Sequence record: OX090893
Direction: 5' to 3' (one strand)
Length of the DNA stretch: 64,000 nucleotides
From: Escherichia phage vB_Eco_PATM
In this document: piece by piece, positions 1-64,000 of the stretch
Position numbering within the stretch: position 1 is the stretch's first letter
Layout: every line of letters begins with the position of its first letter
Position numbers and translations under genes: made by a program
Notes under the pieces: model-generated
Database searches by the model: none
Seen by the model: the letters and a program-made list of their open reading frames with translations, nothing else
Told to the model about the DNA's origin: nothing

Positions 1-445
1 TCTGGAAGATTCTTTCATTCTCCATGATCTGATCGATAACTTCATTTGGATTAGGGATACACTGACGAATAATTTCAGAATATGTCAAAGCGTGTAAAAC
101 TTCCATTTCTGATTGCTTCATCATCATTGCACATGCTTCGTTGTTGCTTAAAAATGGTGCAAACAAAGTGATGATTGATTTAGCAAGTGAATCATTTTCC
201 CATTGGAAAGATAGGTTTTTGATCATAACATCATAGTTGCTTTTAGAACAAGCTACGAAATCTTTTCGTGTCTGATCTAAGTTTACTTCGTTTTCATCCC
301 AATCTTGCTGTTTTTGTAGTTTGTACAGACGATGCATTTCTGGGTATGTTACGTTAATAGAATCAAAAATACCTAACTGTTCTCCCAAAAATACAGGGTA
401 GAAACCTTCTTTGTAAGTGTCGTTGTATAAATTAATTGCTGCCAT
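1..445 (-). CDS. nrdB: Ribonucleotide reductase small (beta) subunit NrdB-like, N-terminal part; gene runs off the window edge
   Basis: Manual minus-strand translation from ATG at 445-443 gives MAAINLYNDTYKEGFYPVFLGEQ... with an E/H/Y-containing stretch (MEVLHALTYSEIIRQ) resembling the iron-ligand region of class I RNR beta; sits next to nrdA. ORF still open at position 1. Confidence 0.6.
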   Translation of the reverse strand, partial: MAAINLYNDTYKEGFYPVFLGEQLGIFDSINVTYPEMHRLYKLQKQQDWDENEVNLDQTRKDFVACSKSNYDVMIKNLSFQWENDSLAKSIITLFAPFLSNNEACAMMMKQSEMEVLHALTYSEIIRQCIPNPNEVIDQIMENERIFQ

Positions 446-809
446 TTAAATCCTCCACAATATCACACATTGCTTTTATTGTATCAATGTGTTCTCTCTC
501 CATACCATTCTCTATGTAAGCCTTCTCTAATGCGTTCCATACACTCTTTGTGAGTAGTACAGTAACTTCTCCCTCATATCTTGCCCTGGTTAAAGCATAC
601 CAGGTAGCTTCGGGATCATTGGAAGCCCATATTTCAACACTGGAAAATTGAAAACCTGCAATATAATGACAACACCAATCGAATGTAAAATCTTTACTAT
701 CTACCAGTGTATAATTGCCCCAACGCCTTTGTGGTGTTGCCCCAGGTAATACAACTAATGTAGGCATATTCCTCCTTAAGAAATGGGGGACAAAGCCCCC
801 TAGCTTCAT
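432..809 (-). CDS. Hypothetical protein (125 aa) between nrdA and nrdB
   Basis: ORF in six-frame track, same strand as the RNR genes; no motif recognised. Confidence 0.4.
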   Translation of the reverse strand: MKLGGFVPHFLRRNMPTLVVLPGATPQRRWGNYTLVDSKDFTFDWCCHYIAGFQFSSVEIWASNDPEATWYALTRARYEGEVTVLLTKSVWNALEKAYIENGMEREHIDTIKAMCDIVEDLNGSN

Positions 810-3070
810 TACATCTTACAAGCCTCACAACCGGATTCTTCATCCTCTTGAGCGAGTGAGGTTGCTGATTTTGTTCGACTATTTAGATAGTACAAAGATT
901 TACCACCAAGTTTTGCAAACTGAAGGATATATTGCATTTCTGATTTAATGGATAAACGACCACCTTCCATCTTAGAATAGTCAATCCACTTGTCACATGA
1001 TGCACCTTGATCTAAGAATTTAGTCAATAGTCCATATGCTTCAGCCATATCTTTATCTGGCGTATCCCAAGCCGATTGGTAAATATCTTTTAGTTTATCG
1101 TAATCTGGCACAATAAACAAGACATTACCTTTTTGGCTTTGTTTATAAACTATAGTATCACGTACAGGATACACAGAGTTAGTCGTATTACTTACAAGAC
1201 TACTAGACTCATTCGGAGCAATAGCTGCTAATACACTATTTCGGATACCACCTTGTGCAATTATATCTTGTCGTAAACCTTCCCAATCCATTTTAAGTTT
1301 AAAATTGCCAATATCGTCTACAGCTTTAGCGTAGGTATCAATAGGCAACCATCCTTCAGGCCATTTGGTTTTATGCATCCATTCTGCATTACCTTTCTCT
1401 TTTGCCAAACGAAGAGAAGCTCTTGCTAACCAGTAATAATGTCTTTCTGCTAATTCGTGAATTAGTTTTTTGCCGTAAGGATCTGAATAAGTAACAAAAT
1501 TACTTGCCAGATAATGTGCCAGGTTTGTAATACCCACACCGATAGACCTACGTGCTTTAGCAGTGATTTCGTTATGTTTAAACGGATACTGCATTGTTTC
1601 AATAACATTATCAATAGTTAGAACGGTATAATATGCAACATCTTCATATTCTTCTGGTGTAACGCGACCAGCTACAATAGAAGACAGGAAGCATAATGCC
1701 AATTCTTGATCTTCTGTATTCTCACCTGTGAAAAGATCAGTCATACTGTGAAATGCTTTCGTAGGTAAGAAAATTTCTTGGCACAAGTTTGACTGATAAA
1801 TAACATCCTTAAACGGAGTATGCTTATTAGCATTATCCGCAAAGAACATATAAATACGTCCTGTCTCTGCTCTTTGTGTAATAATTTCTGCCAGAAGATC
1901 TCGTGCTTTTACAAACTTCTTCTTAATTCGTTTGCGACTAACTTTTTCATATACTTCTTCAAACTCTTCCTCGCTTTTATAAAGCGCCTCATAGAGTTCT
2001 GGTGCTTCGTCATAACTGACTAGCATCCAATCTTTACCTTTTGCTGCACGGCGCAGGAAAGCATTGTTTACTACAATAGAGTAATCAAGTTTATCTACTC
2101 GTTTTTCACTAACAGTAGTTGGGTTTTTCAAACGTACCAGATCTTCAAAATCAGGTTCTAATATTGTAAACGTTACTGTTGCACTTCCACCACGACTTGC
2201 TTGTTTTGATGCTCCAACACTTGTTTCCATCCATTTCAGATATGGTAAAAGACCACCGTGAACGATACGGTTGTTCTTAACACCTTGTCCTGTAGCACGG
2301 GTTTGGAGGTTAACACCAATACCTGCATTATTCAATGTATACTCATGAGCAAGATAGTTAGCAATTGCTAAAGATTCTGCTGTATCGTCTGCTCTAAACA
2401 GACAACAAGAAGCACTACCTTTAATCTTAGTACGCAAAGTTGTTAAATAAGGTGATGGTAAATTAATCTTAAGATCACTTACGTAGGTATATAGACGTTT
2501 AATGTCTTCTACTCTGCGATCTTTTGGTTGGATTTCCATTACCTTCATTGCTACACCAATGAATAAAAATTGTGGTGATTCAAAAACCACATCATTGATC
2601 GCATCTTTCACAAGATACTTATCAACCATCTGGCGCAGTACGGAATAACCATAAGTTAGGTTTTTATCATGATTGATAATTTTACCAATCTCAATAATTT
2701 CTTCTTCTGTATAATCCATTTTCCCCCAATAGCCTTTACTTACAGACATATTGTAGAAATCCAGGAGGGAGGGGATATTGTGATATCCCCCATGAGCCTG
2801 TTTATAGATCATACCAAGAAGTAACCGACCTGCCATATCACTATATGCCTGATCTTTCTTATCAATACATGCTGCTATCATAGCTTTATGTAAATCACGA
2901 GTAGGCACACCGTCGTAACAACGTTTAACAGCTTCGAGTTCAATTTCAGACCAATTTAATTTACCAGCAGCAAACTCTGACCATTTACGAAGTTTTTCTG
3001 GATTAAATTCTTCTTTCTTGCCGTTTGTTTTTGTTACATAACGGATAGATTTGCTTAGATACTGAGTCAC
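809..3070 (-). CDS. nrdA: Ribonucleotide reductase large (alpha) subunit, class Ia
   Basis: 753 aa ORF; SNLCQEI active-site Cys/Glu context, C-terminal CEACKM cysteine pair, length typical of NrdA. Confidence 0.9.
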   Translation of the reverse strand: MTQYLSKSIRYVTKTNGKKEEFNPEKLRKWSEFAAGKLNWSEIELEAVKRCYDGVPTRDLHKAMIAACIDKKDQAYSDMAGRLLLGMIYKQAHGGYHNIPSLLDFYNMSVSKGYWGKMDYTEEEIIEIGKIINHDKNLTYGYSVLRQMVDKYLVKDAINDVVFESPQFLFIGVAMKVMEIQPKDRRVEDIKRLYTYVSDLKINLPSPYLTTLRTKIKGSASCCLFRADDTAESLAIANYLAHEYTLNNAGIGVNLQTRATGQGVKNNRIVHGGLLPYLKWMETSVGASKQASRGGSATVTFTILEPDFEDLVRLKNPTTVSEKRVDKLDYSIVVNNAFLRRAAKGKDWMLVSYDEAPELYEALYKSEEEFEEVYEKVSRKRIKKKFVKARDLLAEIITQRAETGRIYMFFADNANKHTPFKDVIYQSNLCQEIFLPTKAFHSMTDLFTGENTEDQELALCFLSSIVAGRVTPEEYEDVAYYTVLTIDNVIETMQYPFKHNEITAKARRSIGVGITNLAHYLASNFVTYSDPYGKKLIHELAERHYYWLARASLRLAKEKGNAEWMHKTKWPEGWLPIDTYAKAVDDIGNFKLKMDWEGLRQDIIAQGGIRNSVLAAIAPNESSSLVSNTTNSVYPVRDTIVYKQSQKGNVLFIVPDYDKLKDIYQSAWDTPDKDMAEAYGLLTKFLDQGASCDKWIDYSKMEGGRLSIKSEMQYILQFAKLGGKSLYYLNSRTKSATSLAQEDEESGCEACKM

Positions 3071-3081
3071 TTCCTCTCCTA

Positions 3082-3342
3082 TTAATTGTGCATGTTTAGA
3101 ACATCTACATCATAACCGCCACGCATCTCATTATATAAGCCATTTGCGTATAGAAAACCTTCAAAATGATCTATACCTTCAAAACCTTTTGCCTTTGCTT
3201 TGCGGTCTGCTTCTTGTCTTTTTGGGGATAATCTTTTAGATGTATCAAGAATAACTGTTACATTGCAACCTAATGTTTCATCAAAATAGACTTCAATTTC
3301 ACAGCCTTCATATTTATTACTTTCTGTCATTTGGCCTCTCAA
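3082..3342 (-). CDS. Hypothetical protein (86 aa)
   Basis: ORF contiguous with nrdA operon; no motif recognised. Confidence 0.4.
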   Translation of the reverse strand: MRGQMTESNKYEGCEIEVYFDETLGCNVTVILDTSKRLSPKRQEADRKAKAKGFEGIDHFEGFLYANGLYNEMRGGYDVDVLNMHN

Positions 3343-3753
3343 TTAGAATTCAGAATCATCATCTCGTGATGGATCATGTTCATTTCCGAAGTCTTCCATT
3401 TTGATATGAGAGCTACCCCAACCTGTAAAATCTTCTTCTCCAAAGTGCAAAATATCTACACCTTGATAGATTCGCTTATATTTATAGTCTTGTCGAACTG
3501 GGAAAGTATACAATGTAGTATTTGCAAACACCACACGTCGATTGTTGTTACTACGAATATTAACACCACGTTCTACTGTATAATGTCCATCGGTAGACAT
3601 ACCAAGCATTACTAATGCTGCTCGCAATGTAGTGTTATGATACTCGTGAGGAATTTTTCCTCCGTGTTTTTTAGCCATTTCTTTCCAGATCGGTGTAGCC
3701 TTAATGGTAGACATACTTACGGTCGCCCAAATGGTTGTATTAATTAGTGACAT
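3343..3753 (-). CDS. Hypothetical protein (136 aa)
   Basis: ORF with sigma70-like promoter upstream on minus strand (3805-3833). Confidence 0.45.
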   Translation of the reverse strand: MSLINTTIWATVSMSTIKATPIWKEMAKKHGGKIPHEYHNTTLRAALVMLGMSTDGHYTVERGVNIRSNNNRRVVFANTTLYTFPVRQDYKYKRIYQGVDILHFGEEDFTGWGSSHIKMEDFGNEHDPSRDDDSEF

Positions 3754-3804
3754 AAATTCTCCTTCTCTCTTTTAAGGAGAGCATAGCTCTCCTAACGTTA
3801 GCCT

Positions 3805-3833
3805 ATACTACACGAATCTCAATTAAAAGTCAA
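3805..3833 (-). promoter_or_regulatory. Sigma70-like promoter on minus strand (TTGACT-17-TAGTAT)
   Basis: Reverse complement of 3805-3833 reads TTGACT, 17 nt spacer, TAGTAT; followed by a hairpin (GGAGAGC-ATA-GCTCTCC, about 3786-3802) in the leader. Confidence 0.5.
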
Positions 3834-3850
3834 CTATAATTTTAAGTTGA

Positions 3851-4822
3851 TCACCATTTTGTATGGTTAGTCAAAAGTTGACGATGTTGAATCCAACCAC
3901 AGAAGTTTCCACTCCACAAACGATGTTTACGATCCATGTGTGTAATACCTTCTTCCCAAGAAGTAGGGAACGGAGGAATATTAATACCACCTTTCTGTTG
4001 TTTTAATCCTGACAAATCCATTTCTTTCATTGGCGTTGCCTGGTGTTCAAACGGAGATGCATGTACCTTTTGTCCAGACAGCAAACGAGAATAGATATCC
4101 AATGCTTTATCTTTAGTATCATTCAACTTACGATAACTTACCTGAGCGCAACAAGAAGCTGAAATAGCTTTTGCTTCATCTTCTGTCAACATTTTCTCGT
4201 TGGAGAAGGTTTCACCCAAGAAATAACGGATCATACCAGTTTCTGGATCTCGATCACGATTAACGTAAGGTGTATGCCACTCCCCTGGGAAAAGAAGATA
4301 TGGTTCAGAAGATTCATACAGTTTTTTAATTTCTTTAGCAAGAGCCTCAATAGTAGGATCTGCATCAGCATCTACGCGCAACCACAAGAAGTTTTCTAAT
4401 TCTGTAGTGGTTACTACAGTCTTCATACGCTGGAATGGTTCTAGTAGTCGGTTTGCAACCTGTTTATGATAACCAGCAAGGGCAAACTCTTCTGCAAAAC
4501 GTGCAGCACTTAGTGCAGCCAAGTCCCACCATTCTTTTGCAGTGTAACCTGCATCAATCAGGGCATCGTGATCTGTGCCTTTATCTTGCATACCTGGTTG
4601 GTTAGCACCAAAACGATAAGGACGTGCTGGAGATTGCCGTACCATTTCAATCAGAGTTTTAACAGGGATAGCTCGACTTGATGCAGCATTACGAGAAAAC
4701 AAACGATGCGTCATCAATTCAGAGTGAATGATTCGAGGATATTCAAGTTCAAAGGTAACAATATCCTTACCTTCAGATGTTTGAGAGTGTGCAATAATTT
4801 TTGCTGAAATAGAATCTGTCAT
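3851..4822 (-). CDS. thyX: Flavin-dependent thymidylate synthase (ThyX-like)
   Basis: 323 aa; THRLFSRNAASSRA matches the ThyX signature [R]HR-x7-S-x-R with a T for the first R; nucleotide-metabolism neighbourhood. Confidence 0.55.
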   Translation of the reverse strand: MTDSISAKIIAHSQTSEGKDIVTFELEYPRIIHSELMTHRLFSRNAASSRAIPVKTLIEMVRQSPARPYRFGANQPGMQDKGTDHDALIDAGYTAKEWWDLAALSAARFAEEFALAGYHKQVANRLLEPFQRMKTVVTTTELENFLWLRVDADADPTIEALAKEIKKLYESSEPYLLFPGEWHTPYVNRDRDPETGMIRYFLGETFSNEKMLTEDEAKAISASCCAQVSYRKLNDTKDKALDIYSRLLSGQKVHASPFEHQATPMKEMDLSGLKQQKGGINIPPFPTSWEEGITHMDRKHRLWSGNFCGWIQHRQLLTNHTKW

Positions 4823-4831
4823 TATTTCTCC

Positions 4832-5536
4832 TTAAGGTAGTAAAATACTTTCAATTTCTTCCCACTGATTATCTAAACCAGTGATAATTACATTAGGAAG
4901 TTTCTTTAACTCTTCCAAGTATGGATCTTCGTAAATAGTATTGAAATATATTTTCAACGTTTCATCTGGAAACAGGACAAGATTTTCAGCCCTATCATCA
5001 ATAGTTACGTCGCAAGGCAATAAGTATTTTTCTTTTGTTGCGAAAAAACCATTACCAGATGTTCTACTAAAATCCACTTTATCTAAAGACCGTGTTACGT
5101 GTCTATATTTAGAACTAAGGTGTCCACCCTTAGTGTGGCTTGCTATAGATATATTAGCTCCATTTGCAATTATACGATGAACAACATCTGTACTATTAGG
5201 TACTACTCCCATAGTATCATATAGATGTTGGTTATCCCAAAAAGAGTAAGGATCTACACCAAATTGCTTTTTAAAATCAGGGAAATATTTCGTAATATCA
5301 TAATGCACAGTTTTATGTGTATTATCAAATTTGATATTAGATCTACTTACCGCATTTAACCAATTTAACCACTCTATATCCGCAGGAGCTATTACTAAAT
5401 CCCAATCACATACTAGACGCATTATTTCTCCTGTTATAACATTTTCTACACATTGTTTCGTAAATGTCTTCTCCCCCAATAACAATCTGTTCTTTAGAGT
5501 CGATAAGTCTAGCATTGAAAATAGCTTTTCTTCCAC
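4832..5536 (-). CDS. Hypothetical protein; annotated start overlaps tdk, true start probably internal (around 5515 or 5422)
   Basis: 234 aa ORF; 5' 130 nt overlap the thymidine kinase gene, so a downstream Met is more likely. Confidence 0.4.
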   Translation of the reverse strand: MEEKLFSMLDLSTLKNRLLLGEKTFTKQCVENVITGEIMRLVCDWDLVIAPADIEWLNWLNAVSRSNIKFDNTHKTVHYDITKYFPDFKKQFGVDPYSFWDNQHLYDTMGVVPNSTDVVHRIIANGANISIASHTKGGHLSSKYRHVTRSLDKVDFSRTSGNGFFATKEKYLLPCDVTIDDRAENLVLFPDETLKIYFNTIYEDPYLEELKKLPNVIITGLDNQWEEIESILLP

Positions 5537-5969
5537 ATTTACAAATGCTTTTCAATTCTGTAATTGAATCTGCTATGGCTAATAACCGTTCAGAACCTTC
5601 AAACAATTCTGTAGCAAAATCTGTTTTAAGTCCATAGCAGAATACAGGAATATCGTAATTATCTACCACATCTCCAAGAATGTCAACCATATCTTTAGTT
5701 AGGAATTGTGATTCATCTACAAATACTGCATCTACTGGATTTTCTTTAAGCTGTGTATAAATTTCCAGCATATCTTCTTTTGTTTTAACTGGTTTTGCTT
5801 CCTCTTTAATACCTATCCTAGAAGCAATAGCACAACCAGATCTGGTATCTAAAGCTGAAGTTAAAAGAAGAACTTTCATATTTCTTTCTTTATAGTTCCA
5901 AGCTGTTTGTAGAAGATGTGTGCTTTTACCACTGTTCATCGGACTATATCGGAAATAAAGTTTAGCCAT
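5406..5969 (-). CDS. tdk: Thymidine kinase
   Basis: 187 aa; P-loop SPMNSGKST near N-terminus and C-terminal zinc ribbon CKCG...CRKC typical of type II thymidine kinase. Confidence 0.85.
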   Translation of the reverse strand: MAKLYFRYSPMNSGKSTHLLQTAWNYKERNMKVLLLTSALDTRSGCAIASRIGIKEEAKPVKTKEDMLEIYTQLKENPVDAVFVDESQFLTKDMVDILGDVVDNYDIPVFCYGLKTDFATELFEGSERLLAIADSITELKSICKCGRKAIFNARLIDSKEQIVIGGEDIYETMCRKCYNRRNNASSM

Positions 5970-6014
5970 ATTTTCTCCTCTAACGCTCCCGTTTGTGGGA
6001 GCGATAATACTTTA

Positions 6015-6590
6015 TTATTTCTCTTCGTCAAGAAGAATTTTTACTATTTGTTTTCTTCGCTTACTTACTGTACTTTCTGGTGAAATTCCGCGCTTCGTTA
6101 GCCAATTTTTATCCTTTTTAGACTGGCATAAAGCTATCGCTTCCTTCTCCGCTTTTGCTTCCCTGAATGTCATATCGTGCTTGTCAGCATAAGCCAAGAT
6201 AGCGTTACACTGCTTACAAACTACACGCAGGTCGTCTTCTGTTACATACAATAGGCGTAAAACAAAACTTGGGATATCTTCATAACAGGTTAATGTACCT
6301 GCTGCATTAATATGGTCTACTTGAAAGTCTTTCATACCTCCTGTATGTCCACACAATTCACATTTACAATTCCAAACCTGTTTCGGTTTGCCTGTTTTCT
6401 TATCTAAAACTACATTGCCATCTTTATCCAATCTATCGGCTTTAAATCGTACAGATTGGATCTTTTTTATCTTATTCGGGTGTCTCACCCATGCCTTCCT
6501 CAAGCAACCCCTTAAGTATGTATAAAAGGCTGCTTGAGTTTTCCAAGGTGTTCCATCTCCCCAAATAACTTTAGGTTCTTTATTTTCCAA
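6015..6590 (-). CDS. Putative HNH-type zinc-finger nuclease-like protein
   Basis: 191 aa; CELCGH...QVDHINAAG...N...CKQCN pattern resembles an HNH zinc-finger core; weak. Confidence 0.4.
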   Translation of the reverse strand: MENKEPKVIWGDGTPWKTQAAFYTYLRGCLRKAWVRHPNKIKKIQSVRFKADRLDKDGNVVLDKKTGKPKQVWNCKCELCGHTGGMKDFQVDHINAAGTLTCYEDIPSFVLRLLYVTEDDLRVVCKQCNAILAYADKHDMTFREAKAEKEAIALCQSKKDKNWLTKRGISPESTVSKRRKQIVKILLDEEK

Positions 6591-6774
6591 TAGTGCTCAC
6601 CTTTTTAGCTACATAATCTCCAGGTGGAATGTTATACTTAAAGAAAAGCATACGGTCTAAACCCGCCTTACACATGTTTTCTGGGATTGTGATTGTATAT
6701 AGGAGTTTATCTCCACGTTTATTGTATATTTTATATACTTCACCCTCTCCGTATTGTTTACCGTGAGAAGCCAT
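6580..6774 (-). CDS. Hypothetical small protein (64 aa)
   Basis: Small ORF in a minus-strand gene string; no motif. Confidence 0.3.
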   Translation of the reverse strand: MASHGKQYGEGEVYKIYNKRGDKLLYTITIPENMCKAGLDRMLFFKYNIPPGDYVAKKVSTIGK

Positions 6775-7159
6775 CTACACTCTCCTTCAATGTTTCAATA
6801 GCATCTGCTGCTTCAATATACTTACCTTTGTACATTGCTTTTAAAGCCTTACGAACAAGATCATCGTCTGTGTATAAATCAATTAGCTGATTAGCCAACT
6901 CAATTTTTACAGGATTTTTTAAGTTAGGGTAGGCTTCATACAACATATTGTAATATTTATCATGCAATTCTTTTTCAATATGAATAACGTGAATCGCTTT
7001 GTTTAGGTTGATCACACGATCACCTTTGTTTCGACAAGCATACTTAGCTAACTTAGTGAAACAAGGAGTTGCACCAATTAGATATGCAAGTTCCAAAGGT
7101 TGCATACGCATACGTTTGTAGTGATCACCATCAATTTGAATATCCAGTGCTGTAGTCAT
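6758..7159 (-). CDS. Hypothetical protein (133 aa)
   Basis: ORF downstream of the bidirectional terminator at 7175-7198. Confidence 0.4.
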   Translation of the reverse strand: MTTALDIQIDGDHYKRMRMQPLELAYLIGATPCFTKLAKYACRNKGDRVINLNKAIHVIHIEKELHDKYYNMLYEAYPNLKNPVKIELANQLIDLYTDDDLVRKALKAMYKGKYIEAADAIETLKESVDGFSR

Positions 7160-7174
7160 AAATCCTCCAAAAAT

Positions 7175-7198
7175 AAAGGGGCTTTCGCCCCTTTTTTA
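7175..7198. terminator. Rho-independent terminator hairpin with U-runs on both sides (bidirectional)
   Basis: GGGGC-TTTC-GCCCC stem-loop flanked by AAAAA upstream and TTTTTT downstream. Confidence 0.6.
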
Positions 7199-8161
7199 TT
7201 AAATTCCAATAACAGTGTTTACACGCTTCTCTTTGCTACGCAAATTAACACGTCCACGAGACAGGCTATTACATGATGTGCATCTTAGCACTTGGAATGT
7301 ACTAACCGCTGTTGTGTAAACCTTACCAGGAACAACTTCAAGGTGCTCTTTACCGCAACGAGGACAACGAAGTTTTTCATCGTCATAGAATGCAGATACG
7401 TTAGGATGTTGTGGAATCCATGCACGAAGTTTGATGTAAAGATCTCTAAGAGAAACAACATCACCATCATTGTATGTTTGCATACGGAAGAAGGCATGTC
7501 TATCTCCTTCACAACATGCTTTCCACAAAGGAAAACCTTCATTATCAAGTTTAAAGTTTTCTGTATCAAAATACAAACACATTTCTTTAAGCGCATTAGA
7601 AGGTAGTGCAAACTGCTTCTTAGCTGCCTTGAGTGTATCAATTACAACATAATGTGATGGTGGCTCCATACCGTGAAAAGCAAAACGTTGGTTAATATAA
7701 GCCTTATCAAACTTAATACCGTTGTGCGCGATCACAATATCTGCATCGTCAAGCAAGTGCCAGAGATCTTGACATAATTCCCAATCATCTGTATGATCTA
7801 TGTCAAACAAAGGGTAATTGCTAAGGTTCTTACCTTCTACTTCCCCTGTTTCTAAATCAGCAGATGAATAGGAAAGCAAGTAACCTCGACGAATAACTTG
7901 TTCAGGTGCAATAAAGGCTTTGAAACGTGAGAAGCTATACACAATCTCCGGTGCTGTCTCTACGTCAATAATTTTAATTACTGGCCCACCTTTATCTTGC
8001 GGAGCACCACGATGTGGTGAATTTACACGAGCTAAGTAATCATTTACTGTGCTCTTCTTAGTAGAACTTCCCAACACCTCTTGTGCAATCTTACGCGAAG
8101 AATAACCTTGTGCTTTCATAGATACAATCAAGGCTTTCTGTTCGTCTGTTAATTTACTCAA
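7199..8161 (-). CDS. DnaQ-like 3'-5' exonuclease with N-terminal HTH
   Basis: 320 aa; N-terminal HTH-like AQGYSSRKIAQEV; Exo I IIDVETAP, Exo II AHNGIKFD, Exo III-like YNDGD; C-terminal CxxC...CxxC. Confidence 0.5.
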   Translation of the reverse strand: MSKLTDEQKALIVSMKAQGYSSRKIAQEVLGSSTKKSTVNDYLARVNSPHRGAPQDKGGPVIKIIDVETAPEIVYSFSRFKAFIAPEQVIRRGYLLSYSSADLETGEVEGKNLSNYPLFDIDHTDDWELCQDLWHLLDDADIVIAHNGIKFDKAYINQRFAFHGMEPPSHYVVIDTLKAAKKQFALPSNALKEMCLYFDTENFKLDNEGFPLWKACCEGDRHAFFRMQTYNDGDVVSLRDLYIKLRAWIPQHPNVSAFYDDEKLRCPRCGKEHLEVVPGKVYTTAVSTFQVLRCTSCNSLSRGRVNLRSKEKRVNTVIGI

Positions 8162-9192
8162 TGTTCCTCCTGCTCTGAAATATATGCTTGTAGCATACTT
8201 TCAAAAGTTGTTTCATCATTCGCCCAACGTTTCATATATACCAACTGAAAAATTGTCTCTATCCATTCATCAGTTGTCATTTCTACTTCTTCACCATCCC
8301 AAGAAGTAAATTTAACGCCATCTGGGAACCATTCATAATACTGATCTTTAACTGTCTGAAAAAGTTCAGCCTGTGTTTTACATTTGGAAATAAGATTAAA
8401 GCAAGTAATATCTCCAAACTTAACATCGAAATCTTGGTAAGGTCGAATACTATCTGTCTTATCGCCCATTAGCATTTGATAAGCTAACCAGTAACTACCC
8501 CAACCCTTAACTTCTTTTTTCTTACCTTTTTCTACGATCCAGATATCACCGATAGATTCATCAATCAGAATAACACAAGGATTTTTATAAACACCATCCT
8601 CTTTATAAAAGTTAAAGAGTAAACTTGGTGTGTGTAAGCTATCTTTGTCGATAGATGCTACAATATGAGAAAACTTACCAGTTTCCTTGTAGGCTTTATA
8701 CCCTGCATATCCATAGATTTCTAAAGCATCATCTGCCTCAATACCAGTAACAACGTCACCGTTATGTTTTTCAACTAGATAATCTTTAGTATCTGATAAT
8801 TGGATTGGTCTTAAATCTGATCGTTCTGATTTATATTCTTTTGGCATTTTGAAAGAATGCCGGAAGGTTTTTCCTACCCCGATGACACCGCAATACTTTT
8901 GAAGTTTTAGGTGATCCATCATTTGGGTTATTTTTGTCTTTGCAGCTTGAAACGTAAAAGAAATATTATCTGGGACTATTTGAACGTCTTTTATTTCAAA
9001 ATCTTCTCTAGAGAACAACTTCTTACCAGCAGCTTCGCGTTGCGCGTTAAGTGCTCCTAACCATCCTCCAATATTTTTTGAAGATTTACCCCAAAAATCT
9101 GTTCTTGTTTCAAACTCTTTTACATTACCGGAAGCCTTGTGTACAGCGTGGATTTTTCTTTGTTCTAAAGCTGAAGACGCTTGGAACGCCAC
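8158..9192 (-). CDS. 5'-3' exonuclease / flap endonuclease (FEN, RNase H-like)
   Basis: 344 aa; GIEADDALEIYG and ASIDKDSL match the FEN-family EADD and DKD motifs. Confidence 0.55.
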   Translation of the reverse strand: MAFQASSALEQRKIHAVHKASGNVKEFETRTDFWGKSSKNIGGWLGALNAQREAAGKKLFSREDFEIKDVQIVPDNISFTFQAAKTKITQMMDHLKLQKYCGVIGVGKTFRHSFKMPKEYKSERSDLRPIQLSDTKDYLVEKHNGDVVTGIEADDALEIYGYAGYKAYKETGKFSHIVASIDKDSLHTPSLLFNFYKEDGVYKNPCVILIDESIGDIWIVEKGKKKEVKGWGSYWLAYQMLMGDKTDSIRPYQDFDVKFGDITCFNLISKCKTQAELFQTVKDQYYEWFPDGVKFTSWDGEEVEMTTDEWIETIFQLVYMKRWANDETTFESMLQAYISEQEEH

Positions 9193-9284
9193 TTGATCGT
9201 AGTCTATTGCAAGAATTGTGTTCTCGTCAACATATTTGTGCAGGTCTTCCGGTTGGATTAAAATGTAACCGCTAATATTACCTC

Positions 9285-9497
9285 CTATTCATCATCTGAA
9301 CTCTCTGTTGAGAATGTTCGTGTGTAGGGACACTGACGACTTGCAGAAACCTCTATAACCTTGTCGTACATACCATTAGAGTAAAAACAGTATTTTGTAC
9401 TTCCAGAAACTTGTTCTCCAGAATTAATTAAAGTTATTTGACCAGCATAAGAATAAGAACTGATTACTAGAAGTAAACCGACAAGAAGTTTTTTCAT
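9285..9497 (-). CDS. Small secreted protein with N-terminal signal peptide (70 aa)
   Basis: MKKLLVGLLLVISSYSYA hydrophobic signal-like N-terminus; minus-strand promoter just upstream. Confidence 0.45.
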   Translation of the reverse strand: MKKLLVGLLLVISSYSYAGQITLINSGEQVSGSTKYCFYSNGMYDKVIEVSASRQCPYTRTFSTESSDDE

Positions 9498-9538
9498 GGT
9501 GTGTCTCCTTAAAAGCCCACCTAACTAAGTAGGTAGGC

Positions 9539-9568
9539 ATATTAACACATATTAAATTAGTAAGTCAA
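9539..9568 (-). promoter_or_regulatory. Sigma70-like promoter on minus strand (TTGACT-18-TAATAT)
   Basis: Reverse complement reads TTGACT, 18 nt spacer, TAATAT, upstream of the 9285-9497 ORF. Confidence 0.45.
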
Positions 9569-9571
9569 GTA

Positions 9572-10456
9572 TTATTTTTGAATAGTTGACTTAATAAGGT
9601 CTTGCATAATACCACGGATTTCATTAAAGCACAGAAGAACAGATGCTTCAAAAGATCCTTCTTCATCGTTAAAGTATTTAGGGAATTTAATACCACTCAA
9701 CTTAAATTCTTTATCAACAATAAAGTTAACGAAACCGTCATATTCCAGGCCAATGGCAACAACGTGCTTACCATCTTCCATAAGTTCTACTGCACGAGAT
9801 TCATAAAGGGATTCTTTACTCCATACAACCACACCTTCCGAATCTTCAAGTTTAATATAATTACCAAGGGTCAGTCGTTCAGCCTCATGTTCTTCTAAGA
9901 TGGTATCAAAACCTTTAATAATGGCTTCTTCGTGTACACTAAACGGCAGGACTGGGAAAGTACCCAACACCTCACGAAGAAACACAGCAATATCTTCACT
10001 AATTTTCTTAGTACCATTAAGAACGTAGGTAATACTGTTTTCAGTGTCTACAACAACATAGTTATAGAAATCATCTGCCTCTGTTTCTGGGAGCAGAGAA
10101 AACACGATATCAGCCTCAATTGCTTTTTTACTTTCTTTGTCCAAGAAGAATTCTTTAGTAGGGTTTGCAGCAATAAACTCTTGTTCCATCTCTTGAAGTT
10201 TTTCATTAAGAATGCGTTTAACTTTTTTCTTGTTAACTTTCTTAACAGATTGCCCTACTTTAATAACCTCTAAACCAGAGAACACTTTTACATAAGAACC
10301 ATCATCTTCAAAACGAACAAGACCAATGGTATGTGCTTGTTGACCCTGTGCCACAACAAAATCCAGCGGTTTATCTGTTACTGTGTTCAGTGCTGAAATA
10401 GACAGACCATCACCAGAAATCAGGGTTACGCAAGATTTGAAATTTTTAGCAAACAT
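9572..10456 (-). CDS. Hypothetical protein (294 aa)
   Basis: Long acidic ORF in the replication block; no motif. Confidence 0.45.
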   Translation of the reverse strand: MFAKNFKSCVTLISGDGLSISALNTVTDKPLDFVVAQGQQAHTIGLVRFEDDGSYVKVFSGLEVIKVGQSVKKVNKKKVKRILNEKLQEMEQEFIAANPTKEFFLDKESKKAIEADIVFSLLPETEADDFYNYVVVDTENSITYVLNGTKKISEDIAVFLREVLGTFPVLPFSVHEEAIIKGFDTILEEHEAERLTLGNYIKLEDSEGVVVWSKESLYESRAVELMEDGKHVVAIGLEYDGFVNFIVDKEFKLSGIKFPKYFNDEEGSFEASVLLCFNEIRGIMQDLIKSTIQK

Positions 10457-10466
10457 AGTTTTCTCC

Positions 10467-10745
10467 TCAAATAATAACTACAAAATATTTTACACCATCA
10501 TATTCAACAATATGATCAGGATATTTAAATCCTTTATAAGATTTACCAAACAGACTAACAGCCTCATTAGCTTTGTTTTGCGGATTACTCAACCACTGTT
10601 CTTCTGTGTAAAACTTAAACTCTGTTCTCTTACCTTCTTTTTCTAAACCAACAATTTCCTGTGTGATATCTTCAATACCTGCATTCTTCAAGGATTTGAT
10701 TACCTGACGCAAACCGTGTTTAAAGATATCTTCTGCTGTTAACAT
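10467..10745 (-). CDS. Hypothetical protein (92 aa)
   Basis: ORF; no motif. Confidence 0.4.
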   Translation of the reverse strand: MLTAEDIFKHGLRQVIKSLKNAGIEDITQEIVGLEKEGKRTEFKFYTEEQWLSNPQNKANEAVSLFGKSYKGFKYPDHIVEYDGVKYFVVII

Positions 10746-10781
10746 AATACCTCCAATAAGCCCCCGAAGGGGCTTTATTCC

Positions 10782-11504
10782 TTAAGCAATGATTGCTGCG
10801 ATATTAGGTTTAACAAAGGTAGATGGTTTCATAATTTTACCTTTGTCATCAAAGAATACGTACACCTTTTGAACTTCGTTATATACAGCATGTACCCCAG
10901 TATAAGAACCTTCTGCACGATCTTTGCTTCGCATCTCGATAGCATCGCACTCTTTTTCAAGAGCTTCAATAATATCCTTAGTTTCCCAAATAGCCAGGAG
11001 TTGCTTCTTGGTAGGATACTTGGACTCATTGCTATTCAACACTTCACGCATAACCTTCTTCTCGTTATAAACAGAACGCACCAAAGTATCTCGTGCCATA
11101 CGGGTAAGTGTAAGAGACATTAAGGCAAATTGCAAGTCATTTTCTACCATTTTATCAAATTCAATGATAACATCGTAGATGTTTTCTGCCAGAACATCTC
11201 CTGTCGGCATTTCCAGAGCTTTATCAACACCTTCTTTACCAAAGAACATAAACGCCAGGTAGGATGCTACCACAAAAATATCTGCTGCTGCATCAAGTAA
11301 TTCAACGTGATCATTTTCCTGTGCTGCTGCTTGGAACTCTTTAAGTTCTTCTCGTACAAAAGAAAGTTGAGCTTCAAACATCTCTTGAGTAAATTCTGGA
11401 GTTACTCCACCACGTGCCTTAGCATTCCAAGCAACAATTTGATCGGCAGCTTTGATAAAGAAGCTATTGTCCACTTTTACTTGTTTGAAAAAATTCTCGA
11501 TCAT
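10782..11504 (-). CDS. Hypothetical protein (240 aa), possibly all-alpha NTP pyrophosphohydrolase-like
   Basis: Acidic helical stretch ELLDAAADIFVVASY reminiscent of MazG/dUTPase-like EExxE/D sites; speculative. Confidence 0.35.
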   Translation of the reverse strand: MIENFFKQVKVDNSFFIKAADQIVAWNAKARGGVTPEFTQEMFEAQLSFVREELKEFQAAAQENDHVELLDAAADIFVVASYLAFMFFGKEGVDKALEMPTGDVLAENIYDVIIEFDKMVENDLQFALMSLTLTRMARDTLVRSVYNEKKVMREVLNSNESKYPTKKQLLAIWETKDIIEALEKECDAIEMRSKDRAEGSYTGVHAVYNEVQKVYVFFDDKGKIMKPSTFVKPNIAAIIA

Positions 11505-11513
11505 TGTTTCTCC

Positions 11514-11693
11514 TTATTTAAAATATTGTTCTAACAAAACACTAATGCGAACTACCGATTCGCCCATATACGCCCCAGCACAGAGGAAAACAACAAATCT
11601 ACAAAAATTGCAGTACCATTTGTCCACTGGAAACGAGGCTAACATTATAATTGCAATAGCAATTAACATCATAAGAACTGTTACTAATACCAT
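11514..11693 (-). CDS. Small membrane protein (about 59 aa, two hydrophobic segments)
   Basis: Start at 11693 follows RBS AAGAGG on minus strand; VLVTVLMMLIAIAIIMLASF and FVVFLCAGAY hydrophobic stretches. Confidence 0.35.
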   Translation of the reverse strand: MVLVTVLMMLIAIAIIMLASFPVDKWYCNFCRFVVFLCAGAYMGESVVRISVLLEQYFK

Positions 11694-11701
11694 ATTACCT
11701 C

Positions 11702-12865
11702 TTACTCTGCTGGTTCCCAAGTACCTGGAATCATCTTACGTACACGTACCCCAACAGGCTTAGTAGGAATACCTTCGTCTGAAAATTCTTCGTACTCTAT
11801 TTCAACAAATTGACCAATAAGTGTCAAAGCATTTTCTTCTTTACGATAGTTAATGGATTCGTCTGAATCCTTACGCATCAGGAATTCGACTACTTTACCA
11901 TTTTCCATCTCTCCTGTCAATACCCCGTCACCATTTTTATCACGCTTTGCACTTACCACTTTAACTTCAAGCGTCTGACGTGGTTTACGTTTAATAACAT
12001 CATAAGAACGTTTATCAAACTCGTAAACACCTTTTGCATTACGATACACCACACCTTCCGCTTTCTCACGTAGAGCTTTTGCATAGAAAGCATCAAACTG
12101 CTCTTGGTTTTCAATGTACTCTGTATGTACTACACAAATAAGTTCATCTAAACCTTTATCTTCAACAACTTCTTTTAGAGCAGCCAAAACTTGAACCCTC
12201 TTCTCAAATGGTACAGATGCCACAGGAACATCATATACATAGTATTTAAGAAGCGGTGTGTTAGCATTATGCTTTTTCCACGCACTATTAATTTGTTGAA
12301 GGCTAAGGACACCCAAACCAGCAAAAACTTCACCGTCAAGAGGATGACCAACTACTTCTTTAATGAAGGTTGGAATTTCTTCCCAGTGAGGTGGAAGTTT
12401 ATATACCTCCCCAGCTTTAGATAAACATTCACCTTGCATGTTAATCATTGAACGTAGACCATTCAATTTATATTGTGCATAACCTGGGAACAAAACACGG
12501 TCAGCATAATCTTTATAATCCTGACATTTCATGGGTGTGGAAGGAACATGGTTTTCAGCTTCCTCTTTTGTTTTATAATACCCATTCTTAAGTTGCTTTG
12601 TCCATTTGGCAAGAGCTTCTATTTCAGCTTGTTCTTCTGCTGTTGTTTCATTGGAGCGACCAATATTTTTAGGTTCTGCCGTATAAGATTTGCTAGTGAT
12701 CTTTCCACCTAATTGACCATGAGCAACAGTTACAACACTACCTTCGGTATAGACTGACCACTGTTTAATTTTACCTGTAGAAGTTTTACCATATAATGTA
12801 GGATTAGTTTGTTTCATCTTTAACCTCCAGTTGCGAAAGAACCCATTTAGCCATTTCAATTTCAC
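11702..12865 (-). CDS. ATP-dependent polynucleotide ligase (probable DNA ligase); start probably at internal Met near 12817
   Basis: Nucleotidyltransferase motifs: I KLNGLR, IV EGVVYR, V DVIKRK, then a C-terminal OB-like region; about 370 aa. Confidence 0.6.
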   Translation of the reverse strand: MKLKWLNGFFRNWRLKMKQTNPTLYGKTSTGKIKQWSVYTEGSVVTVAHGQLGGKITSKSYTAEPKNIGRSNETTAEEQAEIEALAKWTKQLKNGYYKTKEEAENHVPSTPMKCQDYKDYADRVLFPGYAQYKLNGLRSMINMQGECLSKAGEVYKLPPHWEEIPTFIKEVVGHPLDGEVFAGLGVLSLQQINSAWKKHNANTPLLKYYVYDVPVASVPFEKRVQVLAALKEVVEDKGLDELICVVHTEYIENQEQFDAFYAKALREKAEGVVYRNAKGVYEFDKRSYDVIKRKPRQTLEVKVVSAKRDKNGDGVLTGEMENGKVVEFLMRKDSDESINYRKEENALTLIGQFVEIEYEEFSDEGIPTKPVGVRVRKMIPGTWEPAE

Positions 12866-13007
12866 CGTGTAGTCTGCCTAGTTCATAGGCATCATCAATA
12901 TTACCACCAGTGTAATCATCCACCATAAAGTAAGGATCTTCACTACTGTTAGGCGCGTTTGCAATTCTCGTTAGTTCTTCAATAAATGTCATAGTTAACC
13001 TTACCAA
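12804..13007 (-). CDS. Hypothetical small protein (67 aa)
   Basis: ORF; no motif. Confidence 0.3.
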   Translation of the reverse strand: MVRLTMTFIEELTRIANAPNSSEDPYFMVDDYTGGNIDDAYELGRLHGEIEMAKWVLSQLEVKDETN

Positions 13008-13225
13008 TTATACACAAGAGTTTGAATTTCTTCCATCAAATCTTCAAGATCTGTATCAACATATTCAGAAGATGTTGCCATAAAGTATGTAATCATTGTG
13101 AACCCTTCCGAAGAAAGGGCATCAAGGATATCATTAAACATATCTTCCATTTCAGTATTCTCACCAAATGAGAATAACATTTGTTGGTCTTCGCTTACAC
13201 CTTTAACATAGATAGCTGTACTCAT
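13001..13225 (-). CDS. Hypothetical small acidic protein (74 aa)
   Basis: ORF; no motif. Confidence 0.35.
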   Translation of the reverse strand: MSTAIYVKGVSEDQQMLFSFGENTEMEDMFNDILDALSSEGFTMITYFMATSSEYVDTDLEDLMEEIQTLVYNW

Positions 13226-13228
13226 ATA

Positions 13229-13549
13229 TTAATCCTTAAGACGTTCATTTAAATCTGCAATAACATCACCTAAATCTTCACATTCCAGCGTTAACTCTGA
13301 AACTTGTCCACTCAAATAACAAACTTCTTCATTTAGATCTGAAATAATGTTTTCTAATGAATCTACTTGGTCATCATATGAACGTTTTGTTTCTTCAAGT
13401 TCTTCCGTAAGATCATTAATCAAACGGAGCAAAGATAAGATATAACCGTCTCCTGTCTCGTTCCTCCACTCACTTCCGTAGCGATAAATAATAATTTCAC
13501 CATTATCGACTACTGTAAAATACTTACCTTCACCAGAATAAATTTCCAT
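13229..13549 (-). CDS. Hypothetical coiled-coil protein (106 aa)
   Basis: Heptad-like acidic sequence LINDLTEELEETKRSYDDQVDSLENIISDLNEEV. Confidence 0.4.
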   Translation of the reverse strand: MEIYSGEGKYFTVVDNGEIIIYRYGSEWRNETGDGYILSLLRLINDLTEELEETKRSYDDQVDSLENIISDLNEEVCYLSGQVSELTLECEDLGDVIADLNERLKD

Positions 13550-13558
13550 AAACTCTCC

Positions 13559-13963
13559 TTATTGTAGCTTAAGTGAACTGCGAAGACGTTCCTCTTGCTG
13601 ATCACGAATATGTTGTGGAACCTCATGAATTGAATCGTTACCGTGCCTATTCTCCACAACTAAAGAAATAACTTGATAACCAAACTCTTCGGCAAGAGTT
13701 AAATAAGGTTTAAGTTCTTTTTCTGTAGTAGAGGTATTAGAAACAATAATCTTTTCAACACCATACTGCATATATTTTTGTACTTTGACACGACACCATT
13801 GGTGTGCTTTATGGATATTCTCTTGTTTCCACTCATACACACCATCTTCAGTGTAGTGGTATTGATCTGCCTCACAAATAGGCCAATGATTTTCAGAGAT
13901 AATTTCTGCTACTGTAGATTTACCTGCACCTGAAACACCACGTAAAATGATAAGTTGTTTCAT
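13559..13963 (-). CDS. P-loop nucleotide kinase (polynucleotide 5'-kinase-like)
   Basis: 134 aa; Walker A GVSGAGKST at residues 9-17; small kinase fold like the kinase domain of polynucleotide kinases; directly abuts the ligase-like gene. Confidence 0.55.
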   Translation of the reverse strand: MKQLIILRGVSGAGKSTVAEIISENHWPICEADQYHYTEDGVYEWKQENIHKAHQWCRVKVQKYMQYGVEKIIVSNTSTTEKELKPYLTLAEEFGYQVISLVVENRHGNDSIHEVPQHIRDQQEERLRSSLKLQ

Positions 13964-14896
13964 TTAGCCTCCAAAGAAGTTTTCTATTTCTTTACGTCGC
14001 TCTTGTGGATCTAGAGCAGCCCATTGAACCTTCGTAAAGTTATTTCGAAGCCATTCTAGCAAAGTATAATATTCTTCGTCAACAATTTGTTTAGCATTGT
14101 TTGGGTTGTCCCAAATCATATCCCACTTCTTATTGCCACCACGCATAAGGAACTTCTTAGCAAGATAGTATGGTGACTTAATCTTTAAGAGTAAGTTAAA
14201 CGGATAGTTTGTTTCACGAACAACAAAGCCTTCGTGTCTACAATGTTTAGACATTTCAACAACATCTGAAAATTTAATCATCGGATAAACTTCAGGACGT
14301 TTAAATTTTGTAATAGATGCAATCCCATCAAGAACACCTTCAGGTAACATGAAACTTGTCCCGTCAAGATTTTGAATTCTTGCTCCAATTAAGTATGCGC
14401 CTGGTTCTTCTTCGACAATATGTGGATCAGAAGGATCACAGATTTCAAAAAGGAAAGTTGCTTTTGCACTTTCTGTCCACTTAATGAAATACTCTATGTC
14501 ATCACACTCGGAAACAATACGGTTCTTGGCAATAGTTGCAAAGTCTGATTCTAGGCTCCCTGTTGTTGATACAACAAGTTTCCCTTTGTACACACCTACA
14601 GATGCCATAAAACCGTTTACTTTACGGACAGCATCTACAATTTCGTCTGCTGGAAGATCTGTACCATTTTCAAAACGATTAAAGATTTTAGTAAAAGGCC
14701 AAATAACAACATTGTCTTCTGAGTCAACAACCAACCCACGACAATCTAGAAGTCGTTTGTCAACGTTCCACAAATTATCCCAGAATACATTGTTTTTGTA
14801 TTTAAGCACAGCAAGACCAGCATACTCTCCAGATTTAACTTCTTTTTTATGCACTAAACCTTTTACAATCAGGTCATCACAATTGAACTTAGCCAC
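13964..14896 (-). CDS. RNA-ligase-like nucleotidyltransferase (Rnl/Trl1-type)
   Basis: 310 aa; motif I KVNG, motif IV EGFVVR, motif V LLKIK; KxNG is the Trl1/Rnl1-type variant. Confidence 0.55.
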   Translation of the reverse strand: MAKFNCDDLIVKGLVHKKEVKSGEYAGLAVLKYKNNVFWDNLWNVDKRLLDCRGLVVDSEDNVVIWPFTKIFNRFENGTDLPADEIVDAVRKVNGFMASVGVYKGKLVVSTTGSLESDFATIAKNRIVSECDDIEYFIKWTESAKATFLFEICDPSDPHIVEEEPGAYLIGARIQNLDGTSFMLPEGVLDGIASITKFKRPEVYPMIKFSDVVEMSKHCRHEGFVVRETNYPFNLLLKIKSPYYLAKKFLMRGGNKKWDMIWDNPNNAKQIVDEEYYTLLEWLRNNFTKVQWAALDPQERRKEIENFFGG

Positions 14897-14897
14897 C

Positions 14898-15449
14898 TTA
14901 ATCTCCTTTGATTATCTTATGATGGTCTACAACAACAATATCACGCTTATCCATAATAGAGATGATTTCGTCAAAATGCAAGATTTTCCCGTGTGCATCC
15001 CAACCAACATCCAACATCTTCCCATACAAATGGTCAGGGAATGATCCGTGAGAGTGTCCGTGTAGCATGATTGATCCATGCCCTTGTTTATTCCAGGCAG
15101 CCATAGGGTAATGGCTTAAGACGAAAAACAGCTTCTGATATTTCACTTCGTCATAATAAACCACTTCTCCATACTCTGCAAGCACTTTTCTGTGTTTACT
15201 GTAATCATGGTTTCCAACACAGTAAGTAATATCCCCTTGGAGACGGGAAGCAATCTTACGGGTATCTTCTTCAGTCCCGAAACAGAAGTCCCCAAGATGG
15301 TACATCTTTACTCCTGGTGTTGTGGCACATTTATTCCATGCTTCGATCAGTGCTTCTGTCATATGCTCCATATCTTCCCACGGGCGATATTCAGGAGCAA
15401 ACTCTCGGATACGTTTGTGCATAAAATGCAAATCACTTGTAATAAACAT
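14898..15449 (-). CDS. Calcineurin-like metallophosphoesterase
   Basis: 183 aa; DLHFMH, GDFCFG, GNHD, HGHSH metallophosphatase motifs in canonical order. Confidence 0.7.
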   Translation of the reverse strand: MFITSDLHFMHKRIREFAPEYRPWEDMEHMTEALIEAWNKCATTPGVKMYHLGDFCFGTEEDTRKIASRLQGDITYCVGNHDYSKHRKVLAEYGEVVYYDEVKYQKLFFVLSHYPMAAWNKQGHGSIMLHGHSHGSFPDHLYGKMLDVGWDAHGKILHFDEIISIMDKRDIVVVDHHKIIKGD

Positions 15450-15811
15450 TAGTATAATCCCTCGCTGAATAGTTCACTGTTGTGACCATTTCTTTCGTAG
15501 TTAATTTGTTTGGCGTTATCTGCAATGATATAAGCATCTTTTCGACTCCACCAATTATAATACTGATCAATAAACCCTTGATTATCAGGTAAGCAAAACA
15601 GCTTATCGATCAATCCTGCATCTTTTAAAACATTAAGTTGTGCAGATAGTACAGGATTTGCATGCCTAACACAAGGAATAATTAACTCTTCACCATTGTT
15701 GAGAATATACTTATTCGCAGCGCAGACTATAACACGTTGAGCATAGTGATCCTCACCAATCCAGGTAAGAGGTTGGTAACAAATATCATGTTGATTAGTA
15801 GCGCACATCAA
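15449..15811 (-). CDS. Hypothetical protein (120 aa)
   Basis: ORF adjacent to the phosphoesterase; no motif. Confidence 0.4.
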   Translation of the reverse strand: MMCATNQHDICYQPLTWIGEDHYAQRVIVCAANKYILNNGEELIIPCVRHANPVLSAQLNVLKDAGLIDKLFCLPDNQGFIDQYYNWWSRKDAYIIADNAKQINYERNGHNSELFSEGLY

Positions 15812-15966
15812 TTTTCTCCATACTCTTTTAGTCTATCAGCGAAAAAACTGTAATCAGGAAGTAAAAGATCATTACTCGTATCGCTCCAGTTCTCTTCCTC
15901 TCTATAGATAAAATGCCCTTCATCCTCTTCTTGCTCTGACCAAACTGAATAATGCATAATACCTAC

Positions 15967-16341
15967 TTAATAGTTAACACGTTTAATTTCAACACCATAG
16001 GATGAAATAAAATTTTCCTTAGCTAACATATATTTACCAGCAGCAGAAGGATTTGATGTATGAACATAGATAGTTTTAAGAGCATCCCATTCACCCGCGT
16101 ACAACATACATTCTACATCCAAGAACGCATGATAGCCTTCTTGATCTTCCCCAAGATCATTATCGAAGTGTATTTCTGATATATTGTTGAAATTATCTTC
16201 ATCTGAAACAAAAGATGACCAATCCCCAAAAGATTTTAACCAAATGGCATCCTCATAACCATAATCTTTAGGATCTCTTAAATCGTCTAACCAAAGAATT
16301 TTAGCCACTATCAACCTCCTTCCTGTTTCTCTTCTTTCCAA
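15967..16341 (-). CDS. Hypothetical protein (124 aa)
   Basis: ORF; N-terminal ILWLDDLRDP; no assignable motif. Confidence 0.4.
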   Translation of the reverse strand: MERRETGRRLIVAKILWLDDLRDPKDYGYEDAIWLKSFGDWSSFVSDEDNFNNISEIHFDNDLGEDQEGYHAFLDVECMLYAGEWDALKTIYVHTSNPSAAGKYMLAKENFISSYGVEIKRVNY

Positions 16342-16502
16342 GTTTTACCTTTATCTACCAATTTCTTAGAAACAGCAAATCTTTCCCCATTGATATAAAA
16401 CAAATAAAGAATAAAGGATTTTCCTATAGTTACAGTATCTACTACTTCTACACGCTTCACACCTTGCATGTATTTGGCTTTACCTGAATAAATAAGAAAC
16501 AT
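16311..16502 (-). CDS. Hypothetical small protein (63 aa)
   Basis: ORF in early block. Confidence 0.3.
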   Translation of the reverse strand: MFLIYSGKAKYMQGVKRVEVVDTVTIGKSFILYLFYINGERFAVSKKLVDKGKTWKEEKQEGG

Positions 16503-16780
16503 TACTTATTCCTTTTGTTGTTGATCACATCTAAAGCTGTGTAAGGCTTGTTTGTACCGCTGTATTCAAGAATAATTGGTACATATTCACAGACCAACTC
16601 AAAAGTACCATACACAGAATCTGCAACTGAAATAAGCATTTCAGTGCCTTCGTCGTTCTTAATTAATGAAAATCTTGCCCCTGGTTTATTGAGCACTTCA
16701 TATTTCTTACCTGCTGTCAGCAAACCTGAATACCATTCATTTTGCACAACAGACAAACACTTCAGATATGTTTTTCTCAT
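16502..16780 (-). CDS. Hypothetical protein (92 aa)
   Basis: ORF in early block. Confidence 0.4.
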   Translation of the reverse strand: MRKTYLKCLSVVQNEWYSGLLTAGKKYEVLNKPGARFSLIKNDEGTEMLISVADSVYGTFELVCEYVPIILEYSGTNKPYTALDVINNKRNK

Positions 16781-17118
16781 TTCTTTTTGCTCCTTCTTTT
16801 AGGCTTCTCGTATAAACCTAACACAGCCGATTCTTTTGCACAAATAGGAACTGACTTCATTCCTCGTTTTTTAGCTTCTGGTAGATTCAAAACCCACCAG
16901 CCAAACCAGTACAATTCATCCTCTGTAAAAGGATCTGCCATAGGATCTGCATCACGTTCTTCAAATTTAGCAAGAGCTTCTTCTATCTTTTCTATTGGAG
17001 TATCAAAGACAAAAGCCTCTGTGTCAAATTTTTGTTTCTTAGGAGCGGCTTTTGCCGCCCCATCTTTAGATGCGTGCTTTGTTACGGATCGCTTCTTCGG
17101 TGTTTTCGCCATCAACAA
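16777..17118 (-). CDS. Hypothetical basic protein (113 aa, Lys-rich termini)
   Basis: KKRSVTKHASKDGAAKAAPKKQK N-terminus and KPKRRSKKK C-terminus suggest nucleic-acid binding. Confidence 0.4.
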   Translation of the reverse strand: MLMAKTPKKRSVTKHASKDGAAKAAPKKQKFDTEAFVFDTPIEKIEEALAKFEERDADPMADPFTEDELYWFGWWVLNLPEAKKRGMKSVPICAKESAVLGLYEKPKRRSKKK

Positions 17119-17305
17119 CCTCCATGCGGTGTAAGAAATCTTGCTGGAATCGCCAATACTGTTGACCAGTCCTTACATCTTCGTAGATCACAACAGGATC
17201 AAATACTTTAGCTACACCTGCTGGTTTAGGGAAGCCAACTACACGATATAAACCACCTTTGCTAATACAAGAATATGTTACATCAGTTAAAATTTCTTTT
17301 TTCAT
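17066..17305 (-). CDS. Hypothetical small protein (79 aa)
   Basis: ORF in early block. Confidence 0.35.
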   Translation of the reverse strand: MKKEILTDVTYSCISKGGLYRVVGFPKPAGVAKVFDPVVIYEDVRTGQQYWRFQQDFLHRMEVVDGENTEEAIRNKARI

Positions 17306-17499
17306 TTCTTAATAAACTCCAATACAGGTACGTGATCAGCAGTTAAAGTTACACAATTGTAACTTACCTTTTCAACTTCAGAGAATGCTTCAACCCATAG
17401 CAAGAAATTCTCTTTAGCCTCTTCATAATTCAATGTTGACTTAACAACATGGAACTCACCAAGGATTACTCTATAGATTGTTTGCATAGTTTGATTCAT
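17302..17499 (-). CDS. Hypothetical small protein (65 aa)
   Basis: ORF in early block. Confidence 0.35.
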   Translation of the reverse strand: MNQTMQTIYRVILGEFHVVKSTLNYEEAKENFLLWVEAFSEVEKVSYNCVTLTADHVPVLEFIKK

Positions 17500-17565
17500 T
17501 TATTTTTCCTTTGTTTAAAATGTGTTAAACAATCGCAAATGCTTGTGACGCACTTTGTGATTCCA

Positions 17566-17934
17566 CTAATTAATGTCAGCACTATGATTGTTGAGAGTAT
17601 AGGATACTCCATCGCCCAAGTCAACATGAATCTCAACTCCTAACTGTCTTTCTAATGGTAAACGTTTTGAGAATTGATAATTACAAAGTTTACAGTCTAA
17701 GTCAAGCAACTCATGTTTGCTTAAACCTGCGACGATAACTTTGCTCCCCACTGTCCACTCAATACCTTCAAAGTTATCTCTTCTTTTCAAAATGTCAAGT
17801 AAGAAGATGATTTGTTGCCATTCCGTAGACAAGTCTTCTTCATAGAATGCAGAACAAAAAGTTTTATCATCGTAGAAAGCATACATTATGCCTCCATCTA
17901 TTGTTTCACTTCTAACGTAACGTGTGACCCTCAT
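17566..17934 (-). CDS. Hypothetical protein (122 aa), first gene of the leftward block
   Basis: ORF starting next to the divergent intergenic region. Confidence 0.45.
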   Translation of the reverse strand: MRVTRYVRSETIDGGIMYAFYDDKTFCSAFYEEDLSTEWQQIIFLLDILKRRDNFEGIEWTVGSKVIVAGLSKHELLDLDCKLCNYQFSKRLPLERQLGVEIHVDLGDGVSYTLNNHSADIN

Positions 17935-18065
17935 TATTCCCTCCTGTATGGCTCTGTAACGAGCTAATGGCCTCTAAGATATGCAATCACCTTACCTCAC
18001 AGTAAAACTCGTTACAATCGTTTTTAGGAGGTTCAGGTTGTACTTAAAAATAATCTAAAAAGGTG

Positions 18066-18094
18066 TTGACAAACGCAAAAAAGTATGCTACCCT
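18066..18094 (+). promoter_or_regulatory. Sigma70-like promoter (TTGACA-17-TACCCT, weak -10)
   Basis: TTGACA at 18066-18071 within the AT-rich divergent region. Confidence 0.35.
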
Positions 18095-18276
18095 AACCCC
18101 CGAAAAACGCCGAGCGCAGCGAGGTGGGTGTTATCTAATCTTGTGATACATGATCTAACAGACAACTGAGTAGTCTACACATAGCACTATGTTATGTCTC
18201 TAATACTAACATACATACTCTATACTAACAATAGATTCTTTATTAATTTTATTATTAATTAAATAATAAATATCTA

Positions 18277-18305
18277 TTGACTTTAGATTTATCTGTATGT
18301 AGAGT
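18277..18305 (+). promoter_or_regulatory. Sigma70-like promoter (TTGACT-17-TAGAGT)
   Basis: Hexamers with 17 nt spacer about 40 nt upstream of the 18345 start; RBS AAGGAG precedes the ATG. Confidence 0.55.
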
Positions 18306-18344
18306 AGAGAACATAAAGTCCTAACTCAACTAAGGAGATAAACA

Positions 18345-19238
18345 ATGAAAGTTAGTATTCTACATGGTGTTGGCTGTTATGTTACTGATGTAGACGTTAA
18401 AGTCTTTACATTCTCTGGTGGAGAACAACATGTTCAACTAGACACGAATCTATCAGGTTTCAATCATGCTACAGACAGAATCTTACTCTCTTTAGAAGTA
18501 AGATCTGCTAAAGACTTGATGACTTTGGTTATGACTAAGAATGCATTGGACAATATGCTATATCATAAACCATATTGTGTTGATTTGCTCATGTTGTATG
18601 TGCCATATGCACGACAAGACAGAGTGTGTGAACCTGGGGAAGCATTCGGAGTTAAAGCATTTGCTTCTATAATTAATTCATTAAATTTCTCACGTGTTAT
18701 CGTTGCTGATCCACATAGTGATGTTACTCCAGCAGTGTTTGACAGACTCTGTGTAATACCTCAAGAAGAGATTGCTTACGAAACTTTAAAGTGGAAGTTA
18801 CGTATGGAGAATTTTGCTCTTGTTAGTCCTGATGGTGGTGCTCTTAAGAAAATATTTAAATTATCTAAGAAAATGTCTTTAGATGTGTTCTGTGCAGAGA
18901 AGGTTAGAGATACTGCAACAGGTGCTATTGTTCGTACAGACATTTCTGTACAGGATTTCAATAAGCGTAACCTGATGATCGTAGATGATATCTGTGATGG
19001 TGGTAGAACTTTTATTGAGTTGGCTAAAGTGCTACGTGCTCGTAACGCAGGTAAGATTGAGTTATATGTTACACACGGTATCTTTTCTAAAGGTCTTAAA
19101 GAGTTAAGTGAGCACTTTGACTGCATTCATTCTCTTAATGTGTGGGAAGATAACATCCAAGAAGATTCCGGTGTTCTTGTTAAGAATCAGTCAGATTTGC
19201 AACAACAAATTGTATCTCCATACGTGTGGAATTTTTAA
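18345..19238 (+). CDS. Ribose-phosphate pyrophosphokinase (PRPP synthetase)-like enzyme; candidate ADP-ribose pyrophosphate synthetase of an NAD+ reconstitution pathway
   Basis: 297 aa; PRPP-binding loop LMIVDDICDGGRT; directly followed by a NAMPT-like gene. Confidence 0.65.
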   Translation: MKVSILHGVGCYVTDVDVKVFTFSGGEQHVQLDTNLSGFNHATDRILLSLEVRSAKDLMTLVMTKNALDNMLYHKPYCVDLLMLYVPYARQDRVCEPGEAFGVKAFASIINSLNFSRVIVADPHSDVTPAVFDRLCVIPQEEIAYETLKWKLRMENFALVSPDGGALKKIFKLSKKMSLDVFCAEKVRDTATGAIVRTDISVQDFNKRNLMIVDDICDGGRTFIELAKVLRARNAGKIELYVTHGIFSKGLKELSEHFDCIHSLNVWEDNIQEDSGVLVKNQSDLQQQIVSPYVWNF

Positions 19239-19248
19239 ATAATAAGTG

Positions 19249-19277
19249 TTGACAATAGGGAGTATGCTTAGTAAGAT
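19249..19277 (+). promoter_or_regulatory. Sigma70-like promoter (TTGACA-17-TAAGAT)
   Basis: Consensus -35 with 17 nt spacer upstream of the NAMPT-like gene. Confidence 0.5.
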
Positions 19278-19309
19278 ACTCCCACACTAACAAACAAGGA
19301 GACATAACT

Positions 19310-21043
19310 ATGAATATTTTTGCACCTTTTGCTACTGATTGGTATAAACCTGGTCACAAGCAGATGTACAACCAAAATACAAAACTCATTTTCTCTAATT
19401 TAACTCCTCGTAATGATAAAAACTTTGCACACTATGCAGATCGTGAAGCACGTGGTGTGATTGTTTTAGGTATTCGTCGAGCAGTCACTGATGCTCTTGT
19501 AACTATGTGGGACAGCTTCTTTAAAATGTCTCGTAGTGCAGCAGTAAATAAATTTTATCGTATGTCTAAAAATGCATTAGGTGCTTCTGCTCCTTCTGCT
19601 GAATGTTGGGGAGAATTGCACGATTTAGGTTATCTTCCGCTAGAAGTTCGATCTCTGCCAGAAGGTGTTTTGTGTCCTATTGGTGTTCCTGTGTTTACTG
19701 TGCATAATACTTTAGAAAAATTCTTTTGGTTAACTAACTATGTGGAAACACTCTTGTCAGATGAAACTTGGAAGACAATGACTAATGCCACAGCAGCTTT
19801 TCAGTATAAGCGTATCGCTATGGCGTATGCGATGGCAACGTGTGATAACATTGATCACGTTAATTTCCAGTGTCATGACTTTAGCCTACGTGGTTTAAGC
19901 AATATCGAAGATGGTTATAAGAGTGGTATCGCTCATTTGGCATCTTTCACAGGTACAGATAATATTCTGGCTATTGAAACTGTGCATGATTACTATGGTA
20001 TTGATTATGATCAGTTTGTTGCAGGTTCTATTCCGGCAACAGAACATTCAGTAGCAACGACTAACATTGGAGCTATTGTTGAAGATCTAAAGGAACATTT
20101 TCCACGTCTTAAAGCTGATGTAGATTGGCTTCGTTATGTAGCAGAAAAAGAGTTTCTTCGTCGTTATATTGAAGAAATTGTTCCAGAAGGTTTTTGTTCA
20201 TATGTAGCAGATTCTTATGATTACTGGACTGTATTGACTAACATTCTGGTAGAGTTGAAAGATTCCATCATGTCACGAAATGGTCGTCTTGTTATTCGTC
20301 CAGATTCAGGAGATCCGGTTAAAGTTGTTGCAGGATACAATGTTGAATCTTTTGATAACTATGAAGATCTTTTAAATAATGGTATTGCTACAGCCACTGA
20401 AGTAGTACATTTGGCTGATGTTAATAAGTATTACAATGTTCTTCAGGATTGCAGTGTTGCTGATTGTATTGATGAAACTTATGAGATTCCTTATTGTGAA
20501 GCAGTAGGTTCTATTCAAATCCTTTGGGAAGTGTTTGGTGGTACTATCAACCGAAAAGGCTACAAGGTTCTTGATCAGCACATCGGTATGATTTATGGTG
20601 ATTCTATTACTGTTGAACGAGAACACGAGATCTTACGCCGACTGAAGAAGAAAGGTTTTGCAGCTTCCAATATTGTATTTGGTGTTGGTAGTTATACTTA
20701 TCAGTTCAATACACGAGATACTTTTGGTTTTGCTGTTAAAGCAACAGGTAGTATCATCGGTGAACACGAAATTTTGGTAAGTAAAGAGCCTAAAACTGAT
20801 CCTGGTAAACGCTCTGCAAAAGGTTTTATTAAGGTTGTTAAGGATACAAATGGTAAACTTTCTCTTGTGGATAATCTTTCTTTTAAAGATATCCAAGATG
20901 AAGACAATGAGTTAAAAGTTATCTTCAGGGATGGTACGGTTATTACACCACAAGTAGAAGGACGTGATGAAACATTTACTGATATCCGCAACCGTGTTGA
21001 TGTAGAGGTTCTTCGTACTATGGGAACCATCCAGGTTGACTAA
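19310..21043 (+). CDS. nadV: Nicotinamide phosphoribosyltransferase (NAMPT/NadV)-like enzyme; candidate nicotinamide ADP-ribose transferase
   Basis: 577 aa; length and gene pairing with the PRPP-synthetase-like gene fit phage NadV-family enzymes; no single diagnostic motif verified by eye. Confidence 0.6.
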   Translation: MNIFAPFATDWYKPGHKQMYNQNTKLIFSNLTPRNDKNFAHYADREARGVIVLGIRRAVTDALVTMWDSFFKMSRSAAVNKFYRMSKNALGASAPSAECWGELHDLGYLPLEVRSLPEGVLCPIGVPVFTVHNTLEKFFWLTNYVETLLSDETWKTMTNATAAFQYKRIAMAYAMATCDNIDHVNFQCHDFSLRGLSNIEDGYKSGIAHLASFTGTDNILAIETVHDYYGIDYDQFVAGSIPATEHSVATTNIGAIVEDLKEHFPRLKADVDWLRYVAEKEFLRRYIEEIVPEGFCSYVADSYDYWTVLTNILVELKDSIMSRNGRLVIRPDSGDPVKVVAGYNVESFDNYEDLLNNGIATATEVVHLADVNKYYNVLQDCSVADCIDETYEIPYCEAVGSIQILWEVFGGTINRKGYKVLDQHIGMIYGDSITVEREHEILRRLKKKGFAASNIVFGVGSYTYQFNTRDTFGFAVKATGSIIGEHEILVSKEPKTDPGKRSAKGFIKVVKDTNGKLSLVDNLSFKDIQDEDNELKVIFRDGTVITPQVEGRDETFTDIRNRVDVEVLRTMGTIQVD

Positions 21044-21114
21044 ATAAAAACTTCGTGATAAGATTAAGGTAAGGAGAGCCTGCAACTGCCCTGGATGGGC
21101 TTCACGAAGGATTT

Positions 21115-21336
21115 ATGAAACAACATAATTTTTATTTTCGTTGCCGAGCCTGTAACAGACACTTGACTAATCATTCCCGTAGAGACAGGAATGGTAATAT
21201 TCAAGAGTCGGATCTATGCTCGATTTGTACAAGTTTGGCATTCGACGACAGTCCCGAAAGGGTTTATCAACATCAAAGTGTAACTGATCTTCTTCTAAAT
21301 TACACAGCACCAGAGGAGGAATTAGATTTCACATAA
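21115..21336 (+). CDS. Small zinc-ribbon protein (73 aa)
   Basis: CRACNRH ... CSIC pairs; RBS GAAGGA upstream. Confidence 0.4.
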   Translation: MKQHNFYFRCRACNRHLTNHSRRDRNGNIQESDLCSICTSLAFDDSPERVYQHQSVTDLLLNYTAPEEELDFT

Positions 21337-21349
21337 TTAAGGAAACAGT

Positions 21350-21460
21350 ATGTCTACAGAAATTATTTTTGGCTTATCTGTTTTTATTGCTATTGTATCT
21401 TTTGTATGCGGTTATACACTAGGTTACAGATCAAGAAAAAATATTGTAAAAACTAGTTGA
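21350..21460 (+). CDS. Small hydrophobic single-TM peptide (36 aa), not in ORF track
   Basis: Manual translation MSTEIIFGLSVFIAIVSFVCGYTLGYRSRKNIVKTS with RBS AAGGAA 6 nt upstream. Confidence 0.3.
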   Translation: MSTEIIFGLSVFIAIVSFVCGYTLGYRSRKNIVKTS

Positions 21461-21486
21461 CAACATAGCTAGTTATTTGCTAAGAT
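21457..21486 (+). promoter_or_regulatory. Sigma70-like promoter (TTGACA-18-TAAGAT)
   Basis: Hexamers upstream of the 21516 ORF. Confidence 0.45.
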
Positions 21487-21515
21487 AAGCACAAGTTAAA
21501 CAAAAGGAGAAAACT

Positions 21516-21782
21516 ATGACAGAAAATACTTATGGTAAAGAATTGATTGAGAAGCACGTATTGATTGATAATAAAGGTGGAGCAATCTTTCTTTTTGATC
21601 CTGAATCAGTTCTTACTGAAAACGAAAATGGTAGCGTTAGCCTTAAAACAGAAAGTTTGGTAATTGACTTCCTTGCTCTTCTGGATGAAATGGGGCTTCC
21701 TCACGAAGAAGAAGCAGCTATTGCTTTGATTACAGTTCTTCTGGAGAAACGCGAAGCTGGTGAAATGACCCAGTATGCTTAA
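21516..21782 (+). CDS. Hypothetical protein (88 aa)
   Basis: ORF with RBS AAGGAG; ends immediately before the first tRNA. Confidence 0.45.
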   Translation: MTENTYGKELIEKHVLIDNKGGAIFLFDPESVLTENENGSVSLKTESLVIDFLALLDEMGLPHEEEAAIALITVLLEKREAGEMTQYA

Positions 21783-21789
21783 TATTCAA

Positions 21790-21865
21790 GGTTCCATAGC
21801 TCACTGACGAGAGCGCACACCTCATAAGTGTCGAGGGCAGGGATTGTAACCCTGGGGAACCACCA
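21790..21865 (+). tRNA. tRNA, anticodon CAT (Met/Ile2-type), atypical T-loop
   Basis: Hand-folded cloverleaf: acceptor GGTTCCA/GGGAACC, D-stem GCTC/GAGC, anticodon loop CTCATAA, encoded CCA; T-loop ATTGTAA is non-canonical. Confidence 0.55.
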
Positions 21866-21896
21866 TTTAAAAGGAGGTGCTATGCATCTCCTATAT

Positions 21897-21982
21897 GCAA
21901 GTGTGGTGGAATTGGTGATACACATTGTGCTTAAAACGCAACGCTTAAATGCTTGAGGGTTCGAATCCCTCCACTTGCACCA
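21897..21982 (+). tRNA. tRNA-Leu (anticodon TAA)
   Basis: Acceptor GCAAGTG/CACTTGC, anticodon loop CTTAAAA, long variable arm, T-arm GAGGGTTCGAATCCCTC, encoded ACCA. Confidence 0.75.
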
Positions 21983-21984
21983 AC

Positions 21985-22090
21985 GCCTAGTAGGGTATTT
22001 GGTAATTCCGAGGCCATCAAAGCCTGAAAAATATGTTAGACCACTTTGTCTAACTAAATACGAAATATGGTTCGATTCCATAACTAGGCT
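21985..22090 (+). tRNA. Atypical tRNA-like element (106 nt; perfect acceptor and T-arm but about 30 nt extra internal sequence)
   Basis: Acceptor GCCTAGT/ACTAGGC and T-arm TATGG-TTCGATT-CCATA are canonical, but the interior has a 7-bp hairpin GTTAGAC-N6-GTCTAAC and no clean anticodon arm; no encoded CCA. Confidence 0.35.
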
Positions 22091-22124
22091 TCAATTTAAA
22101 TAATAATTTTTTAGTAAAAATATC

Positions 22125-22153
22125 TTGACATTTACTTAGTTTTTTGTTATAGT
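22125..22153 (+). promoter_or_regulatory. Sigma70-like promoter (TTGACA-17-TATAGT)
   Basis: Near-consensus hexamers 11 nt upstream of the next tRNA-like gene. Confidence 0.55.
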
Positions 22154-22164
22154 TACTGTGAAAA

Positions 22165-22246
22165 CGGGGTGTATCTCACCTGACTTCTAATCAGGCGTTA
22201 ACCGAGTAATTGGAGTATGCAGGTTCGAATCCTGTCACCCCGACCA
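22165..22246 (+). tRNA. Atypical tRNA-like gene, anticodon loop CTTCTAA (TCT, Arg-like); D-arm not foldable by eye
   Basis: Acceptor CGGGGTG/CACCCCG, perfect anticodon arm CCTGA-CTTCTAA-TCAGG, T-arm GCAGG-TTCGAAT-CCTGT, encoded CCA; only 7 nt between acceptor and anticodon stem, 23 nt variable region. Confidence 0.4.
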
Positions 22247-22310
22247 AAAAAGTTTTAAAAACTACTTGACAAGCAAGATAGTTTTATGTTAGATTTAAAG
22301 TATGATAACG

Positions 22311-22400
22311 GGAAGGTAGGGCGCAGCGGTGCGCAACCAGGTTTGAACCCTGGCCCATTGTAGCGATACGGTGATGGTTCGACTCCATTATCTTCCTCCA
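22311..22400 (+). tRNA. tRNA-Ser (anticodon TGA)
   Basis: Acceptor GGAAGGT/ATCTTCC, anticodon arm CCAGG-TTTGAAC-CCTGG, long variable arm, encoded CCA. Confidence 0.75.
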
Positions 22401-22418
22401 AATTCGCTTAGGAGCTTT

Positions 22419-22571
22419 ATGAATTATAAAACTATTGGACAGGTTGTTACCGGAGTTAAGATTGTAAATAATAAAGTTGTTTATGAGTATTCTAATCTTC
22501 AACAATCTGAAGATGGTAAGAATATTCGTATGGTAAAATCAGAACAAAAAGATTCCGGTTGTTTTGAATAA
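22419..22571 (+). CDS. Small hypothetical protein (50 aa) between tRNA genes
   Basis: ATG at 22419 preceded by RBS AGGAG; the longer ORF-track version starts inside the tRNA. Confidence 0.3.
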   Translation: MNYKTIGQVVTGVKIVNNKVVYEYSNLQQSEDGKNIRMVKSEQKDSGCFE

Positions 22572-22579
22572 TTAAGAAC

Positions 22580-22665
22580 GGTAGATTGGTGAAATGGTAG
22601 CCACAACAGTTTGCTAAACTGTCGTCGGAAACGGCGTGTAGGTTCAAGTCCTACATCTACCGCCA
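22580..22665 (+). tRNA. tRNA-Ser (anticodon GCT)
   Basis: Acceptor GGTAGAT/ATCTACC, anticodon arm ACAGT-TTGCTAA-ACTGT, long variable arm, T-arm GTAGG-TTCAAGT-CCTAC, encoded CCA. Confidence 0.75.
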
Positions 22666-22715
22666 AGTTATCTTTAATGTAGCTTGTTGCTCTTAGTTGC
22701 TTGGTGTAACTTTTT

Positions 22716-22790
22716 GGAAGGATGGCTGCAACCATCTTACTTTAATAGAGTAAACTTTCGGCAGATGGCCCCCACCATCTTACCGATACC
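22716..22790 (+). repeat. Two related hairpins sharing CCATCTTAC (GGATGG-CTGCAA-CCATCTTAC and AGATGG-CCCCCA-CCATCTTAC)
   Basis: Seen directly in the inter-tRNA spacer; function unknown. Confidence 0.4.
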
Positions 22791-22835
22791 TCATAGTTAG
22801 TGGTGCGAACACTGGCTATTTTAAAGATAATTTAT

Positions 22836-22911
22836 ACATCGTTAGCTTAGTTGGTAGAGCAAGGGGCTTTTAACTCCAAGGTCGAAGGTTCGAATCCTTC
22901 ACGATGTACCA
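22836..22911 (+). tRNA. tRNA-Lys (anticodon TTT)
   Basis: Acceptor ACATCGT/ACGATGT, D-loop AGTTGGTA, anticodon loop CTTTTAA, T-arm GAAGG-TTCGAAT-CCTTC, encoded CCA. Confidence 0.7.
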
Positions 22912-22916
22912 AACAC

Positions 22917-23003
22917 GTAGGTATCGCATAGCGGCAATTGCTGGAGACTGTAAATCTCCTGCCCTTCGGGGCTTCGTTGGTTCGAGTCCAACTACCTGCA
23001 CCA
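22917..23003 (+). tRNA. tRNA-Tyr (anticodon GTA)
   Basis: Acceptor GTAGGTA/TACCTGC, anticodon arm GGAGA-CTGTAAA-TCTCC, long variable arm, encoded CCA. Confidence 0.7.
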
Positions 23004-23010
23004 AATTAAA

Positions 23011-23095
23011 GATGGATTGGCCTAGTGGTTGGGCGACGGACTGTTAATCCGTGAACGAAAGTTCTAGCAAGGTTCAAATCCTTGATCCATCGCCA
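23011..23095 (+). tRNA. tRNA with anticodon GTT (Asn) and an unusually long hairpin variable arm
   Basis: Acceptor GATGGAT/ATCCATC, anticodon arm ACGGA-CTGTTAA-TCCGT, variable hairpin GAAC-GAAA-GTTC, T-arm CAAGG-TTCAAAT-CCTTG, encoded CCA. Confidence 0.5.
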
Positions 23096-23099
23096 AATA

Positions 23100-23167
23100 G
23101 TGCTTGTAGAGTTAATAGAAACCTCTAGAATTTTCTAGAATTGTAGGTATCAAATCCTACCAAGCAA
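23100..23167 (+). pseudogene. Degenerate tRNA-like element (anticodon arm replaced by the palindrome TCTAGAATTTTCTAGA)
   Basis: Acceptor-like TGCTTG/CAAGCA, D-stem AGAG/CTCT and a T-arm-like GTAGG-TATCAAAT-CCTAC, but the central hairpin has a 4-nt loop and no anticodon loop; no CCA. Confidence 0.3.
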
Positions 23168-23174
23168 ATATTTT

Positions 23175-23249
23175 GCTCCTATCGTATAACGGCTATTACG
23201 GTTGCCTTGTAAGCAACTTATCAGGGTTCGAGTCCTTGTGGGAGCACCA
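23175..23249 (+). tRNA. tRNA-Thr (anticodon TGT)
   Basis: Acceptor GCTCCTA/TGGGAGC, anticodon arm GTTGC-CTTGTAA-GCAAC, T-arm CAGGG-TTCGAGT-CCTTG, encoded CCA. Confidence 0.7.
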
Positions 23250-23270
23250 ATTTAACTCTAAAGGAGTGTA

Positions 23271-23595
23271 TGTGACAGAAAAAGAGTTAGAGAAATATTT
23301 TAATATCAATGTTTTCGATGGTTTTGATGATATTGAAGATGTTGAAAGATATTATGAAGTAGAGTTAGATAAGGATAACATTGTAATTCTTTCTGCCACT
23401 TATGATTGTGCATATTATGAAGGTGAATCTCACGTTTATTTTTATGATATGAAAACATCTTTGTTTTATGAAGTACACGCATATCATTGTTCTTGTTATG
23501 GTTTAGAAGGTCAGTGGGAACCTGAAGAAATAGGTGATTTGGACTTTACTATTGCATATCTAAACAGACGTGGTGCATCTACTATTTTAAAATAA
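23271..23595 (+). CDS. Hypothetical protein (about 108 aa) inside the tRNA island; probable GTG start
   Basis: RBS AAGGAG then GTG at 23271; the longer ORF-track version starts inside tRNA-Thr. Confidence 0.4.
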
Positions 23596-23609
23596 ATATC
23601 AAAAGCCTC

Positions 23610-23639
23610 TTGACAAAGGGGCTAATAATATGTTAGAGT
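23610..23639 (+). promoter_or_regulatory. Sigma70-like promoter (TTGACA-18-TAGAGT)
   Basis: Hexamers upstream of tRNA-Gly. Confidence 0.45.
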
Positions 23640-23650
23640 AATATTGTTAA

Positions 23651-23725
23651 GCGGGTATAGTGTTAATGGTAGCATATGAGGTTTCCACCCTCCAGGTGCA
23701 GGTTCAAGTCCTGTTACTCGCTCCA
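23651..23725 (+). tRNA. tRNA-Gly (anticodon TCC)
   Basis: Acceptor GCGGGTA/TACTCGC, anticodon loop TTTCCAC, T-arm GCAGG-TTCAAGT-CCTGT, encoded CCA. Confidence 0.7.
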
Positions 23726-23824
23726 AGATTATTTAAATGGAATCGCTAGAGAAAATTTCTCTTTTCGCTCATGGTTTTCTCCTTCAAACTCTAGCGGTTC
23801 TTTTTAAGTGATTTTTAGTTTTAT

Positions 23825-23899
23825 TGGAGATTAGCCTAGTGGGAAGGCAACGGCCTTTGAAGTCGTGATGACTAGGTTCGATTCCTAGATCTCCAGCCA
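23825..23899 (+). tRNA. tRNA-Gln (anticodon TTG)
   Basis: Acceptor TGGAGAT/ATCTCCA, anticodon arm ACGGC-CTTTGAA-GTCGT, T-arm CTAGG-TTCGATT-CCTAG, encoded CCA. Confidence 0.7.
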
Positions 23900-23941
23900 A
23901 TTAATTGCATAGCATGAGTATTTCTCATTGGTTAAAAGGAG

Positions 23942-24307
23942 ATGCAAGTGAATTGTGAACATTGTGGTAGTGAGTTTACTTTGATAAAAGGTCATGGTGG
24001 ACAAAACAGATCATACTGTTACACTTGTATTCCAGAAGGTTTAGATAAACAAGTACGCACAAGATTACATCAAGAGCTTAGAAGAGAGCGATCTCATAAG
24101 ATGAAACTTGATTTAGGTTGCAAAGTGTGTGGTTATGCTAAATGTGCAGTAGCACTAGAATGGCATCACCCAGAGGACGATAAGAAACACGATCCATCAA
24201 ATGCAATCAAAAGATCTTGGTCTGCTTACTTAGAAGAGACTGAAAAGTGTATCTTACTGTGTGCCAATTGTCATAGAGAAGTACATGCTGGTCTTATACA
24301 GGTTTAA
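23942..24307 (+). CDS. HNH homing-endonuclease-like protein embedded in the tRNA cluster
   Basis: 121 aa; N-terminal CEHCG zinc finger; HNH core LEWHHPEDDKKHDPSNAIKR ... LLCANCHREVH; RBS AAAGGAG upstream; stop abuts tRNA-Pro. Confidence 0.75.
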   Translation: MQVNCEHCGSEFTLIKGHGGQNRSYCYTCIPEGLDKQVRTRLHQELRRERSHKMKLDLGCKVCGYAKCAVALEWHHPEDDKKHDPSNAIKRSWSAYLEETEKCILLCANCHREVHAGLIQV

Positions 24308-24308
24308 T

Positions 24309-24384
24309 CAGTGCGTAGCGCAGTTGGTAGCGTGGGAGCCTTGGACGCTTCAGGTCGCAGGTTCGAGTCCTGCCGCACTGACCA
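24309..24384 (+). tRNA. tRNA-Pro (anticodon TGG)
   Basis: Acceptor CAGTGCG/CGCACTG, D-arm GCGC-AGTTGGTA-GCGT, anticodon arm GGAGC-CTTGGAC-GCTTC, T-arm GCAGG-TTCGAGT-CCTGC, encoded CCA. Confidence 0.75.
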
Positions 24385-24389
24385 AATTT

Positions 24390-24464
24390 GCAGAGATAGC
24401 TGAGACGGATTAGTGCTACCCTGAAAAGGTAGAAAGGATGGATCGTTACCATCTCTCTGCACCA
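24390..24464 (+). tRNA. tRNA-Phe (anticodon GAA), atypical T-loop
   Basis: Acceptor GCAGAGA/TCTCTGC, anticodon arm CTACC-CTGAAAA-GGTAG, T-arm GATGG-ATCGTTA-CCATC, encoded CCA. Confidence 0.6.
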
Positions 24465-24541
24465 AATAACACCATCCAAGGAGTAGACTTGGTTAACTGT
24501 CAATAGCACATTGAGGCTTCTTACAGTGGTGTACTTATTAT

Positions 24542-24626
24542 GGCTAAGTGGTGGAATGGTATACACGATACGCTTAGAACGTATTGCCCCAGGGGATTGT
24601 GAGTTCGAGTCTCACCTTAGCTACCA
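24542..24626 (+). tRNA. tRNA-Leu (anticodon TAG)
   Basis: Acceptor GGCTAAG/CTTAGCT, anticodon arm ATACG-CTTAGAA-CGTAT, variable hairpin CCCC-A-GGGG, T-arm GTGAG-TTCGAGT-CTCAC, encoded CCA. Confidence 0.75.
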
Positions 24627-24714
24627 TATCTAAGAGATATCATAGGGTTTGCAACGGATATCCACCGTCCTATTAAGGATACCACGCCAAGACGGGTTGT
24701 AAAGGGTTAGCCAT

Positions 24715-24790
24715 TGATAGTGTGAAGCTGGCGTTTCGAGTGCTTTCATAAGGCATTGCGAGAAGAGTTCGATTCTCTTACTATCAACCA
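24715..24790 (+). tRNA. tRNA with anticodon CAT (Met/Ile2-type)
   Basis: Acceptor TGATAGT/ACTATCA, anticodon arm GTGCT-TTCATAA-GGCAT with wobble pairs, T-arm AAGAG-TTCGATT-CTCTT, encoded CCA. Confidence 0.55.
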
Positions 24791-24805
24791 AATTATTACA
24801 GATTG

Positions 24806-24884
24806 TGCGGGATAGAGGAGTCTGGTCGTCCTCGCCAGTTTCATATGCTGGAGATCATCGGTTCGAATCCGATTCCCGCCTCCA
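24806..24884 (+). tRNA. tRNA with anticodon CAT and unpaired 1:72 position (initiator-like)
   Basis: Acceptor TGCGGGA/TCCCGCC with mismatch at the first pair, D-arm GAGG/CCTC, anticodon arm CCAGT-TTCATAT-GCTGG, T-arm ATCGG-TTCGAAT-CCGAT, encoded CCA. Confidence 0.5.
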
Positions 24885-24942
24885 ATAAATACCTCCCTTC
24901 TGGTGTAATGATTAAGTTACATTGACACTTCAAGGAACTCAT

Positions 24943-25025
24943 AGCCGGGTAGATTTAAAAGAGTATGGTACTCAATATGGCTCCAAACCATAGATCAGGG
25001 GGTTCGATTCCTCACCTTGCTGCCA
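24943..25025 (+). tRNA. tRNA-Trp-like (anticodon CCA), irregular acceptor/D region
   Basis: Clear anticodon arm TATGG-CTCCAAA-CCATA and T-arm GGGGG-TTCGATT-CCTCA with encoded CCA; 5' acceptor only pairs 6 of 7 and D-region is long; start coordinate approximate. Confidence 0.4.
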
Positions 25026-25030
25026 ATTAT

Positions 25031-25106
25031 TGTGGTATCGTACAGATGGTTAGTACACTCGACCGATAATCGAGAAACAACGGTTCGACTCCGTTTACCA
25101 CGACCA
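25031..25106 (+). tRNA. tRNA-Ile (anticodon GAT)
   Basis: Acceptor TGTGGTA/TACCACG, anticodon arm CTCGA-CCGATAA-TCGAG, T-arm AACGG-TTCGACT-CCGTT, encoded CCA. Confidence 0.6.
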
Positions 25107-25217
25107 AACTCCGTGCCAGCGGTGTCTTCGAAGAACAAGCCTAGTTCCTTCTGAGATGGAGGGGTGCGACTCCTTAACGCACAACATACTACTACTAAAT
25201 ACTTATCAGGAGATATC

Positions 25218-34782: not shown

Positions 34783-35270
34783 TGAAATGTGAGATCAAAC
34801 GTGGCGATGATATGTCGTTAGATGAATATTTTAGTAAAATGCTGGCTCTGGATAATATAGAAATAGATGCTGGTTTTCTTACTGCTGTTCGCCATCCAGA
34901 ATCAGATCTCACTATCCCTGCAATTGCTGCCATACAACAGTTTGGTAATGAAACAAACAATACTCCTGCACGTCCGTTTTTAACGGATGGTGCAGTCCAC
35001 GCCAGCAAAGAAATACCTAAACATTTTGATGAAGTGTTTAGAGATTATTTACTTCGTGGAAGGGGTTTAGCTGCCTTTGAACCTATTGCAAAAGTTTCAC
35101 GAGAATCTATTGCTAAAGCGATTGCTCTGCAACGTTATAGACCACTATCTCCTGTGACTATTAAAATCCGTAGAGATAAAGGTAACTACTCTTCTCATAT
35201 TCTTATTGATACTGGACACTTAATTAACAGTATTGAATCAGAAATCAAGAAGGGTCGTTCTAAAAAATAA
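34782..35270 (+). CDS. Hypothetical structural protein (162 aa)
   Basis: Translationally coupled ORF (start overlaps previous stop). Confidence 0.45.
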   Translation: MKCEIKRGDDMSLDEYFSKMLALDNIEIDAGFLTAVRHPESDLTIPAIAAIQQFGNETNNTPARPFLTDGAVHASKEIPKHFDEVFRDYLLRGRGLAAFEPIAKVSRESIAKAIALQRYRPLSPVTIKIRRDKGNYSSHILIDTGHLINSIESEIKKGRSKK

Positions 35271-35271
35271 C

Positions 35272-35300
35272 TTGCAATAAGTCTGTTTTTGATGTATACT
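35272..35300 (+). promoter_or_regulatory. Sigma70-like promoter (TTGCAA-17-TATACT)
   Basis: Hexamers upstream of the 35315 ORF. Confidence 0.4.
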
Positions 35301-35314
35301 AAAAAGGAGATACA

Positions 35315-35731
35315 ATGCTATTAGACCAATTTACTCTCCTTGATCTTACAACGTATCAGGGTCGTAAAAGAACCTATGTTCAAGATCCTGATTCGCCAAT
35401 TTCCAATATGGGTAATACAGTAGCATACGAAGACTTTACAATAGAGGCTGCAAGTTTGCAACCAATATCAGGTAGAACACTTCAAGCACTGCCAGAAGGA
35501 TACAGATCTAAGGCACAATATAGCTTCTGGACAAAAACAGAAATCAGAGGCATTCAGCAAGGATCAGATCAATTATCTGACCAAATACTAATAGATGGAC
35601 AATGGTTTTCCATTTATTCTTTGAAAGATTGGACAAGAACATCTTTCTTAATACACACACATTGTGTTGCTATTCTAGATGACCAGAATAACACCTATTC
35701 TTATTCTGAGGAGGGTGGTAATTTTGGCTAA
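35315..35731 (+). CDS. Hypothetical structural protein (138 aa)
   Basis: ORF with RBS AAAGGAG. Confidence 0.45.
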   Translation: MLLDQFTLLDLTTYQGRKRTYVQDPDSPISNMGNTVAYEDFTIEAASLQPISGRTLQALPEGYRSKAQYSFWTKTEIRGIQQGSDQLSDQILIDGQWFSIYSLKDWTRTSFLIHTHCVAILDDQNNTYSYSEEGGNFG

Positions 35732-36380
35732 TATCTATGAACAAATTGAATTGTATGAAAATACGATATTATTAAATATCGCTAAGTTCTTACAAAGACT
35801 CGTGGGGCTTCCGGTTTATGTTATGGATAAGCCATTTGTTAAACCAACAACCCCATATCTGACATTACGTATTGTATCATCTGATGATTCAGGTGGTTGG
35901 TCACAAAAATATTCTTTTAGTGAAGATGCGTTTTCATATCTAATGGACAATAAGTATGAAATAGAACTTATGGCTTTTAGAGGAAGACCAATGACACTTT
36001 TAAGTTATGTTCTTGCGGCACTTCGTGGTGCAGATGAATTAAAATACCAGTATCTTTATTCCAAAGGTATTAGCTTCTTGTCTGCAACAAATGTTGCACA
36101 GGCTAACACTGTTCTGGATGGAGATAAAACTGAACAAAGAGCGAGAATATTTCTTACATTCAATACTACGATGGTTATTGAGGATTTAGTAACTACCGAA
36201 ATTGAAGCAATTAATATGAACATTCATTCGTTCAGAGATGATTACGATGATCCTACTCCAATAGATCTTCCTTTGGATAAGATTTACATTGTTGCTCACA
36301 GAAGTAAAACCTATTACTTTACGACGACTGATGATGGATCATTAATTAAGTATATCCCAACGGATAATTCATTGGAATAA
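35679..36380 (+). CDS. Hypothetical structural protein; start uncertain (ATG 35679 overlaps previous gene; in-frame GTG 35715 / TTG 35724 follow an RBS)
   Basis: 233 aa ORF; RBS GAGGAGG at 35707-35713. Confidence 0.4.
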   Translation: MTRITPILILRRVVILANIYEQIELYENTILLNIAKFLQRLVGLPVYVMDKPFVKPTTPYLTLRIVSSDDSGGWSQKYSFSEDAFSYLMDNKYEIELMAFRGRPMTLLSYVLAALRGADELKYQYLYSKGISFLSATNVAQANTVLDGDKTEQRARIFLTFNTTMVIEDLVTTEIEAINMNIHSFRDDYDDPTPIDLPLDKIYIVAHRSKTYYFTTTDDGSLIKYIPTDNSLE

Positions 36381-36400
36381 AGTTTCTAACAGGAGCATAA

Positions 36401-37807
36401 ATGGCAACTTTTCGTGATAAGGTAGTTTCCGTAACCCTTACCTACGGTGCTACTTCAATTAGTGAAACACAGTTTGATATCCCTCTAATTCTTACAGGGC
36501 ATAACGTTACTGGCAATCTTGTAGATTATTTCACTTCTTCAGACGCACTTCTGCAAGCAGGTTTTGGCACTGCCGATCCAGCTTATAAAATGGCAAAACT
36601 ACTATTTGACGGTCTGTTCGCACCAGAACAAGTTATCGTCGGTAAGCGTGATGTTTCTAAAACAACTCTAACTCCAGTAGTTGAAGATAGTGCAACTTAC
36701 GTTATCACTATTAAAGCAAATTCAAAAAGCAAGGACTTCAAGTTTGTTGCCGATGATACTGCAACTGCTCAAGAGATTGTTGTTGGTTTAACAGAAATGA
36801 TCAACGCAGACATGGTGTATAAAGAATTCTTCACTGTGTCAAACGATGGTAGTGTTATCACTGTAACCCCAGTTGCAGGTAAATACGCTACTATGGATAG
36901 TTCAGGATTCACAACTAAAGTAGAATATGCAAATGATATCTTAGAAGATATTGCTAAAATTGCAGATTATGAAAACAGTTGGTTCTGGTTACTATCTGAT
37001 TCTCACGCAGAACAAGATATTATCGATCTAGCAGGTTATGTAGAAGAGCACGATAAAGTGTATTTCTTCTCTACCTCGCAACCAGGTGTTCTAACTAAAC
37101 AAGAAGATAACATTCTAGAACGCTTAGGTGATATGGGCTACAATAACACTTGTATGGCATTGTGGATGACTAACGCTGATACAGTGTTCCCAGAAGCTGC
37201 TGTAGTTGGTTCTATCTGCTCTGCAACACCAGGTACTACTACCCTGCATGGTAAAACCCTTGTTGGTATCGAGATTGAAAAACTTGGTCAGACAGCAGAA
37301 AACTTTATCGTTCAACAGAATGGTAATATTTACCGTAAAGAACACGGTGTTCTGTTCTACCGTGATGGTTTCATGGTTAGTGGTTTCTATGTTGACTATG
37401 TGGTACACGCTCTGTGGTTCAAAGCTCGCGTAGAAGAATCTCTGTTCGCTCTATTTAAACAGCAATCTATGCTTGGTAGTGGTGTTAGAGCAACTTCTGC
37501 TGGTCTTGCTTTGATTCGTCAGGCTGTTACTGCAAACCCAATCCAAGTAGGTATTAACAATGGTTCTATTGCCAATGAGGTAGTAACTTCAGAGGAAACA
37601 GGACTTCTGGTAAGCCTTAAACCTACTATCTATATCCCATCTCGTGCAGATATGACTGATGCTCAAATCAATGCACGTTTGGTTGATGGTATGGTTATTG
37701 AATACGTATATGCTGGATTCTTCCACTATGTTAAAGTGCAGGTAAACGTTCTGACGAACCGCACTGCAAATAGCCAGAATTCCAATAGCTCTACTGTATC
37801 TTCATAA
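36401..37807 (+). CDS. Tail sheath protein
   Basis: 468 aa ORF directly upstream of a 159 aa tube-sized ORF; size and order typical of contractile-tail sheath. Confidence 0.6.
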   Translation: MATFRDKVVSVTLTYGATSISETQFDIPLILTGHNVTGNLVDYFTSSDALLQAGFGTADPAYKMAKLLFDGLFAPEQVIVGKRDVSKTTLTPVVEDSATYVITIKANSKSKDFKFVADDTATAQEIVVGLTEMINADMVYKEFFTVSNDGSVITVTPVAGKYATMDSSGFTTKVEYANDILEDIAKIADYENSWFWLLSDSHAEQDIIDLAGYVEEHDKVYFFSTSQPGVLTKQEDNILERLGDMGYNNTCMALWMTNADTVFPEAAVVGSICSATPGTTTLHGKTLVGIEIEKLGQTAENFIVQQNGNIYRKEHGVLFYRDGFMVSGFYVDYVVHALWFKARVEESLFALFKQQSMLGSGVRATSAGLALIRQAVTANPIQVGINNGSIANEVVTSEETGLLVSLKPTIYIPSRADMTDAQINARLVDGMVIEYVYAGFFHYVKVQVNVLTNRTANSQNSNSSTVSS

Positions 37808-37814
37808 TTAAAAG

Positions 37815-37838
37815 CAGCGGGGGAAACCCCGCTTATAT
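37815..37838 (+). terminator. Hairpin, possible weak terminator
   Basis: GCGGGG-GAAA-CCCCGC stem-loop followed by TTATAT. Confidence 0.35.
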
Positions 37839-37865
37839 GAAAAGTAGTATAAAAGGAGATCCACT

Positions 37866-38345
37866 TTGGATAAAATGCTTACTGGCGTAATGGCCTATGA
37901 TCCTTCTCAAGTAATCCTGTCTTTGGGTGGTTGGGAACCTTGGGGTTTCGCCGCAGATACCAAAATTGTTATTAACAAAACTAACGATATCATCAACCCA
38001 TATTCAGGTACTGATGGTGACGTTTCCTTGGCGCTTAGTCGTAACCGTTTAGGTACGCTAACAATGTCACTGCAACGTACTTCCCCAGCAAACGAAGTTC
38101 TTGCTGCTTATGCACAAACGATGTATTCTACTCGTCAAGTAGCATTTAGCGTATATCTGGAAGACCCTCGCGGATATTATATCAGCACAATTGGTTGGAT
38201 TCAAAGCCAACCGGACGATACTATTGGTGAAACTATTCAAGAAAACCAATGGGTAATTGGTCTTAAAGATGCAAGCCTACTTCGTTCTACTGTAGGTGTT
38301 GGTGTTAACGCACTTAACTCTATTAGTGCTCTAACTATTCAGTAA
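37866..38345 (+). CDS. Tail tube protein
   Basis: 159 aa ORF following the sheath gene; terminator downstream. Confidence 0.55.
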   Translation: MDKMLTGVMAYDPSQVILSLGGWEPWGFAADTKIVINKTNDIINPYSGTDGDVSLALSRNRLGTLTMSLQRTSPANEVLAAYAQTMYSTRQVAFSVYLEDPRGYYISTIGWIQSQPDDTIGETIQENQWVIGLKDASLLRSTVGVGVNALNSISALTIQ

Positions 38346-38348
38346 TAA

Positions 38349-38375
38349 AAAGGGCAGAAATGCCCTTTATTTTTA
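38349..38375 (+). terminator. Rho-independent terminator
   Basis: AGGGCA-GAAA-TGCCCT hairpin followed by TTATTTTT. Confidence 0.6.
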
Positions 38376-38388
38376 AAGAGAGGAAATA

Positions 38389-38871
38389 ATGGAACAACAA
38401 AAAGATAATACTATTGCAAAATTTGCTCGTCCAGAAGTAATGGTTGAAATTGATCTGGATGAAGGACGCAGTGTAAAATTTAGAGTTCTCAAGTGGAGTC
38501 CAACTAAAGTTTTTGAAAGGATTCCAGAACTAGGTAGTGTACTGGCTGTTCCTATGACAATGTATAATACTGCTCTTATGTCAGCAGACGAAGATCTAGA
38601 AGCTCGTATTGCTATGGCGCTGATCCAGTTATTCAGTGGTCTGGAAGAAAAAAACTTAGCCGCATTCTTACGTAAAATTTTAGATGAAGTTTACACAGAA
38701 GCAGGACACAGTGTTTCCGATAATTTTGATGAATTGTTTTTTGCTCACCCAGAATTAGTTGTTGACTTAGCTGCAAAAGTTCTTGAGGTGAACTATGCCC
38801 CTTTTTTCAAACGAGGTTTCGGAAAACTGTTGACCCAATTTCAAGGAATAGAGACTCTAGCGAAGAGTTAA
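38389..38871 (+). CDS. Tail assembly chaperone (G-like), upstream frame
   Basis: 160 aa acidic ORF just upstream of the tape measure gene; contains a slippery heptamer near its 3' end. Confidence 0.5.
   Translation: MEQQKDNTIAKFARPEVMVEIDLDEGRSVKFRVLKWSPTKVFERIPELGSVLAVPMTMYNTALMSADEDLEARIAMALIQLFSGLEEKNLAAFLRKILDEVYTEAGHSVSDNFDELFFAHPELVVDLAAKVLEVNYAPFFKRGFGKLLTQFQGIETLAKS
38802..38808 (+). other. Candidate -1 programmed ribosomal frameshift site (T TTT TTC)
   Basis: Heptamer is in X-XXY-YYZ register of the 38389 ORF; the -1 frame is open from 38787 to 39146. Confidence 0.5.
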
Positions 38872-38918
38872 GTCCGGCAATTAAATCAGCAATTGAAATT
38901 GCCTCACAAACCCTTAGC

Positions 38919-39146
38919 TTGACATGGTATGAAGTAATTCTTTGTAAGGTAATTAAGAATACCTCCGAAACCTTGTCCTCGTTAGATAATTATGGTGTAG
39001 ATTATCTACTTAAAATTTATGAATATTTAACATTTGAAGACTATGTACAAGATCTTCACGTTAAAGATGCGGATATTAAACGTGGTCAACAGAGAACAAT
39101 AAGAGAACTGGATACGGCTATGAAAAAATTAATTCCAGATTCATAA
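38919..39146 (+). CDS. Downstream -1 frame ORF, probable C-terminal extension of a frameshifted chaperone (GT-like)
   Basis: 75 aa ORF from the track; its frame is the -1 frame of the upstream chaperone and overlaps that gene's last 85 nt without a stop. Confidence 0.4.
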   Translation: MTWYEVILCKVIKNTSETLSSLDNYGVDYLLKIYEYLTFEDYVQDLHVKDADIKRGQQRTIRELDTAMKKLIPDS

Positions 39147-39165
39147 GTAATACGGAGGATTACCC

Positions 39166-41145
39166 TTGTTAGAAATTAACACTTCCAAGATTAAGAATAC
39201 AGTAACGTTTACTGTAGATAAAGACAGTTTAAAAAATACTAAAGACGCAATTAAAAACCTTAAAACTTTTACAGAATCTATTGAACCATCTTTAAATATG
39301 ACTAAAATGCGTCGTCAGTTTAAAAGTATGGAAGAGTATGCTAAAAGAATAAGGCAGCAAATGTCAGGTCTTGGCGGCGGTAATCCTCCACCAATCCCAC
39401 CAACCGGAGGTTCAAGTGGTGGTGGAAAAGGAGGAAGTGGCAGAGGTGGTTCTGGATCTTCTGGAGGACGTAAAACACCAGAGGAAAGAGCCGCAGAAGC
39501 CGCCGCTAAACGTGCAGCACTTGCTAATATGAAGCAAGACGATTTTAGTTTTAAAGCTATGCCTTTTACAAAAGCAGACAGCAGAATTCTAGAAAAATCT
39601 AAAAAGATTGTAGAAGAAACTGTTGAACTTTATCGTAAAGGCGTGATTACTAGCCAACAAATGAACAATACTTTGGCTAGACAGTTAGAAGAACTACGCA
39701 GATCTCATAAAGAGAAGAATGCACAACTTCTTGATGAAGAGAGAGCTAGACGTAGAATTGCCCGTCTGCAAGAAGCAGAAGATAAAAGAAGACAGCGTGT
39801 TCGAGAAAGAGAAAGAAAGGAGTTCGAACGTCAGCAAAGGCGAGAAAAAGAAGCAAGACAGCGAGATAGACAACGTAAGCTATCTGGTGTAGGTAATGCT
39901 GCTATTGCTCTTAACCCTGCTATGTTTGGTGCTGCTCTTTTAGGTGCTGGTTTATATCAAGGTATAAGTAAAATAGCTGAAAGCATCACAACTGCGGCAG
40001 AACGTATTAATATGGTTAGTAAAGGTGGTCAGAACGTACAGGTAAACCCTAATGCAATTTTAACAATGCGTACTTGGGGTGAGATGAACGGTGTAGACTC
40101 TGCCAGCATTATTAAAGCCATTGACAATATTAAAGACGTTCGTGAACGTTTAGGTAATACTGTACTCCACTCTGAATTTGACGAAAAATCAGGTAAATGG
40201 AAAGGTGGAGATAGTGGTATTAATGAAATCATGAACCAATTTGGTTGGTCGAAAGAAGATGTTGCTAAATTCCAGAACAGACCTTTAGACTTTGTTCAAG
40301 CACTTGTTAATGAAGGTCAAAAAAGAGGAATGAACTCTGCGCAAATTGGTCGTTTGATGGAAAACCTTGGTGATGACTTAATGCACTACCAACGTATGTT
40401 TTTGGATAACGGTAAAGAGTACATGAAAGTCTTGGATATGTTAAAAAATTCAGGAGCCACTCTTAACGATGAAAACATCAAAGCAGCACAAGATTTTGTT
40501 AAGCTAAGAGCACAAATTAGTGCAGCAGGAGAAGGTTTTACCAATAACTTACTTATAGGATTTATGGATGGTTTAAAATCTGCACCAGATTTTGCAGAGA
40601 ATATGAAAACTTTCCAAGAAGCTGCTCGTGGTCTTGGTGAAATGTCTGGTAGTATTGTAAGTAGCCTTGCAAAAATTGCGAAATATTTCCTTGATTTTTC
40701 AAATAAGGTTGGGCCAAAAAACAATACTAAAGAAGCTGTAAGAGATTATTATAATGGTACGCAGTATGGGTACGATGCACAGGTTGGTGGTAATCCTTGG
40801 GCTTATTGGCCTATTGGAAGAGATCAATATAAACCTGAAAATCAACCTTTAGGTGACTTTGATAGTAGTTTCTTAACTAGTGCCTTAAACCCAAGTGCTT
40901 CTAGTATCGGTTACAATAGACCTGATTTAACAGCATCTATGCTAACACCACGCCAAGGTGTTCCAGTACCGTTAAGTGTAGAGAATACGGTTGTTATCCC
41001 AGACAACGCATTCCAGATTAATGTTATTCCAGATGGCTATGGTTTTAGTAATTACCTAGATGCGACAATGAATACCAGTTTTAGTAACTTCTCACAAGGT
41101 TTAACTCTTCAGTTAAGCAGTGGACAATCTTCTACTGGTGGTTAA
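39166..41145 (+). CDS. Tail tape measure protein (TTG start)
   Basis: 659 aa; Gly-rich low-complexity region, Arg/Glu-rich helical repeats, long helical body; follows the chaperone pair. Confidence 0.65.
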   Translation: MLEINTSKIKNTVTFTVDKDSLKNTKDAIKNLKTFTESIEPSLNMTKMRRQFKSMEEYAKRIRQQMSGLGGGNPPPIPPTGGSSGGGKGGSGRGGSGSSGGRKTPEERAAEAAAKRAALANMKQDDFSFKAMPFTKADSRILEKSKKIVEETVELYRKGVITSQQMNNTLARQLEELRRSHKEKNAQLLDEERARRRIARLQEAEDKRRQRVRERERKEFERQQRREKEARQRDRQRKLSGVGNAAIALNPAMFGAALLGAGLYQGISKIAESITTAAERINMVSKGGQNVQVNPNAILTMRTWGEMNGVDSASIIKAIDNIKDVRERLGNTVLHSEFDEKSGKWKGGDSGINEIMNQFGWSKEDVAKFQNRPLDFVQALVNEGQKRGMNSAQIGRLMENLGDDLMHYQRMFLDNGKEYMKVLDMLKNSGATLNDENIKAAQDFVKLRAQISAAGEGFTNNLLIGFMDGLKSAPDFAENMKTFQEAARGLGEMSGSIVSSLAKIAKYFLDFSNKVGPKNNTKEAVRDYYNGTQYGYDAQVGGNPWAYWPIGRDQYKPENQPLGDFDSSFLTSALNPSASSIGYNRPDLTASMLTPRQGVPVPLSVENTVVIPDNAFQINVIPDGYGFSNYLDATMNTSFSNFSQGLTLQLSSGQSSTGG

Positions 41146-41150
41146 TGCAT

Positions 41151-41180
41151 AAAGCCTCGCTTCGGCGGGGCTTTTTATTT
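41151..41180 (+). terminator. Rho-independent terminator
   Basis: AGCCTCGC-TTCG-GCGGGGCT hairpin followed by TTTTTATTT. Confidence 0.65.
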
Positions 41181-41183
41181 GTC

Positions 41184-41213
41184 TTGACAAAGAGTTGTTT
41201 TTCGTGATAAAAT
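41184..41213 (+). promoter_or_regulatory. Sigma70-like promoter (TTGACA-18-TAAAAT)
   Basis: Hexamers immediately after the terminator. Confidence 0.5.
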
Positions 41214-41260
41214 GAGTGATAAGGGAGAATGTTTCTTATCACATTAAGAGGTAAAATTAT

Positions 41261-41971
41261 ATGGCAGCAAACACTCCAGAACAACACGTTCAAGCGGTTT
41301 ATAAAGCGGAACAAGATATAAATTCTACAAAAAACACAAATAACTCTGCCTCTACTGTGAAAGGGGAGAATGGTTTTTGTATTTTAGCAAGTGTTTACAA
41401 TAGTGCAAGTGATCAATATATTCAAAACTACCAAGCTATAGTTTTTGATGCTGTTCCAAATATCGGTGTAAAACGTCAAGCAGATGTTACTAGCTATCCT
41501 GTAGAAAATGGTGCTAATGTATCGGATCACGTTCAAGTTAAGAATAATACTTTCTCTTTATCAGGAATGATTACAGAGACACCTGTAAGATTAATGCGAG
41601 ATATGCTATATAGTGCTGGTGTTAACGGTACTCGTATCAGTCAAGCAATTACTTACTTAGATAAAATATTTGATGAAAGACAGCCTATTATTTTAATAAC
41701 AGAACATAAGGTGTATGAGAATGTTATTTTGAAAGGCATATCATATGAATATCAAACAGAATATGCAATGCAATTTGACTTGGAATTTGAACAAGTAAGA
41801 TTAGTTTCTTACGGGGAAACAAATGCTATTGCACTTAAGACAAAACCAAATAAGAATACAGGTGTTAAAAACAAGAAAGGTACTAGTCCAGATGCTGATT
41901 TGGATGCAAGAACAGGGAAAGCAACTGGTACAGAACATCTTAGTGATCACAGTGCAGATGGTAAAAAATAA
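41261..41971 (+). CDS. Hypothetical tail/baseplate protein (236 aa)
   Basis: ORF after tape measure with RBS AAGAGG. Confidence 0.45.
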   Translation: MAANTPEQHVQAVYKAEQDINSTKNTNNSASTVKGENGFCILASVYNSASDQYIQNYQAIVFDAVPNIGVKRQADVTSYPVENGANVSDHVQVKNNTFSLSGMITETPVRLMRDMLYSAGVNGTRISQAITYLDKIFDERQPIILITEHKVYENVILKGISYEYQTEYAMQFDLEFEQVRLVSYGETNAIALKTKPNKNTGVKNKKGTSPDADLDARTGKATGTEHLSDHSADGKK

Positions 41972-41982
41972 GGAGAAAATTT

Positions 41983-42402
41983 TTGGCTATTTCATCTTAT
42001 TCAAAGATCAGTAGAAGCACATCTAATAGTGGCTACAATGCAGTATTTATTGATCGAAATTTAGGTTATTATTCTTGGTACTTACCTACAGAACAGTACC
42101 CAGACCAAACATATACAGTAACTCTCGATGGAGTAGATTATGATATACGTTTGAGATGGAATACAAGAGATCAAGCGTGGCAAATGCAATTAGGATTATC
42201 AGGAGACAACCCTAGTGTAACTTTTAAAGTAACCAATGGTTTAGATCTTCTAGAACCATATAAGTATATAGAATCTGTGCCGGATGGTCAACTCTATTTG
42301 GTAGATACTGTTAAAATAAACGGTAGACCTAATTACTATGACACAGGTGTAGATAAAAGATTTGCTTTGGTTTATATCGACTCTCTTCCATATCAAGCAT
42401 GA
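41983..42402 (+). CDS. Hypothetical tail/baseplate protein (139 aa)
   Basis: ORF with RBS AAGGAG. Confidence 0.45.
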   Translation: MAISSYSKISRSTSNSGYNAVFIDRNLGYYSWYLPTEQYPDQTYTVTLDGVDYDIRLRWNTRDQAWQMQLGLSGDNPSVTFKVTNGLDLLEPYKYIESVPDGQLYLVDTVKINGRPNYYDTGVDKRFALVYIDSLPYQA

Positions 42403-42418
42403 TAAAAGGAGTTTTTAA

Positions 42419-43429
42419 ATGGCAGAAGAAAGAAATTACACAAAAGCTCCTGCACCCAATCTAAACAGAGCATACAAACTGTTAATAGGTACAGCTACTA
42501 ATACTAAAGAAAAAAGGACAAAAAATTCCTCTTTCAAATCTACAGTAGACTTAGATACTAAACTAGGGGATGCTAAAAAATCAACCCCTAATTTGTATGT
42601 TATTACGGAGCACCAAATATCTTTCACAATAAGAAAAGATAATAATAAAGATCCTAATCAAGCCGAGATAACTATTTATAACCTAAGTGATGATACTGTT
42701 AATTATATTAACAAAGGTATTCGTAACAACTTGGCTGTTGCTTTGGCAGTAGGTTATGAAGGTCAAGAGTTAATTATGATCTTTAAGGGAACGGTGCAAT
42801 GGGTGAGTGATACTTTTAACAATACAGACAGACGTACAGTGTTACATTGTCTGGATGGTGGTATTAACATCTCCGAAGCAAGGACAAGCCGAAGTTATCC
42901 GAAAGGTACAAAAGTAAGTAAGGTTGTTAAAGACTTAGTTAAAGATTTAGGTACTACAGAAGGTAATATTCACGTAGACACAGAGAAAACTTTATCATCT
43001 GCAACAGCTATGTGTGGTAACACATCACATTACTTAGAAAGTATCTGTAAAGGTATTGATCATAATGTGTCAATACAAGACGGATCTGTTTACGTAACAC
43101 CAAGATCACAAATGTCTAGTGCAAGATGTGCATATATTAGTGCAGAAACAGGTTTAATTGGTAGTCCAGAACCTTTCCACAATGATATTAAACCGACACA
43201 AAAAGTAACCAAATCTTCTAAGAAAGCTAAAAAGCCTACAGATGGTGTTAAGTTCAGATGTGAAATGAACGGTGCTATCTTACCAGAAAAAACTGTTTGG
43301 CTCAAGAGCCATAACTACGATGGTGGTTTTAAGGTGGTGTCTGTTGTTCATACAGGCGATAGGGAAGGTAAAGACTGGACAACTGAAGTAGAGTCTGTAT
43401 CTGTATCTGCAATTATTAAGAAGGGCTAG
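42419..43429 (+). CDS. Hypothetical baseplate protein (336 aa)
   Basis: ORF with RBS AAAGGAG; position upstream of the spike-like gene. Confidence 0.45.
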   Translation: MAEERNYTKAPAPNLNRAYKLLIGTATNTKEKRTKNSSFKSTVDLDTKLGDAKKSTPNLYVITEHQISFTIRKDNNKDPNQAEITIYNLSDDTVNYINKGIRNNLAVALAVGYEGQELIMIFKGTVQWVSDTFNNTDRRTVLHCLDGGINISEARTSRSYPKGTKVSKVVKDLVKDLGTTEGNIHVDTEKTLSSATAMCGNTSHYLESICKGIDHNVSIQDGSVYVTPRSQMSSARCAYISAETGLIGSPEPFHNDIKPTQKVTKSSKKAKKPTDGVKFRCEMNGAILPEKTVWLKSHNYDGGFKVVSVVHTGDREGKDWTTEVESVSVSAIIKKG

Positions 43430-43431
43430 AA

Positions 43432-44169
43432 ATGGATGCTTTAAATTTTGTAACAGCAATCCGTGGATTAATCAACGAACAAGTTGCGGAAGTACATACA
43501 TCTTTACCTGTAAGGGTAATTGGTGTAGATTATGGATCTAAGACAGTAACTTTAGAATCTATCGTAAAAAATACCAGATCTACTGAAGATGAAATAGATT
43601 ACCCAACATTCCACGATGTTCCTTTTATGGTAAATGGTGGTGGTACAGGTAGAATTTCATTTCCAATTAAAGCAGGAGATATTGGTGTTGTTGTCTTTTC
43701 GGAAAGAGATCCGTCGAATGCTTTCCAGACAGATGGAGATACAGCCAGCAGTGGAACATTAATTCAACCTTGTGGTTTGTATCCAGCTTGTTTTATTCCT
43801 AAGATAGCAACAGCTACAGATTCTTCTGAAGAAGTAGATTCTGAAAAAGTTGTTATCTCAAATAATAAGCAAACTTACGCTTCGTTTGATCCTAACGGTA
43901 ATATATCTGTGTACAACACACAAGGTATGAAAATAGATATGACACCAAACAGTATCGTTCTTACTGATGCAGGAGGAGGAAAACTTACACTGCAAGGTGG
44001 GACTATGACATATAAAGGTGGTACTGTAAATTTAAACGGTTTAACAATCACACCTGACGGTCGTATGAAAGATAGTGGTGGCATTGGTTTACACACACAT
44101 ACACACCCTGTGCGCGGTGTTGAAACTGGTGGTAGCACTGTTACTTCCGACAAACCAAATGGAGGTTAA
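43432..44169 (+). CDS. Baseplate central spike protein (gpV/gp5-like)
   Basis: 245 aa; Gly-rich C-terminus ending GGIGLHTHTHPVRGVETGGST with an HxHxH metal-binding-like apex. Confidence 0.5.
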   Translation: MDALNFVTAIRGLINEQVAEVHTSLPVRVIGVDYGSKTVTLESIVKNTRSTEDEIDYPTFHDVPFMVNGGGTGRISFPIKAGDIGVVVFSERDPSNAFQTDGDTASSGTLIQPCGLYPACFIPKIATATDSSEEVDSEKVVISNNKQTYASFDPNGNISVYNTQGMKIDMTPNSIVLTDAGGGKLTLQGGTMTYKGGTVNLNGLTITPDGRMKDSGGIGLHTHTHPVRGVETGGSTVTSDKPNGG

Positions 44170-44172
44170 CAG

Positions 44173-44808
44173 ATGGGAATACCATTTGATTTAAAACTTG
44201 ATGGTTCTAACGATTTAGTAATGGTGGATGGTGATTTAACACTAACCACAACTAAAAGTGAAATTGCAGCACAGACGCTTGGAATAACACTTAGAACTTT
44301 CCGTGGAGAATGGTTCCTCAATTCTAATTTTGGGGTTCCATATCTGCAAGAGATTATTGGTGTTGCCAAGAAGAAAGAGATTGTTGATCGCATTTTCTTA
44401 TCAACTATCGCAAGTAATGTTTATATAGATAATATTAATTCCTACACATCCTCTTATGATAGAGATGATAGGTATTACTCAATGAACGTTACTGTTACAG
44501 TTGGTGAACAAGTTGTTAGTGCTCTATTCAGTACACAGCCGTCTGAAGAATATATCTATCCAGAAGCTGGTGACGATAATGCAGCAATCACTTGTGAAGC
44601 ATTTGAAATTGTTGAATCTGCAAATAGACTCTATCGCTTTATTAACATTGTTGGTCTTCCTAGAGATACTTATTCTACTTGGTGGAATGAGTGGTCTAAC
44701 GAGGCATTGATTGAAAAATACCTTGTTAACGAAGCCAATAAAGGTCTTGCAACCAATTACAACTATGCTATAACAGCAACAATGGGAGCTACAAATAATA
44801 ATGGCTGA
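44173..44808 (+). CDS. Hypothetical baseplate protein (211 aa)
   Basis: Translationally coupled ORF in the baseplate cluster. Confidence 0.4.
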   Translation: MGIPFDLKLDGSNDLVMVDGDLTLTTTKSEIAAQTLGITLRTFRGEWFLNSNFGVPYLQEIIGVAKKKEIVDRIFLSTIASNVYIDNINSYTSSYDRDDRYYSMNVTVTVGEQVVSALFSTQPSEEYIYPEAGDDNAAITCEAFEIVESANRLYRFINIVGLPRDTYSTWWNEWSNEALIEKYLVNEANKGLATNYNYAITATMGATNNNG

Positions 44809-45274
44809 TTTAACTACAATCAAGGTGTCTGATCTACCTGTAACAACATCTGTTTCAGACACAGATTATTTTGTAACAGATCAATCAGGCATCACTAAGA
44901 AAACATCATTACGTGTTCTTCTTGCGGGTGCTGGTGTTACACGAAATCGTCTTTCTGCAAGGGGTACTGTCACAAATACCCTAGCTTTAGATATTAGCAC
45001 GGCAGAGTATTTCTCTGCCACTTTATCTAGTCCAACTTGCAGTATTTCATTTAGTAATGTTCCAGTTACAACTAACATTGTTCAAAACTTTACACTATCC
45101 CTACGTCAAGGCAGTGGAGCAAATAAAGTAACGTGGCCTCAATCTGTTAAATGGAGTTTTGGTCGCGCTCCTGTTTTGAGTTATAAACAGGGAGCTACAG
45201 ATATTTTTGAATTTGTTAGTTATGATAATGGAGCTACCTGGATAGGTAGTTTAGTGATGGCAGGAGTGATTTAA
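44801..45274 (+). CDS. Hypothetical baseplate/tail protein (157 aa)
   Basis: ORF overlapping the previous stop. Confidence 0.4.
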   Translation: MADLTTIKVSDLPVTTSVSDTDYFVTDQSGITKKTSLRVLLAGAGVTRNRLSARGTVTNTLALDISTAEYFSATLSSPTCSISFSNVPVTTNIVQNFTLSLRQGSGANKVTWPQSVKWSFGRAPVLSYKQGATDIFEFVSYDNGATWIGSLVMAGVI

Positions 45275-48150
45275 TGTCAAGAATTAAGCACAGAATTGAC
45301 AATGTTTTTCAACTGATCGATGGACATATTCAGTTCTTAGATCGTAATACAGGTTTAACTGTAGATCCTACAGTGCAACACTATGTATTAAACCCACAAA
45401 ACGTTCTAGCTAATAACAGACACTTTATAAACTGGACTGCTCAAGAAGGGCAACCAAACGGGGATGCTACAACAGAAGGTCAATCCGTGCTTATTCTTGG
45501 TTGCGCTTATGCATACCTAGCTTCCGGCGATACAAAGTATTTAGACTCTGCTAAAAAATATTGGCAAGCCTATATAGATTACTTCTTTGGTGGTCAACCT
45601 ATCCCAGATCCGCCAGCAAAATATCGCCCTAACTGGATTATTAACGGTAAAGAACCACGTCTTGCACACTATCCTCTTACAGATGATGGCTACCCTACAC
45701 ACGGAGGTTTTAAGGGTAGCTTAATGACGTGGACTAACGGTAGAACAGTTATTCCTCATGGTGCTCCTCATTGGGGAGAATACCTTGACAAAGCATGGTT
45801 TGCTTTTAATGGTAATCTAGGATGGAACTCTGTAAACGCTACAGTATATGCTGTTAATGCAGATGGTACAACAGATTGGTCTAAGAAGGGAGATCAATGG
45901 GATGTTGATTGGATCATTGATCGTCTAGGACGTAAAGTTGACTGGGATGGAAATGTCTTAGAAGAAGGTTTTCCAACATCTCAATACGGAACAGTTCAAC
46001 TAAAAAATACTTCTGTAAATGGTACATATAAATTTAACTACGCGACTTGTAACCCTGTTGAACACGGTGGTTATTTAATGGAGCGTAACACTATGTGGCA
46101 TAACAGACCAGTTAACGTTCCGGTAGAAATGGGCTTTCAGGATAATGCGTCAGATGCCGAAACTTGGTGGTGTGATGCTAATTACCTGATGTACCAAATT
46201 ACAGGGGAAAGAAAATATTGGCTATGCTGGCAGTCTTCACTGTTAGTGTGTCAAGATTATTCAAACATTGATATGTTTGATAAATTCTTCCGTAAGTCTA
46301 CATATGCAACTATTCCGTTTACAGATGGCATCTCTTACGATTATTCGTATCCATCTACAGCAATACCTAAATATTCAAGAGATACTTTAGGTTATATTGT
46401 TATTAGACAAGATGTTGCTGCTCAAACAACATTAGAACAGCAATCCATTTGGTTTAAAGTTGATCAGAAATCTAAGTTACGAGTTCAGTTCCAAGGTGTA
46501 GATGATGCAGGACATGGTATTCTTTTCCGTCCAGAATTGGAGCTAAGTAAGACCAAAGATGAAAATAACACAGTAACTTACCGTTGTGGCTTACCATTAG
46601 GTACAGCTAATATGACAAGCATGGATATTCCATTATCCAGCTTTATGAGAAGTACCCCTCCAAATGGTGGAACATATATTATCGCAGATCCGCGAATTAT
46701 TGTTGACTGGGGTGACAATACTGTGGTACAATTTAAGTATGTAACAGGTATTGCTGGAACTAATGATGACCAGATTGTTACTGCATCAATGGATACGGAT
46801 GGTGGTGTCACTGTTGGTTTTTGGTTAACTCCTACATCAAAAGCTAATGTTAAGTCTATTACATATAGAACATATGAGGATGACTTTAACATGACTATCA
46901 CGGATGCTCAAGGTTGGAGATGGTGGGCTATGCTGCCTAAAACGCAAGGAGCATGGAGTACGAAGACTTTATCAGCTTCTGATTTTCAGTTAAGTGCTTA
47001 CCAGCCTAATCATCCAGATACAGATCCTAAACCTTCAGCAATAAATCTTACTGCGGTAGATCAGGTAAATTTAGTTCTGGATACGGCTCCTGTCAATGGT
47101 TTAACAGGAACAATAGATTTCTATTGTATTAACGATGTACCTGAAAGATATTCGTCATCTTCTGGTGATGATTATACAATGTACTTCCGTATTACTGTAC
47201 AGGCTTCAAGTCCTCATACTGCTAAGTTAGGTGATTGTACTATTATTGACTATAAGTTAAATAGTCTTAATTACACACCAGGAATAATTCCATTCTCTAA
47301 TATCAGTGACCCAAACACTGCATTATACGATGGATGGCGTGGTATTCCATACCCAGGATACCAGTATCCTTCCTTATACTGTTTCGCAGGTAGGGATATT
47401 GATTGGACACGTTTAAACAACAGTATTGATTTCTTGTATGATGCTCAAATGTGGTTTTATAACACGTTTGATCCTGTGATGCCTGGGCCTATGGCACAAG
47501 CATATGTGTGGGATCGTTGGGATGCAAGAAAATACGGTGAACCTAATACGTTTACAATGAAACACTGGAATGAAAAAGCGTGGGATGGTTATGAAGCTCG
47601 TGCATTCTACTGTGCTTGTCATGCTGTATACGAACTTGTACAAAGAGGAGAAACACCTCCTGAAAAACTAGTAACTGTTTGTAAAAATTGGATCAACTAC
47701 CTTAAATGGTTCCAAGACAATAATGATGGAAGAACACCAACTATCTTTAACCCAGATGGTACAGTTCTTGCGCCTATAGATGACTTTACTAGTCATATGT
47801 CTGCACTGTTTATGGCGGGTTGTTCAATCATGGGCTTGGCAGGTTATGATTCACAAATTCCAAACATTGGTATTGTAGCAGACAGATGTTTTGATCTGAT
47901 TCAGCAAAACTATATTGTGCTCTCCCCTAACCATCCAATGAATGGTTGCTGGAGTGTTGCACCGCGTCCAGATTCAGATAACGGAATGTTCTTTGGTTTC
48001 CATGCTGGAGAACTATTACGTGGTTTTGGTTTATATGCTTTATATCGTAAACTAAATCCTCAAAACGCCTTACCAATTTTGGACAATAGTAACATACCGA
48101 CACTAACTGTTCTAACTATGAATGATATTAGTGTTGATGTAACCAAATAA
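45274..48150 (+). CDS. Large structural protein (958 aa), probable baseplate or fibre component
   Basis: Very long Trp/Tyr-rich ORF in the baseplate cluster; no enzymatic motif recognised. Confidence 0.45.
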   Translation: MSRIKHRIDNVFQLIDGHIQFLDRNTGLTVDPTVQHYVLNPQNVLANNRHFINWTAQEGQPNGDATTEGQSVLILGCAYAYLASGDTKYLDSAKKYWQAYIDYFFGGQPIPDPPAKYRPNWIINGKEPRLAHYPLTDDGYPTHGGFKGSLMTWTNGRTVIPHGAPHWGEYLDKAWFAFNGNLGWNSVNATVYAVNADGTTDWSKKGDQWDVDWIIDRLGRKVDWDGNVLEEGFPTSQYGTVQLKNTSVNGTYKFNYATCNPVEHGGYLMERNTMWHNRPVNVPVEMGFQDNASDAETWWCDANYLMYQITGERKYWLCWQSSLLVCQDYSNIDMFDKFFRKSTYATIPFTDGISYDYSYPSTAIPKYSRDTLGYIVIRQDVAAQTTLEQQSIWFKVDQKSKLRVQFQGVDDAGHGILFRPELELSKTKDENNTVTYRCGLPLGTANMTSMDIPLSSFMRSTPPNGGTYIIADPRIIVDWGDNTVVQFKYVTGIAGTNDDQIVTASMDTDGGVTVGFWLTPTSKANVKSITYRTYEDDFNMTITDAQGWRWWAMLPKTQGAWSTKTLSASDFQLSAYQPNHPDTDPKPSAINLTAVDQVNLVLDTAPVNGLTGTIDFYCINDVPERYSSSSGDDYTMYFRITVQASSPHTAKLGDCTIIDYKLNSLNYTPGIIPFSNISDPNTALYDGWRGIPYPGYQYPSLYCFAGRDIDWTRLNNSIDFLYDAQMWFYNTFDPVMPGPMAQAYVWDRWDARKYGEPNTFTMKHWNEKAWDGYEARAFYCACHAVYELVQRGETPPEKLVTVCKNWINYLKWFQDNNDGRTPTIFNPDGTVLAPIDDFTSHMSALFMAGCSIMGLAGYDSQIPNIGIVADRCFDLIQQNYIVLSPNHPMNGCWSVAPRPDSDNGMFFGFHAGELLRGFGLYALYRKLNPQNALPILDNSNIPTLTVLTMNDISVDVTK

Positions 48151-48158
48151 GGAAAATA

Positions 48159-50234
48159 ATGAAACAGGCTATTTTTACTGTAACTCGAAATACGAGAGTA
48201 AATGCCAGTTCATTCAGCTATAAGACCGTCGATGGAACGGCGGTCGCTGGTAGAGATTATGTAGCTAAACAGGGAACAGTAACGTTCCCTTCTGATGCAG
48301 ATTCTGCTACTGTAGTGGTTGATGTATATGAACGTCCGGCAAACTCTTTAGATCTTTATTTTACTCTTGAGATTACTAGCATAAGTCAAAATAACATGAT
48401 GATCAACGAAGAAATTCGTTGTGTTATTACGACTGATCAATCGAATACAACCCCGCTAACTTGGCCTGTTGTGAAGTCTAGAATGTTTGATCCTAAGTTT
48501 TGGACAATAGATTCTCAAGCAACAGAAAGTTGTTCTATTATCTCTAATGGTGATTCTTTCACAGCAAGAATGGTTAATAGGACAGTGGCTGGTCTTGCTG
48601 GGATTATTTGGTCAACTTACGATAAATATGATCACAAAGGATTAGGCTACCAAGAACATTCTGACTTAAGTAAAGAGAAACTTTGGTTTAAAATGGAACT
48701 TAGTCAAGGTGTTCCTGGATTAAAAGAAGAAAAATTAATACCATCCTTAACAGTGACACTGAAGGATGAAACAGTTCATTATGTATCTCTAAACTTTTAT
48801 GCAGAAGAAGTTTCAGAAGATGGTAAGACAGCAACAATCAAACTAGATTTCTCAAATTTAAAATCTGGGCCAGAAAATGATATTGTTGTTGACACTACAC
48901 AGATAGATAATATGTTCTTCTCCTTGATCTCCACAAGGTATCAAGAAATTGAAGATATTATTCCTGTAGACAATGTGGATCTTTCCTTTAAGTTTACCAT
49001 ACTGGAGCCTGATACTGGTTACAGTATGATGAATATGGGTAATTTAAATGTTCCAGCACACACCATAAGAATGTGTACATCTTATGATGATATGTATAAC
49101 CTGACCCCAGAGCGAGTTATTTCTAACACCTACAGATTAGGTTATAGGGATATGATTAACCATTATAATGGTATGTCACACTATTATCAGTTTAGTTGGG
49201 ATGCTGGTTCTAATAAATGGGTTTTGAATAGAACAGAATATTTAAACCCAGCAACAGAAGCATGGTTTGATAATTTCCACGCTAATGCAAAAGCTATGGG
49301 CTACACAGTAATGAACTCCTTAAGTTTTGAACTTATGAGTACAGTGTGTCCTGTAGAATGGGTTCAACATACTTGGAATGATGATCTGGCTGCTACAGGT
49401 TATGAGCCACCAAGTTATGTTTTATCTCCTTCAATTGATGAAGGGATGAATTATTTACAAGGTGTAATAAATAAGATAGCTTCTATATCCGCTGCCAATG
49501 ATCTTCCTGTTATTATTCAGGTTGGTGAACCGTGGTGGTGGTATAACACAGCTACCAATCTACCGTGTATTTATGATTATACAACCAAAGTTGCATTTAA
49601 TAATGAAACTGGATTATATGCACAAGATGTTGGTACAGTTAAGAATTATAAAACTGGTACACCATATGATGAATATTATGCATTCCTATCTAAAACATTA
49701 GGACTGCGTGTTGCTAAATTTGCAACAGATACTAGATTAGCATATCCTGGGGCTAAAGTTACATTATTACCATTTGTGCCATCCATTTTAGGTAACGGTA
49801 TGATGGAGTTTGTTAACTTCCCTAAAGATTATTATATCCCAGAAAACTTTGACTTTTATTGTTCAGAATGTTATGACTGGTTGTTGGAAGGTCAGATGGA
49901 AAGATCTTTCGACGCTATTAAAATACCTAATGAGCAACTAGGTTTTAGTTATGATAAGATACATTATCTTGCAGGGTTTGTTCCAGATGCAACTCTAGCA
50001 CCATTATATGGCTTTGATCCTGAATCAGACTACAGAACATATTTGTGGAAAATGATTATAGGTAATATTGTATTGAATGACCAGAAGTTTGTTGGTTTGT
50101 ATCAATACATATGGGCTTATCCACAAATTATGGCAGATTCATTAACTGTTCTTAATTCAAAATCCCAAGTTTTTTATATGGGTAACGTACCTCTGAATGT
50201 CTTTTTACAAGATACAGTATATGTTTCTTCTTAA
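48159..50234 (+). CDS. Large structural protein (691 aa)
   Basis: Long ORF with RBS AAGGAAA. Confidence 0.45.
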   Translation: MKQAIFTVTRNTRVNASSFSYKTVDGTAVAGRDYVAKQGTVTFPSDADSATVVVDVYERPANSLDLYFTLEITSISQNNMMINEEIRCVITTDQSNTTPLTWPVVKSRMFDPKFWTIDSQATESCSIISNGDSFTARMVNRTVAGLAGIIWSTYDKYDHKGLGYQEHSDLSKEKLWFKMELSQGVPGLKEEKLIPSLTVTLKDETVHYVSLNFYAEEVSEDGKTATIKLDFSNLKSGPENDIVVDTTQIDNMFFSLISTRYQEIEDIIPVDNVDLSFKFTILEPDTGYSMMNMGNLNVPAHTIRMCTSYDDMYNLTPERVISNTYRLGYRDMINHYNGMSHYYQFSWDAGSNKWVLNRTEYLNPATEAWFDNFHANAKAMGYTVMNSLSFELMSTVCPVEWVQHTWNDDLAATGYEPPSYVLSPSIDEGMNYLQGVINKIASISAANDLPVIIQVGEPWWWYNTATNLPCIYDYTTKVAFNNETGLYAQDVGTVKNYKTGTPYDEYYAFLSKTLGLRVAKFATDTRLAYPGAKVTLLPFVPSILGNGMMEFVNFPKDYYIPENFDFYCSECYDWLLEGQMERSFDAIKIPNEQLGFSYDKIHYLAGFVPDATLAPLYGFDPESDYRTYLWKMIIGNIVLNDQKFVGLYQYIWAYPQIMADSLTVLNSKSQVFYMGNVPLNVFLQDTVYVSS

Positions 50235-50245
50235 GGATCTCTAGT

Positions 50246-50491
50246 ATGAGAAAATTTTTAATAGGTATGTTTTGTACATATCCTGATAATAAAGTCAGTT
50301 CTACTAAAGTTTGGAATGCTATTGGTATGATTGTTATGTCCAGTATGTTTATTTATTTGGGAATTGATAAAGAAATTCCTGAATGGATGGGCTGGGCTTT
50401 TGTTTTTATGATCACACCATCCAGACTAATGAAGAATTTAATAGATTTACGTTGGGGCAGATCACCTGCCCCTGATAAGGAGGATAACTAA
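50246..50491 (+). CDS. Small two-TM membrane protein (81 aa), holin-like topology
   Basis: Hydrophobic segments VWNAIGMIVMSSMFIYLGI and WMGWAFVFMITPSRLM with charged C-terminus; sits inside the baseplate cluster. Confidence 0.4.
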   Translation: MRKFLIGMFCTYPDNKVSSTKVWNAIGMIVMSSMFIYLGIDKEIPEWMGWAFVFMITPSRLMKNLIDLRWGRSPAPDKEDN

Positions 50492-51978
50492 TGGCAGATT
50501 ATGGTTTAACAGATGCTGGTTTTGTCATTCCAACGTTTGATGATATTCTAAATAATTATATGACAGCATTGAAAAACACTTTCGGTGCAGATACAGCTAC
50601 ATCTGAAGATACTGTCTTTGGTCAACTGTTTCGTATTATTGCATATACAGATTACACCCTTTGGGAAGGTATGCAAGGTGTTTACAATACCCAAACCTTA
50701 GATGGTGCAGAAGGTATTTACCTTGATGAAATTTTCTCTAAAAGGGGTTTTTATCGTAAAGCTGCTTCTGCTGGTAGTGGTTATGCTTATGTTAAATCTA
50801 ACAATAAGGCAGCTTGGACTTATGAGCTAAGTACAGATGTTTATTTTAACGCCGATAACGATTTGACATATTATGTCAGTGCACCAACAATGTTGAATGC
50901 TAAGATTGGAGCATATACCATTTCTAAAGCAAACGCAACAGCTTCTGGTGAAACTTCTATTACTTTCTACATTCAAAGTGCTATTGATGGTGGTCTTAAC
51001 AGTAAAACACTAAGTCCTAGCAATACAAACTTTATTTTAGATCTTACGAATTTCATTAAAGCTAACGTATCAACAACAGATCGTGCTTTAGTATGGAATG
51101 ATGCTAGTAATGTTTACATGGGTTATAATCCAGAAGATAATGTTAACCCAATAGGTCTAGTAACACCAGTGAAATTTTATGCATCTATTGCAATTGGTAC
51201 AAAATGGAGTGAAATTCCAGTTACGTGTTCAGACGTTGGTTATAATCCAGTAGGTACAGAAAGTATTACAGGTATTTCTTCAACGTTTACAGGCTTTTTA
51301 GATACAGGTAACTTCTATCCATTCTCTCCAGGCACAGATGTTGAAACAGATGCAGAATTCCGTTCTCGTTTCAATGATAATATGGATGAAGCTAATGCTG
51401 CTACTCGTGCTGCTATTGTTAAAGCTCTGCTACTGACAGATGGTGTGACAAAGGTTAAGATTTATGATAACCCTACATTACATGATCAGGAACATGCTCC
51501 AGCTATGACATTCCAGACTATTGTGTATGGTGGTACAGCAGAAGAAGTTGCACAGGTTATTTATAATACTAAGCCTATTAACACCTTAACCTATGGTACA
51601 ACAGCAATTACTATCGTAACAGAAGATGGCGGTCAAGAAGTAATTCGTTTTTCTCCTGGTGACAATGCTGAATATTCACTTAAACTAGTATATCAAACTG
51701 GCAATGGTAGTGTGTTAAGTACAACAGAAAGAGAAAATATTGTTTCTGCTCTTTCAAATCTACAGGCTTATTTTGAGCTAGGGTCAACAGTAACTAACGA
51801 TCAGATAAAAGGTGTAATTTATTCTGCACTTGCGTTCGGACGCTTGACTTCTCTCCGTGTTTATGTTAAACTTAATACTGAGGATGACAGTAAATATAAT
51901 GAGGGAGATATCACTCCAGCGTACAATGTTGTACCATCCTTTGACCTTGATAATATTTCCTACGAGTACGGAGTCTAA
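50491..51978 (+). CDS. Baseplate wedge protein (J-like), 495 aa
   Basis: Size and position (before an I-like gene and the fibre genes); no motif verified. Confidence 0.4.
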   Translation: MADYGLTDAGFVIPTFDDILNNYMTALKNTFGADTATSEDTVFGQLFRIIAYTDYTLWEGMQGVYNTQTLDGAEGIYLDEIFSKRGFYRKAASAGSGYAYVKSNNKAAWTYELSTDVYFNADNDLTYYVSAPTMLNAKIGAYTISKANATASGETSITFYIQSAIDGGLNSKTLSPSNTNFILDLTNFIKANVSTTDRALVWNDASNVYMGYNPEDNVNPIGLVTPVKFYASIAIGTKWSEIPVTCSDVGYNPVGTESITGISSTFTGFLDTGNFYPFSPGTDVETDAEFRSRFNDNMDEANAATRAAIVKALLLTDGVTKVKIYDNPTLHDQEHAPAMTFQTIVYGGTAEEVAQVIYNTKPINTLTYGTTAITIVTEDGGQEVIRFSPGDNAEYSLKLVYQTGNGSVLSTTERENIVSALSNLQAYFELGSTVTNDQIKGVIYSALAFGRLTSLRVYVKLNTEDDSKYNEGDITPAYNVVPSFDLDNISYEYGV

Positions 51979-51980
51979 AA

Positions 51981-52610
51981 ATGGCAGTGAGTGTTGACCA
52001 TGTGACAACGTGGGATAGTATCAATGAAGATGTTAAAGACCTACTGATTGAAGATTTTAAATCTTCTCCGAACATTGTCAAACTACTCTATATCATTTCT
52101 AGCGAAAAACAAAAGATAGATCAGGCAATGATCTATCTTGCCAAACACCGCTTAATCTCTACTGCAACTGGTAAGTATTTAGATCTTATTGGTGAAGAAA
52201 TGGGGATGGAAAGAAATGGTGCTACAGATGAAGAGTATCGTACAATATTAAAAATCAGGGCTTATCGTGTTGCGTCTTCTGGTACGCGAGATGATATCAT
52301 TGATATGTTCGCTCGTTTTACAGGAACAGAAAAAGAAACGATCAATACATACGTTGGATTAAATAAAACATTCGACGTATTCTTTTATAATTTGTGTCTA
52401 CAATCCGATCAGGCAGTAGCACAGTTACTTAACGTTTTCCCGATCCTAAGTAGTTATCGCTTAGGTGCGAAAGCGGGTTCAGCCTTTGGTTTCACTTCCT
52501 ATTATGCCACTAAGCCACCTCATGGTATAGGTGGTTTAGGTTCTCTTTACACAGAGGCTGAAGGAGATGATACAGGGCGAATGACTATGCTGATAGCTCA
52601 AATAGAATAA
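51981..52610 (+). CDS. Baseplate/tail protein (I-like), 209 aa
   Basis: ORF between the J-like gene and the fibre gene. Confidence 0.4.
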   Translation: MAVSVDHVTTWDSINEDVKDLLIEDFKSSPNIVKLLYIISSEKQKIDQAMIYLAKHRLISTATGKYLDLIGEEMGMERNGATDEEYRTILKIRAYRVASSGTRDDIIDMFARFTGTEKETINTYVGLNKTFDVFFYNLCLQSDQAVAQLLNVFPILSSYRLGAKAGSAFGFTSYYATKPPHGIGGLGSLYTEAEGDDTGRMTMLIAQIE

Positions 52611-52623
52611 GGAGTTACCCTTA

Positions 52624-53604
52624 ATGGCAAAGCCACAATACTACCCTGACTGGGCGACACAAACAGTAACCCTCCCAGGAACGGGAAACACAAACAAGAT
52701 TAGACCAAAAGAAACCATCCGTAATGTTGGTATGGACTTTGGTCAGATTATGACTTGTGAAGAAATGAACTGGATCTTAAACAATATTGGGTCTTGGATT
52801 CGCTATATGCAAGATGAATTCTTCCCAACATTGCCTACTACATATCTTCCTATAGTCGGTACTAAAATTACAATGGCAGGTGATGCTACAGGTGAAGTTA
52901 CATGGAATGGTAATGCTGCTGTAACATTATCTATTCAAGTCGTAGATAACAGTCATAATCACTTATCATCTAACATTACAGACGCAACATCAAACCAAGT
53001 TGTAGGTAATGTCCTTGTTAAGCGTGATAATGGTGGTGCTATCTATGCAGGTGATATTTACACTTGTGGTACAAGTGCTACAGATCCTGCAACATTATTT
53101 TTTAGAAACTATAACGGACAAACAGTAGGCAATATGTCTTCTGAACCAGGTGCAGGTGGTCAACTCTATATTTATAGAATAAATCCATCTACTGGAGGAA
53201 CATCTTGTGGAATCCGTTTGTATGATGCAGGTTATGTTTTAATAGACAACCCTCGTTCTAATTCTGGTCAAGATACTGGTAATGGTAATGCTCTTGTAAG
53301 ATTAGATTATCTTAACTCAAGATTAAACTCATTGCAAAGCACACTGCAAAATAATATTAACAACGTTAATAGCAACTTGCAAGGCCAAATTAATAACATT
53401 AACAACAGAGTTTCTTCGGTTGTGTCTTCTATCCGTCTAGGTACACGTATTAGAGCGGGTGTATCTGAATCTCCTTTCTATGCTGGTCATGTGATCACAG
53501 GCTGGGGTTTTGGTGATAAGAAAGAACTTCGTGGTGCTTGGTATTGGTCTGCTCCGCTACAATATTACATTAATGGTAGTTGGATAACAGTAACCAACGT
53601 TTAG
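52624..53604 (+). CDS. Tail fibre protein (326 aa) with Asn-rich heptad region
   Basis: LNSRLNSLQSTLQNNINNVNSNLQGQINNINNRV coiled-coil/Asn repeat; followed by a fibre-assembly chaperone gene. Confidence 0.5.
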   Translation: MAKPQYYPDWATQTVTLPGTGNTNKIRPKETIRNVGMDFGQIMTCEEMNWILNNIGSWIRYMQDEFFPTLPTTYLPIVGTKITMAGDATGEVTWNGNAAVTLSIQVVDNSHNHLSSNITDATSNQVVGNVLVKRDNGGAIYAGDIYTCGTSATDPATLFFRNYNGQTVGNMSSEPGAGGQLYIYRINPSTGGTSCGIRLYDAGYVLIDNPRSNSGQDTGNGNALVRLDYLNSRLNSLQSTLQNNINNVNSNLQGQINNINNRVSSVVSSIRLGTRIRAGVSESPFYAGHVITGWGFGDKKELRGAWYWSAPLQYYINGSWITVTNV

Positions 53605-53616
53605 TAAGGAGAACAT

Positions 53617-54168
53617 ATGAAAAAAGATGTTATTTACACTGGCTTTGAACTATATCAACCAGAATTGACAGAAGAAAATATCATCTATCTTTCAATAGGT
53701 GCTGGTTTTCTTAAAGATAAAGATGGTAATGATTGGTACGAACTTCAGAAATATTTATCCAAAAATTACCCTGATGCCTATTTCTTAACTCTAGATCACA
53801 ACAATGTAGTTGTTGCAGCTACGAAAGATGTTTCTACATATTTTCCCGCTGGTCTTACTGTTCTTGTAACATACAATGTGCCAGATAAAATAGAAGAAGA
53901 AAGCAATCTAGGATCGTGGAAATATGACAATGGTAAGTTTATTTCTTATAATGGGTTTGCAATAGAAGATGCTAACCTTAAAATGGAAAAAGAATTAACT
54001 TGGGCCACAAATCAAATATCTGCAATTCAAGATTTAGAGGAATTACAAGGTTTATCTGAAGAACAAAAAGATTGGTTAGGAAAAGTTAAACTCTATCGTG
54101 CAACATTAATTCAAATTAACGTTGAAGATGCACCTAATATAACTTGGCCTACAAGACCTAAGAAATAG
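53617..54168 (+). CDS. Tail fibre assembly chaperone (Tfa-like)
   Basis: 183 aa; C-terminal LYRATLIQINVEDAPNITWPTRP matches the Tfa-family W-x-YR ... WP-x-x-P ending. Confidence 0.6.
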   Translation: MKKDVIYTGFELYQPELTEENIIYLSIGAGFLKDKDGNDWYELQKYLSKNYPDAYFLTLDHNNVVVAATKDVSTYFPAGLTVLVTYNVPDKIEEESNLGSWKYDNGKFISYNGFAIEDANLKMEKELTWATNQISAIQDLEELQGLSEEQKDWLGKVKLYRATLIQINVEDAPNITWPTRPKK

Positions 54169-54177
54169 GGGTAATGT

Positions 54178-54519
54178 ATGGAGCTAACAGAAGTATGGGA
54201 TATCGCTAAAGAGGCGATTATCCCTCTTATTGGCGTAATCTGGGTGGTCTTCAAACAGAAGATAGATGATATGGCAAGTGATTTGGACAAAATGGAAGAC
54301 AAGTACCGCGAACTAGAAAAGAAGTTGGTGTTTGTTGAATCCACTTATGCTACCAAAGCAGAACTTGCTCAAATGCTTAACCAGATCAACTCTACATTAA
54401 TGGCAAATAATACTGCCTTAGAACAGAAGATTGAAAAAATAATGGATTTAAAAAATGCTCCTGTTCAATTAATGCTAGAGGAGATTACGAAGCGCACACA
54501 AAGTAAGGACAAAAATTAA
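54178..54519 (+). CDS. Membrane-anchored coiled-coil protein (113 aa)
   Basis: N-terminal hydrophobic segment AIIPLIGVIWVVF then charged helical sequence. Confidence 0.4.
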   Translation: MELTEVWDIAKEAIIPLIGVIWVVFKQKIDDMASDLDKMEDKYRELEKKLVFVESTYATKAELAQMLNQINSTLMANNTALEQKIEKIMDLKNAPVQLMLEEITKRTQSKDKN

Positions 54520-56933
54520 TGGCGAATTTTCCAACATATCCTGCTACGACACTAGAACAAGGTGTTGATCTGGTTATATTCTCGTCTAACCAGATGCATG
54601 ATGTTATTAATGGGGATGCTACAGCAACTGTAGAAACCGAAACAGGTTTAATACCTACACTGCGTAAAGCACTTGTTGATAACTTCTTCTTTAAGAGTCC
54701 TGTTGCTTGGTCAGCAGGATCAACTGAAACTGTATTTAACCAGTTACGTTATTTTGAAAACGGTATCTTGAGTGGGTACTATTATGCTCCATCTGCCACT
54801 ACTGCGAACCCTGTACCTATGCAGGGTACACCTGTAGGAGACAGTAACTGGACTCTGTACGCTCTTAAAACTGAACAGTTAGCTTCAGATGTGTATCCTT
54901 GGTATTTTAAAGGTGCTACAGGATATGAAACAGAAATCAGTCCTCCTTATATCTTTGATAATGCTATTGTCACCATTAACGGTGTAATTCAGATTCAGGG
55001 TGAAGCATTTACTATCAAAGATAGTAAAATTATTCTGGCAGAACCATTAGGTTTAGATCCGTCTACTGGTCTACCTAACAAATTGTTTGCTTTTATTGGT
55101 AAAACAACAGCCTCTACTTCTTACGTAGAGAAAAACCTTTTGTCATCTACCACTGGTGCAGCAATGGTTGGTCTTCCATCTGGAGGCAACCTGTTACAAG
55201 CTCAATACTTTGTAACGCCTGAGCAGTTTGGTGCAATTGGTGATGGAGTTACCGATGATACTCAAGCAATTTTAAAAACCATTACTTTCGCTAACACGAA
55301 TAACATTCAAGTACGTGCAGATAAGAATTATAGATTCACAAGCTCAATTGCTATGTCTGGTATTCGTTGGTATGGTGGTACATTCACTGGTAACGGTGGA
55401 ACAATGATTTCTACTGTATCCTGCTGGATTGAAAACGTTCGCTTTGAAAAATGTTATGTTAAGATGTTAGGTGGGGATTGCCGATTCTATCGTAATATCT
55501 TCTCCAACGCAACATCTACAGCAGCATTCTTAATGCAAGCAATGACAAGTGAAGGTACGTTGGACTTCAGTTACAACGAAATGTATGGTTGTAAATATGC
55601 GATCCTGCAACAAGGTACTGGAGAAGTAATGACCTATGGGCGTTACTCTAACAACTATATTCACGATATCAAAGGTGATGCTATTGAACTTAACGTAGTT
55701 CAAAAGCACTACACTGAAGGTTTGATTATCGAGAATAACCACATTGCTAACGTAGATGCTTCTGGACAAGGTGCAAACTGGGGTATTGGTATTGGTGTAG
55801 CAGGTAGTGGCCCATATGGTGTTGATGTTCCTGATTCACAATATGTACGTAATTTCAGTATCATTGGGAATAGGGTTTACAATTGCCGCCAATGTTTACA
55901 CGTTGAAATGGGTAAAAACTTCACAATACGTGATAATGAAGTTTATCCTAACACAGCAGTTTCAACAGGTACAGGTTTAACTACTTGTGGTGTTGCATTA
56001 TACGGATGCCAAGACTTTGAAGTTGATGGTTTAACTGGTTATCTGCTTAATGATCCGTCTGTTTCAACACGCATGGTCTTTATTGACTGGGGTGTTAACA
56101 GTGGAAGATATGCGGGGCCACCAATTAACTTTACAATTAAGAATTTGGATATTCCAGAATCTTCAATTGAGATTGCAACGGCTGGATCAGATGCCTGGGA
56201 AAACTCTACAATTGTTAGTAATATCAATTGTAATGTTTTTAAATGGCGTGGACTACCATCTAGCTCTACCTTTAATAACATTCGTTGCCGTAGTATTGAC
56301 TTTATTGGTCAACATGGAAGCGGAGAAGGAAGTGGTGGCGGTTTCTATACTCGCAGCCAATTCACGTATATGAAGTGGGTAGGATGTACAGCACTTAGCG
56401 GAGATGAAACAACAGTTTCTTTTGCTAAAATCTACACTGATCGTTGCGATCAGGTTGGAAATAACTTTGGTGTTCCAACTGCTGTTGATGGTACAGGTCA
56501 TCGTGGGCCAGTTTTAACTACTATTTCTGAACAATATTTTACAGCTTATGATGAATTCCCAGGTGGGCGTGAATTCCCTACTGGAACAGTTATTCATTGT
56601 GCAAGCGGTAAAAAACATGTTGTTACAGTAGGTGGTGCTTTCTTTAGTAATAACGAGAAAATAAAAGCAACTGTTACAGGTCAAACCTATCTACAGTCTA
56701 ATGCTTTAAACTGGGCTAGTAATGGCTACGCTAAAGCAGCAGGTACTAAGATTGTTATTCCAGGTGCAGGTGCAAATGGCGGCGATCTTGTGACAACTAT
56801 AGCACGTGCTACATATGTGACAAATAGTTTGTACACAATAGATATTGCAGATCCAATTGTAACACCTACAGCAGAGAATACACAAATTAAAGCTCTGAAT
56901 CCTGTTACTTTTGTTACTGTCAATAATGCTTAA
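54519..56933 (+). CDS. Tailspike-like protein with right-handed beta-helix (probable depolymerase) domain
   Basis: 804 aa; repetitive Gly/Asn/Val-rich segments (NNHIANVDASGQGANWGIGIGVAGSG ... IIGNRVYNC ...) typical of parallel beta-helix folds. Confidence 0.55.
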   Translation: MANFPTYPATTLEQGVDLVIFSSNQMHDVINGDATATVETETGLIPTLRKALVDNFFFKSPVAWSAGSTETVFNQLRYFENGILSGYYYAPSATTANPVPMQGTPVGDSNWTLYALKTEQLASDVYPWYFKGATGYETEISPPYIFDNAIVTINGVIQIQGEAFTIKDSKIILAEPLGLDPSTGLPNKLFAFIGKTTASTSYVEKNLLSSTTGAAMVGLPSGGNLLQAQYFVTPEQFGAIGDGVTDDTQAILKTITFANTNNIQVRADKNYRFTSSIAMSGIRWYGGTFTGNGGTMISTVSCWIENVRFEKCYVKMLGGDCRFYRNIFSNATSTAAFLMQAMTSEGTLDFSYNEMYGCKYAILQQGTGEVMTYGRYSNNYIHDIKGDAIELNVVQKHYTEGLIIENNHIANVDASGQGANWGIGIGVAGSGPYGVDVPDSQYVRNFSIIGNRVYNCRQCLHVEMGKNFTIRDNEVYPNTAVSTGTGLTTCGVALYGCQDFEVDGLTGYLLNDPSVSTRMVFIDWGVNSGRYAGPPINFTIKNLDIPESSIEIATAGSDAWENSTIVSNINCNVFKWRGLPSSSTFNNIRCRSIDFIGQHGSGEGSGGGFYTRSQFTYMKWVGCTALSGDETTVSFAKIYTDRCDQVGNNFGVPTAVDGTGHRGPVLTTISEQYFTAYDEFPGGREFPTGTVIHCASGKKHVVTVGGAFFSNNEKIKATVTGQTYLQSNALNWASNGYAKAAGTKIVIPGAGANGGDLVTTIARATYVTNSLYTIDIADPIVTPTAENTQIKALNPVTFVTVNNA

Positions 56934-56935
56934 TT

Positions 56936-56960
56936 AAAAAGGGGCGAAAGCCCCTTTATA
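56936..56960 (+). terminator. Rho-independent terminator
   Basis: GGGGC-GAAA-GCCCC hairpin followed by TTTAT. Confidence 0.5.
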
Positions 56961-56974
56961 AAAGGAGTAGTAAA

Positions 56975-58936
56975 GTGATTTTAACACGTCCAAATAGTGC
57001 CATTGCAGACATGGTAGAGTCTCGCTATAGAAAGCGTAGAAGTTTTGCAAGTGGTTTTACCTTAAGAGATGCTCGTGAAGCATTGCTCTTTGAAGCTGAC
57101 GGTAACTACTATCAGTGGAAAGGTTCTCTACCTAAAGTTGTACCTGCTAACTCTACTCCTACATCTACTGGAGGGATTTCAGATACAGCTTGGAAAAATG
57201 TGGGTAATGCAGATGACATTGCTCAAATAGAATCAGAATTAGATGCTATTGAAGCTGAAATTGAAGATCTTAGAGAATCCATCCCAGAAGCTGGTAAATC
57301 AGCTTACCAGATTGCCGTAGACAATGGTTTCCAAGGTACTGAGACACAGTGGTTGGCTTCTTTAAAAGGTGATCCAGGTGCTCCATTAAAGCTACTAGGG
57401 ACGCTATCTAATACCAACCAATTACCTACAACTGGAAACAATGCAGGGGATGCATGGATTGTAGGCGAGAATATGTATGCTTGGGATGGTACTGCTTGGA
57501 GAAAAGTAAACTCACAGGGGCCAGAAGGTAAATCTGCTTATGAAGTATGGCTTGCAGCAGGAAATGAAGGTACAGAACTAGATTATCTTGCTTCAATTAA
57601 AGGTGATAAAGGGGAGCCTGGCCCAGAGGGGCCACAAGGTGTGCCAGGTAACAATGCTAATGGTTTTGATTACCAAGGTGCAGCCAATTCCGTTTCAGAT
57701 CTTCCTTCTGCATCTCCTGGAAACACATCTCAAGCATGGAGTGTTGGTACATATCTATACGTGTCAAACGGTGTAGAATGGATCAATATGGGTGCTATAG
57801 TGGGGCCAAAAGGAGATAAAGGCGACAAAGGAGATAAGGGTAACACTGGTGATTCCGCTTATCAAGTCTGGTTAAACGCTGGTAACGTTGGTACTATTGA
57901 CGAATATATTGCCTCTCTGAAAGGAGAAAAAGGTGATAAGGGAGACAAGGGTGATCAAGGTGAACAGGGTATACAAGGCTTAACGGGGCCAACTGGTGCA
58001 GGGTTGACCATTATTGATATTCTGACTAGCACTTCTGAACTACCGCAAAGTGGAGAAGATGGTGATGGTTATCTGATCAATAATGAACTTTGGGTTTGGT
58101 TGCAAGGAGCCACACAGTGGACAAATGTTGGTCGTTTAGCTGGTACTCCAATCACTGCAAAAGGACACGTTGCATCTGCAAGTGCACTTCCTCCTACAGC
58201 CAATTACGGTGATGCTTATCTGACGGAAGATACAGGTCATCTTTACATTTACACCTATGATGAACAAACTCAAACTGCTGAATATGTAGATATGGGTAGT
58301 TTGAAAGGTGATAAGGGTGAGAAAGGTGACGCTGGTACTAACGGTACAGATGGTGCAACTTGGATTGTTAAAACAACAGATCCAATCTCTAGTGATGGTA
58401 AACAAGGGGATTATGCCTTTAATATCTCCACTGGCGAGGTGTTCTTAAAAACATCTGCAACTGTCTGGACTTCTCAAGGTACACTACCTAGCATTACAGA
58501 TGCACCTAGTGATGGTAAAATTTATGCTCGTAAAGATGGAGCATGGGAAGAACTCACTAGTTCTGTAGATGGTCAAGATATAGTTCCAACAAAAGTAACA
58601 ACTAATTTTATAGAGGTTACAGCATATACCAACGATTCTGTTACAGGGGACTGGACACCTCCAGGAACACATAACATGAATGTGTTGAATCTTACTGGTA
58701 ACTCTACTATAAAAGCATGGCCTGGTGTCGAAGATAGTACAAAACCTAAACCATTCTCTGCGATAGTTTATCTTATCCAAGATGCCACTGGAGGTCGTAC
58801 TGTTACTTTAGATCCATCTTATAAAGTAATTGGTTCTAGTGATATTAATACAGATCCTAACGGAGTAACAATACTACAACTAACATATTGTGGTGTTGGC
58901 AATTACGTGGATGCTATTGTTGCTAAACGCACATAA
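56975..58936 (+). CDS. Tail fibre protein with collagen-like G-X-Y repeats (GTG start)
   Basis: 653 aa; GPKGDKGDKGDKGNTGDSAY and KGEKGDKGDKGDQGEQGIQGLTGPTGAG collagen-like runs, each followed by SAYQ-W-GN-GT-Y-AS-KG repeat units. Confidence 0.6.
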   Translation: MILTRPNSAIADMVESRYRKRRSFASGFTLRDAREALLFEADGNYYQWKGSLPKVVPANSTPTSTGGISDTAWKNVGNADDIAQIESELDAIEAEIEDLRESIPEAGKSAYQIAVDNGFQGTETQWLASLKGDPGAPLKLLGTLSNTNQLPTTGNNAGDAWIVGENMYAWDGTAWRKVNSQGPEGKSAYEVWLAAGNEGTELDYLASIKGDKGEPGPEGPQGVPGNNANGFDYQGAANSVSDLPSASPGNTSQAWSVGTYLYVSNGVEWINMGAIVGPKGDKGDKGDKGNTGDSAYQVWLNAGNVGTIDEYIASLKGEKGDKGDKGDQGEQGIQGLTGPTGAGLTIIDILTSTSELPQSGEDGDGYLINNELWVWLQGATQWTNVGRLAGTPITAKGHVASASALPPTANYGDAYLTEDTGHLYIYTYDEQTQTAEYVDMGSLKGDKGEKGDAGTNGTDGATWIVKTTDPISSDGKQGDYAFNISTGEVFLKTSATVWTSQGTLPSITDAPSDGKIYARKDGAWEELTSSVDGQDIVPTKVTTNFIEVTAYTNDSVTGDWTPPGTHNMNVLNLTGNSTIKAWPGVEDSTKPKPFSAIVYLIQDATGGRTVTLDPSYKVIGSSDINTDPNGVTILQLTYCGVGNYVDAIVAKRT

Positions 58937-58938
58937 TC

Positions 58939-58965
58939 AAAGCCCCTTCGGGGGCTTATTATTTA
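58939..58965 (+). terminator. Rho-independent terminator
   Basis: AGCCCC-TTCG-GGGGCT hairpin followed by TATTATTT. Confidence 0.55.
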
Positions 58966-58975
58966 AGGAGATTAA

Positions 58976-61795
58976 ATGTATCCTATTCCTTTATTTATGT
59001 CAACAACATCAGCTTCAGTAGTAACAGCTACATCTATAACCACTTCCTCTATTGGTATTGCAATAGTTGGTAGTAAAAAGCAACTGACATACACAGTTTC
59101 ACCGGAAGATGGTGCGTTATTTGATATAGCTTTTTCATCTTCAGATAATACCAAAATGGTTATAGATAATAGTGGTATGATGGAGTTTGTTGCTGAAGGT
59201 GGTTTTGATGCAATAATGACAGCTAAAAATAATTTAGGTGCTGTCTTAACTGATCAATCTGGTGGTTATGCTTCAGAATTAAGTGTGTACACTGAAAGTC
59301 TATCTGCTATGGATGTAGGCACTACTCAACAGTTGGTTGCTACAATCAGTCCAGAAGGTGCTAAAGACCTTCCAGATATGGTAATTACGTATACCACAAC
59401 AGATCCAGAAGTAGCTACTGTAAGCCCTACAGGATTAATAACTGCTCTTAAAGATGGTAATTGCCGTATAGGTTGTACTGCAACGTATCAAGGAACAGTT
59501 GTGGCCTCTGATAGTTCTTATTTAGGTGTTAATGCTATTCCTGTTATTTCTAATGTAACAGCCGTGGCAAACAGCTATGGAGACGTTCGTGTTGCTTGGG
59601 ATGTAGCTGATCCGCTAGATGGTGATACTTATACTGTAGAAGTATTAGATTTAAGTAATAACAGTGTTCAGTGGACTACAACAACCACGAATACTCATGC
59701 TTACTTTGATATCTCTGACTCTATTCCTCTTTATGGGTTTGCTCCAACATACCTTAAAATTAGCGTTAAGAGCACCAAAGCAGCACCTGTTATCTTTAAT
59801 AACTCAATAGCTACAGATGATTCGTTCATTAAAGAAGTTATTGTCTTTGCTGGACAAGATAACGTAAATGCGCACTTTACAGAATTGTCTGGTGCAAATA
59901 AAGCAGCAATGAGTAGCACAACAGCCCGTAATGCATATGCTACGCAACGTGGTTTAGCAAATGCTGAAGTTCTTCCGTTAAATACAGCTTCTGGATCATC
60001 AGCAGCAGATAAATATGCTGACGATAAAGCAGGAACAGGTACACCAGACAACTACTGGTATGATCTGGATAACACAGCAGATGGGCCATGCTTAACTAAC
60101 TTTATCACTAAAGTCACACCTTATGCAAGTAAGGTTAAAGCAATTATTTGGGGACAAGGTGAAAATGATGCTGTATCCGCATCTTCAACTGTTGCAGGTA
60201 GATACAGTAACACTACACGTTACCATGATGCTACGATAGCTATCTTTGATAAGATGCGTACAATAGTTCCTGCTTCTCAAGCAAAAATTGTTTGGCAGAT
60301 CCTAGGACGTTCTTATTTATATGGTGTAGAAGTTAATGGTGTGGATTGGCAGAAATACAGAAATGTACAAAGAACCATCTCTACAGCACGTGATGATGTT
60401 ATCATTGGTTCTTGGGTAGATGGTGCTGAACGTTACAGTGGCTATGTTTATGAAGAAGGTATTGATGGTCGTATCCATTATATTTCTTCTGTATACCAAA
60501 CAGCAGCTACAAAACTTGCTAAATCAGCAGCAGACGGTACAGACCTAACATCAACGTCACCTGTTTGGGTCGATATGGCTGTTCCAACTGGAGCAACAGC
60601 TACTTCCCAATCTAATCAAGATACAATTTTAGCATGGGATGCTCAAGGTTATAGTAAACACTACTTCCGTAATATTAACGTCTTAACAGCATCTGTATTA
60701 ACTGAACAAACACTTAATACGAACAGCTATACGTTTACCTATGCAGATCAAGTAGCACAATATGGTTTTGCAGCAGGAACTACTATATTTGATGTTGCAT
60801 ATTATGACGAAGCAAATGATGTGTTATCTCCTTTAGTACGTTTTAATGTTAACGTTACAGCAGGAACCGAAGAAGATAAACCTGTCGTGATGGACTATGA
60901 TTTGACGCAAGAAACTCTTCCATCAGATGTTAAGGTTAATGGTGGGAACTCTTTTGCTCGTACTTCTGGAGATACACTTGTAGCCACTAATACCTTGGTT
61001 GCTCCGTTGGAGTATGTTGGTACTACCCCTGTAGGCAGACGTGTAACAGCTAACACAGCTTCACAAATTTTTGTCAACAACGCCTTAACAAGTGCAAGTC
61101 CGTGGGTAAAGACCAACTTAACTGTTACAGCTTCATCTGATAACTCTCCGGCTGGAACTACTGCCAATGTATTCAAATTAACTCCGACTACAACATCTGG
61201 TAGTCATATTTTAACTGCAACATATACTAACGCGTATAACATATATGCCGGACGTAACTGGTCTGCCTCTGTTTTCTTGAAAGCGAACGGGATTACTAAG
61301 GCCAAACTAAGATTAAAAGCAGGAACTGAAGTTAATGAGGGTACTTTTGATTTAGCAGCAGGTACATTCGCAGGAAGTGAAGCTAATATTATATCTATGG
61401 GTAACGGTTGGTATCGTGCTATTCTGCATAAAACAGGGATAGCCAAACAGTCCTCCATAAGTTTTGAAATAATTGCCTTGGATGCGACTGGTGCGGAGAT
61501 TTTCGCTGGGGATGGTACTAGTAACCTTGCAGTTTGGTTGCCACAGCTTGAAGGTGCTCCTACAGGAGAAACATCAAAAGCCGGAGCGCCTTATGTCTGC
61601 ACATACCCTGGAAGTTTAGGAGGAGTATCCTTCACTATACCAAGGAACGGACATACTGGTGTGGATGTTTACTATTCCAACGGGGACGTTGTTCGTGACG
61701 TATTCTCTGGTACGGCATCTACTTGGACAATAAACTACTCCAGCTTGTACGATTGGGGATCAGTCTTTATTACAGGTTTGAAATATTACGACTAA
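58976..61795 (+). CDS. Tail fibre/receptor-binding protein with Ig-like (Big_2-type) domains and a putative SASA-type carbohydrate esterase domain
   Basis: 939 aa; Big_2-like VATVSPTGLITALKDGNCRIGCTA; esterase-like VIVFAGQDNVNAHF (GQSN-like) and IIWGQGENDA (QGE-x-D-like). Confidence 0.5.
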   Translation: MYPIPLFMSTTSASVVTATSITTSSIGIAIVGSKKQLTYTVSPEDGALFDIAFSSSDNTKMVIDNSGMMEFVAEGGFDAIMTAKNNLGAVLTDQSGGYASELSVYTESLSAMDVGTTQQLVATISPEGAKDLPDMVITYTTTDPEVATVSPTGLITALKDGNCRIGCTATYQGTVVASDSSYLGVNAIPVISNVTAVANSYGDVRVAWDVADPLDGDTYTVEVLDLSNNSVQWTTTTTNTHAYFDISDSIPLYGFAPTYLKISVKSTKAAPVIFNNSIATDDSFIKEVIVFAGQDNVNAHFTELSGANKAAMSSTTARNAYATQRGLANAEVLPLNTASGSSAADKYADDKAGTGTPDNYWYDLDNTADGPCLTNFITKVTPYASKVKAIIWGQGENDAVSASSTVAGRYSNTTRYHDATIAIFDKMRTIVPASQAKIVWQILGRSYLYGVEVNGVDWQKYRNVQRTISTARDDVIIGSWVDGAERYSGYVYEEGIDGRIHYISSVYQTAATKLAKSAADGTDLTSTSPVWVDMAVPTGATATSQSNQDTILAWDAQGYSKHYFRNINVLTASVLTEQTLNTNSYTFTYADQVAQYGFAAGTTIFDVAYYDEANDVLSPLVRFNVNVTAGTEEDKPVVMDYDLTQETLPSDVKVNGGNSFARTSGDTLVATNTLVAPLEYVGTTPVGRRVTANTASQIFVNNALTSASPWVKTNLTVTASSDNSPAGTTANVFKLTPTTTSGSHILTATYTNAYNIYAGRNWSASVFLKANGITKAKLRLKAGTEVNEGTFDLAAGTFAGSEANIISMGNGWYRAILHKTGIAKQSSISFEIIALDATGAEIFAGDGTSNLAVWLPQLEGAPTGETSKAGAPYVCTYPGSLGGVSFTIPRNGHTGVDVYYSNGDVVRDVFSGTASTWTINYSSLYDWGSVFITGLKYYD

Positions 61796-61797
61796 TA

Positions 61798-61828
61798 AAA
61801 AAGGAGCCATTAGGCTCCTTTTCTTTTA
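61798..61828. terminator. Bidirectional terminator hairpin between convergent genes
   Basis: AGGAGCC-ATTA-GGCTCCT stem-loop with A-run upstream and TTTCTTTT downstream. Confidence 0.6.
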
Positions 61829-61830
61829 TC

Positions 61831-62262
61831 TTAATCAGTGAAAATTACGCTTACATCTTCTTTAGAGAAGAGTTTATGATCTTCACCTTTTGTCTCAAGA
61901 GTTTCATACAGGTTAAGAAGTTCTGAAACATCTTTCTCTACTAGTTTCTTCAATGTTGCAATTTTCTGTTTGCGATTCTTAATACGTTCAGCTACAACCT
62001 TACGTTGGTATCCGGCAGTACGATAACCGGAGAAAGTTACACCAGTAAGACTTGCAGTTACAGGATCGTAGTGACGTTCAATCTGAAATTTATTAAAAGG
62101 TACAGCGTCATCACGAATAATCTTACCGCCATTACTTACTTGACGAAGACCAGTAACTTGTTCCAGTCGTGCCATAGAAATCTTTGGAGACAGACCAGAG
62201 TCCAAGTTCATACCGTTGTTAATCAGTGCCTTCAGGGTGATTTTGCTGTTCAGTGTACTCAT
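61831..62262 (-). CDS. Hypothetical protein (143 aa)
   Basis: ORF overlapping the methyltransferase 3' end by 44 nt. Confidence 0.45.
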   Translation of the reverse strand: MSTLNSKITLKALINNGMNLDSGLSPKISMARLEQVTGLRQVSNGGKIIRDDAVPFNKFQIERHYDPVTASLTGVTFSGYRTAGYQRKVVAERIKNRKQKIATLKKLVEKDVSELLNLYETLETKGEDHKLFSKEDVSVIFTD

Positions 62263-62950
62263 TTAGTCGTTCCTCCGCTTGATTAAAAATATTTACATCG
62301 GCTTCACAGCCTAAGTATTCTCTACCTGTTAAAAGTGCCGCAACTTGTGTTGTTGCACTTCCAGAGAAGAAGTCTAAGACTACATCTCCTTCGTTGGTAT
62401 GTATATTAATAAGGTCACAAAACAAAGTCAAGTGTTTTTGTGTTGGATGAAAACGATCTGCTCCTTGATAGATAGGATACTCAAACACACCCTTATGGTA
62501 GGAAGCATTGAAGGTTGGCTTCGAACCTTTAACACAAACAATAGCCATCTCTTTAGCATTACTAAGGTAGTTAACACCACTGTTGATGGGTACAGGGTTT
62601 GTTTTAATCCATTCAATAGTACGGAACATACGAAAACCAAGCGGTTCCAGGATTTCACGTAGCTCCTGGATCTTCCAGATATCATACCAAACTATGCAAG
62701 TACCACCTTTTCTAAGCACCCTGTAGGCTTCTTTGAATACTTCTTTAAAGTAAGGAATATCTACAACATCCCAATCACCGAAGTTGTAAGATACACGGAA
62801 TCTATCCGTATCTTTTCCAGTAGGCTCTCCAGACTGAAAATTTGTATCACGAGAAATAGCATATGGTGGGTCAGTAAGAATCAAATCTACACTATTGCTT
62901 TCGAGGGTTTGCAAGTAGTTTAATGCGGTGTTGTTTACAAATTCGCTCAT
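62219..62950 (-). CDS. DNA methyltransferase (DPPY class, N6-adenine or N4-cytosine)
   Basis: 243 aa; LILTDPPYA (motif IV) early and FFSGSATT (motif I) late, i.e. beta-class order. Confidence 0.75.
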   Translation of the reverse strand: MSEFVNNTALNYLQTLESNSVDLILTDPPYAISRDTNFQSGEPTGKDTDRFRVSYNFGDWDVVDIPYFKEVFKEAYRVLRKGGTCIVWYDIWKIQELREILEPLGFRMFRTIEWIKTNPVPINSGVNYLSNAKEMAIVCVKGSKPTFNASYHKGVFEYPIYQGADRFHPTQKHLTLFCDLINIHTNEGDVVLDFFSGSATTQVAALLTGREYLGCEADVNIFNQAEERLNEYTEQQNHPEGTD

Positions 62951-62965
62951 TATATCTCCTTCAAA

Positions 62966-62992
62966 GAAAAGGAGCCGTTAGGCTCCTTATAT
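62966..62992 (-). terminator. Terminator hairpin for the 63011-63958 gene
   Basis: AGGAGCC-GTTA-GGCTCCT stem-loop; minus-strand reading is followed by TTTCTTTG; nearly identical to the hairpin at 61802-61819. Confidence 0.5.
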
Positions 62993-63010
62993 TCACACAA
63001 TATTTAACTA

Positions 63011-63958
63011 TTAGAAACAGTGCAGGAAGTTTCGACCATACTGCAAACCAATAGGAGCAAATGGGATATCATCATCGAAATCTTGAACAACAGGTTCTGG
63101 TTCTTTCGGTGTTGGCTCTTTCTTCTCTACTTTTTTAGTTTCTTTCTTAACTTCTTGTACTGGGGTAGACATTCCACGGATAGCAGCAGCTACCTTATCA
63201 GACAAAGCAAGAACTTCACGAGCAGCTTCAATAATCTCTTCTGCCGTTACAGTTTTACCTGTATGATCACGACAAGCGTTAAGAATTGCGTGTCCAACTG
63301 AAGCACCAAGATCATAGTCAGTCACATCAACGCCACGATCTTTAGCAATTTCTGCTTTCAGAGTAACAGTTGCAGATTGTACCACACCAGCCAAGTCGAA
63401 AGCATCACCTTTCACACCAGCACGTAGAAGCTCCAGAGCGCCGTTTACAGCGTGTCCTGTTTCAATCCCTACGGTATCACGTTTTTTGTAGTTAGGCTTG
63501 CTACCGTCATTATTAGATGGCTTATTTCCACCTTTTGAAGAAGATTGTGCTTGCTGAACACCTTCTGTTGAAAGAATAGTGATTTTACCTTTAGAGGAAT
63601 TGTAGTATGTTTTGCCATTCCATTCAGAAGGTTTAACATCCATAGTTAGTTCTACACCTTTTTCGATAGTAACCCACTTATCACCATCTTTAACTTGCAG
63701 GTTTTCATGTTCTGGGTGCAGTTTAACTTCACCTAGGCTAACCCAAACACCTTTATCATCAGCACCAGCACCTTTCTCTTTAATAAGCAGAGATGCTTTG
63801 TGAGTTGATTCAATTTTCTTATCTGGCTGACCTGCAACCTTAATATAAGAGACTTTCATTTCATCAAACTTATCTAGTTTGACATATTCGACAATACCTT
63901 CAGCCCAGAATGCTTCTTTTTTAGTACGGCGGTCGATTTCAGAATTAATTACTGGCAT
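63011..63958 (-). CDS. Protein with SSB-type C-terminal acidic tail (DFDDDIPF); putative single-stranded DNA-binding protein
   Basis: 315 aa; Gly/Ser-rich linker then DFDDDIPF followed by 15 more residues; N-terminal domain not obviously like E. coli SSB. Confidence 0.45.
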   Translation of the reverse strand: MPVINSEIDRRTKKEAFWAEGIVEYVKLDKFDEMKVSYIKVAGQPDKKIESTHKASLLIKEKGAGADDKGVWVSLGEVKLHPEHENLQVKDGDKWVTIEKGVELTMDVKPSEWNGKTYYNSSKGKITILSTEGVQQAQSSSKGGNKPSNNDGSKPNYKKRDTVGIETGHAVNGALELLRAGVKGDAFDLAGVVQSATVTLKAEIAKDRGVDVTDYDLGASVGHAILNACRDHTGKTVTAEEIIEAAREVLALSDKVAAAIRGMSTPVQEVKKETKKVEKKEPTPKEPEPVVQDFDDDIPFAPIGLQYGRNFLHCF

Positions 63959-64000
63959 AAATTCTCCTCTATAATTACATTACTTTAACACAAAACTCTC

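Follow-up and report, generated by a model that had tools for sequence, protein, structure and literature searches.

A SASA-type SGNH domain with aspartate in the nucleophile column in a probable glycan adhesin of a phi92-like phage

The gene and its place in the tail-fibre cluster

The window, that is the whole stretch of 64,000 nucleotides analysed here (Escherichia phage vB_Eco_PATM, record OX090893), belongs to a phi92-like E. coli myovirus of the genus Justusliebigvirus. As reported in the initial annotation, it contains an open reading frame at positions 58976..61795 encoding 939 amino acids. This frame is complete, starts with ATG and is preceded at 5 nt by an AAGGAG ribosome-binding site. 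The gene is the last of the late tail-fibre cluster. From the ORF list and synteny, its orthologues are gp152/gp153 in phi92 and gene 0037 in BASEL phage Bas60, and the window copy is intact. The gene, its parts and the two hairpins that border it are given on the plus strand.

Upstream, the phi92 colanidase tailspike gp150 has its orthologue at 54519-56933 (PHROG 6117, E 1.8e-269) and gp151 has its own at 56975-58936 (Pfam Tail_spike_N, 3.4e-21; Collagen, 1e-7), in agreement with the initial description of these two genes as a tailspike and a collagen fibre. Three distinct fibre or spike genes in a row had been pointed out at this place and are indeed present. However, they correspond to the multi-adhesin layout already published for phi92 as a 'nanosized Swiss army knife' (PMC8594841), and the window has more than three fibre/spike-type genes. 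The proposal that the 939-aa protein is involved in receptor binding is consistent with the gene belonging to this receptor-binding gene cluster. Phi92-like and related phages, which have many fibre proteins, are in development for therapy on account of a very broad host range (PMC8594841; PMC13450770). A separate ORF at 48159-50234 (691 aa) carries NCTSP_N and TIM-barrel domains. The BASEL 'glycan deacetylase' homology between N4 and Vequintavirinae was also considered for the 58976 gene, but this TIM-barrel protein is its more probable counterpart.

Two hairpins border the gene. A GC-rich one, AAGCCCCTTCGGGGGCTT (58940..58957), lies between the stop codon of the gp151-like gene and the start of the 58976 gene. 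It appeared terminator-like both in a consensus scan and on reading the sequence, and may act as a partial terminator or attenuator of transcription. The second (61799..61822) has a 10-bp stem followed by a T-run and is a terminator common to the convergent minus-strand genes; in the record of phage Paula, a terminator is annotated at the matching position. Promoter-like sites in the region were not in excess over shuffled sequence.

At least 80% of the gene is covered in 25 phage records, and phage KKE7M shows 99.3% nucleotide identity to it. Phi92 gp152/gp153 and the Justusliebigvirus orthologues occupy the corresponding place, following gp150 (colanidase) and gp151 (collagen-like fibre), with 94-99% identity over aa 1-628. 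In the phi92 reference record, a 226-nt deletion and a 2-nt insertion split the gene into two annotated ORFs and the C-terminal domain is missing, whereas the window has an uninterrupted copy of full length. Since the gene is disrupted in the records of both phi92 and ALITA, its function is dispensable on laboratory hosts. Gp152/153 are unmentioned in the 2026 phi92 cryo-EM paper. The orthologue is named 'lateral tail fiber protein' in Bas60 PaulScherrer and 'tail fiber' in BME3 (939 aa). In GenBank, those of ALITA and KMB37 are labelled 'tail carbohydrate esterase', so that the esterase idea is not new.

Modules flanking the central domain

The predicted order of the modules is a short N-terminal segment, two Big_2 Ig-like domains, a linker, a SASA-type SGNH domain, a second linker and an exchangeable C-terminal jelly-roll. 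The N-terminal segment together with Ig-like domain 1 spans aa 1-105 (58976..59290). Here, a match to PHROG 215/885, 'structural/major tail protein with Ig domain', begins at aa 10, and Pfam Big_2 is matched at aa 18-90 with E 0.0015 and 18.8 bits, under the 22.8-bit cut-off. Ig-like domain 2 (aa 106-188; 59291..59539) gives a clear Big_2 (PF02368) match at aa 112-170 (E 1.5e-11, 44.5 bits), which exceeds the same cut-off, and a match to the carbohydrate-binding protein of PDB 6n1a (E 1.4e-4). The Big_2-like Ig segments of the initial annotation are thus recovered, the first one with the weaker score.

The two linker domains are both presumed beta-sandwiches. Linker domain 'a' (aa 189-279; 59540..59812) matches no Pfam family. 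It is a paralogue of linker domain 'b' (aa 536-631; 60581..60868), as shown by phage Av-05, whose corresponding first linker aligns to domain 'b' of the 939-aa protein. Domain 'b' has homologues in the C-terminal repeats of N4-type gp65: in BLASTP it matches SPSP gp65 at residues 983-1059, 1190-1258 and 1282-1364, plus the phiAxp-2 repeats. No Pfam or PHROG domain of the 939-aa protein corresponds to a trimerisation element (coiled coil, triple beta-helix or beta-helix) or to an N-terminal baseplate anchor. In this respect it differs from its gp150-like and gp151-like neighbours (Tail_spike_N).

The exchangeable C-terminal domain (aa 632-939; 60869..61792) was delineated using NF048003, AF2, Foldseek, PDB 9occ and allele comparison. 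It consists of a jelly-roll core at aa 700-863 (nt 61073-61564), for which the AF2 pLDDT is above 90, followed by a small beta domain. The core matches NCBIfam NF048003 GTA_spike_fiber with E 2.9e-19 and 70.3 bits, exceeding the curated 36-bit cut-off, and residues 639-937 match residues 164-455 of Sf11 gp17 (PDB 9occ, E 1e-19). Counterparts of the domain are thus known in rcc01080, the head spike fibre of RcGTA, and in the C-terminal appendage of gp17 from Shigella phage Sf11. The carriers differ: in RcGTA it is part of a capsid spike, and Sf11 gp17 is a siphovirus distal tail protein whose appendage is unmodelled in the structure. Foldseek matches of the C-terminal domain include CBM22/61/16, lectins and Pa193/E217 chains. 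Capsule binding by the RcGTA head spike fibre was established experimentally (PMC10218006). Binding itself is known for that fibre only, and the CBM-like fold suggests that the C-terminal jelly-roll of the 939-aa protein may bind polysaccharide as well.

Comparison of alleles shows that this domain is exchanged. In EmilieFrey, it has only 62.5% amino acid identity to the window copy (dS 1.6) as compared to 97-99.6% for the rest of the gene. It is absent in ECGD1 and phi92, and short forms of 628 aa, as in ECGD1 and PD06, have the SGNH module but not this domain. The variable jelly-roll would give strain-specific glycan binding, and it is a likely specificity cassette for host-range engineering. 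The initial annotation had made no mention of this separate, exchangeable CBM-like C-terminal third, nor of the phi92-like identity of the phage or the homology to N4 gp65.

The SASA-type SGNH domain and its nucleophile column

The central domain (aa 280-535; 59813..60580) was assigned from profile comparisons and AF2 as a SASA-type SGNH-fold domain, a pseudo-esterase module lacking the nucleophilic serine. The AF2 model shows the SGNH alpha/beta/alpha fold with a pLDDT of 96.6. Taken alone, the 939-aa sequence scored only 15-17 bits against Pfam SASA (PF03629), under the gathering score of 24.8 bits, and a single-sequence PDB search with the protein found neither N4 gp65 nor any esterase, whereas a profile search found both. 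With the central domain, a word-indexed protein search returned two near-identical fragments only and an IMG/VR scan two near-identical loci only. The relatives were gathered by exhaustive HMMER search. Their profile matched the SASA structures 2APJ (E 9.5e-8) and 1ZMB (E 3.5e-6), and a Pfam SASA match was obtained for 33 of 41 relatives (E<0.01; best E 2.3e-14). The resemblance to SASA esterases, first proposed from short motifs, is thereby confirmed; by these comparisons, it is far above chance at the level of profile and fold, and only at that level. The data show that the central SGNH domain descends from true GQSN acetylesterases.

The two motifs noted initially, GQDN and QGEND, are found where they had been placed, as G293-Q294-D295-N296 (nt 59852-59863) and Q394-G395-E396-N397-D398 (nt 60155-60169). 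As indicated by column counts, profile alignment and the codon itself, the GAT codon of Asp295 (59858..59860) stands in the column where Block I has its catalytic serine, GQ-S-N having become GQ-D-N. In the profile alignment, 2APJ and 1ZMB have their GQSNMAG motif opposite this column. Among 90 aligned domain copies, the nucleophile column contains serine 68 times, aspartate five times and another residue 17 times. Aspartate occurs only in the phi92-like clade, in an Av-05-like sister and in one unrelated copy. Across uncultured viruses, the survey of serine versus aspartate comprised 76 representatives. A sequencing error can be rejected, as the motif is present in independent genomes, including phages Bas60 and ALITA, and GAT is two substitutions away from any serine codon. 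The domain therefore departs from the SASA/CE6 acetylesterases NanS (3PT5), CAC0529 (1ZMB), At4g34215 (2APJ) and SIAE, all of which have the serine of GQSN. It also differs from them in scoring under the Pfam threshold and in being set between linker domains within a predicted virion protein.

The remainder of the active site is largely preserved. Gln294 of Block I and Gly340 of Block II are retained. So is the SASA-specific (H)QGE motif of Block III, Q394-G395-E396 (60155..60163), within W392-G-Q394-G-E396, where glycine replaces the histidine of the motif. The Block I glutamine beside the nucleophile and the Block III (H)QGE motif define the SASA branch with its inverted oxyanion hole (PMC9487903). 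His501 (codon CAT, 60476..60478), the catalytic histidine of Block V, is kept too. Of 83 aligned copies, 68 have it, and it hardly varies in either alignment used (A1/A2). Asp497 is at –4, not –3, of His501; the Block V aspartate is optional in SASA/CE6, and NanS has none (PMC9487903). Of the SGNH/SASA fold with a Ser-His-Asp triad looked for following the initial annotation, the fold and the histidine are thus recovered and the nucleophilic serine is not. From the alignment to Blocks I and V, Asp295 is expected to adjoin His501 in the pocket. Because His501, the Block I glutamine and the Block III QGE are kept, the active site, as far as its sequence tells, specifically lacks the nucleophile and is not generally decayed.

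In the Av-05-type sister clade, the motif reads GGDN, the Block II glycine is lost (FIAS) and so is the Block III glutamine (SLGEQD), and a neighbouring relative has GQAN, with alanine in the nucleophile position. Such losses form the pattern expected when catalysis is not under selection. On the other hand, aspartate was kept in two lineages that are only 48% identical, which suggests that Asp itself is under selection. The SGNH domain is also the most constrained part of the gene, with dN/dS of 0.016-0.045 as compared to 0.09-0.26 in the other four domains, the values being derived from four non-independent comparisons with 1-2 nonsynonymous changes each. By this measure the domain is still functional, and its reading as a decaying relic can be rejected.

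Strong purifying selection and the conservation of His501, Gln294, QGE and the Block II glycine would also be expected of a still-active enzyme. Asp295 might serve as the nucleophile, forming an acyl-aspartate, or might act with His501 as the general base to activate water, so that the virion would deacetylate a surface polysaccharide. The conservation of the aspartate across the phi92-like and Av-05-like lineages and the label given to the ALITA and KMB37 orthologues can be cited in favour of such an unconventional carbohydrate esterase. We nevertheless regard it as improbable. A close relative has alanine at the nucleophile position, and the second SGNH copy of N4 gp65 shows that the module can survive without both Ser and His. 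To our knowledge, no SGNH member uses aspartate as the nucleophile. The SGNH mechanism involves a serine nucleophile and a covalent acyl-enzyme, and a review of these enzymes describes no other (PMC9487903). The module has kept its oxyanion-hole elements (Gln294, QGE) and His501 and, with Asp295 in place of serine, has presumably lost the acyl-enzyme cycle of an esterase. Esterase activity of the domain thus appears unlikely, and the deacetylation of a surface polysaccharide by the virion, suggested initially on the basis of GQDN, is not supported, the nucleophile of GQSN being replaced by Asp295. The annotation 'tail carbohydrate esterase', which is beginning to spread, can be corrected to esterase ancestry with the nucleophile absent.

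Relation to N4 gp65 and possible function

Among the closest known systems is the receptor-binding sheath of phage N4. The 939-aa protein is matched by PHROG 15324, 'tail sheath and receptor binding protein' (E 7.8e-38), and the relatives' profile matches N4 gp65 (9LC0/9YF4) twice, with E 7e-91. With Foldseek, the SGNH module aligns to gp65 with E 2e-13 and TM 0.81-0.83. Gp65 contains two SGNH-like copies followed by repeated linker domains of the kind seen here. Copy 1 keeps a serine (GESQ) and copy 2 has neither Ser nor His, which offers a precedent for a non-catalytic structural or binding use of the fold. The likeness does not extend to the full architecture. Gp65 is a 1382-aa podovirus protein that starts with NCTSP_N and a TIM barrel and forms a hexameric sheath with gp64, whereas the 939-aa protein has one SGNH-like domain and no NCTSP_N/TIM barrel. 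Moreover, the N4 sheath is non-contractile and the phage of the window, a myovirus, has its own contractile tail.

In N4, homologous domains build the six-fold non-contractile sheath, in which gp65 pairs with gp64 (PMC13434306). The module of the 939-aa protein could similarly be a rigid spacer without any ligand, serving structure or assembly, for instance as a docking surface for another fibre or the baseplate, with host contact limited to the C-terminal jelly-roll and perhaps the Ig domains. Low dN/dS also arises from protein-protein interfaces. In addition, syntenic Phapecoctavirus-type proteins do without the module, their Ig domains being joined directly to the C-terminal domain. However, the 628-aa forms keep the module although they have no C-terminal domain, and it is therefore not merely a spacer carrying that domain. 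Nor would a pure spacer explain why Gln294, QGE and His501 have been selectively kept around what was once the pocket. A purely structural role appears to us rather unlikely, though it deserves more weight than a working esterase.

We consider that the gene probably encodes a modular, non-catalytic and tail-associated glycan adhesin of the phi92-like myovirus. The SGNH domain would probably be a lectin-like or docking module, whose former active-site pocket may accommodate an envelope glycan that is acetylated or conserved in some other way. Both ECA and NGR, the N4 glycan receptor, are candidates, because phi92-like phages need wecB (PMC8594841; PMC8669472). This dependence is common to the N4 and phi92-like groups (PMC8594841), and the GlcNAc of ECA is partly O-acetylated by WecH (PMC7439462). 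The link of the SGNH module to ECA/NGR is circumstantial. The connection to the N4 receptor-binding sheath nevertheless designates a concrete candidate module for the wecB glycan dependence of both phage groups. The result refines a known system and overturns no current understanding.

There is also a small chance that Asp295 is no dead residue. The domain could then be a new Asp/His variant of SGNH enzymes that hydrolyses or transfers acetyl groups, or a former esterase that now serves as a 'reader' of O-acetylated ECA/NGR. If the latter were true, the module would account for the wecB dependence and unusually broad host range that phi92-like myoviruses and N4-like podoviruses, both of which carry it, have in common.

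Other SGNH proteins provide more remote comparisons. The trimeric fibre gp63.1 of G7C (4QNL), for which O-antigen deacetylase activity has been described (PMC8594841), falls into a different SGNH subfamily and has no more than a remote structural relationship to the window protein, in which the Ser nucleophile is absent. In CE2 esterases (2W9X, 2WAO), which have the SGNH fold, belong to a different subfamily and keep the serine, the catalytic cleft also binds polysaccharide non-catalytically. We propose this active-site binding as a functional analogy for the SGNH module of the window. The title of structure entry 2W9X itself refers to 'divergent catalytic and non-catalytic binding functions'.

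The gene and its neighbours

The 939-residue protein is encoded, as the initial annotation had claimed, by an open reading frame at 58976..61795 on the + strand. It begins with ATG, a ribosome-binding site AAGGAG could be read, and a strong hairpin terminator (61799-61822) lies directly past the stop codon. The GC skew reverses twice, at about 18 kb and at about 62 kb (window 1-18000 versus 18000-62000), the second reversal coinciding with the change of coding strand at this convergent terminator. The Ig-like character was borne out by a Pfam match to Big_2 at aa 112-170 (E 1.5e-11); a second, weaker copy occupies aa 18-90.

At the DNA level, the gene is 99.3% identical to that of Escherichia phage KKE7M and shares 97-98% identity with its counterparts in some 20 further Justusliebigvirus (phi92-like) myoviruses, the BASEL phages Bas60-62 among them. 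The gene as such is not new and has been sequenced many times. Its orthologues are recorded as 'tail protein', 'non-contractile tail sheath', 'tail carbohydrate esterase' or 'lateral tail fiber protein with intimin and glycosidase domains'. From the gene order shared with phi92, ALITA and PaulScherrer we identified the colanidase tailspike gp150 (54519-56933), gp151, which combines a Tail_spike_N domain with collagen repeats (56975-58936), and gp152+gp153, corresponding to the 939-residue gene (58976..61795), with which the late tail cluster ends. Beyond it lie replication and methylase genes in convergent orientation. Three adhesin types do stand in a row, as proposed from the sequence; this row is the published multivalent phi92 apparatus (PMC8594841; PMC13450770). 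Further receptor-binding genes of the window are found at 45274-48150, 48159-50234 and, with a chaperone, 52624-53604. A GC-rich hairpin, AAGCCCCTTCGGGGGCTT (58940-58957), lies between the gp151-like gene and the 939-residue gene. It could keep expression of this last gene below that of the fibre genes upstream.

Fold and active site of the central domain

A SASA-type esterase domain had been proposed from two short motifs, which we located at G293-Q-D295-N296 and Q394-G-E-N-D398. On single-sequence evidence the call is weak, because the protein scores 15-17 bits against Pfam SASA, under the gathering score of 24.8 bits. An exhaustive HMMER search with the SGNH-like domain (aa 280-535) gave 76 representative relatives, from which 117 domain copies were extracted and aligned. 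A 41-copy profile matched gp65, the sheath protein of phage N4, twice (E 7e-91), then the SASA structures 2APJ (9.5e-8) and 1ZMB (3.5e-6), with GDSL enzymes and NanS ranking next. Pfam SASA was matched by 33 of the 41 profile members. AlphaFold2 modelled the domain from this alignment with a pLDDT of 96.6 and a pTM of 0.93, and Foldseek ranked N4 gp65 first (TM 0.81-0.83), with SGNH esterases after it. Two elements of the SGNH sequence blocks define the SASA family, a Gln adjoining Ser in Block I and (H)QGE in Block III (PMC9487903). Both elements are found here, as Q294 and Q394-G-E396. The central domain is a SASA-type SGNH fold.

The Block I consensus of the aligned copies is FAGQSNAxGHF. 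Among 90 aligned copies, 68 carry S in its serine column and just five carry D: the phi92-like sequence, a fragment nearly identical to it, the two sequences of Av-05 type (GGDN) and an unrelated first-copy domain. In the profile alignment, Asp295 stands in this column, opposite GQSNMAG in 2APJ and 1ZMB. Its codon, GAT, is two substitutions off any Ser codon, and Bas60 and ALITA carry GQDN too. GQDN and GGDN are sisters in a neighbour-joining tree, implying a single Ser-to-Asp event; their tree neighbours are GQSN, GQSN and GQAN. At the sequence level, the serine of this SASA-type domain is replaced by aspartate. Block II Gly340, the QGE motif and His501 are kept, all active-site residues being mapped by alignment. 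The initial annotation had itself taken the lack of a catalytic triad to speak against an esterase. The triad (or dyad) is absent in its canonical form; the SASA-type fold stands, and the deacetylating function is probably wrong. As a rival reading, an unconventional, Asp-dependent esterase appears quite improbable.

Codon-level comparisons of the window gene with Bas60, ALITA, EmilieFrey and ECGD1 gave dN/dS of 0.016-0.045 for the SGNH-like domain (1-2 nonsynonymous versus 11-18 synonymous differences in 256 codons) and of 0.09-0.26 for the Ig, linker and C-terminal domains; these ratios rest on small counts and have the window sequence in common, and their direction is consistent. The domain is not a relic, and some property of it is strongly selected. 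We consider it rather unlikely that the domain is a structural spacer with no ligand. We favour, with moderate confidence, a modular glycan adhesin, in which the former esterase pocket would bind glycan instead of cleaving it and the C-terminal jelly-roll would be the source of strain specificity. New here are a SASA domain recognised as serine-less and strongly conserved, and its kinship with the N4 sheath.

Relationship to N4 gp65

As observed with tblastn and BLASTP, the SGNH-like domain, with a linker domain of the same kind after it, recurs in several phage groups: N4-type gp65 proteins (SPSP gp65 433-605 and 726-983), proteins of Achromobacter, Pseudomonas and Delftia phages that bear the annotation 'tail sheath and receptor binding protein', and a Pseudomonas autographivirus protein. 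The domain is homologous to modules of N4 gp65, a sheath protein with a receptor-binding role by which NfrA/NGR is recognised (PMC13434306). In the second SGNH-like copy of this protein both Ser and His are missing (GINQ ... WIYY), which shows that non-catalytic use of the module is possible. In N4 (9LC0/9YF4; locus L004 1711-5859), the first gp65 copy (residues 437-601) ends after Block III. The part of the profile that it lacks, Block V with its His, is matched by residues 18-78 of gp64, a separate small sheath subunit of N4 (E 4.7e-4), suggesting an SGNH domain divided between the partners of a gp65-gp64 heterodimer. Since its Ser is kept (GESQ), this first copy could, judging from sequence, be catalytically competent.

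A 691-residue open reading frame at 48159-50234 (+) carries NCTSP_N (3.8e-21), TIM-barrel_NCTSP (7.9e-82) and Calx-beta domains, the first two being Pfam families derived from the N-terminus of gp65. Thus, unlike N4, the window myovirus has most gp65 domain types split over two separate proteins, of 691 and 939 residues. The 691-residue frame sits at the variable tailspike position, which in phi92 is taken by an endosialidase. It probably accounts for the 'glycan deacetylase' homology of the BASEL paper. Both the phi92-like and N4 phage groups require wecB (PMC8594841; PMC8669472), and WecH partly O-acetylates the GlcNAc of ECA (PMC7439462). This circumstantial evidence makes ECA or NGR a plausible candidate ligand of the SGNH-like module.

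The C-terminal third and variation among orthologues

Residues 639-937 match residues 164-455 of the distal tail protein gp17 of Shigella siphophage Sf11 (E 1e-19), an appendage left unmodelled in the structure (PMC12724387). NCBIfam GTA_spike_fiber matches aa 700-863 with 70 bits, above cut-off; binding of capsular polysaccharide by the RcGTA head spike fibre was seen experimentally (PMC10218006). AlphaFold2 gave an all-beta core with pLDDT >90 for about aa 709-861 (78.9 overall). A profile search retrieved over 1,500 metagenomic proteins sharing the C-terminal core, often as two tandem copies, nearly all without a Pfam domain. The jelly-roll core (61073-61564, aa 700-863) bears the motifs GNGWYR and W.(A/P)QLE; its family includes P0082-P0198, and GTA_spike_fiber is the sole model covering it.

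The EmilieFrey C-terminal allele is 62.5% identical (dS about 1.6), the gene being otherwise 97-99.6% identical. The domain is absent from ECGD1-type phages and phi92 (628-residue form), and Phapecoctavirus-type proteins join Ig domains straight to it, without an SGNH module. This CBM-like domain is swappable.

In the phi92 record (NC_023693; locus L002 9001-10663), 226 nt are deleted from the first linker-domain region, 2 nt are inserted and the C-terminal domain is lacking, which explains the split gp152/gp153 annotation. The ALITA gene (locus L001 9001-11820) is interrupted by an in-frame stop at codon 720. These disrupted copies indicate that the gene is non-essential on laboratory hosts. 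They appear to reflect decay in some laboratory lineages, or else sequencing errors.

Four records of about 146.4 kb labelled 'Campylobacter phage', host C. jejuni (MG065639, MG065645, MG065656 and MG065689), contain an SGNH-like domain 99.5-99.6% identical to that of E. coli phi92-like phages. The gene or its domains also have close matches in records assigned to Serratia and Acinetobacter phages; for the Acinetobacter record the identity is 63%, and the match is limited to the Ig and C-terminal parts. All these records may carry wrong host labels or contaminant sequences.

Follow-up and report, generated by a model that had tools for sequence, protein, structure and literature searches.

A putative phage SSB from Escherichia phage vB_Eco_PATM with an internal DFDDDIPF tip and a recurrent, conserved C-terminal extension

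The analysed window comprises 64,000 nucleotides of the Escherichia phage vB_Eco_PATM genome (OX090893). The ORF listing of this window includes a gene for a protein of 315 amino acids with the C-terminus ...VVQDFDDDIPFAPIGLQYGRNFLHCF, the features of which are given in Table 1. The gene directly downstream (62219-62950, minus strand) codes for an N6/N4 DNA methyltransferase (PF01555, E=2e-30), and its end overlaps a 143-aa ORF (61831-62262, minus strand) with no Pfam match. A 939-aa protein containing a Big_2 Ig-like domain is encoded at 58976-61795 on the plus strand, convergent on the replication genes. In related phages the latter position is held by differing tail fibre, tail or colanic-acid-degradation proteins, and the locus can hence be regarded as variable.

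Table 1. Coordinates of the SSB-like gene, its protein regions and the signals that follow it in the window.
Feature	Position	Strand	Description
Whole gene	63011..63958	(-)	315-aa protein of PHROG 4477, putative replicative SSB of the phage
N-terminal beta-rich domain, aa 1-130	63569..63958	(-)	Probable divergent OB fold according to the model, presumed ssDNA-binding
Gly/Ser/Lys/Asn-rich disordered linker, aa 131-160	63479..63568	(-)	pLDDT 47-61; variable and gapped in the family alignment
Four-helix conserved domain, aa 161-262	63173..63478	(-)	Motifs TGHAVNGAL and YDLGASVGHAILNACRD
Lys/Glu/Pro-rich disordered linker, aa 263-292	63083..63172	(-)	pLDDT 55-73; homologs differ in length and sequence
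Acidic tip DFDDDIPF, aa 293-300	63059..63082	(-)	Same as the E. coli SSB tip, but internal
15-residue extension APIGLQYGRNFLHCF, aa 301-315	63014..63058	(-)	Member of the recurrent AP[IV]GL...h-x-x-h tail module
Tandem stops TAA TAG	63008..63013	(-)	Read from the sequence; TAA at 63011-63013, TAG in frame after it
Terminator-like hairpin	62969..62988	(-)	Downstream of the SSB-like gene, before the DNA methyltransferase gene

The earlier note on this DNA had drawn attention to a DFDDDIPF motif followed by 15 further residues, and this is indeed how the ORF ends. Exactly the eight residues of this acidic tip terminate E. coli SSB (PDB 1eqq) and another SSB chain of known structure (7f2n). The match of the family profile to these two chains is confined to the last ~25 residues and stops exactly at IPF; no solved chain in the PDB matches beyond that point. 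P299 and F300 are invariant across the alignment of the PHROG 4477 family. The extension is joined to the tip as DIPF-APIGL and finishes with H-C-F before the stop. The window contains the junction pattern PFAP[IV]GL a single time, whereas no match was obtained in 100 shuffles. The stop codon, for which resequencing had been advised, proved genuine: as 38 phage records contain the protein at ≥99% identity over all 315 residues (tblastn, phage genomes), the stops lie in tandem and a terminator follows, a sequencing or stop-codon error is ruled out.

The protein is present in 342 phage-genome records (tblastn), the 38 near-identical ones belonging to Justusliebigvirus-type E. coli myophages such as alia, PaulScherrer and VEcB. 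A few depositors of these near-identical proteins annotated them as SSB. Comparison with PHROGs led to phrog_4477, the function of which is not annotated (E=2.9e-101, in two stretches), while SSB phrogs were matched weakly, by the tail only, and phrog_112, the T7 gp2.5 family, was absent from the matches. The Pfam search of the 315-aa protein gave no family at E≤1. Hence, the PF00436 OB core is not recognised, in agreement with the earlier remark that the N-terminal part does not resemble E. coli SSB. Altogether, 98 homologs (cluster representatives) have the N-domain and/or the helical domain in common with the window protein.

According to the AF2 model, built from a 43-sequence alignment, the N-domain (aa 1-130) is beta-rich with pLDDT >90 (92.6 when modelled alone) and is followed by helices 163-179, 186-208, 215-230 and 239-260, also with pLDDT >90, and by a disordered tail (261-315), the extension part of which has pLDDT <50. 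Most of the invariant columns of the family alignment are located in the four-helix domain. A Foldseek search of the PDB with the N-domain returned weak matches (best E 0.087; E 0.09-0.6, TM 0.26-0.43, the best matches having TM 0.40-0.43), mostly to OB-fold ssDNA binders, namely STN1, RPA32, the MCM N-domain, the SSB of lactococcal phage p2 and Rim1. The OB fold that the earlier note had suggested looking for is suggested by a confidently predicted beta-rich domain and by its OB-fold neighbours, although the matches themselves are weak, and on the model a divergent OB fold is probable. The whole model gave weak PDB matches only, and no informative structural neighbour of the helical domain was found by Foldseek. 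Meanwhile, the BFVD matches comprised family members and a protein of Aeromonas phage 2L372X; the helical domain is common to the 2L372X/D proteins.

In the related phages Eryne, P0006 and P0004, the genes are arranged in the order primase/helicase, hypothetical protein, family A DNA polymerase, small genes, nucleotidyltransferase (Gad2-like), hypothetical protein, SSB-like gene, and DNA methyltransferase or tail fibre gene; just the downstream part of this arrangement lies within the window. In relatives, the second gene upstream of the SSB-like one encodes a protein of ~210 aa (L128:1904-2536, L129:1896-2534) that matches Gad2 (PF26128) and is annotated as nucleotidyltransferase in Eryne. 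Because of this replication-module context, the OB-like N-domain and the linker-plus-acidic-tip layout, in which D-D-D-I-P-F is preceded by a low-pLDDT disordered linker as in bacterial SSB, the window protein is most likely the phage's own SSB, with a core unrelated to that of E. coli SSB, and would accordingly bind ssDNA. Of the two possibilities raised earlier, a phage SSB with altered partner specificity is supported in its SSB part by the same three lines of evidence; the altered specificity is a reasonable supposition, since the host-identical tip is no longer C-terminal. The other, a non-SSB decoy that mimics the SSB tail, is less likely, because the family mostly ends at DDDIPF and the gene lies beside those for DNA polymerase and primase/helicase.

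Within PHROG 4477 the extension is optional. DDDIPF or a close variant of it forms the exact C-terminus of 78 of the 98 cluster representatives, and the other 20 carry the extension with the consensus AP[IV]GLQY-x-x-x-x-[IL]-[HY]-x-[ILF]. Both states are found in pairs with cores 91-94% identical, such as P0001 (with) and P0003 (without), and they alternate likewise in the pairs P0004/P0009, P0005/P0018 and P0075/P0084. In the extension-less relative P0006 the stop directly follows TTC and is succeeded by a terminator hairpin equivalent to that of the window; the sequence 3' of the stop holds no remnant of an extension. Read-through of a recently lost stop is ruled out by this lack of a remnant, together with the fixed length of the extension and the saturation of its synonymous sites described below. 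The extension would thus appear to be dispensable for the core function.

Compared with P0004, the window shows synonymous changes in five of the first eight codons of the extension, and the amino acids are unchanged. Overlap with the downstream gene as a cause of conservation is ruled out for the window, where a 60-nt gap and the terminator follow. In rV5_ev158, the last 29 nt of the SSB-like gene (L005:1301-2572), including part of the extension, overlap the start of the endonuclease VII gene (L005:2544-3167). In nieznany and several more phages, the annotations beneath the tail match likewise read 'hypothetical protein' and 'endonuclease'.

The extension is not specific to the window protein and, as far as sequence comparison goes, represents a recurrent, conserved and autonomous module. 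Its consensus is AP[IV]GL plus 9-10 residues (14-15 aa altogether), and in all cases an acidic xPF tail immediately precedes it. Canonical OB-fold SSBs of Vibrio phage phiV039C (...DFDDDIPFAPVGLQYGRNLLHVI) and of lambdoid HK75 (...DFDDDIPFAPVTLPFPRHAIHAI) carry it, as does the SSB of T1-like Hanrivervirus; the rV5 protein ends in ...CDDIPFAPVGLQYGKSRIHAL. By tblastn, the 23-residue tail was found in 231 phage records. Tails are also present in the unannotated 'Campylobacter phage' records MG065689.1 (A110a), MG065655.1 (C2) and MG065690.1 (A135), all of 140-146 kb. These tails match those of E. coli Justusliebigvirus/Vequintavirus (100% in A110a, ~67-71% in C2 and A135), so that the host labels of the three records may be wrong.

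A scan of IMG/VR with a degenerate DNA pattern for DIPFAP[IV]GL gave at least 120 loci, with the motif in frame at the ORF end in every one of them. In the 118 complete cases the extension measures 15 aa (95 cases) or 14 aa (23 cases) and is represented by 55 distinct peptides. The synonymous sites of these extensions are saturated (pS ~0.7), and pN/pS amounts to 0.4-0.6 in those extension codons that the search pattern left free. Position 15 is I/L/V/M/F in nearly all 55 variants, and the last five positions are consistently hydrophobic or small. The window protein has the junction common to the at least 120 IMG/VR loci and to 28 genomes ([DE]-x-[IVT]-P-F followed by AP[IV]GL), as well as the end of the module, in which a small residue and then I/L/M/V/F precede the stop after 14-15 aa in total. 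A beta-clamp motif (QL[SD]LF type) or PIP box, as these motifs are usually defined, was ruled out over the 55 variants, the Gln not being conserved and the spacing being a misfit.

Sorting of the cores of these proteins by BLAST clustering, Pfam and PHROGs showed the module on at least seven SSB-type cores that are unrelated by BLAST. In the set of at least 120 IMG/VR loci these include the PF00436 SSB core (88 cluster members including the HK75 reference), phrog_743 SSB (14 loci), the T1-like SSB phrog_44 (6 cluster members including the vB_EcoP_06 reference), phrog_2544 (5 loci), the T7 gp2.5-like phrog_112 (2 loci), an Aeromonas 2L372D-type core (2 loci) and an orphan core (L037, 1 locus), in addition to the window's own family, phrog_4477.

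The module is also found on a protein of another kind: the DnaB-like primase/helicase of Mydovirus ends in ...DDDTPFAPIGLQYAKHAIYVI, and phage VIK251 of this genus has the module on its primase/helicase as well as on its SSB-like protein. Only two of the listed primase/helicase representatives have the extension; most listed homologs, and nearly all the closer ones, end in a bare acidic ...DFDNDTPF or ...DLDSDSPF, and almost all primase/helicases of the Vequintavirinae type possess an acidic ...D-x-[TS]PF end. The primase/helicase of the window's own genus has no acidic xPF tail. Many of the Vequintavirinae-type enzymes are ~975-1000 aa long as compared with ~666 aa (P0252-P0287, P0294-P0307, P0324). 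The intein/LAGLIDADG-type Pfam domains PF05204, PF05203 and PF14528 were detected in one of them, P0324, and together with the length of these proteins suggest inteins inserted in the helicase.

In plasmids, the 23-residue tail was matched in 99 records by tblastn, 69 of which were typed as conjugative. The SSB of the IncN plasmid pKPC-SMH, encoded near an antirestriction gene, ends in ...DFEDDIPFAPVTLPFPNHAIHAL. When the tail alone served as the profile query, the protein database returned fragments of <75 aa only, which are informative about diversity and not about cores. A second, related flavour, IPF-[LIM]G[HF]GYG[VI]CR[KQ]AI[YH]AIS, occurs in fragmentary Enterobacterales SSBs; it and other add-ons were seen in P0133, P0137, P0140, P0143, P0176 and P0196. 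Since unrelated additions after DDDIPF, such as DDDIPFQNEFRHYKMLSYVAA and DDDIPFWGRIFKM, occur too, the add-ons that follow the SSB tip are of several kinds. In a Rheinheimera MAG, two ORFs ~550 nt apart (L138:5719-5744 and 6267-6292) both end in DDDIPFAPMGLEC[RW]RMLHC[IV] and may represent a duplicated or fragmented SSB gene.

The DNA pattern was also run against one genome per species from 185,579 species, in which 34 loci matched. Real SSB tails account for 28 of them, nearly all from Gammaproteobacteria, one being located in a MAG labelled Parasphingorhabdus. The remaining six are chance matches and serve as a negative control: none has the acidic tip and five have no fixed length. Extensions of 15 aa belong to Enterobacterales in 15 of 16 genome loci. 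Those of 14 aa, of the ...QYPALLxCM type, fall within Alteromonadales, Vibrionales and Aeromonadales in 11 of 12, the twelfth being the Parasphingorhabdus-labelled MAG. Across cores, the length class of the extension at these genome loci hence tracks the order of the host. Two genome loci that were inspected are prophage-like, with ERF or Sak4-like neighbours, and the neighbours of extension-bearing SSBs in IMG/VR are heterogeneous (integrase, ERF, RdgC, Sak4-like genes). Such heterogeneity does not support a single phage-encoded partner encoded beside the gene. In its occurrence, the module is restricted to mobile elements, that is, phages, prophages and plasmids.

The C-terminal tip of SSB is treated as an obligatorily terminal docking peptide, the free Phe carboxylate of which is read by more than 12 genome-maintenance enzymes. 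The SSB-Ct pockets of ExoI and RecQ hold the terminal Phe by its side chain as well as by its alpha-carboxyl group (PMC3159472), and since the known pockets bind this terminal group, an internal DDDIPF should, by analogy, dock poorly in the canonical way. The reading proposed here, the chances of which we see as evenly balanced, is that of a phage SSB with a docking tail re-targeted by a second, selected short motif. The gene would code for the SSB of the phage replisome, consisting of an OB-like beta domain and a four-helix domain, a disordered linker and a copy of the host SSB tip, in the layout of bacterial SSB and T7 gp2.5, where a flexible acidic Phe tail docks partners. The extension is an autonomous short linear motif under purifying selection, appended to acidic xPF tails by mobile elements of Gammaproteobacteria. 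By removing the free alpha-carboxylate of the tip Phe, it would weaken or abolish canonical docking in the pockets of host SSB partners, while a second contact would be supplied by AP[IV]GL and by the last five residues, the two hydrophobic patches conserved in it. The net result would be a tail directed at another partner or at only some of the partners; a conserved host protein is the likeliest candidate.

That the extension adds a binding element and re-targets the tail is most likely because a pure cap needs neither a conserved sequence nor a fixed length. We infer the existence of such a partner, and a conserved host protein is favoured over a phage one, as the module occurs on elements with a polymerase and on others presumably without one, its length class follows host order, and the neighbouring genes are heterogeneous. 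The correlation with host order could, however, reflect gene exchange within host-limited phage pools rather than co-adaptation to a host protein, and the perfect conservation of DDDIPF before the extension could also mean that the extension is removed by proteolysis in vivo.

Several other explanations must be weighed against re-targeting by a selected motif. The extension might mainly serve as a cap: ExoI, RecQ, RecJ or other host proteins whose docking site is free DDDIPF-COOH, or a defence that senses the SSB tip, would no longer find it. Phage or plasmid ssDNA coated with the capped protein would then be neither attacked nor sensed, and the acidic tract would keep its intramolecular role. 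The use of the terminal Phe alpha-carboxylate by the known SSB-Ct pockets (PMC3159472) fits this explanation, as does the confinement to mobile elements (phages, prophages beside ERF/Sak4-type recombinases, the IncN ssb near an antirestriction gene) and a patchy presence in near-identical phages that is typical of host-interaction traits. We nevertheless consider it unlikely: for blocking the carboxylate alone any short addition would do, which leaves unexplained why both sequence and length are strongly conserved over saturated synonymous divergence, and the perfect conservation of DDDIPF in the extended versions argues that the tip is still read by something. The tail with its extension might instead dock the phage's own replisome as in T7, the extension tuning the contact. 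The module on both primase/helicase and SSB-like protein of VIK251, the acidic ends of nearly all Vequintavirinae-type primase/helicases, the family A polymerase gene that adjoins the SSB-like gene in relatives, and the role of the T7 tails (bioRxiv 10.64898/2026.02.22.705581) all point in this direction. The module is, however, also present on SSBs of lambdoid prophages, T1-like phages and IncN plasmids. At the lambdoid prophage, T1-like and IncN loci inspected, no polymerase or primase/helicase gene was found nearby, and we take these elements to encode no polymerase of their own. Moreover, the primase/helicase of the window's genus lacks such a tail and the extension is optional among phages with near-identical replisomes, all of which makes docking on the own replisome quite improbable.

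A role in turnover seems likewise to have a rather small chance of being correct. Here, the extension would be a C-terminal degradation tag with a non-polar end (FLHCF, AIYVI, LLMCM) read by an AAA+ protease (ClpXP, ClpAP, FtsH or Lon), AP[IV]GL perhaps acting as an adaptor-like enhancer comparable to that of the two-part ssrA tag. A mobile-element SSB in competition with that of the host would thereby be kept at a limited level or be limited in its lifetime. Non-polar C-termini destabilise proteins in E. coli, and the hydrophobic or small character of the last five positions, with I/L/V/M/F at position 15 in nearly all 55 variants, agrees with such a tag. So do the C-terminal location of the module in every case, its fixed length, its dispensability for the core function, and its predicted disorder, by which it would be accessible. 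Yet the part conserved most is AP[IV]GL at the N-terminal side, not the extreme C-terminus, the terminal residues are unlike the LAA-type ClpX motif, and why the tag should always follow an acidic xPF tail, and not just any C-terminus, is left unexplained.

The proposal of a re-targeted docking tail can be carried further, to a version that we find possible though doubtful: AP[IV]GL...h-x-x-h would be a previously unrecognised docking motif, specific to mobile elements, that forms, together with the internal DDDIPF, a two-part ligand of one conserved gammaproteobacterial protein. Its target might be a nuclease of the SSB interactome such as ExoI, or a component of an AAA+ protease; the [IV]-G-L element is reminiscent of the [LIV]-G-[FL] loops that mediate the docking of ClpX and ClpA on ClpP. 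As an anti-host device exchanged between unrelated replication proteins, the module would enable phages, prophages and conjugative plasmids to hijack or inhibit this host factor on their ssDNA. The searchable literature yielded no paper with the motif strings or with an extension after DDDIPF; subscription-only papers lie outside that search, and a prior description is possible. Should a nuclease, a protease or a defence protein prove to be the partner, the peptide might also find use as a tool or an inhibitor lead. More generally, the extended tips point to an unstudied layer of control of the SSB interactome by phages and plasmids. The peptide is short enough to be synthesised for partner discovery, and near-identical phages with and without the extension offer a natural on/off comparison for genetics.

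Compared with known systems, the window protein resembles bacterial SSB (PF00436) in passing from a DNA-binding core, a presumed one in its case, through a disordered linker to an acidic tip, which in E. coli is the identical DFDDDIPF. It differs in that its core is not PF00436 and includes an additional four-helix domain, and in that 15 more residues follow the tip, so that the Phe carboxylate is absent. Its tail can be regarded as a modified SSB-Ct. With T7 gp2.5 it has in common the character of a non-canonical phage SSB with an acidic Phe-type tail. In T7, both gp2.5 and gp4 contact the DNA polymerase through acidic tails that end in Phe (bioRxiv 10.64898/2026.02.22.705581). The primase/helicase of Vequintavirinae has a gp4-like acidic tail, that of Mydovirus has the extension too, and the window-type gene adjoins a family A polymerase gene in relatives. 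In contrast, no sequence match links the window protein to gp2.5, the T7 tails end at Phe, and the module also occurs on prophage and plasmid elements that presumably have no polymerase of their own. By analogy, then, the T7 precedent would fit the tails of the Vequintavirinae primase/helicases, but not the module on prophage and plasmid SSBs.

The closest known proteins are those of PHROG 4477 itself, i.e. the rV5, phi92 and PVP-SE1-type 'hypothetical proteins', sometimes annotated as SSB, of which the window protein is a direct member. The long forms of rV5 and Mydovirus have the N-domain, the helical domain, the tail and the extension in common with it; the window protein is a short form of ~300 aa without the second beta domain of the ~400-aa rV5-type proteins. 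The same ...DFDDDIPF followed by AP[IV](G/T)L...H-x-[ILV], with 15 aa, is found in the SSBs of HK75, epsilon34 prophage-type elements, phiV039C and IncN plasmids. Unlike the window protein, these canonical SSBs of mobile elements have ordinary PF00436 OB cores, and their genes are located in recombination modules or in plasmid regions near an antirestriction gene.
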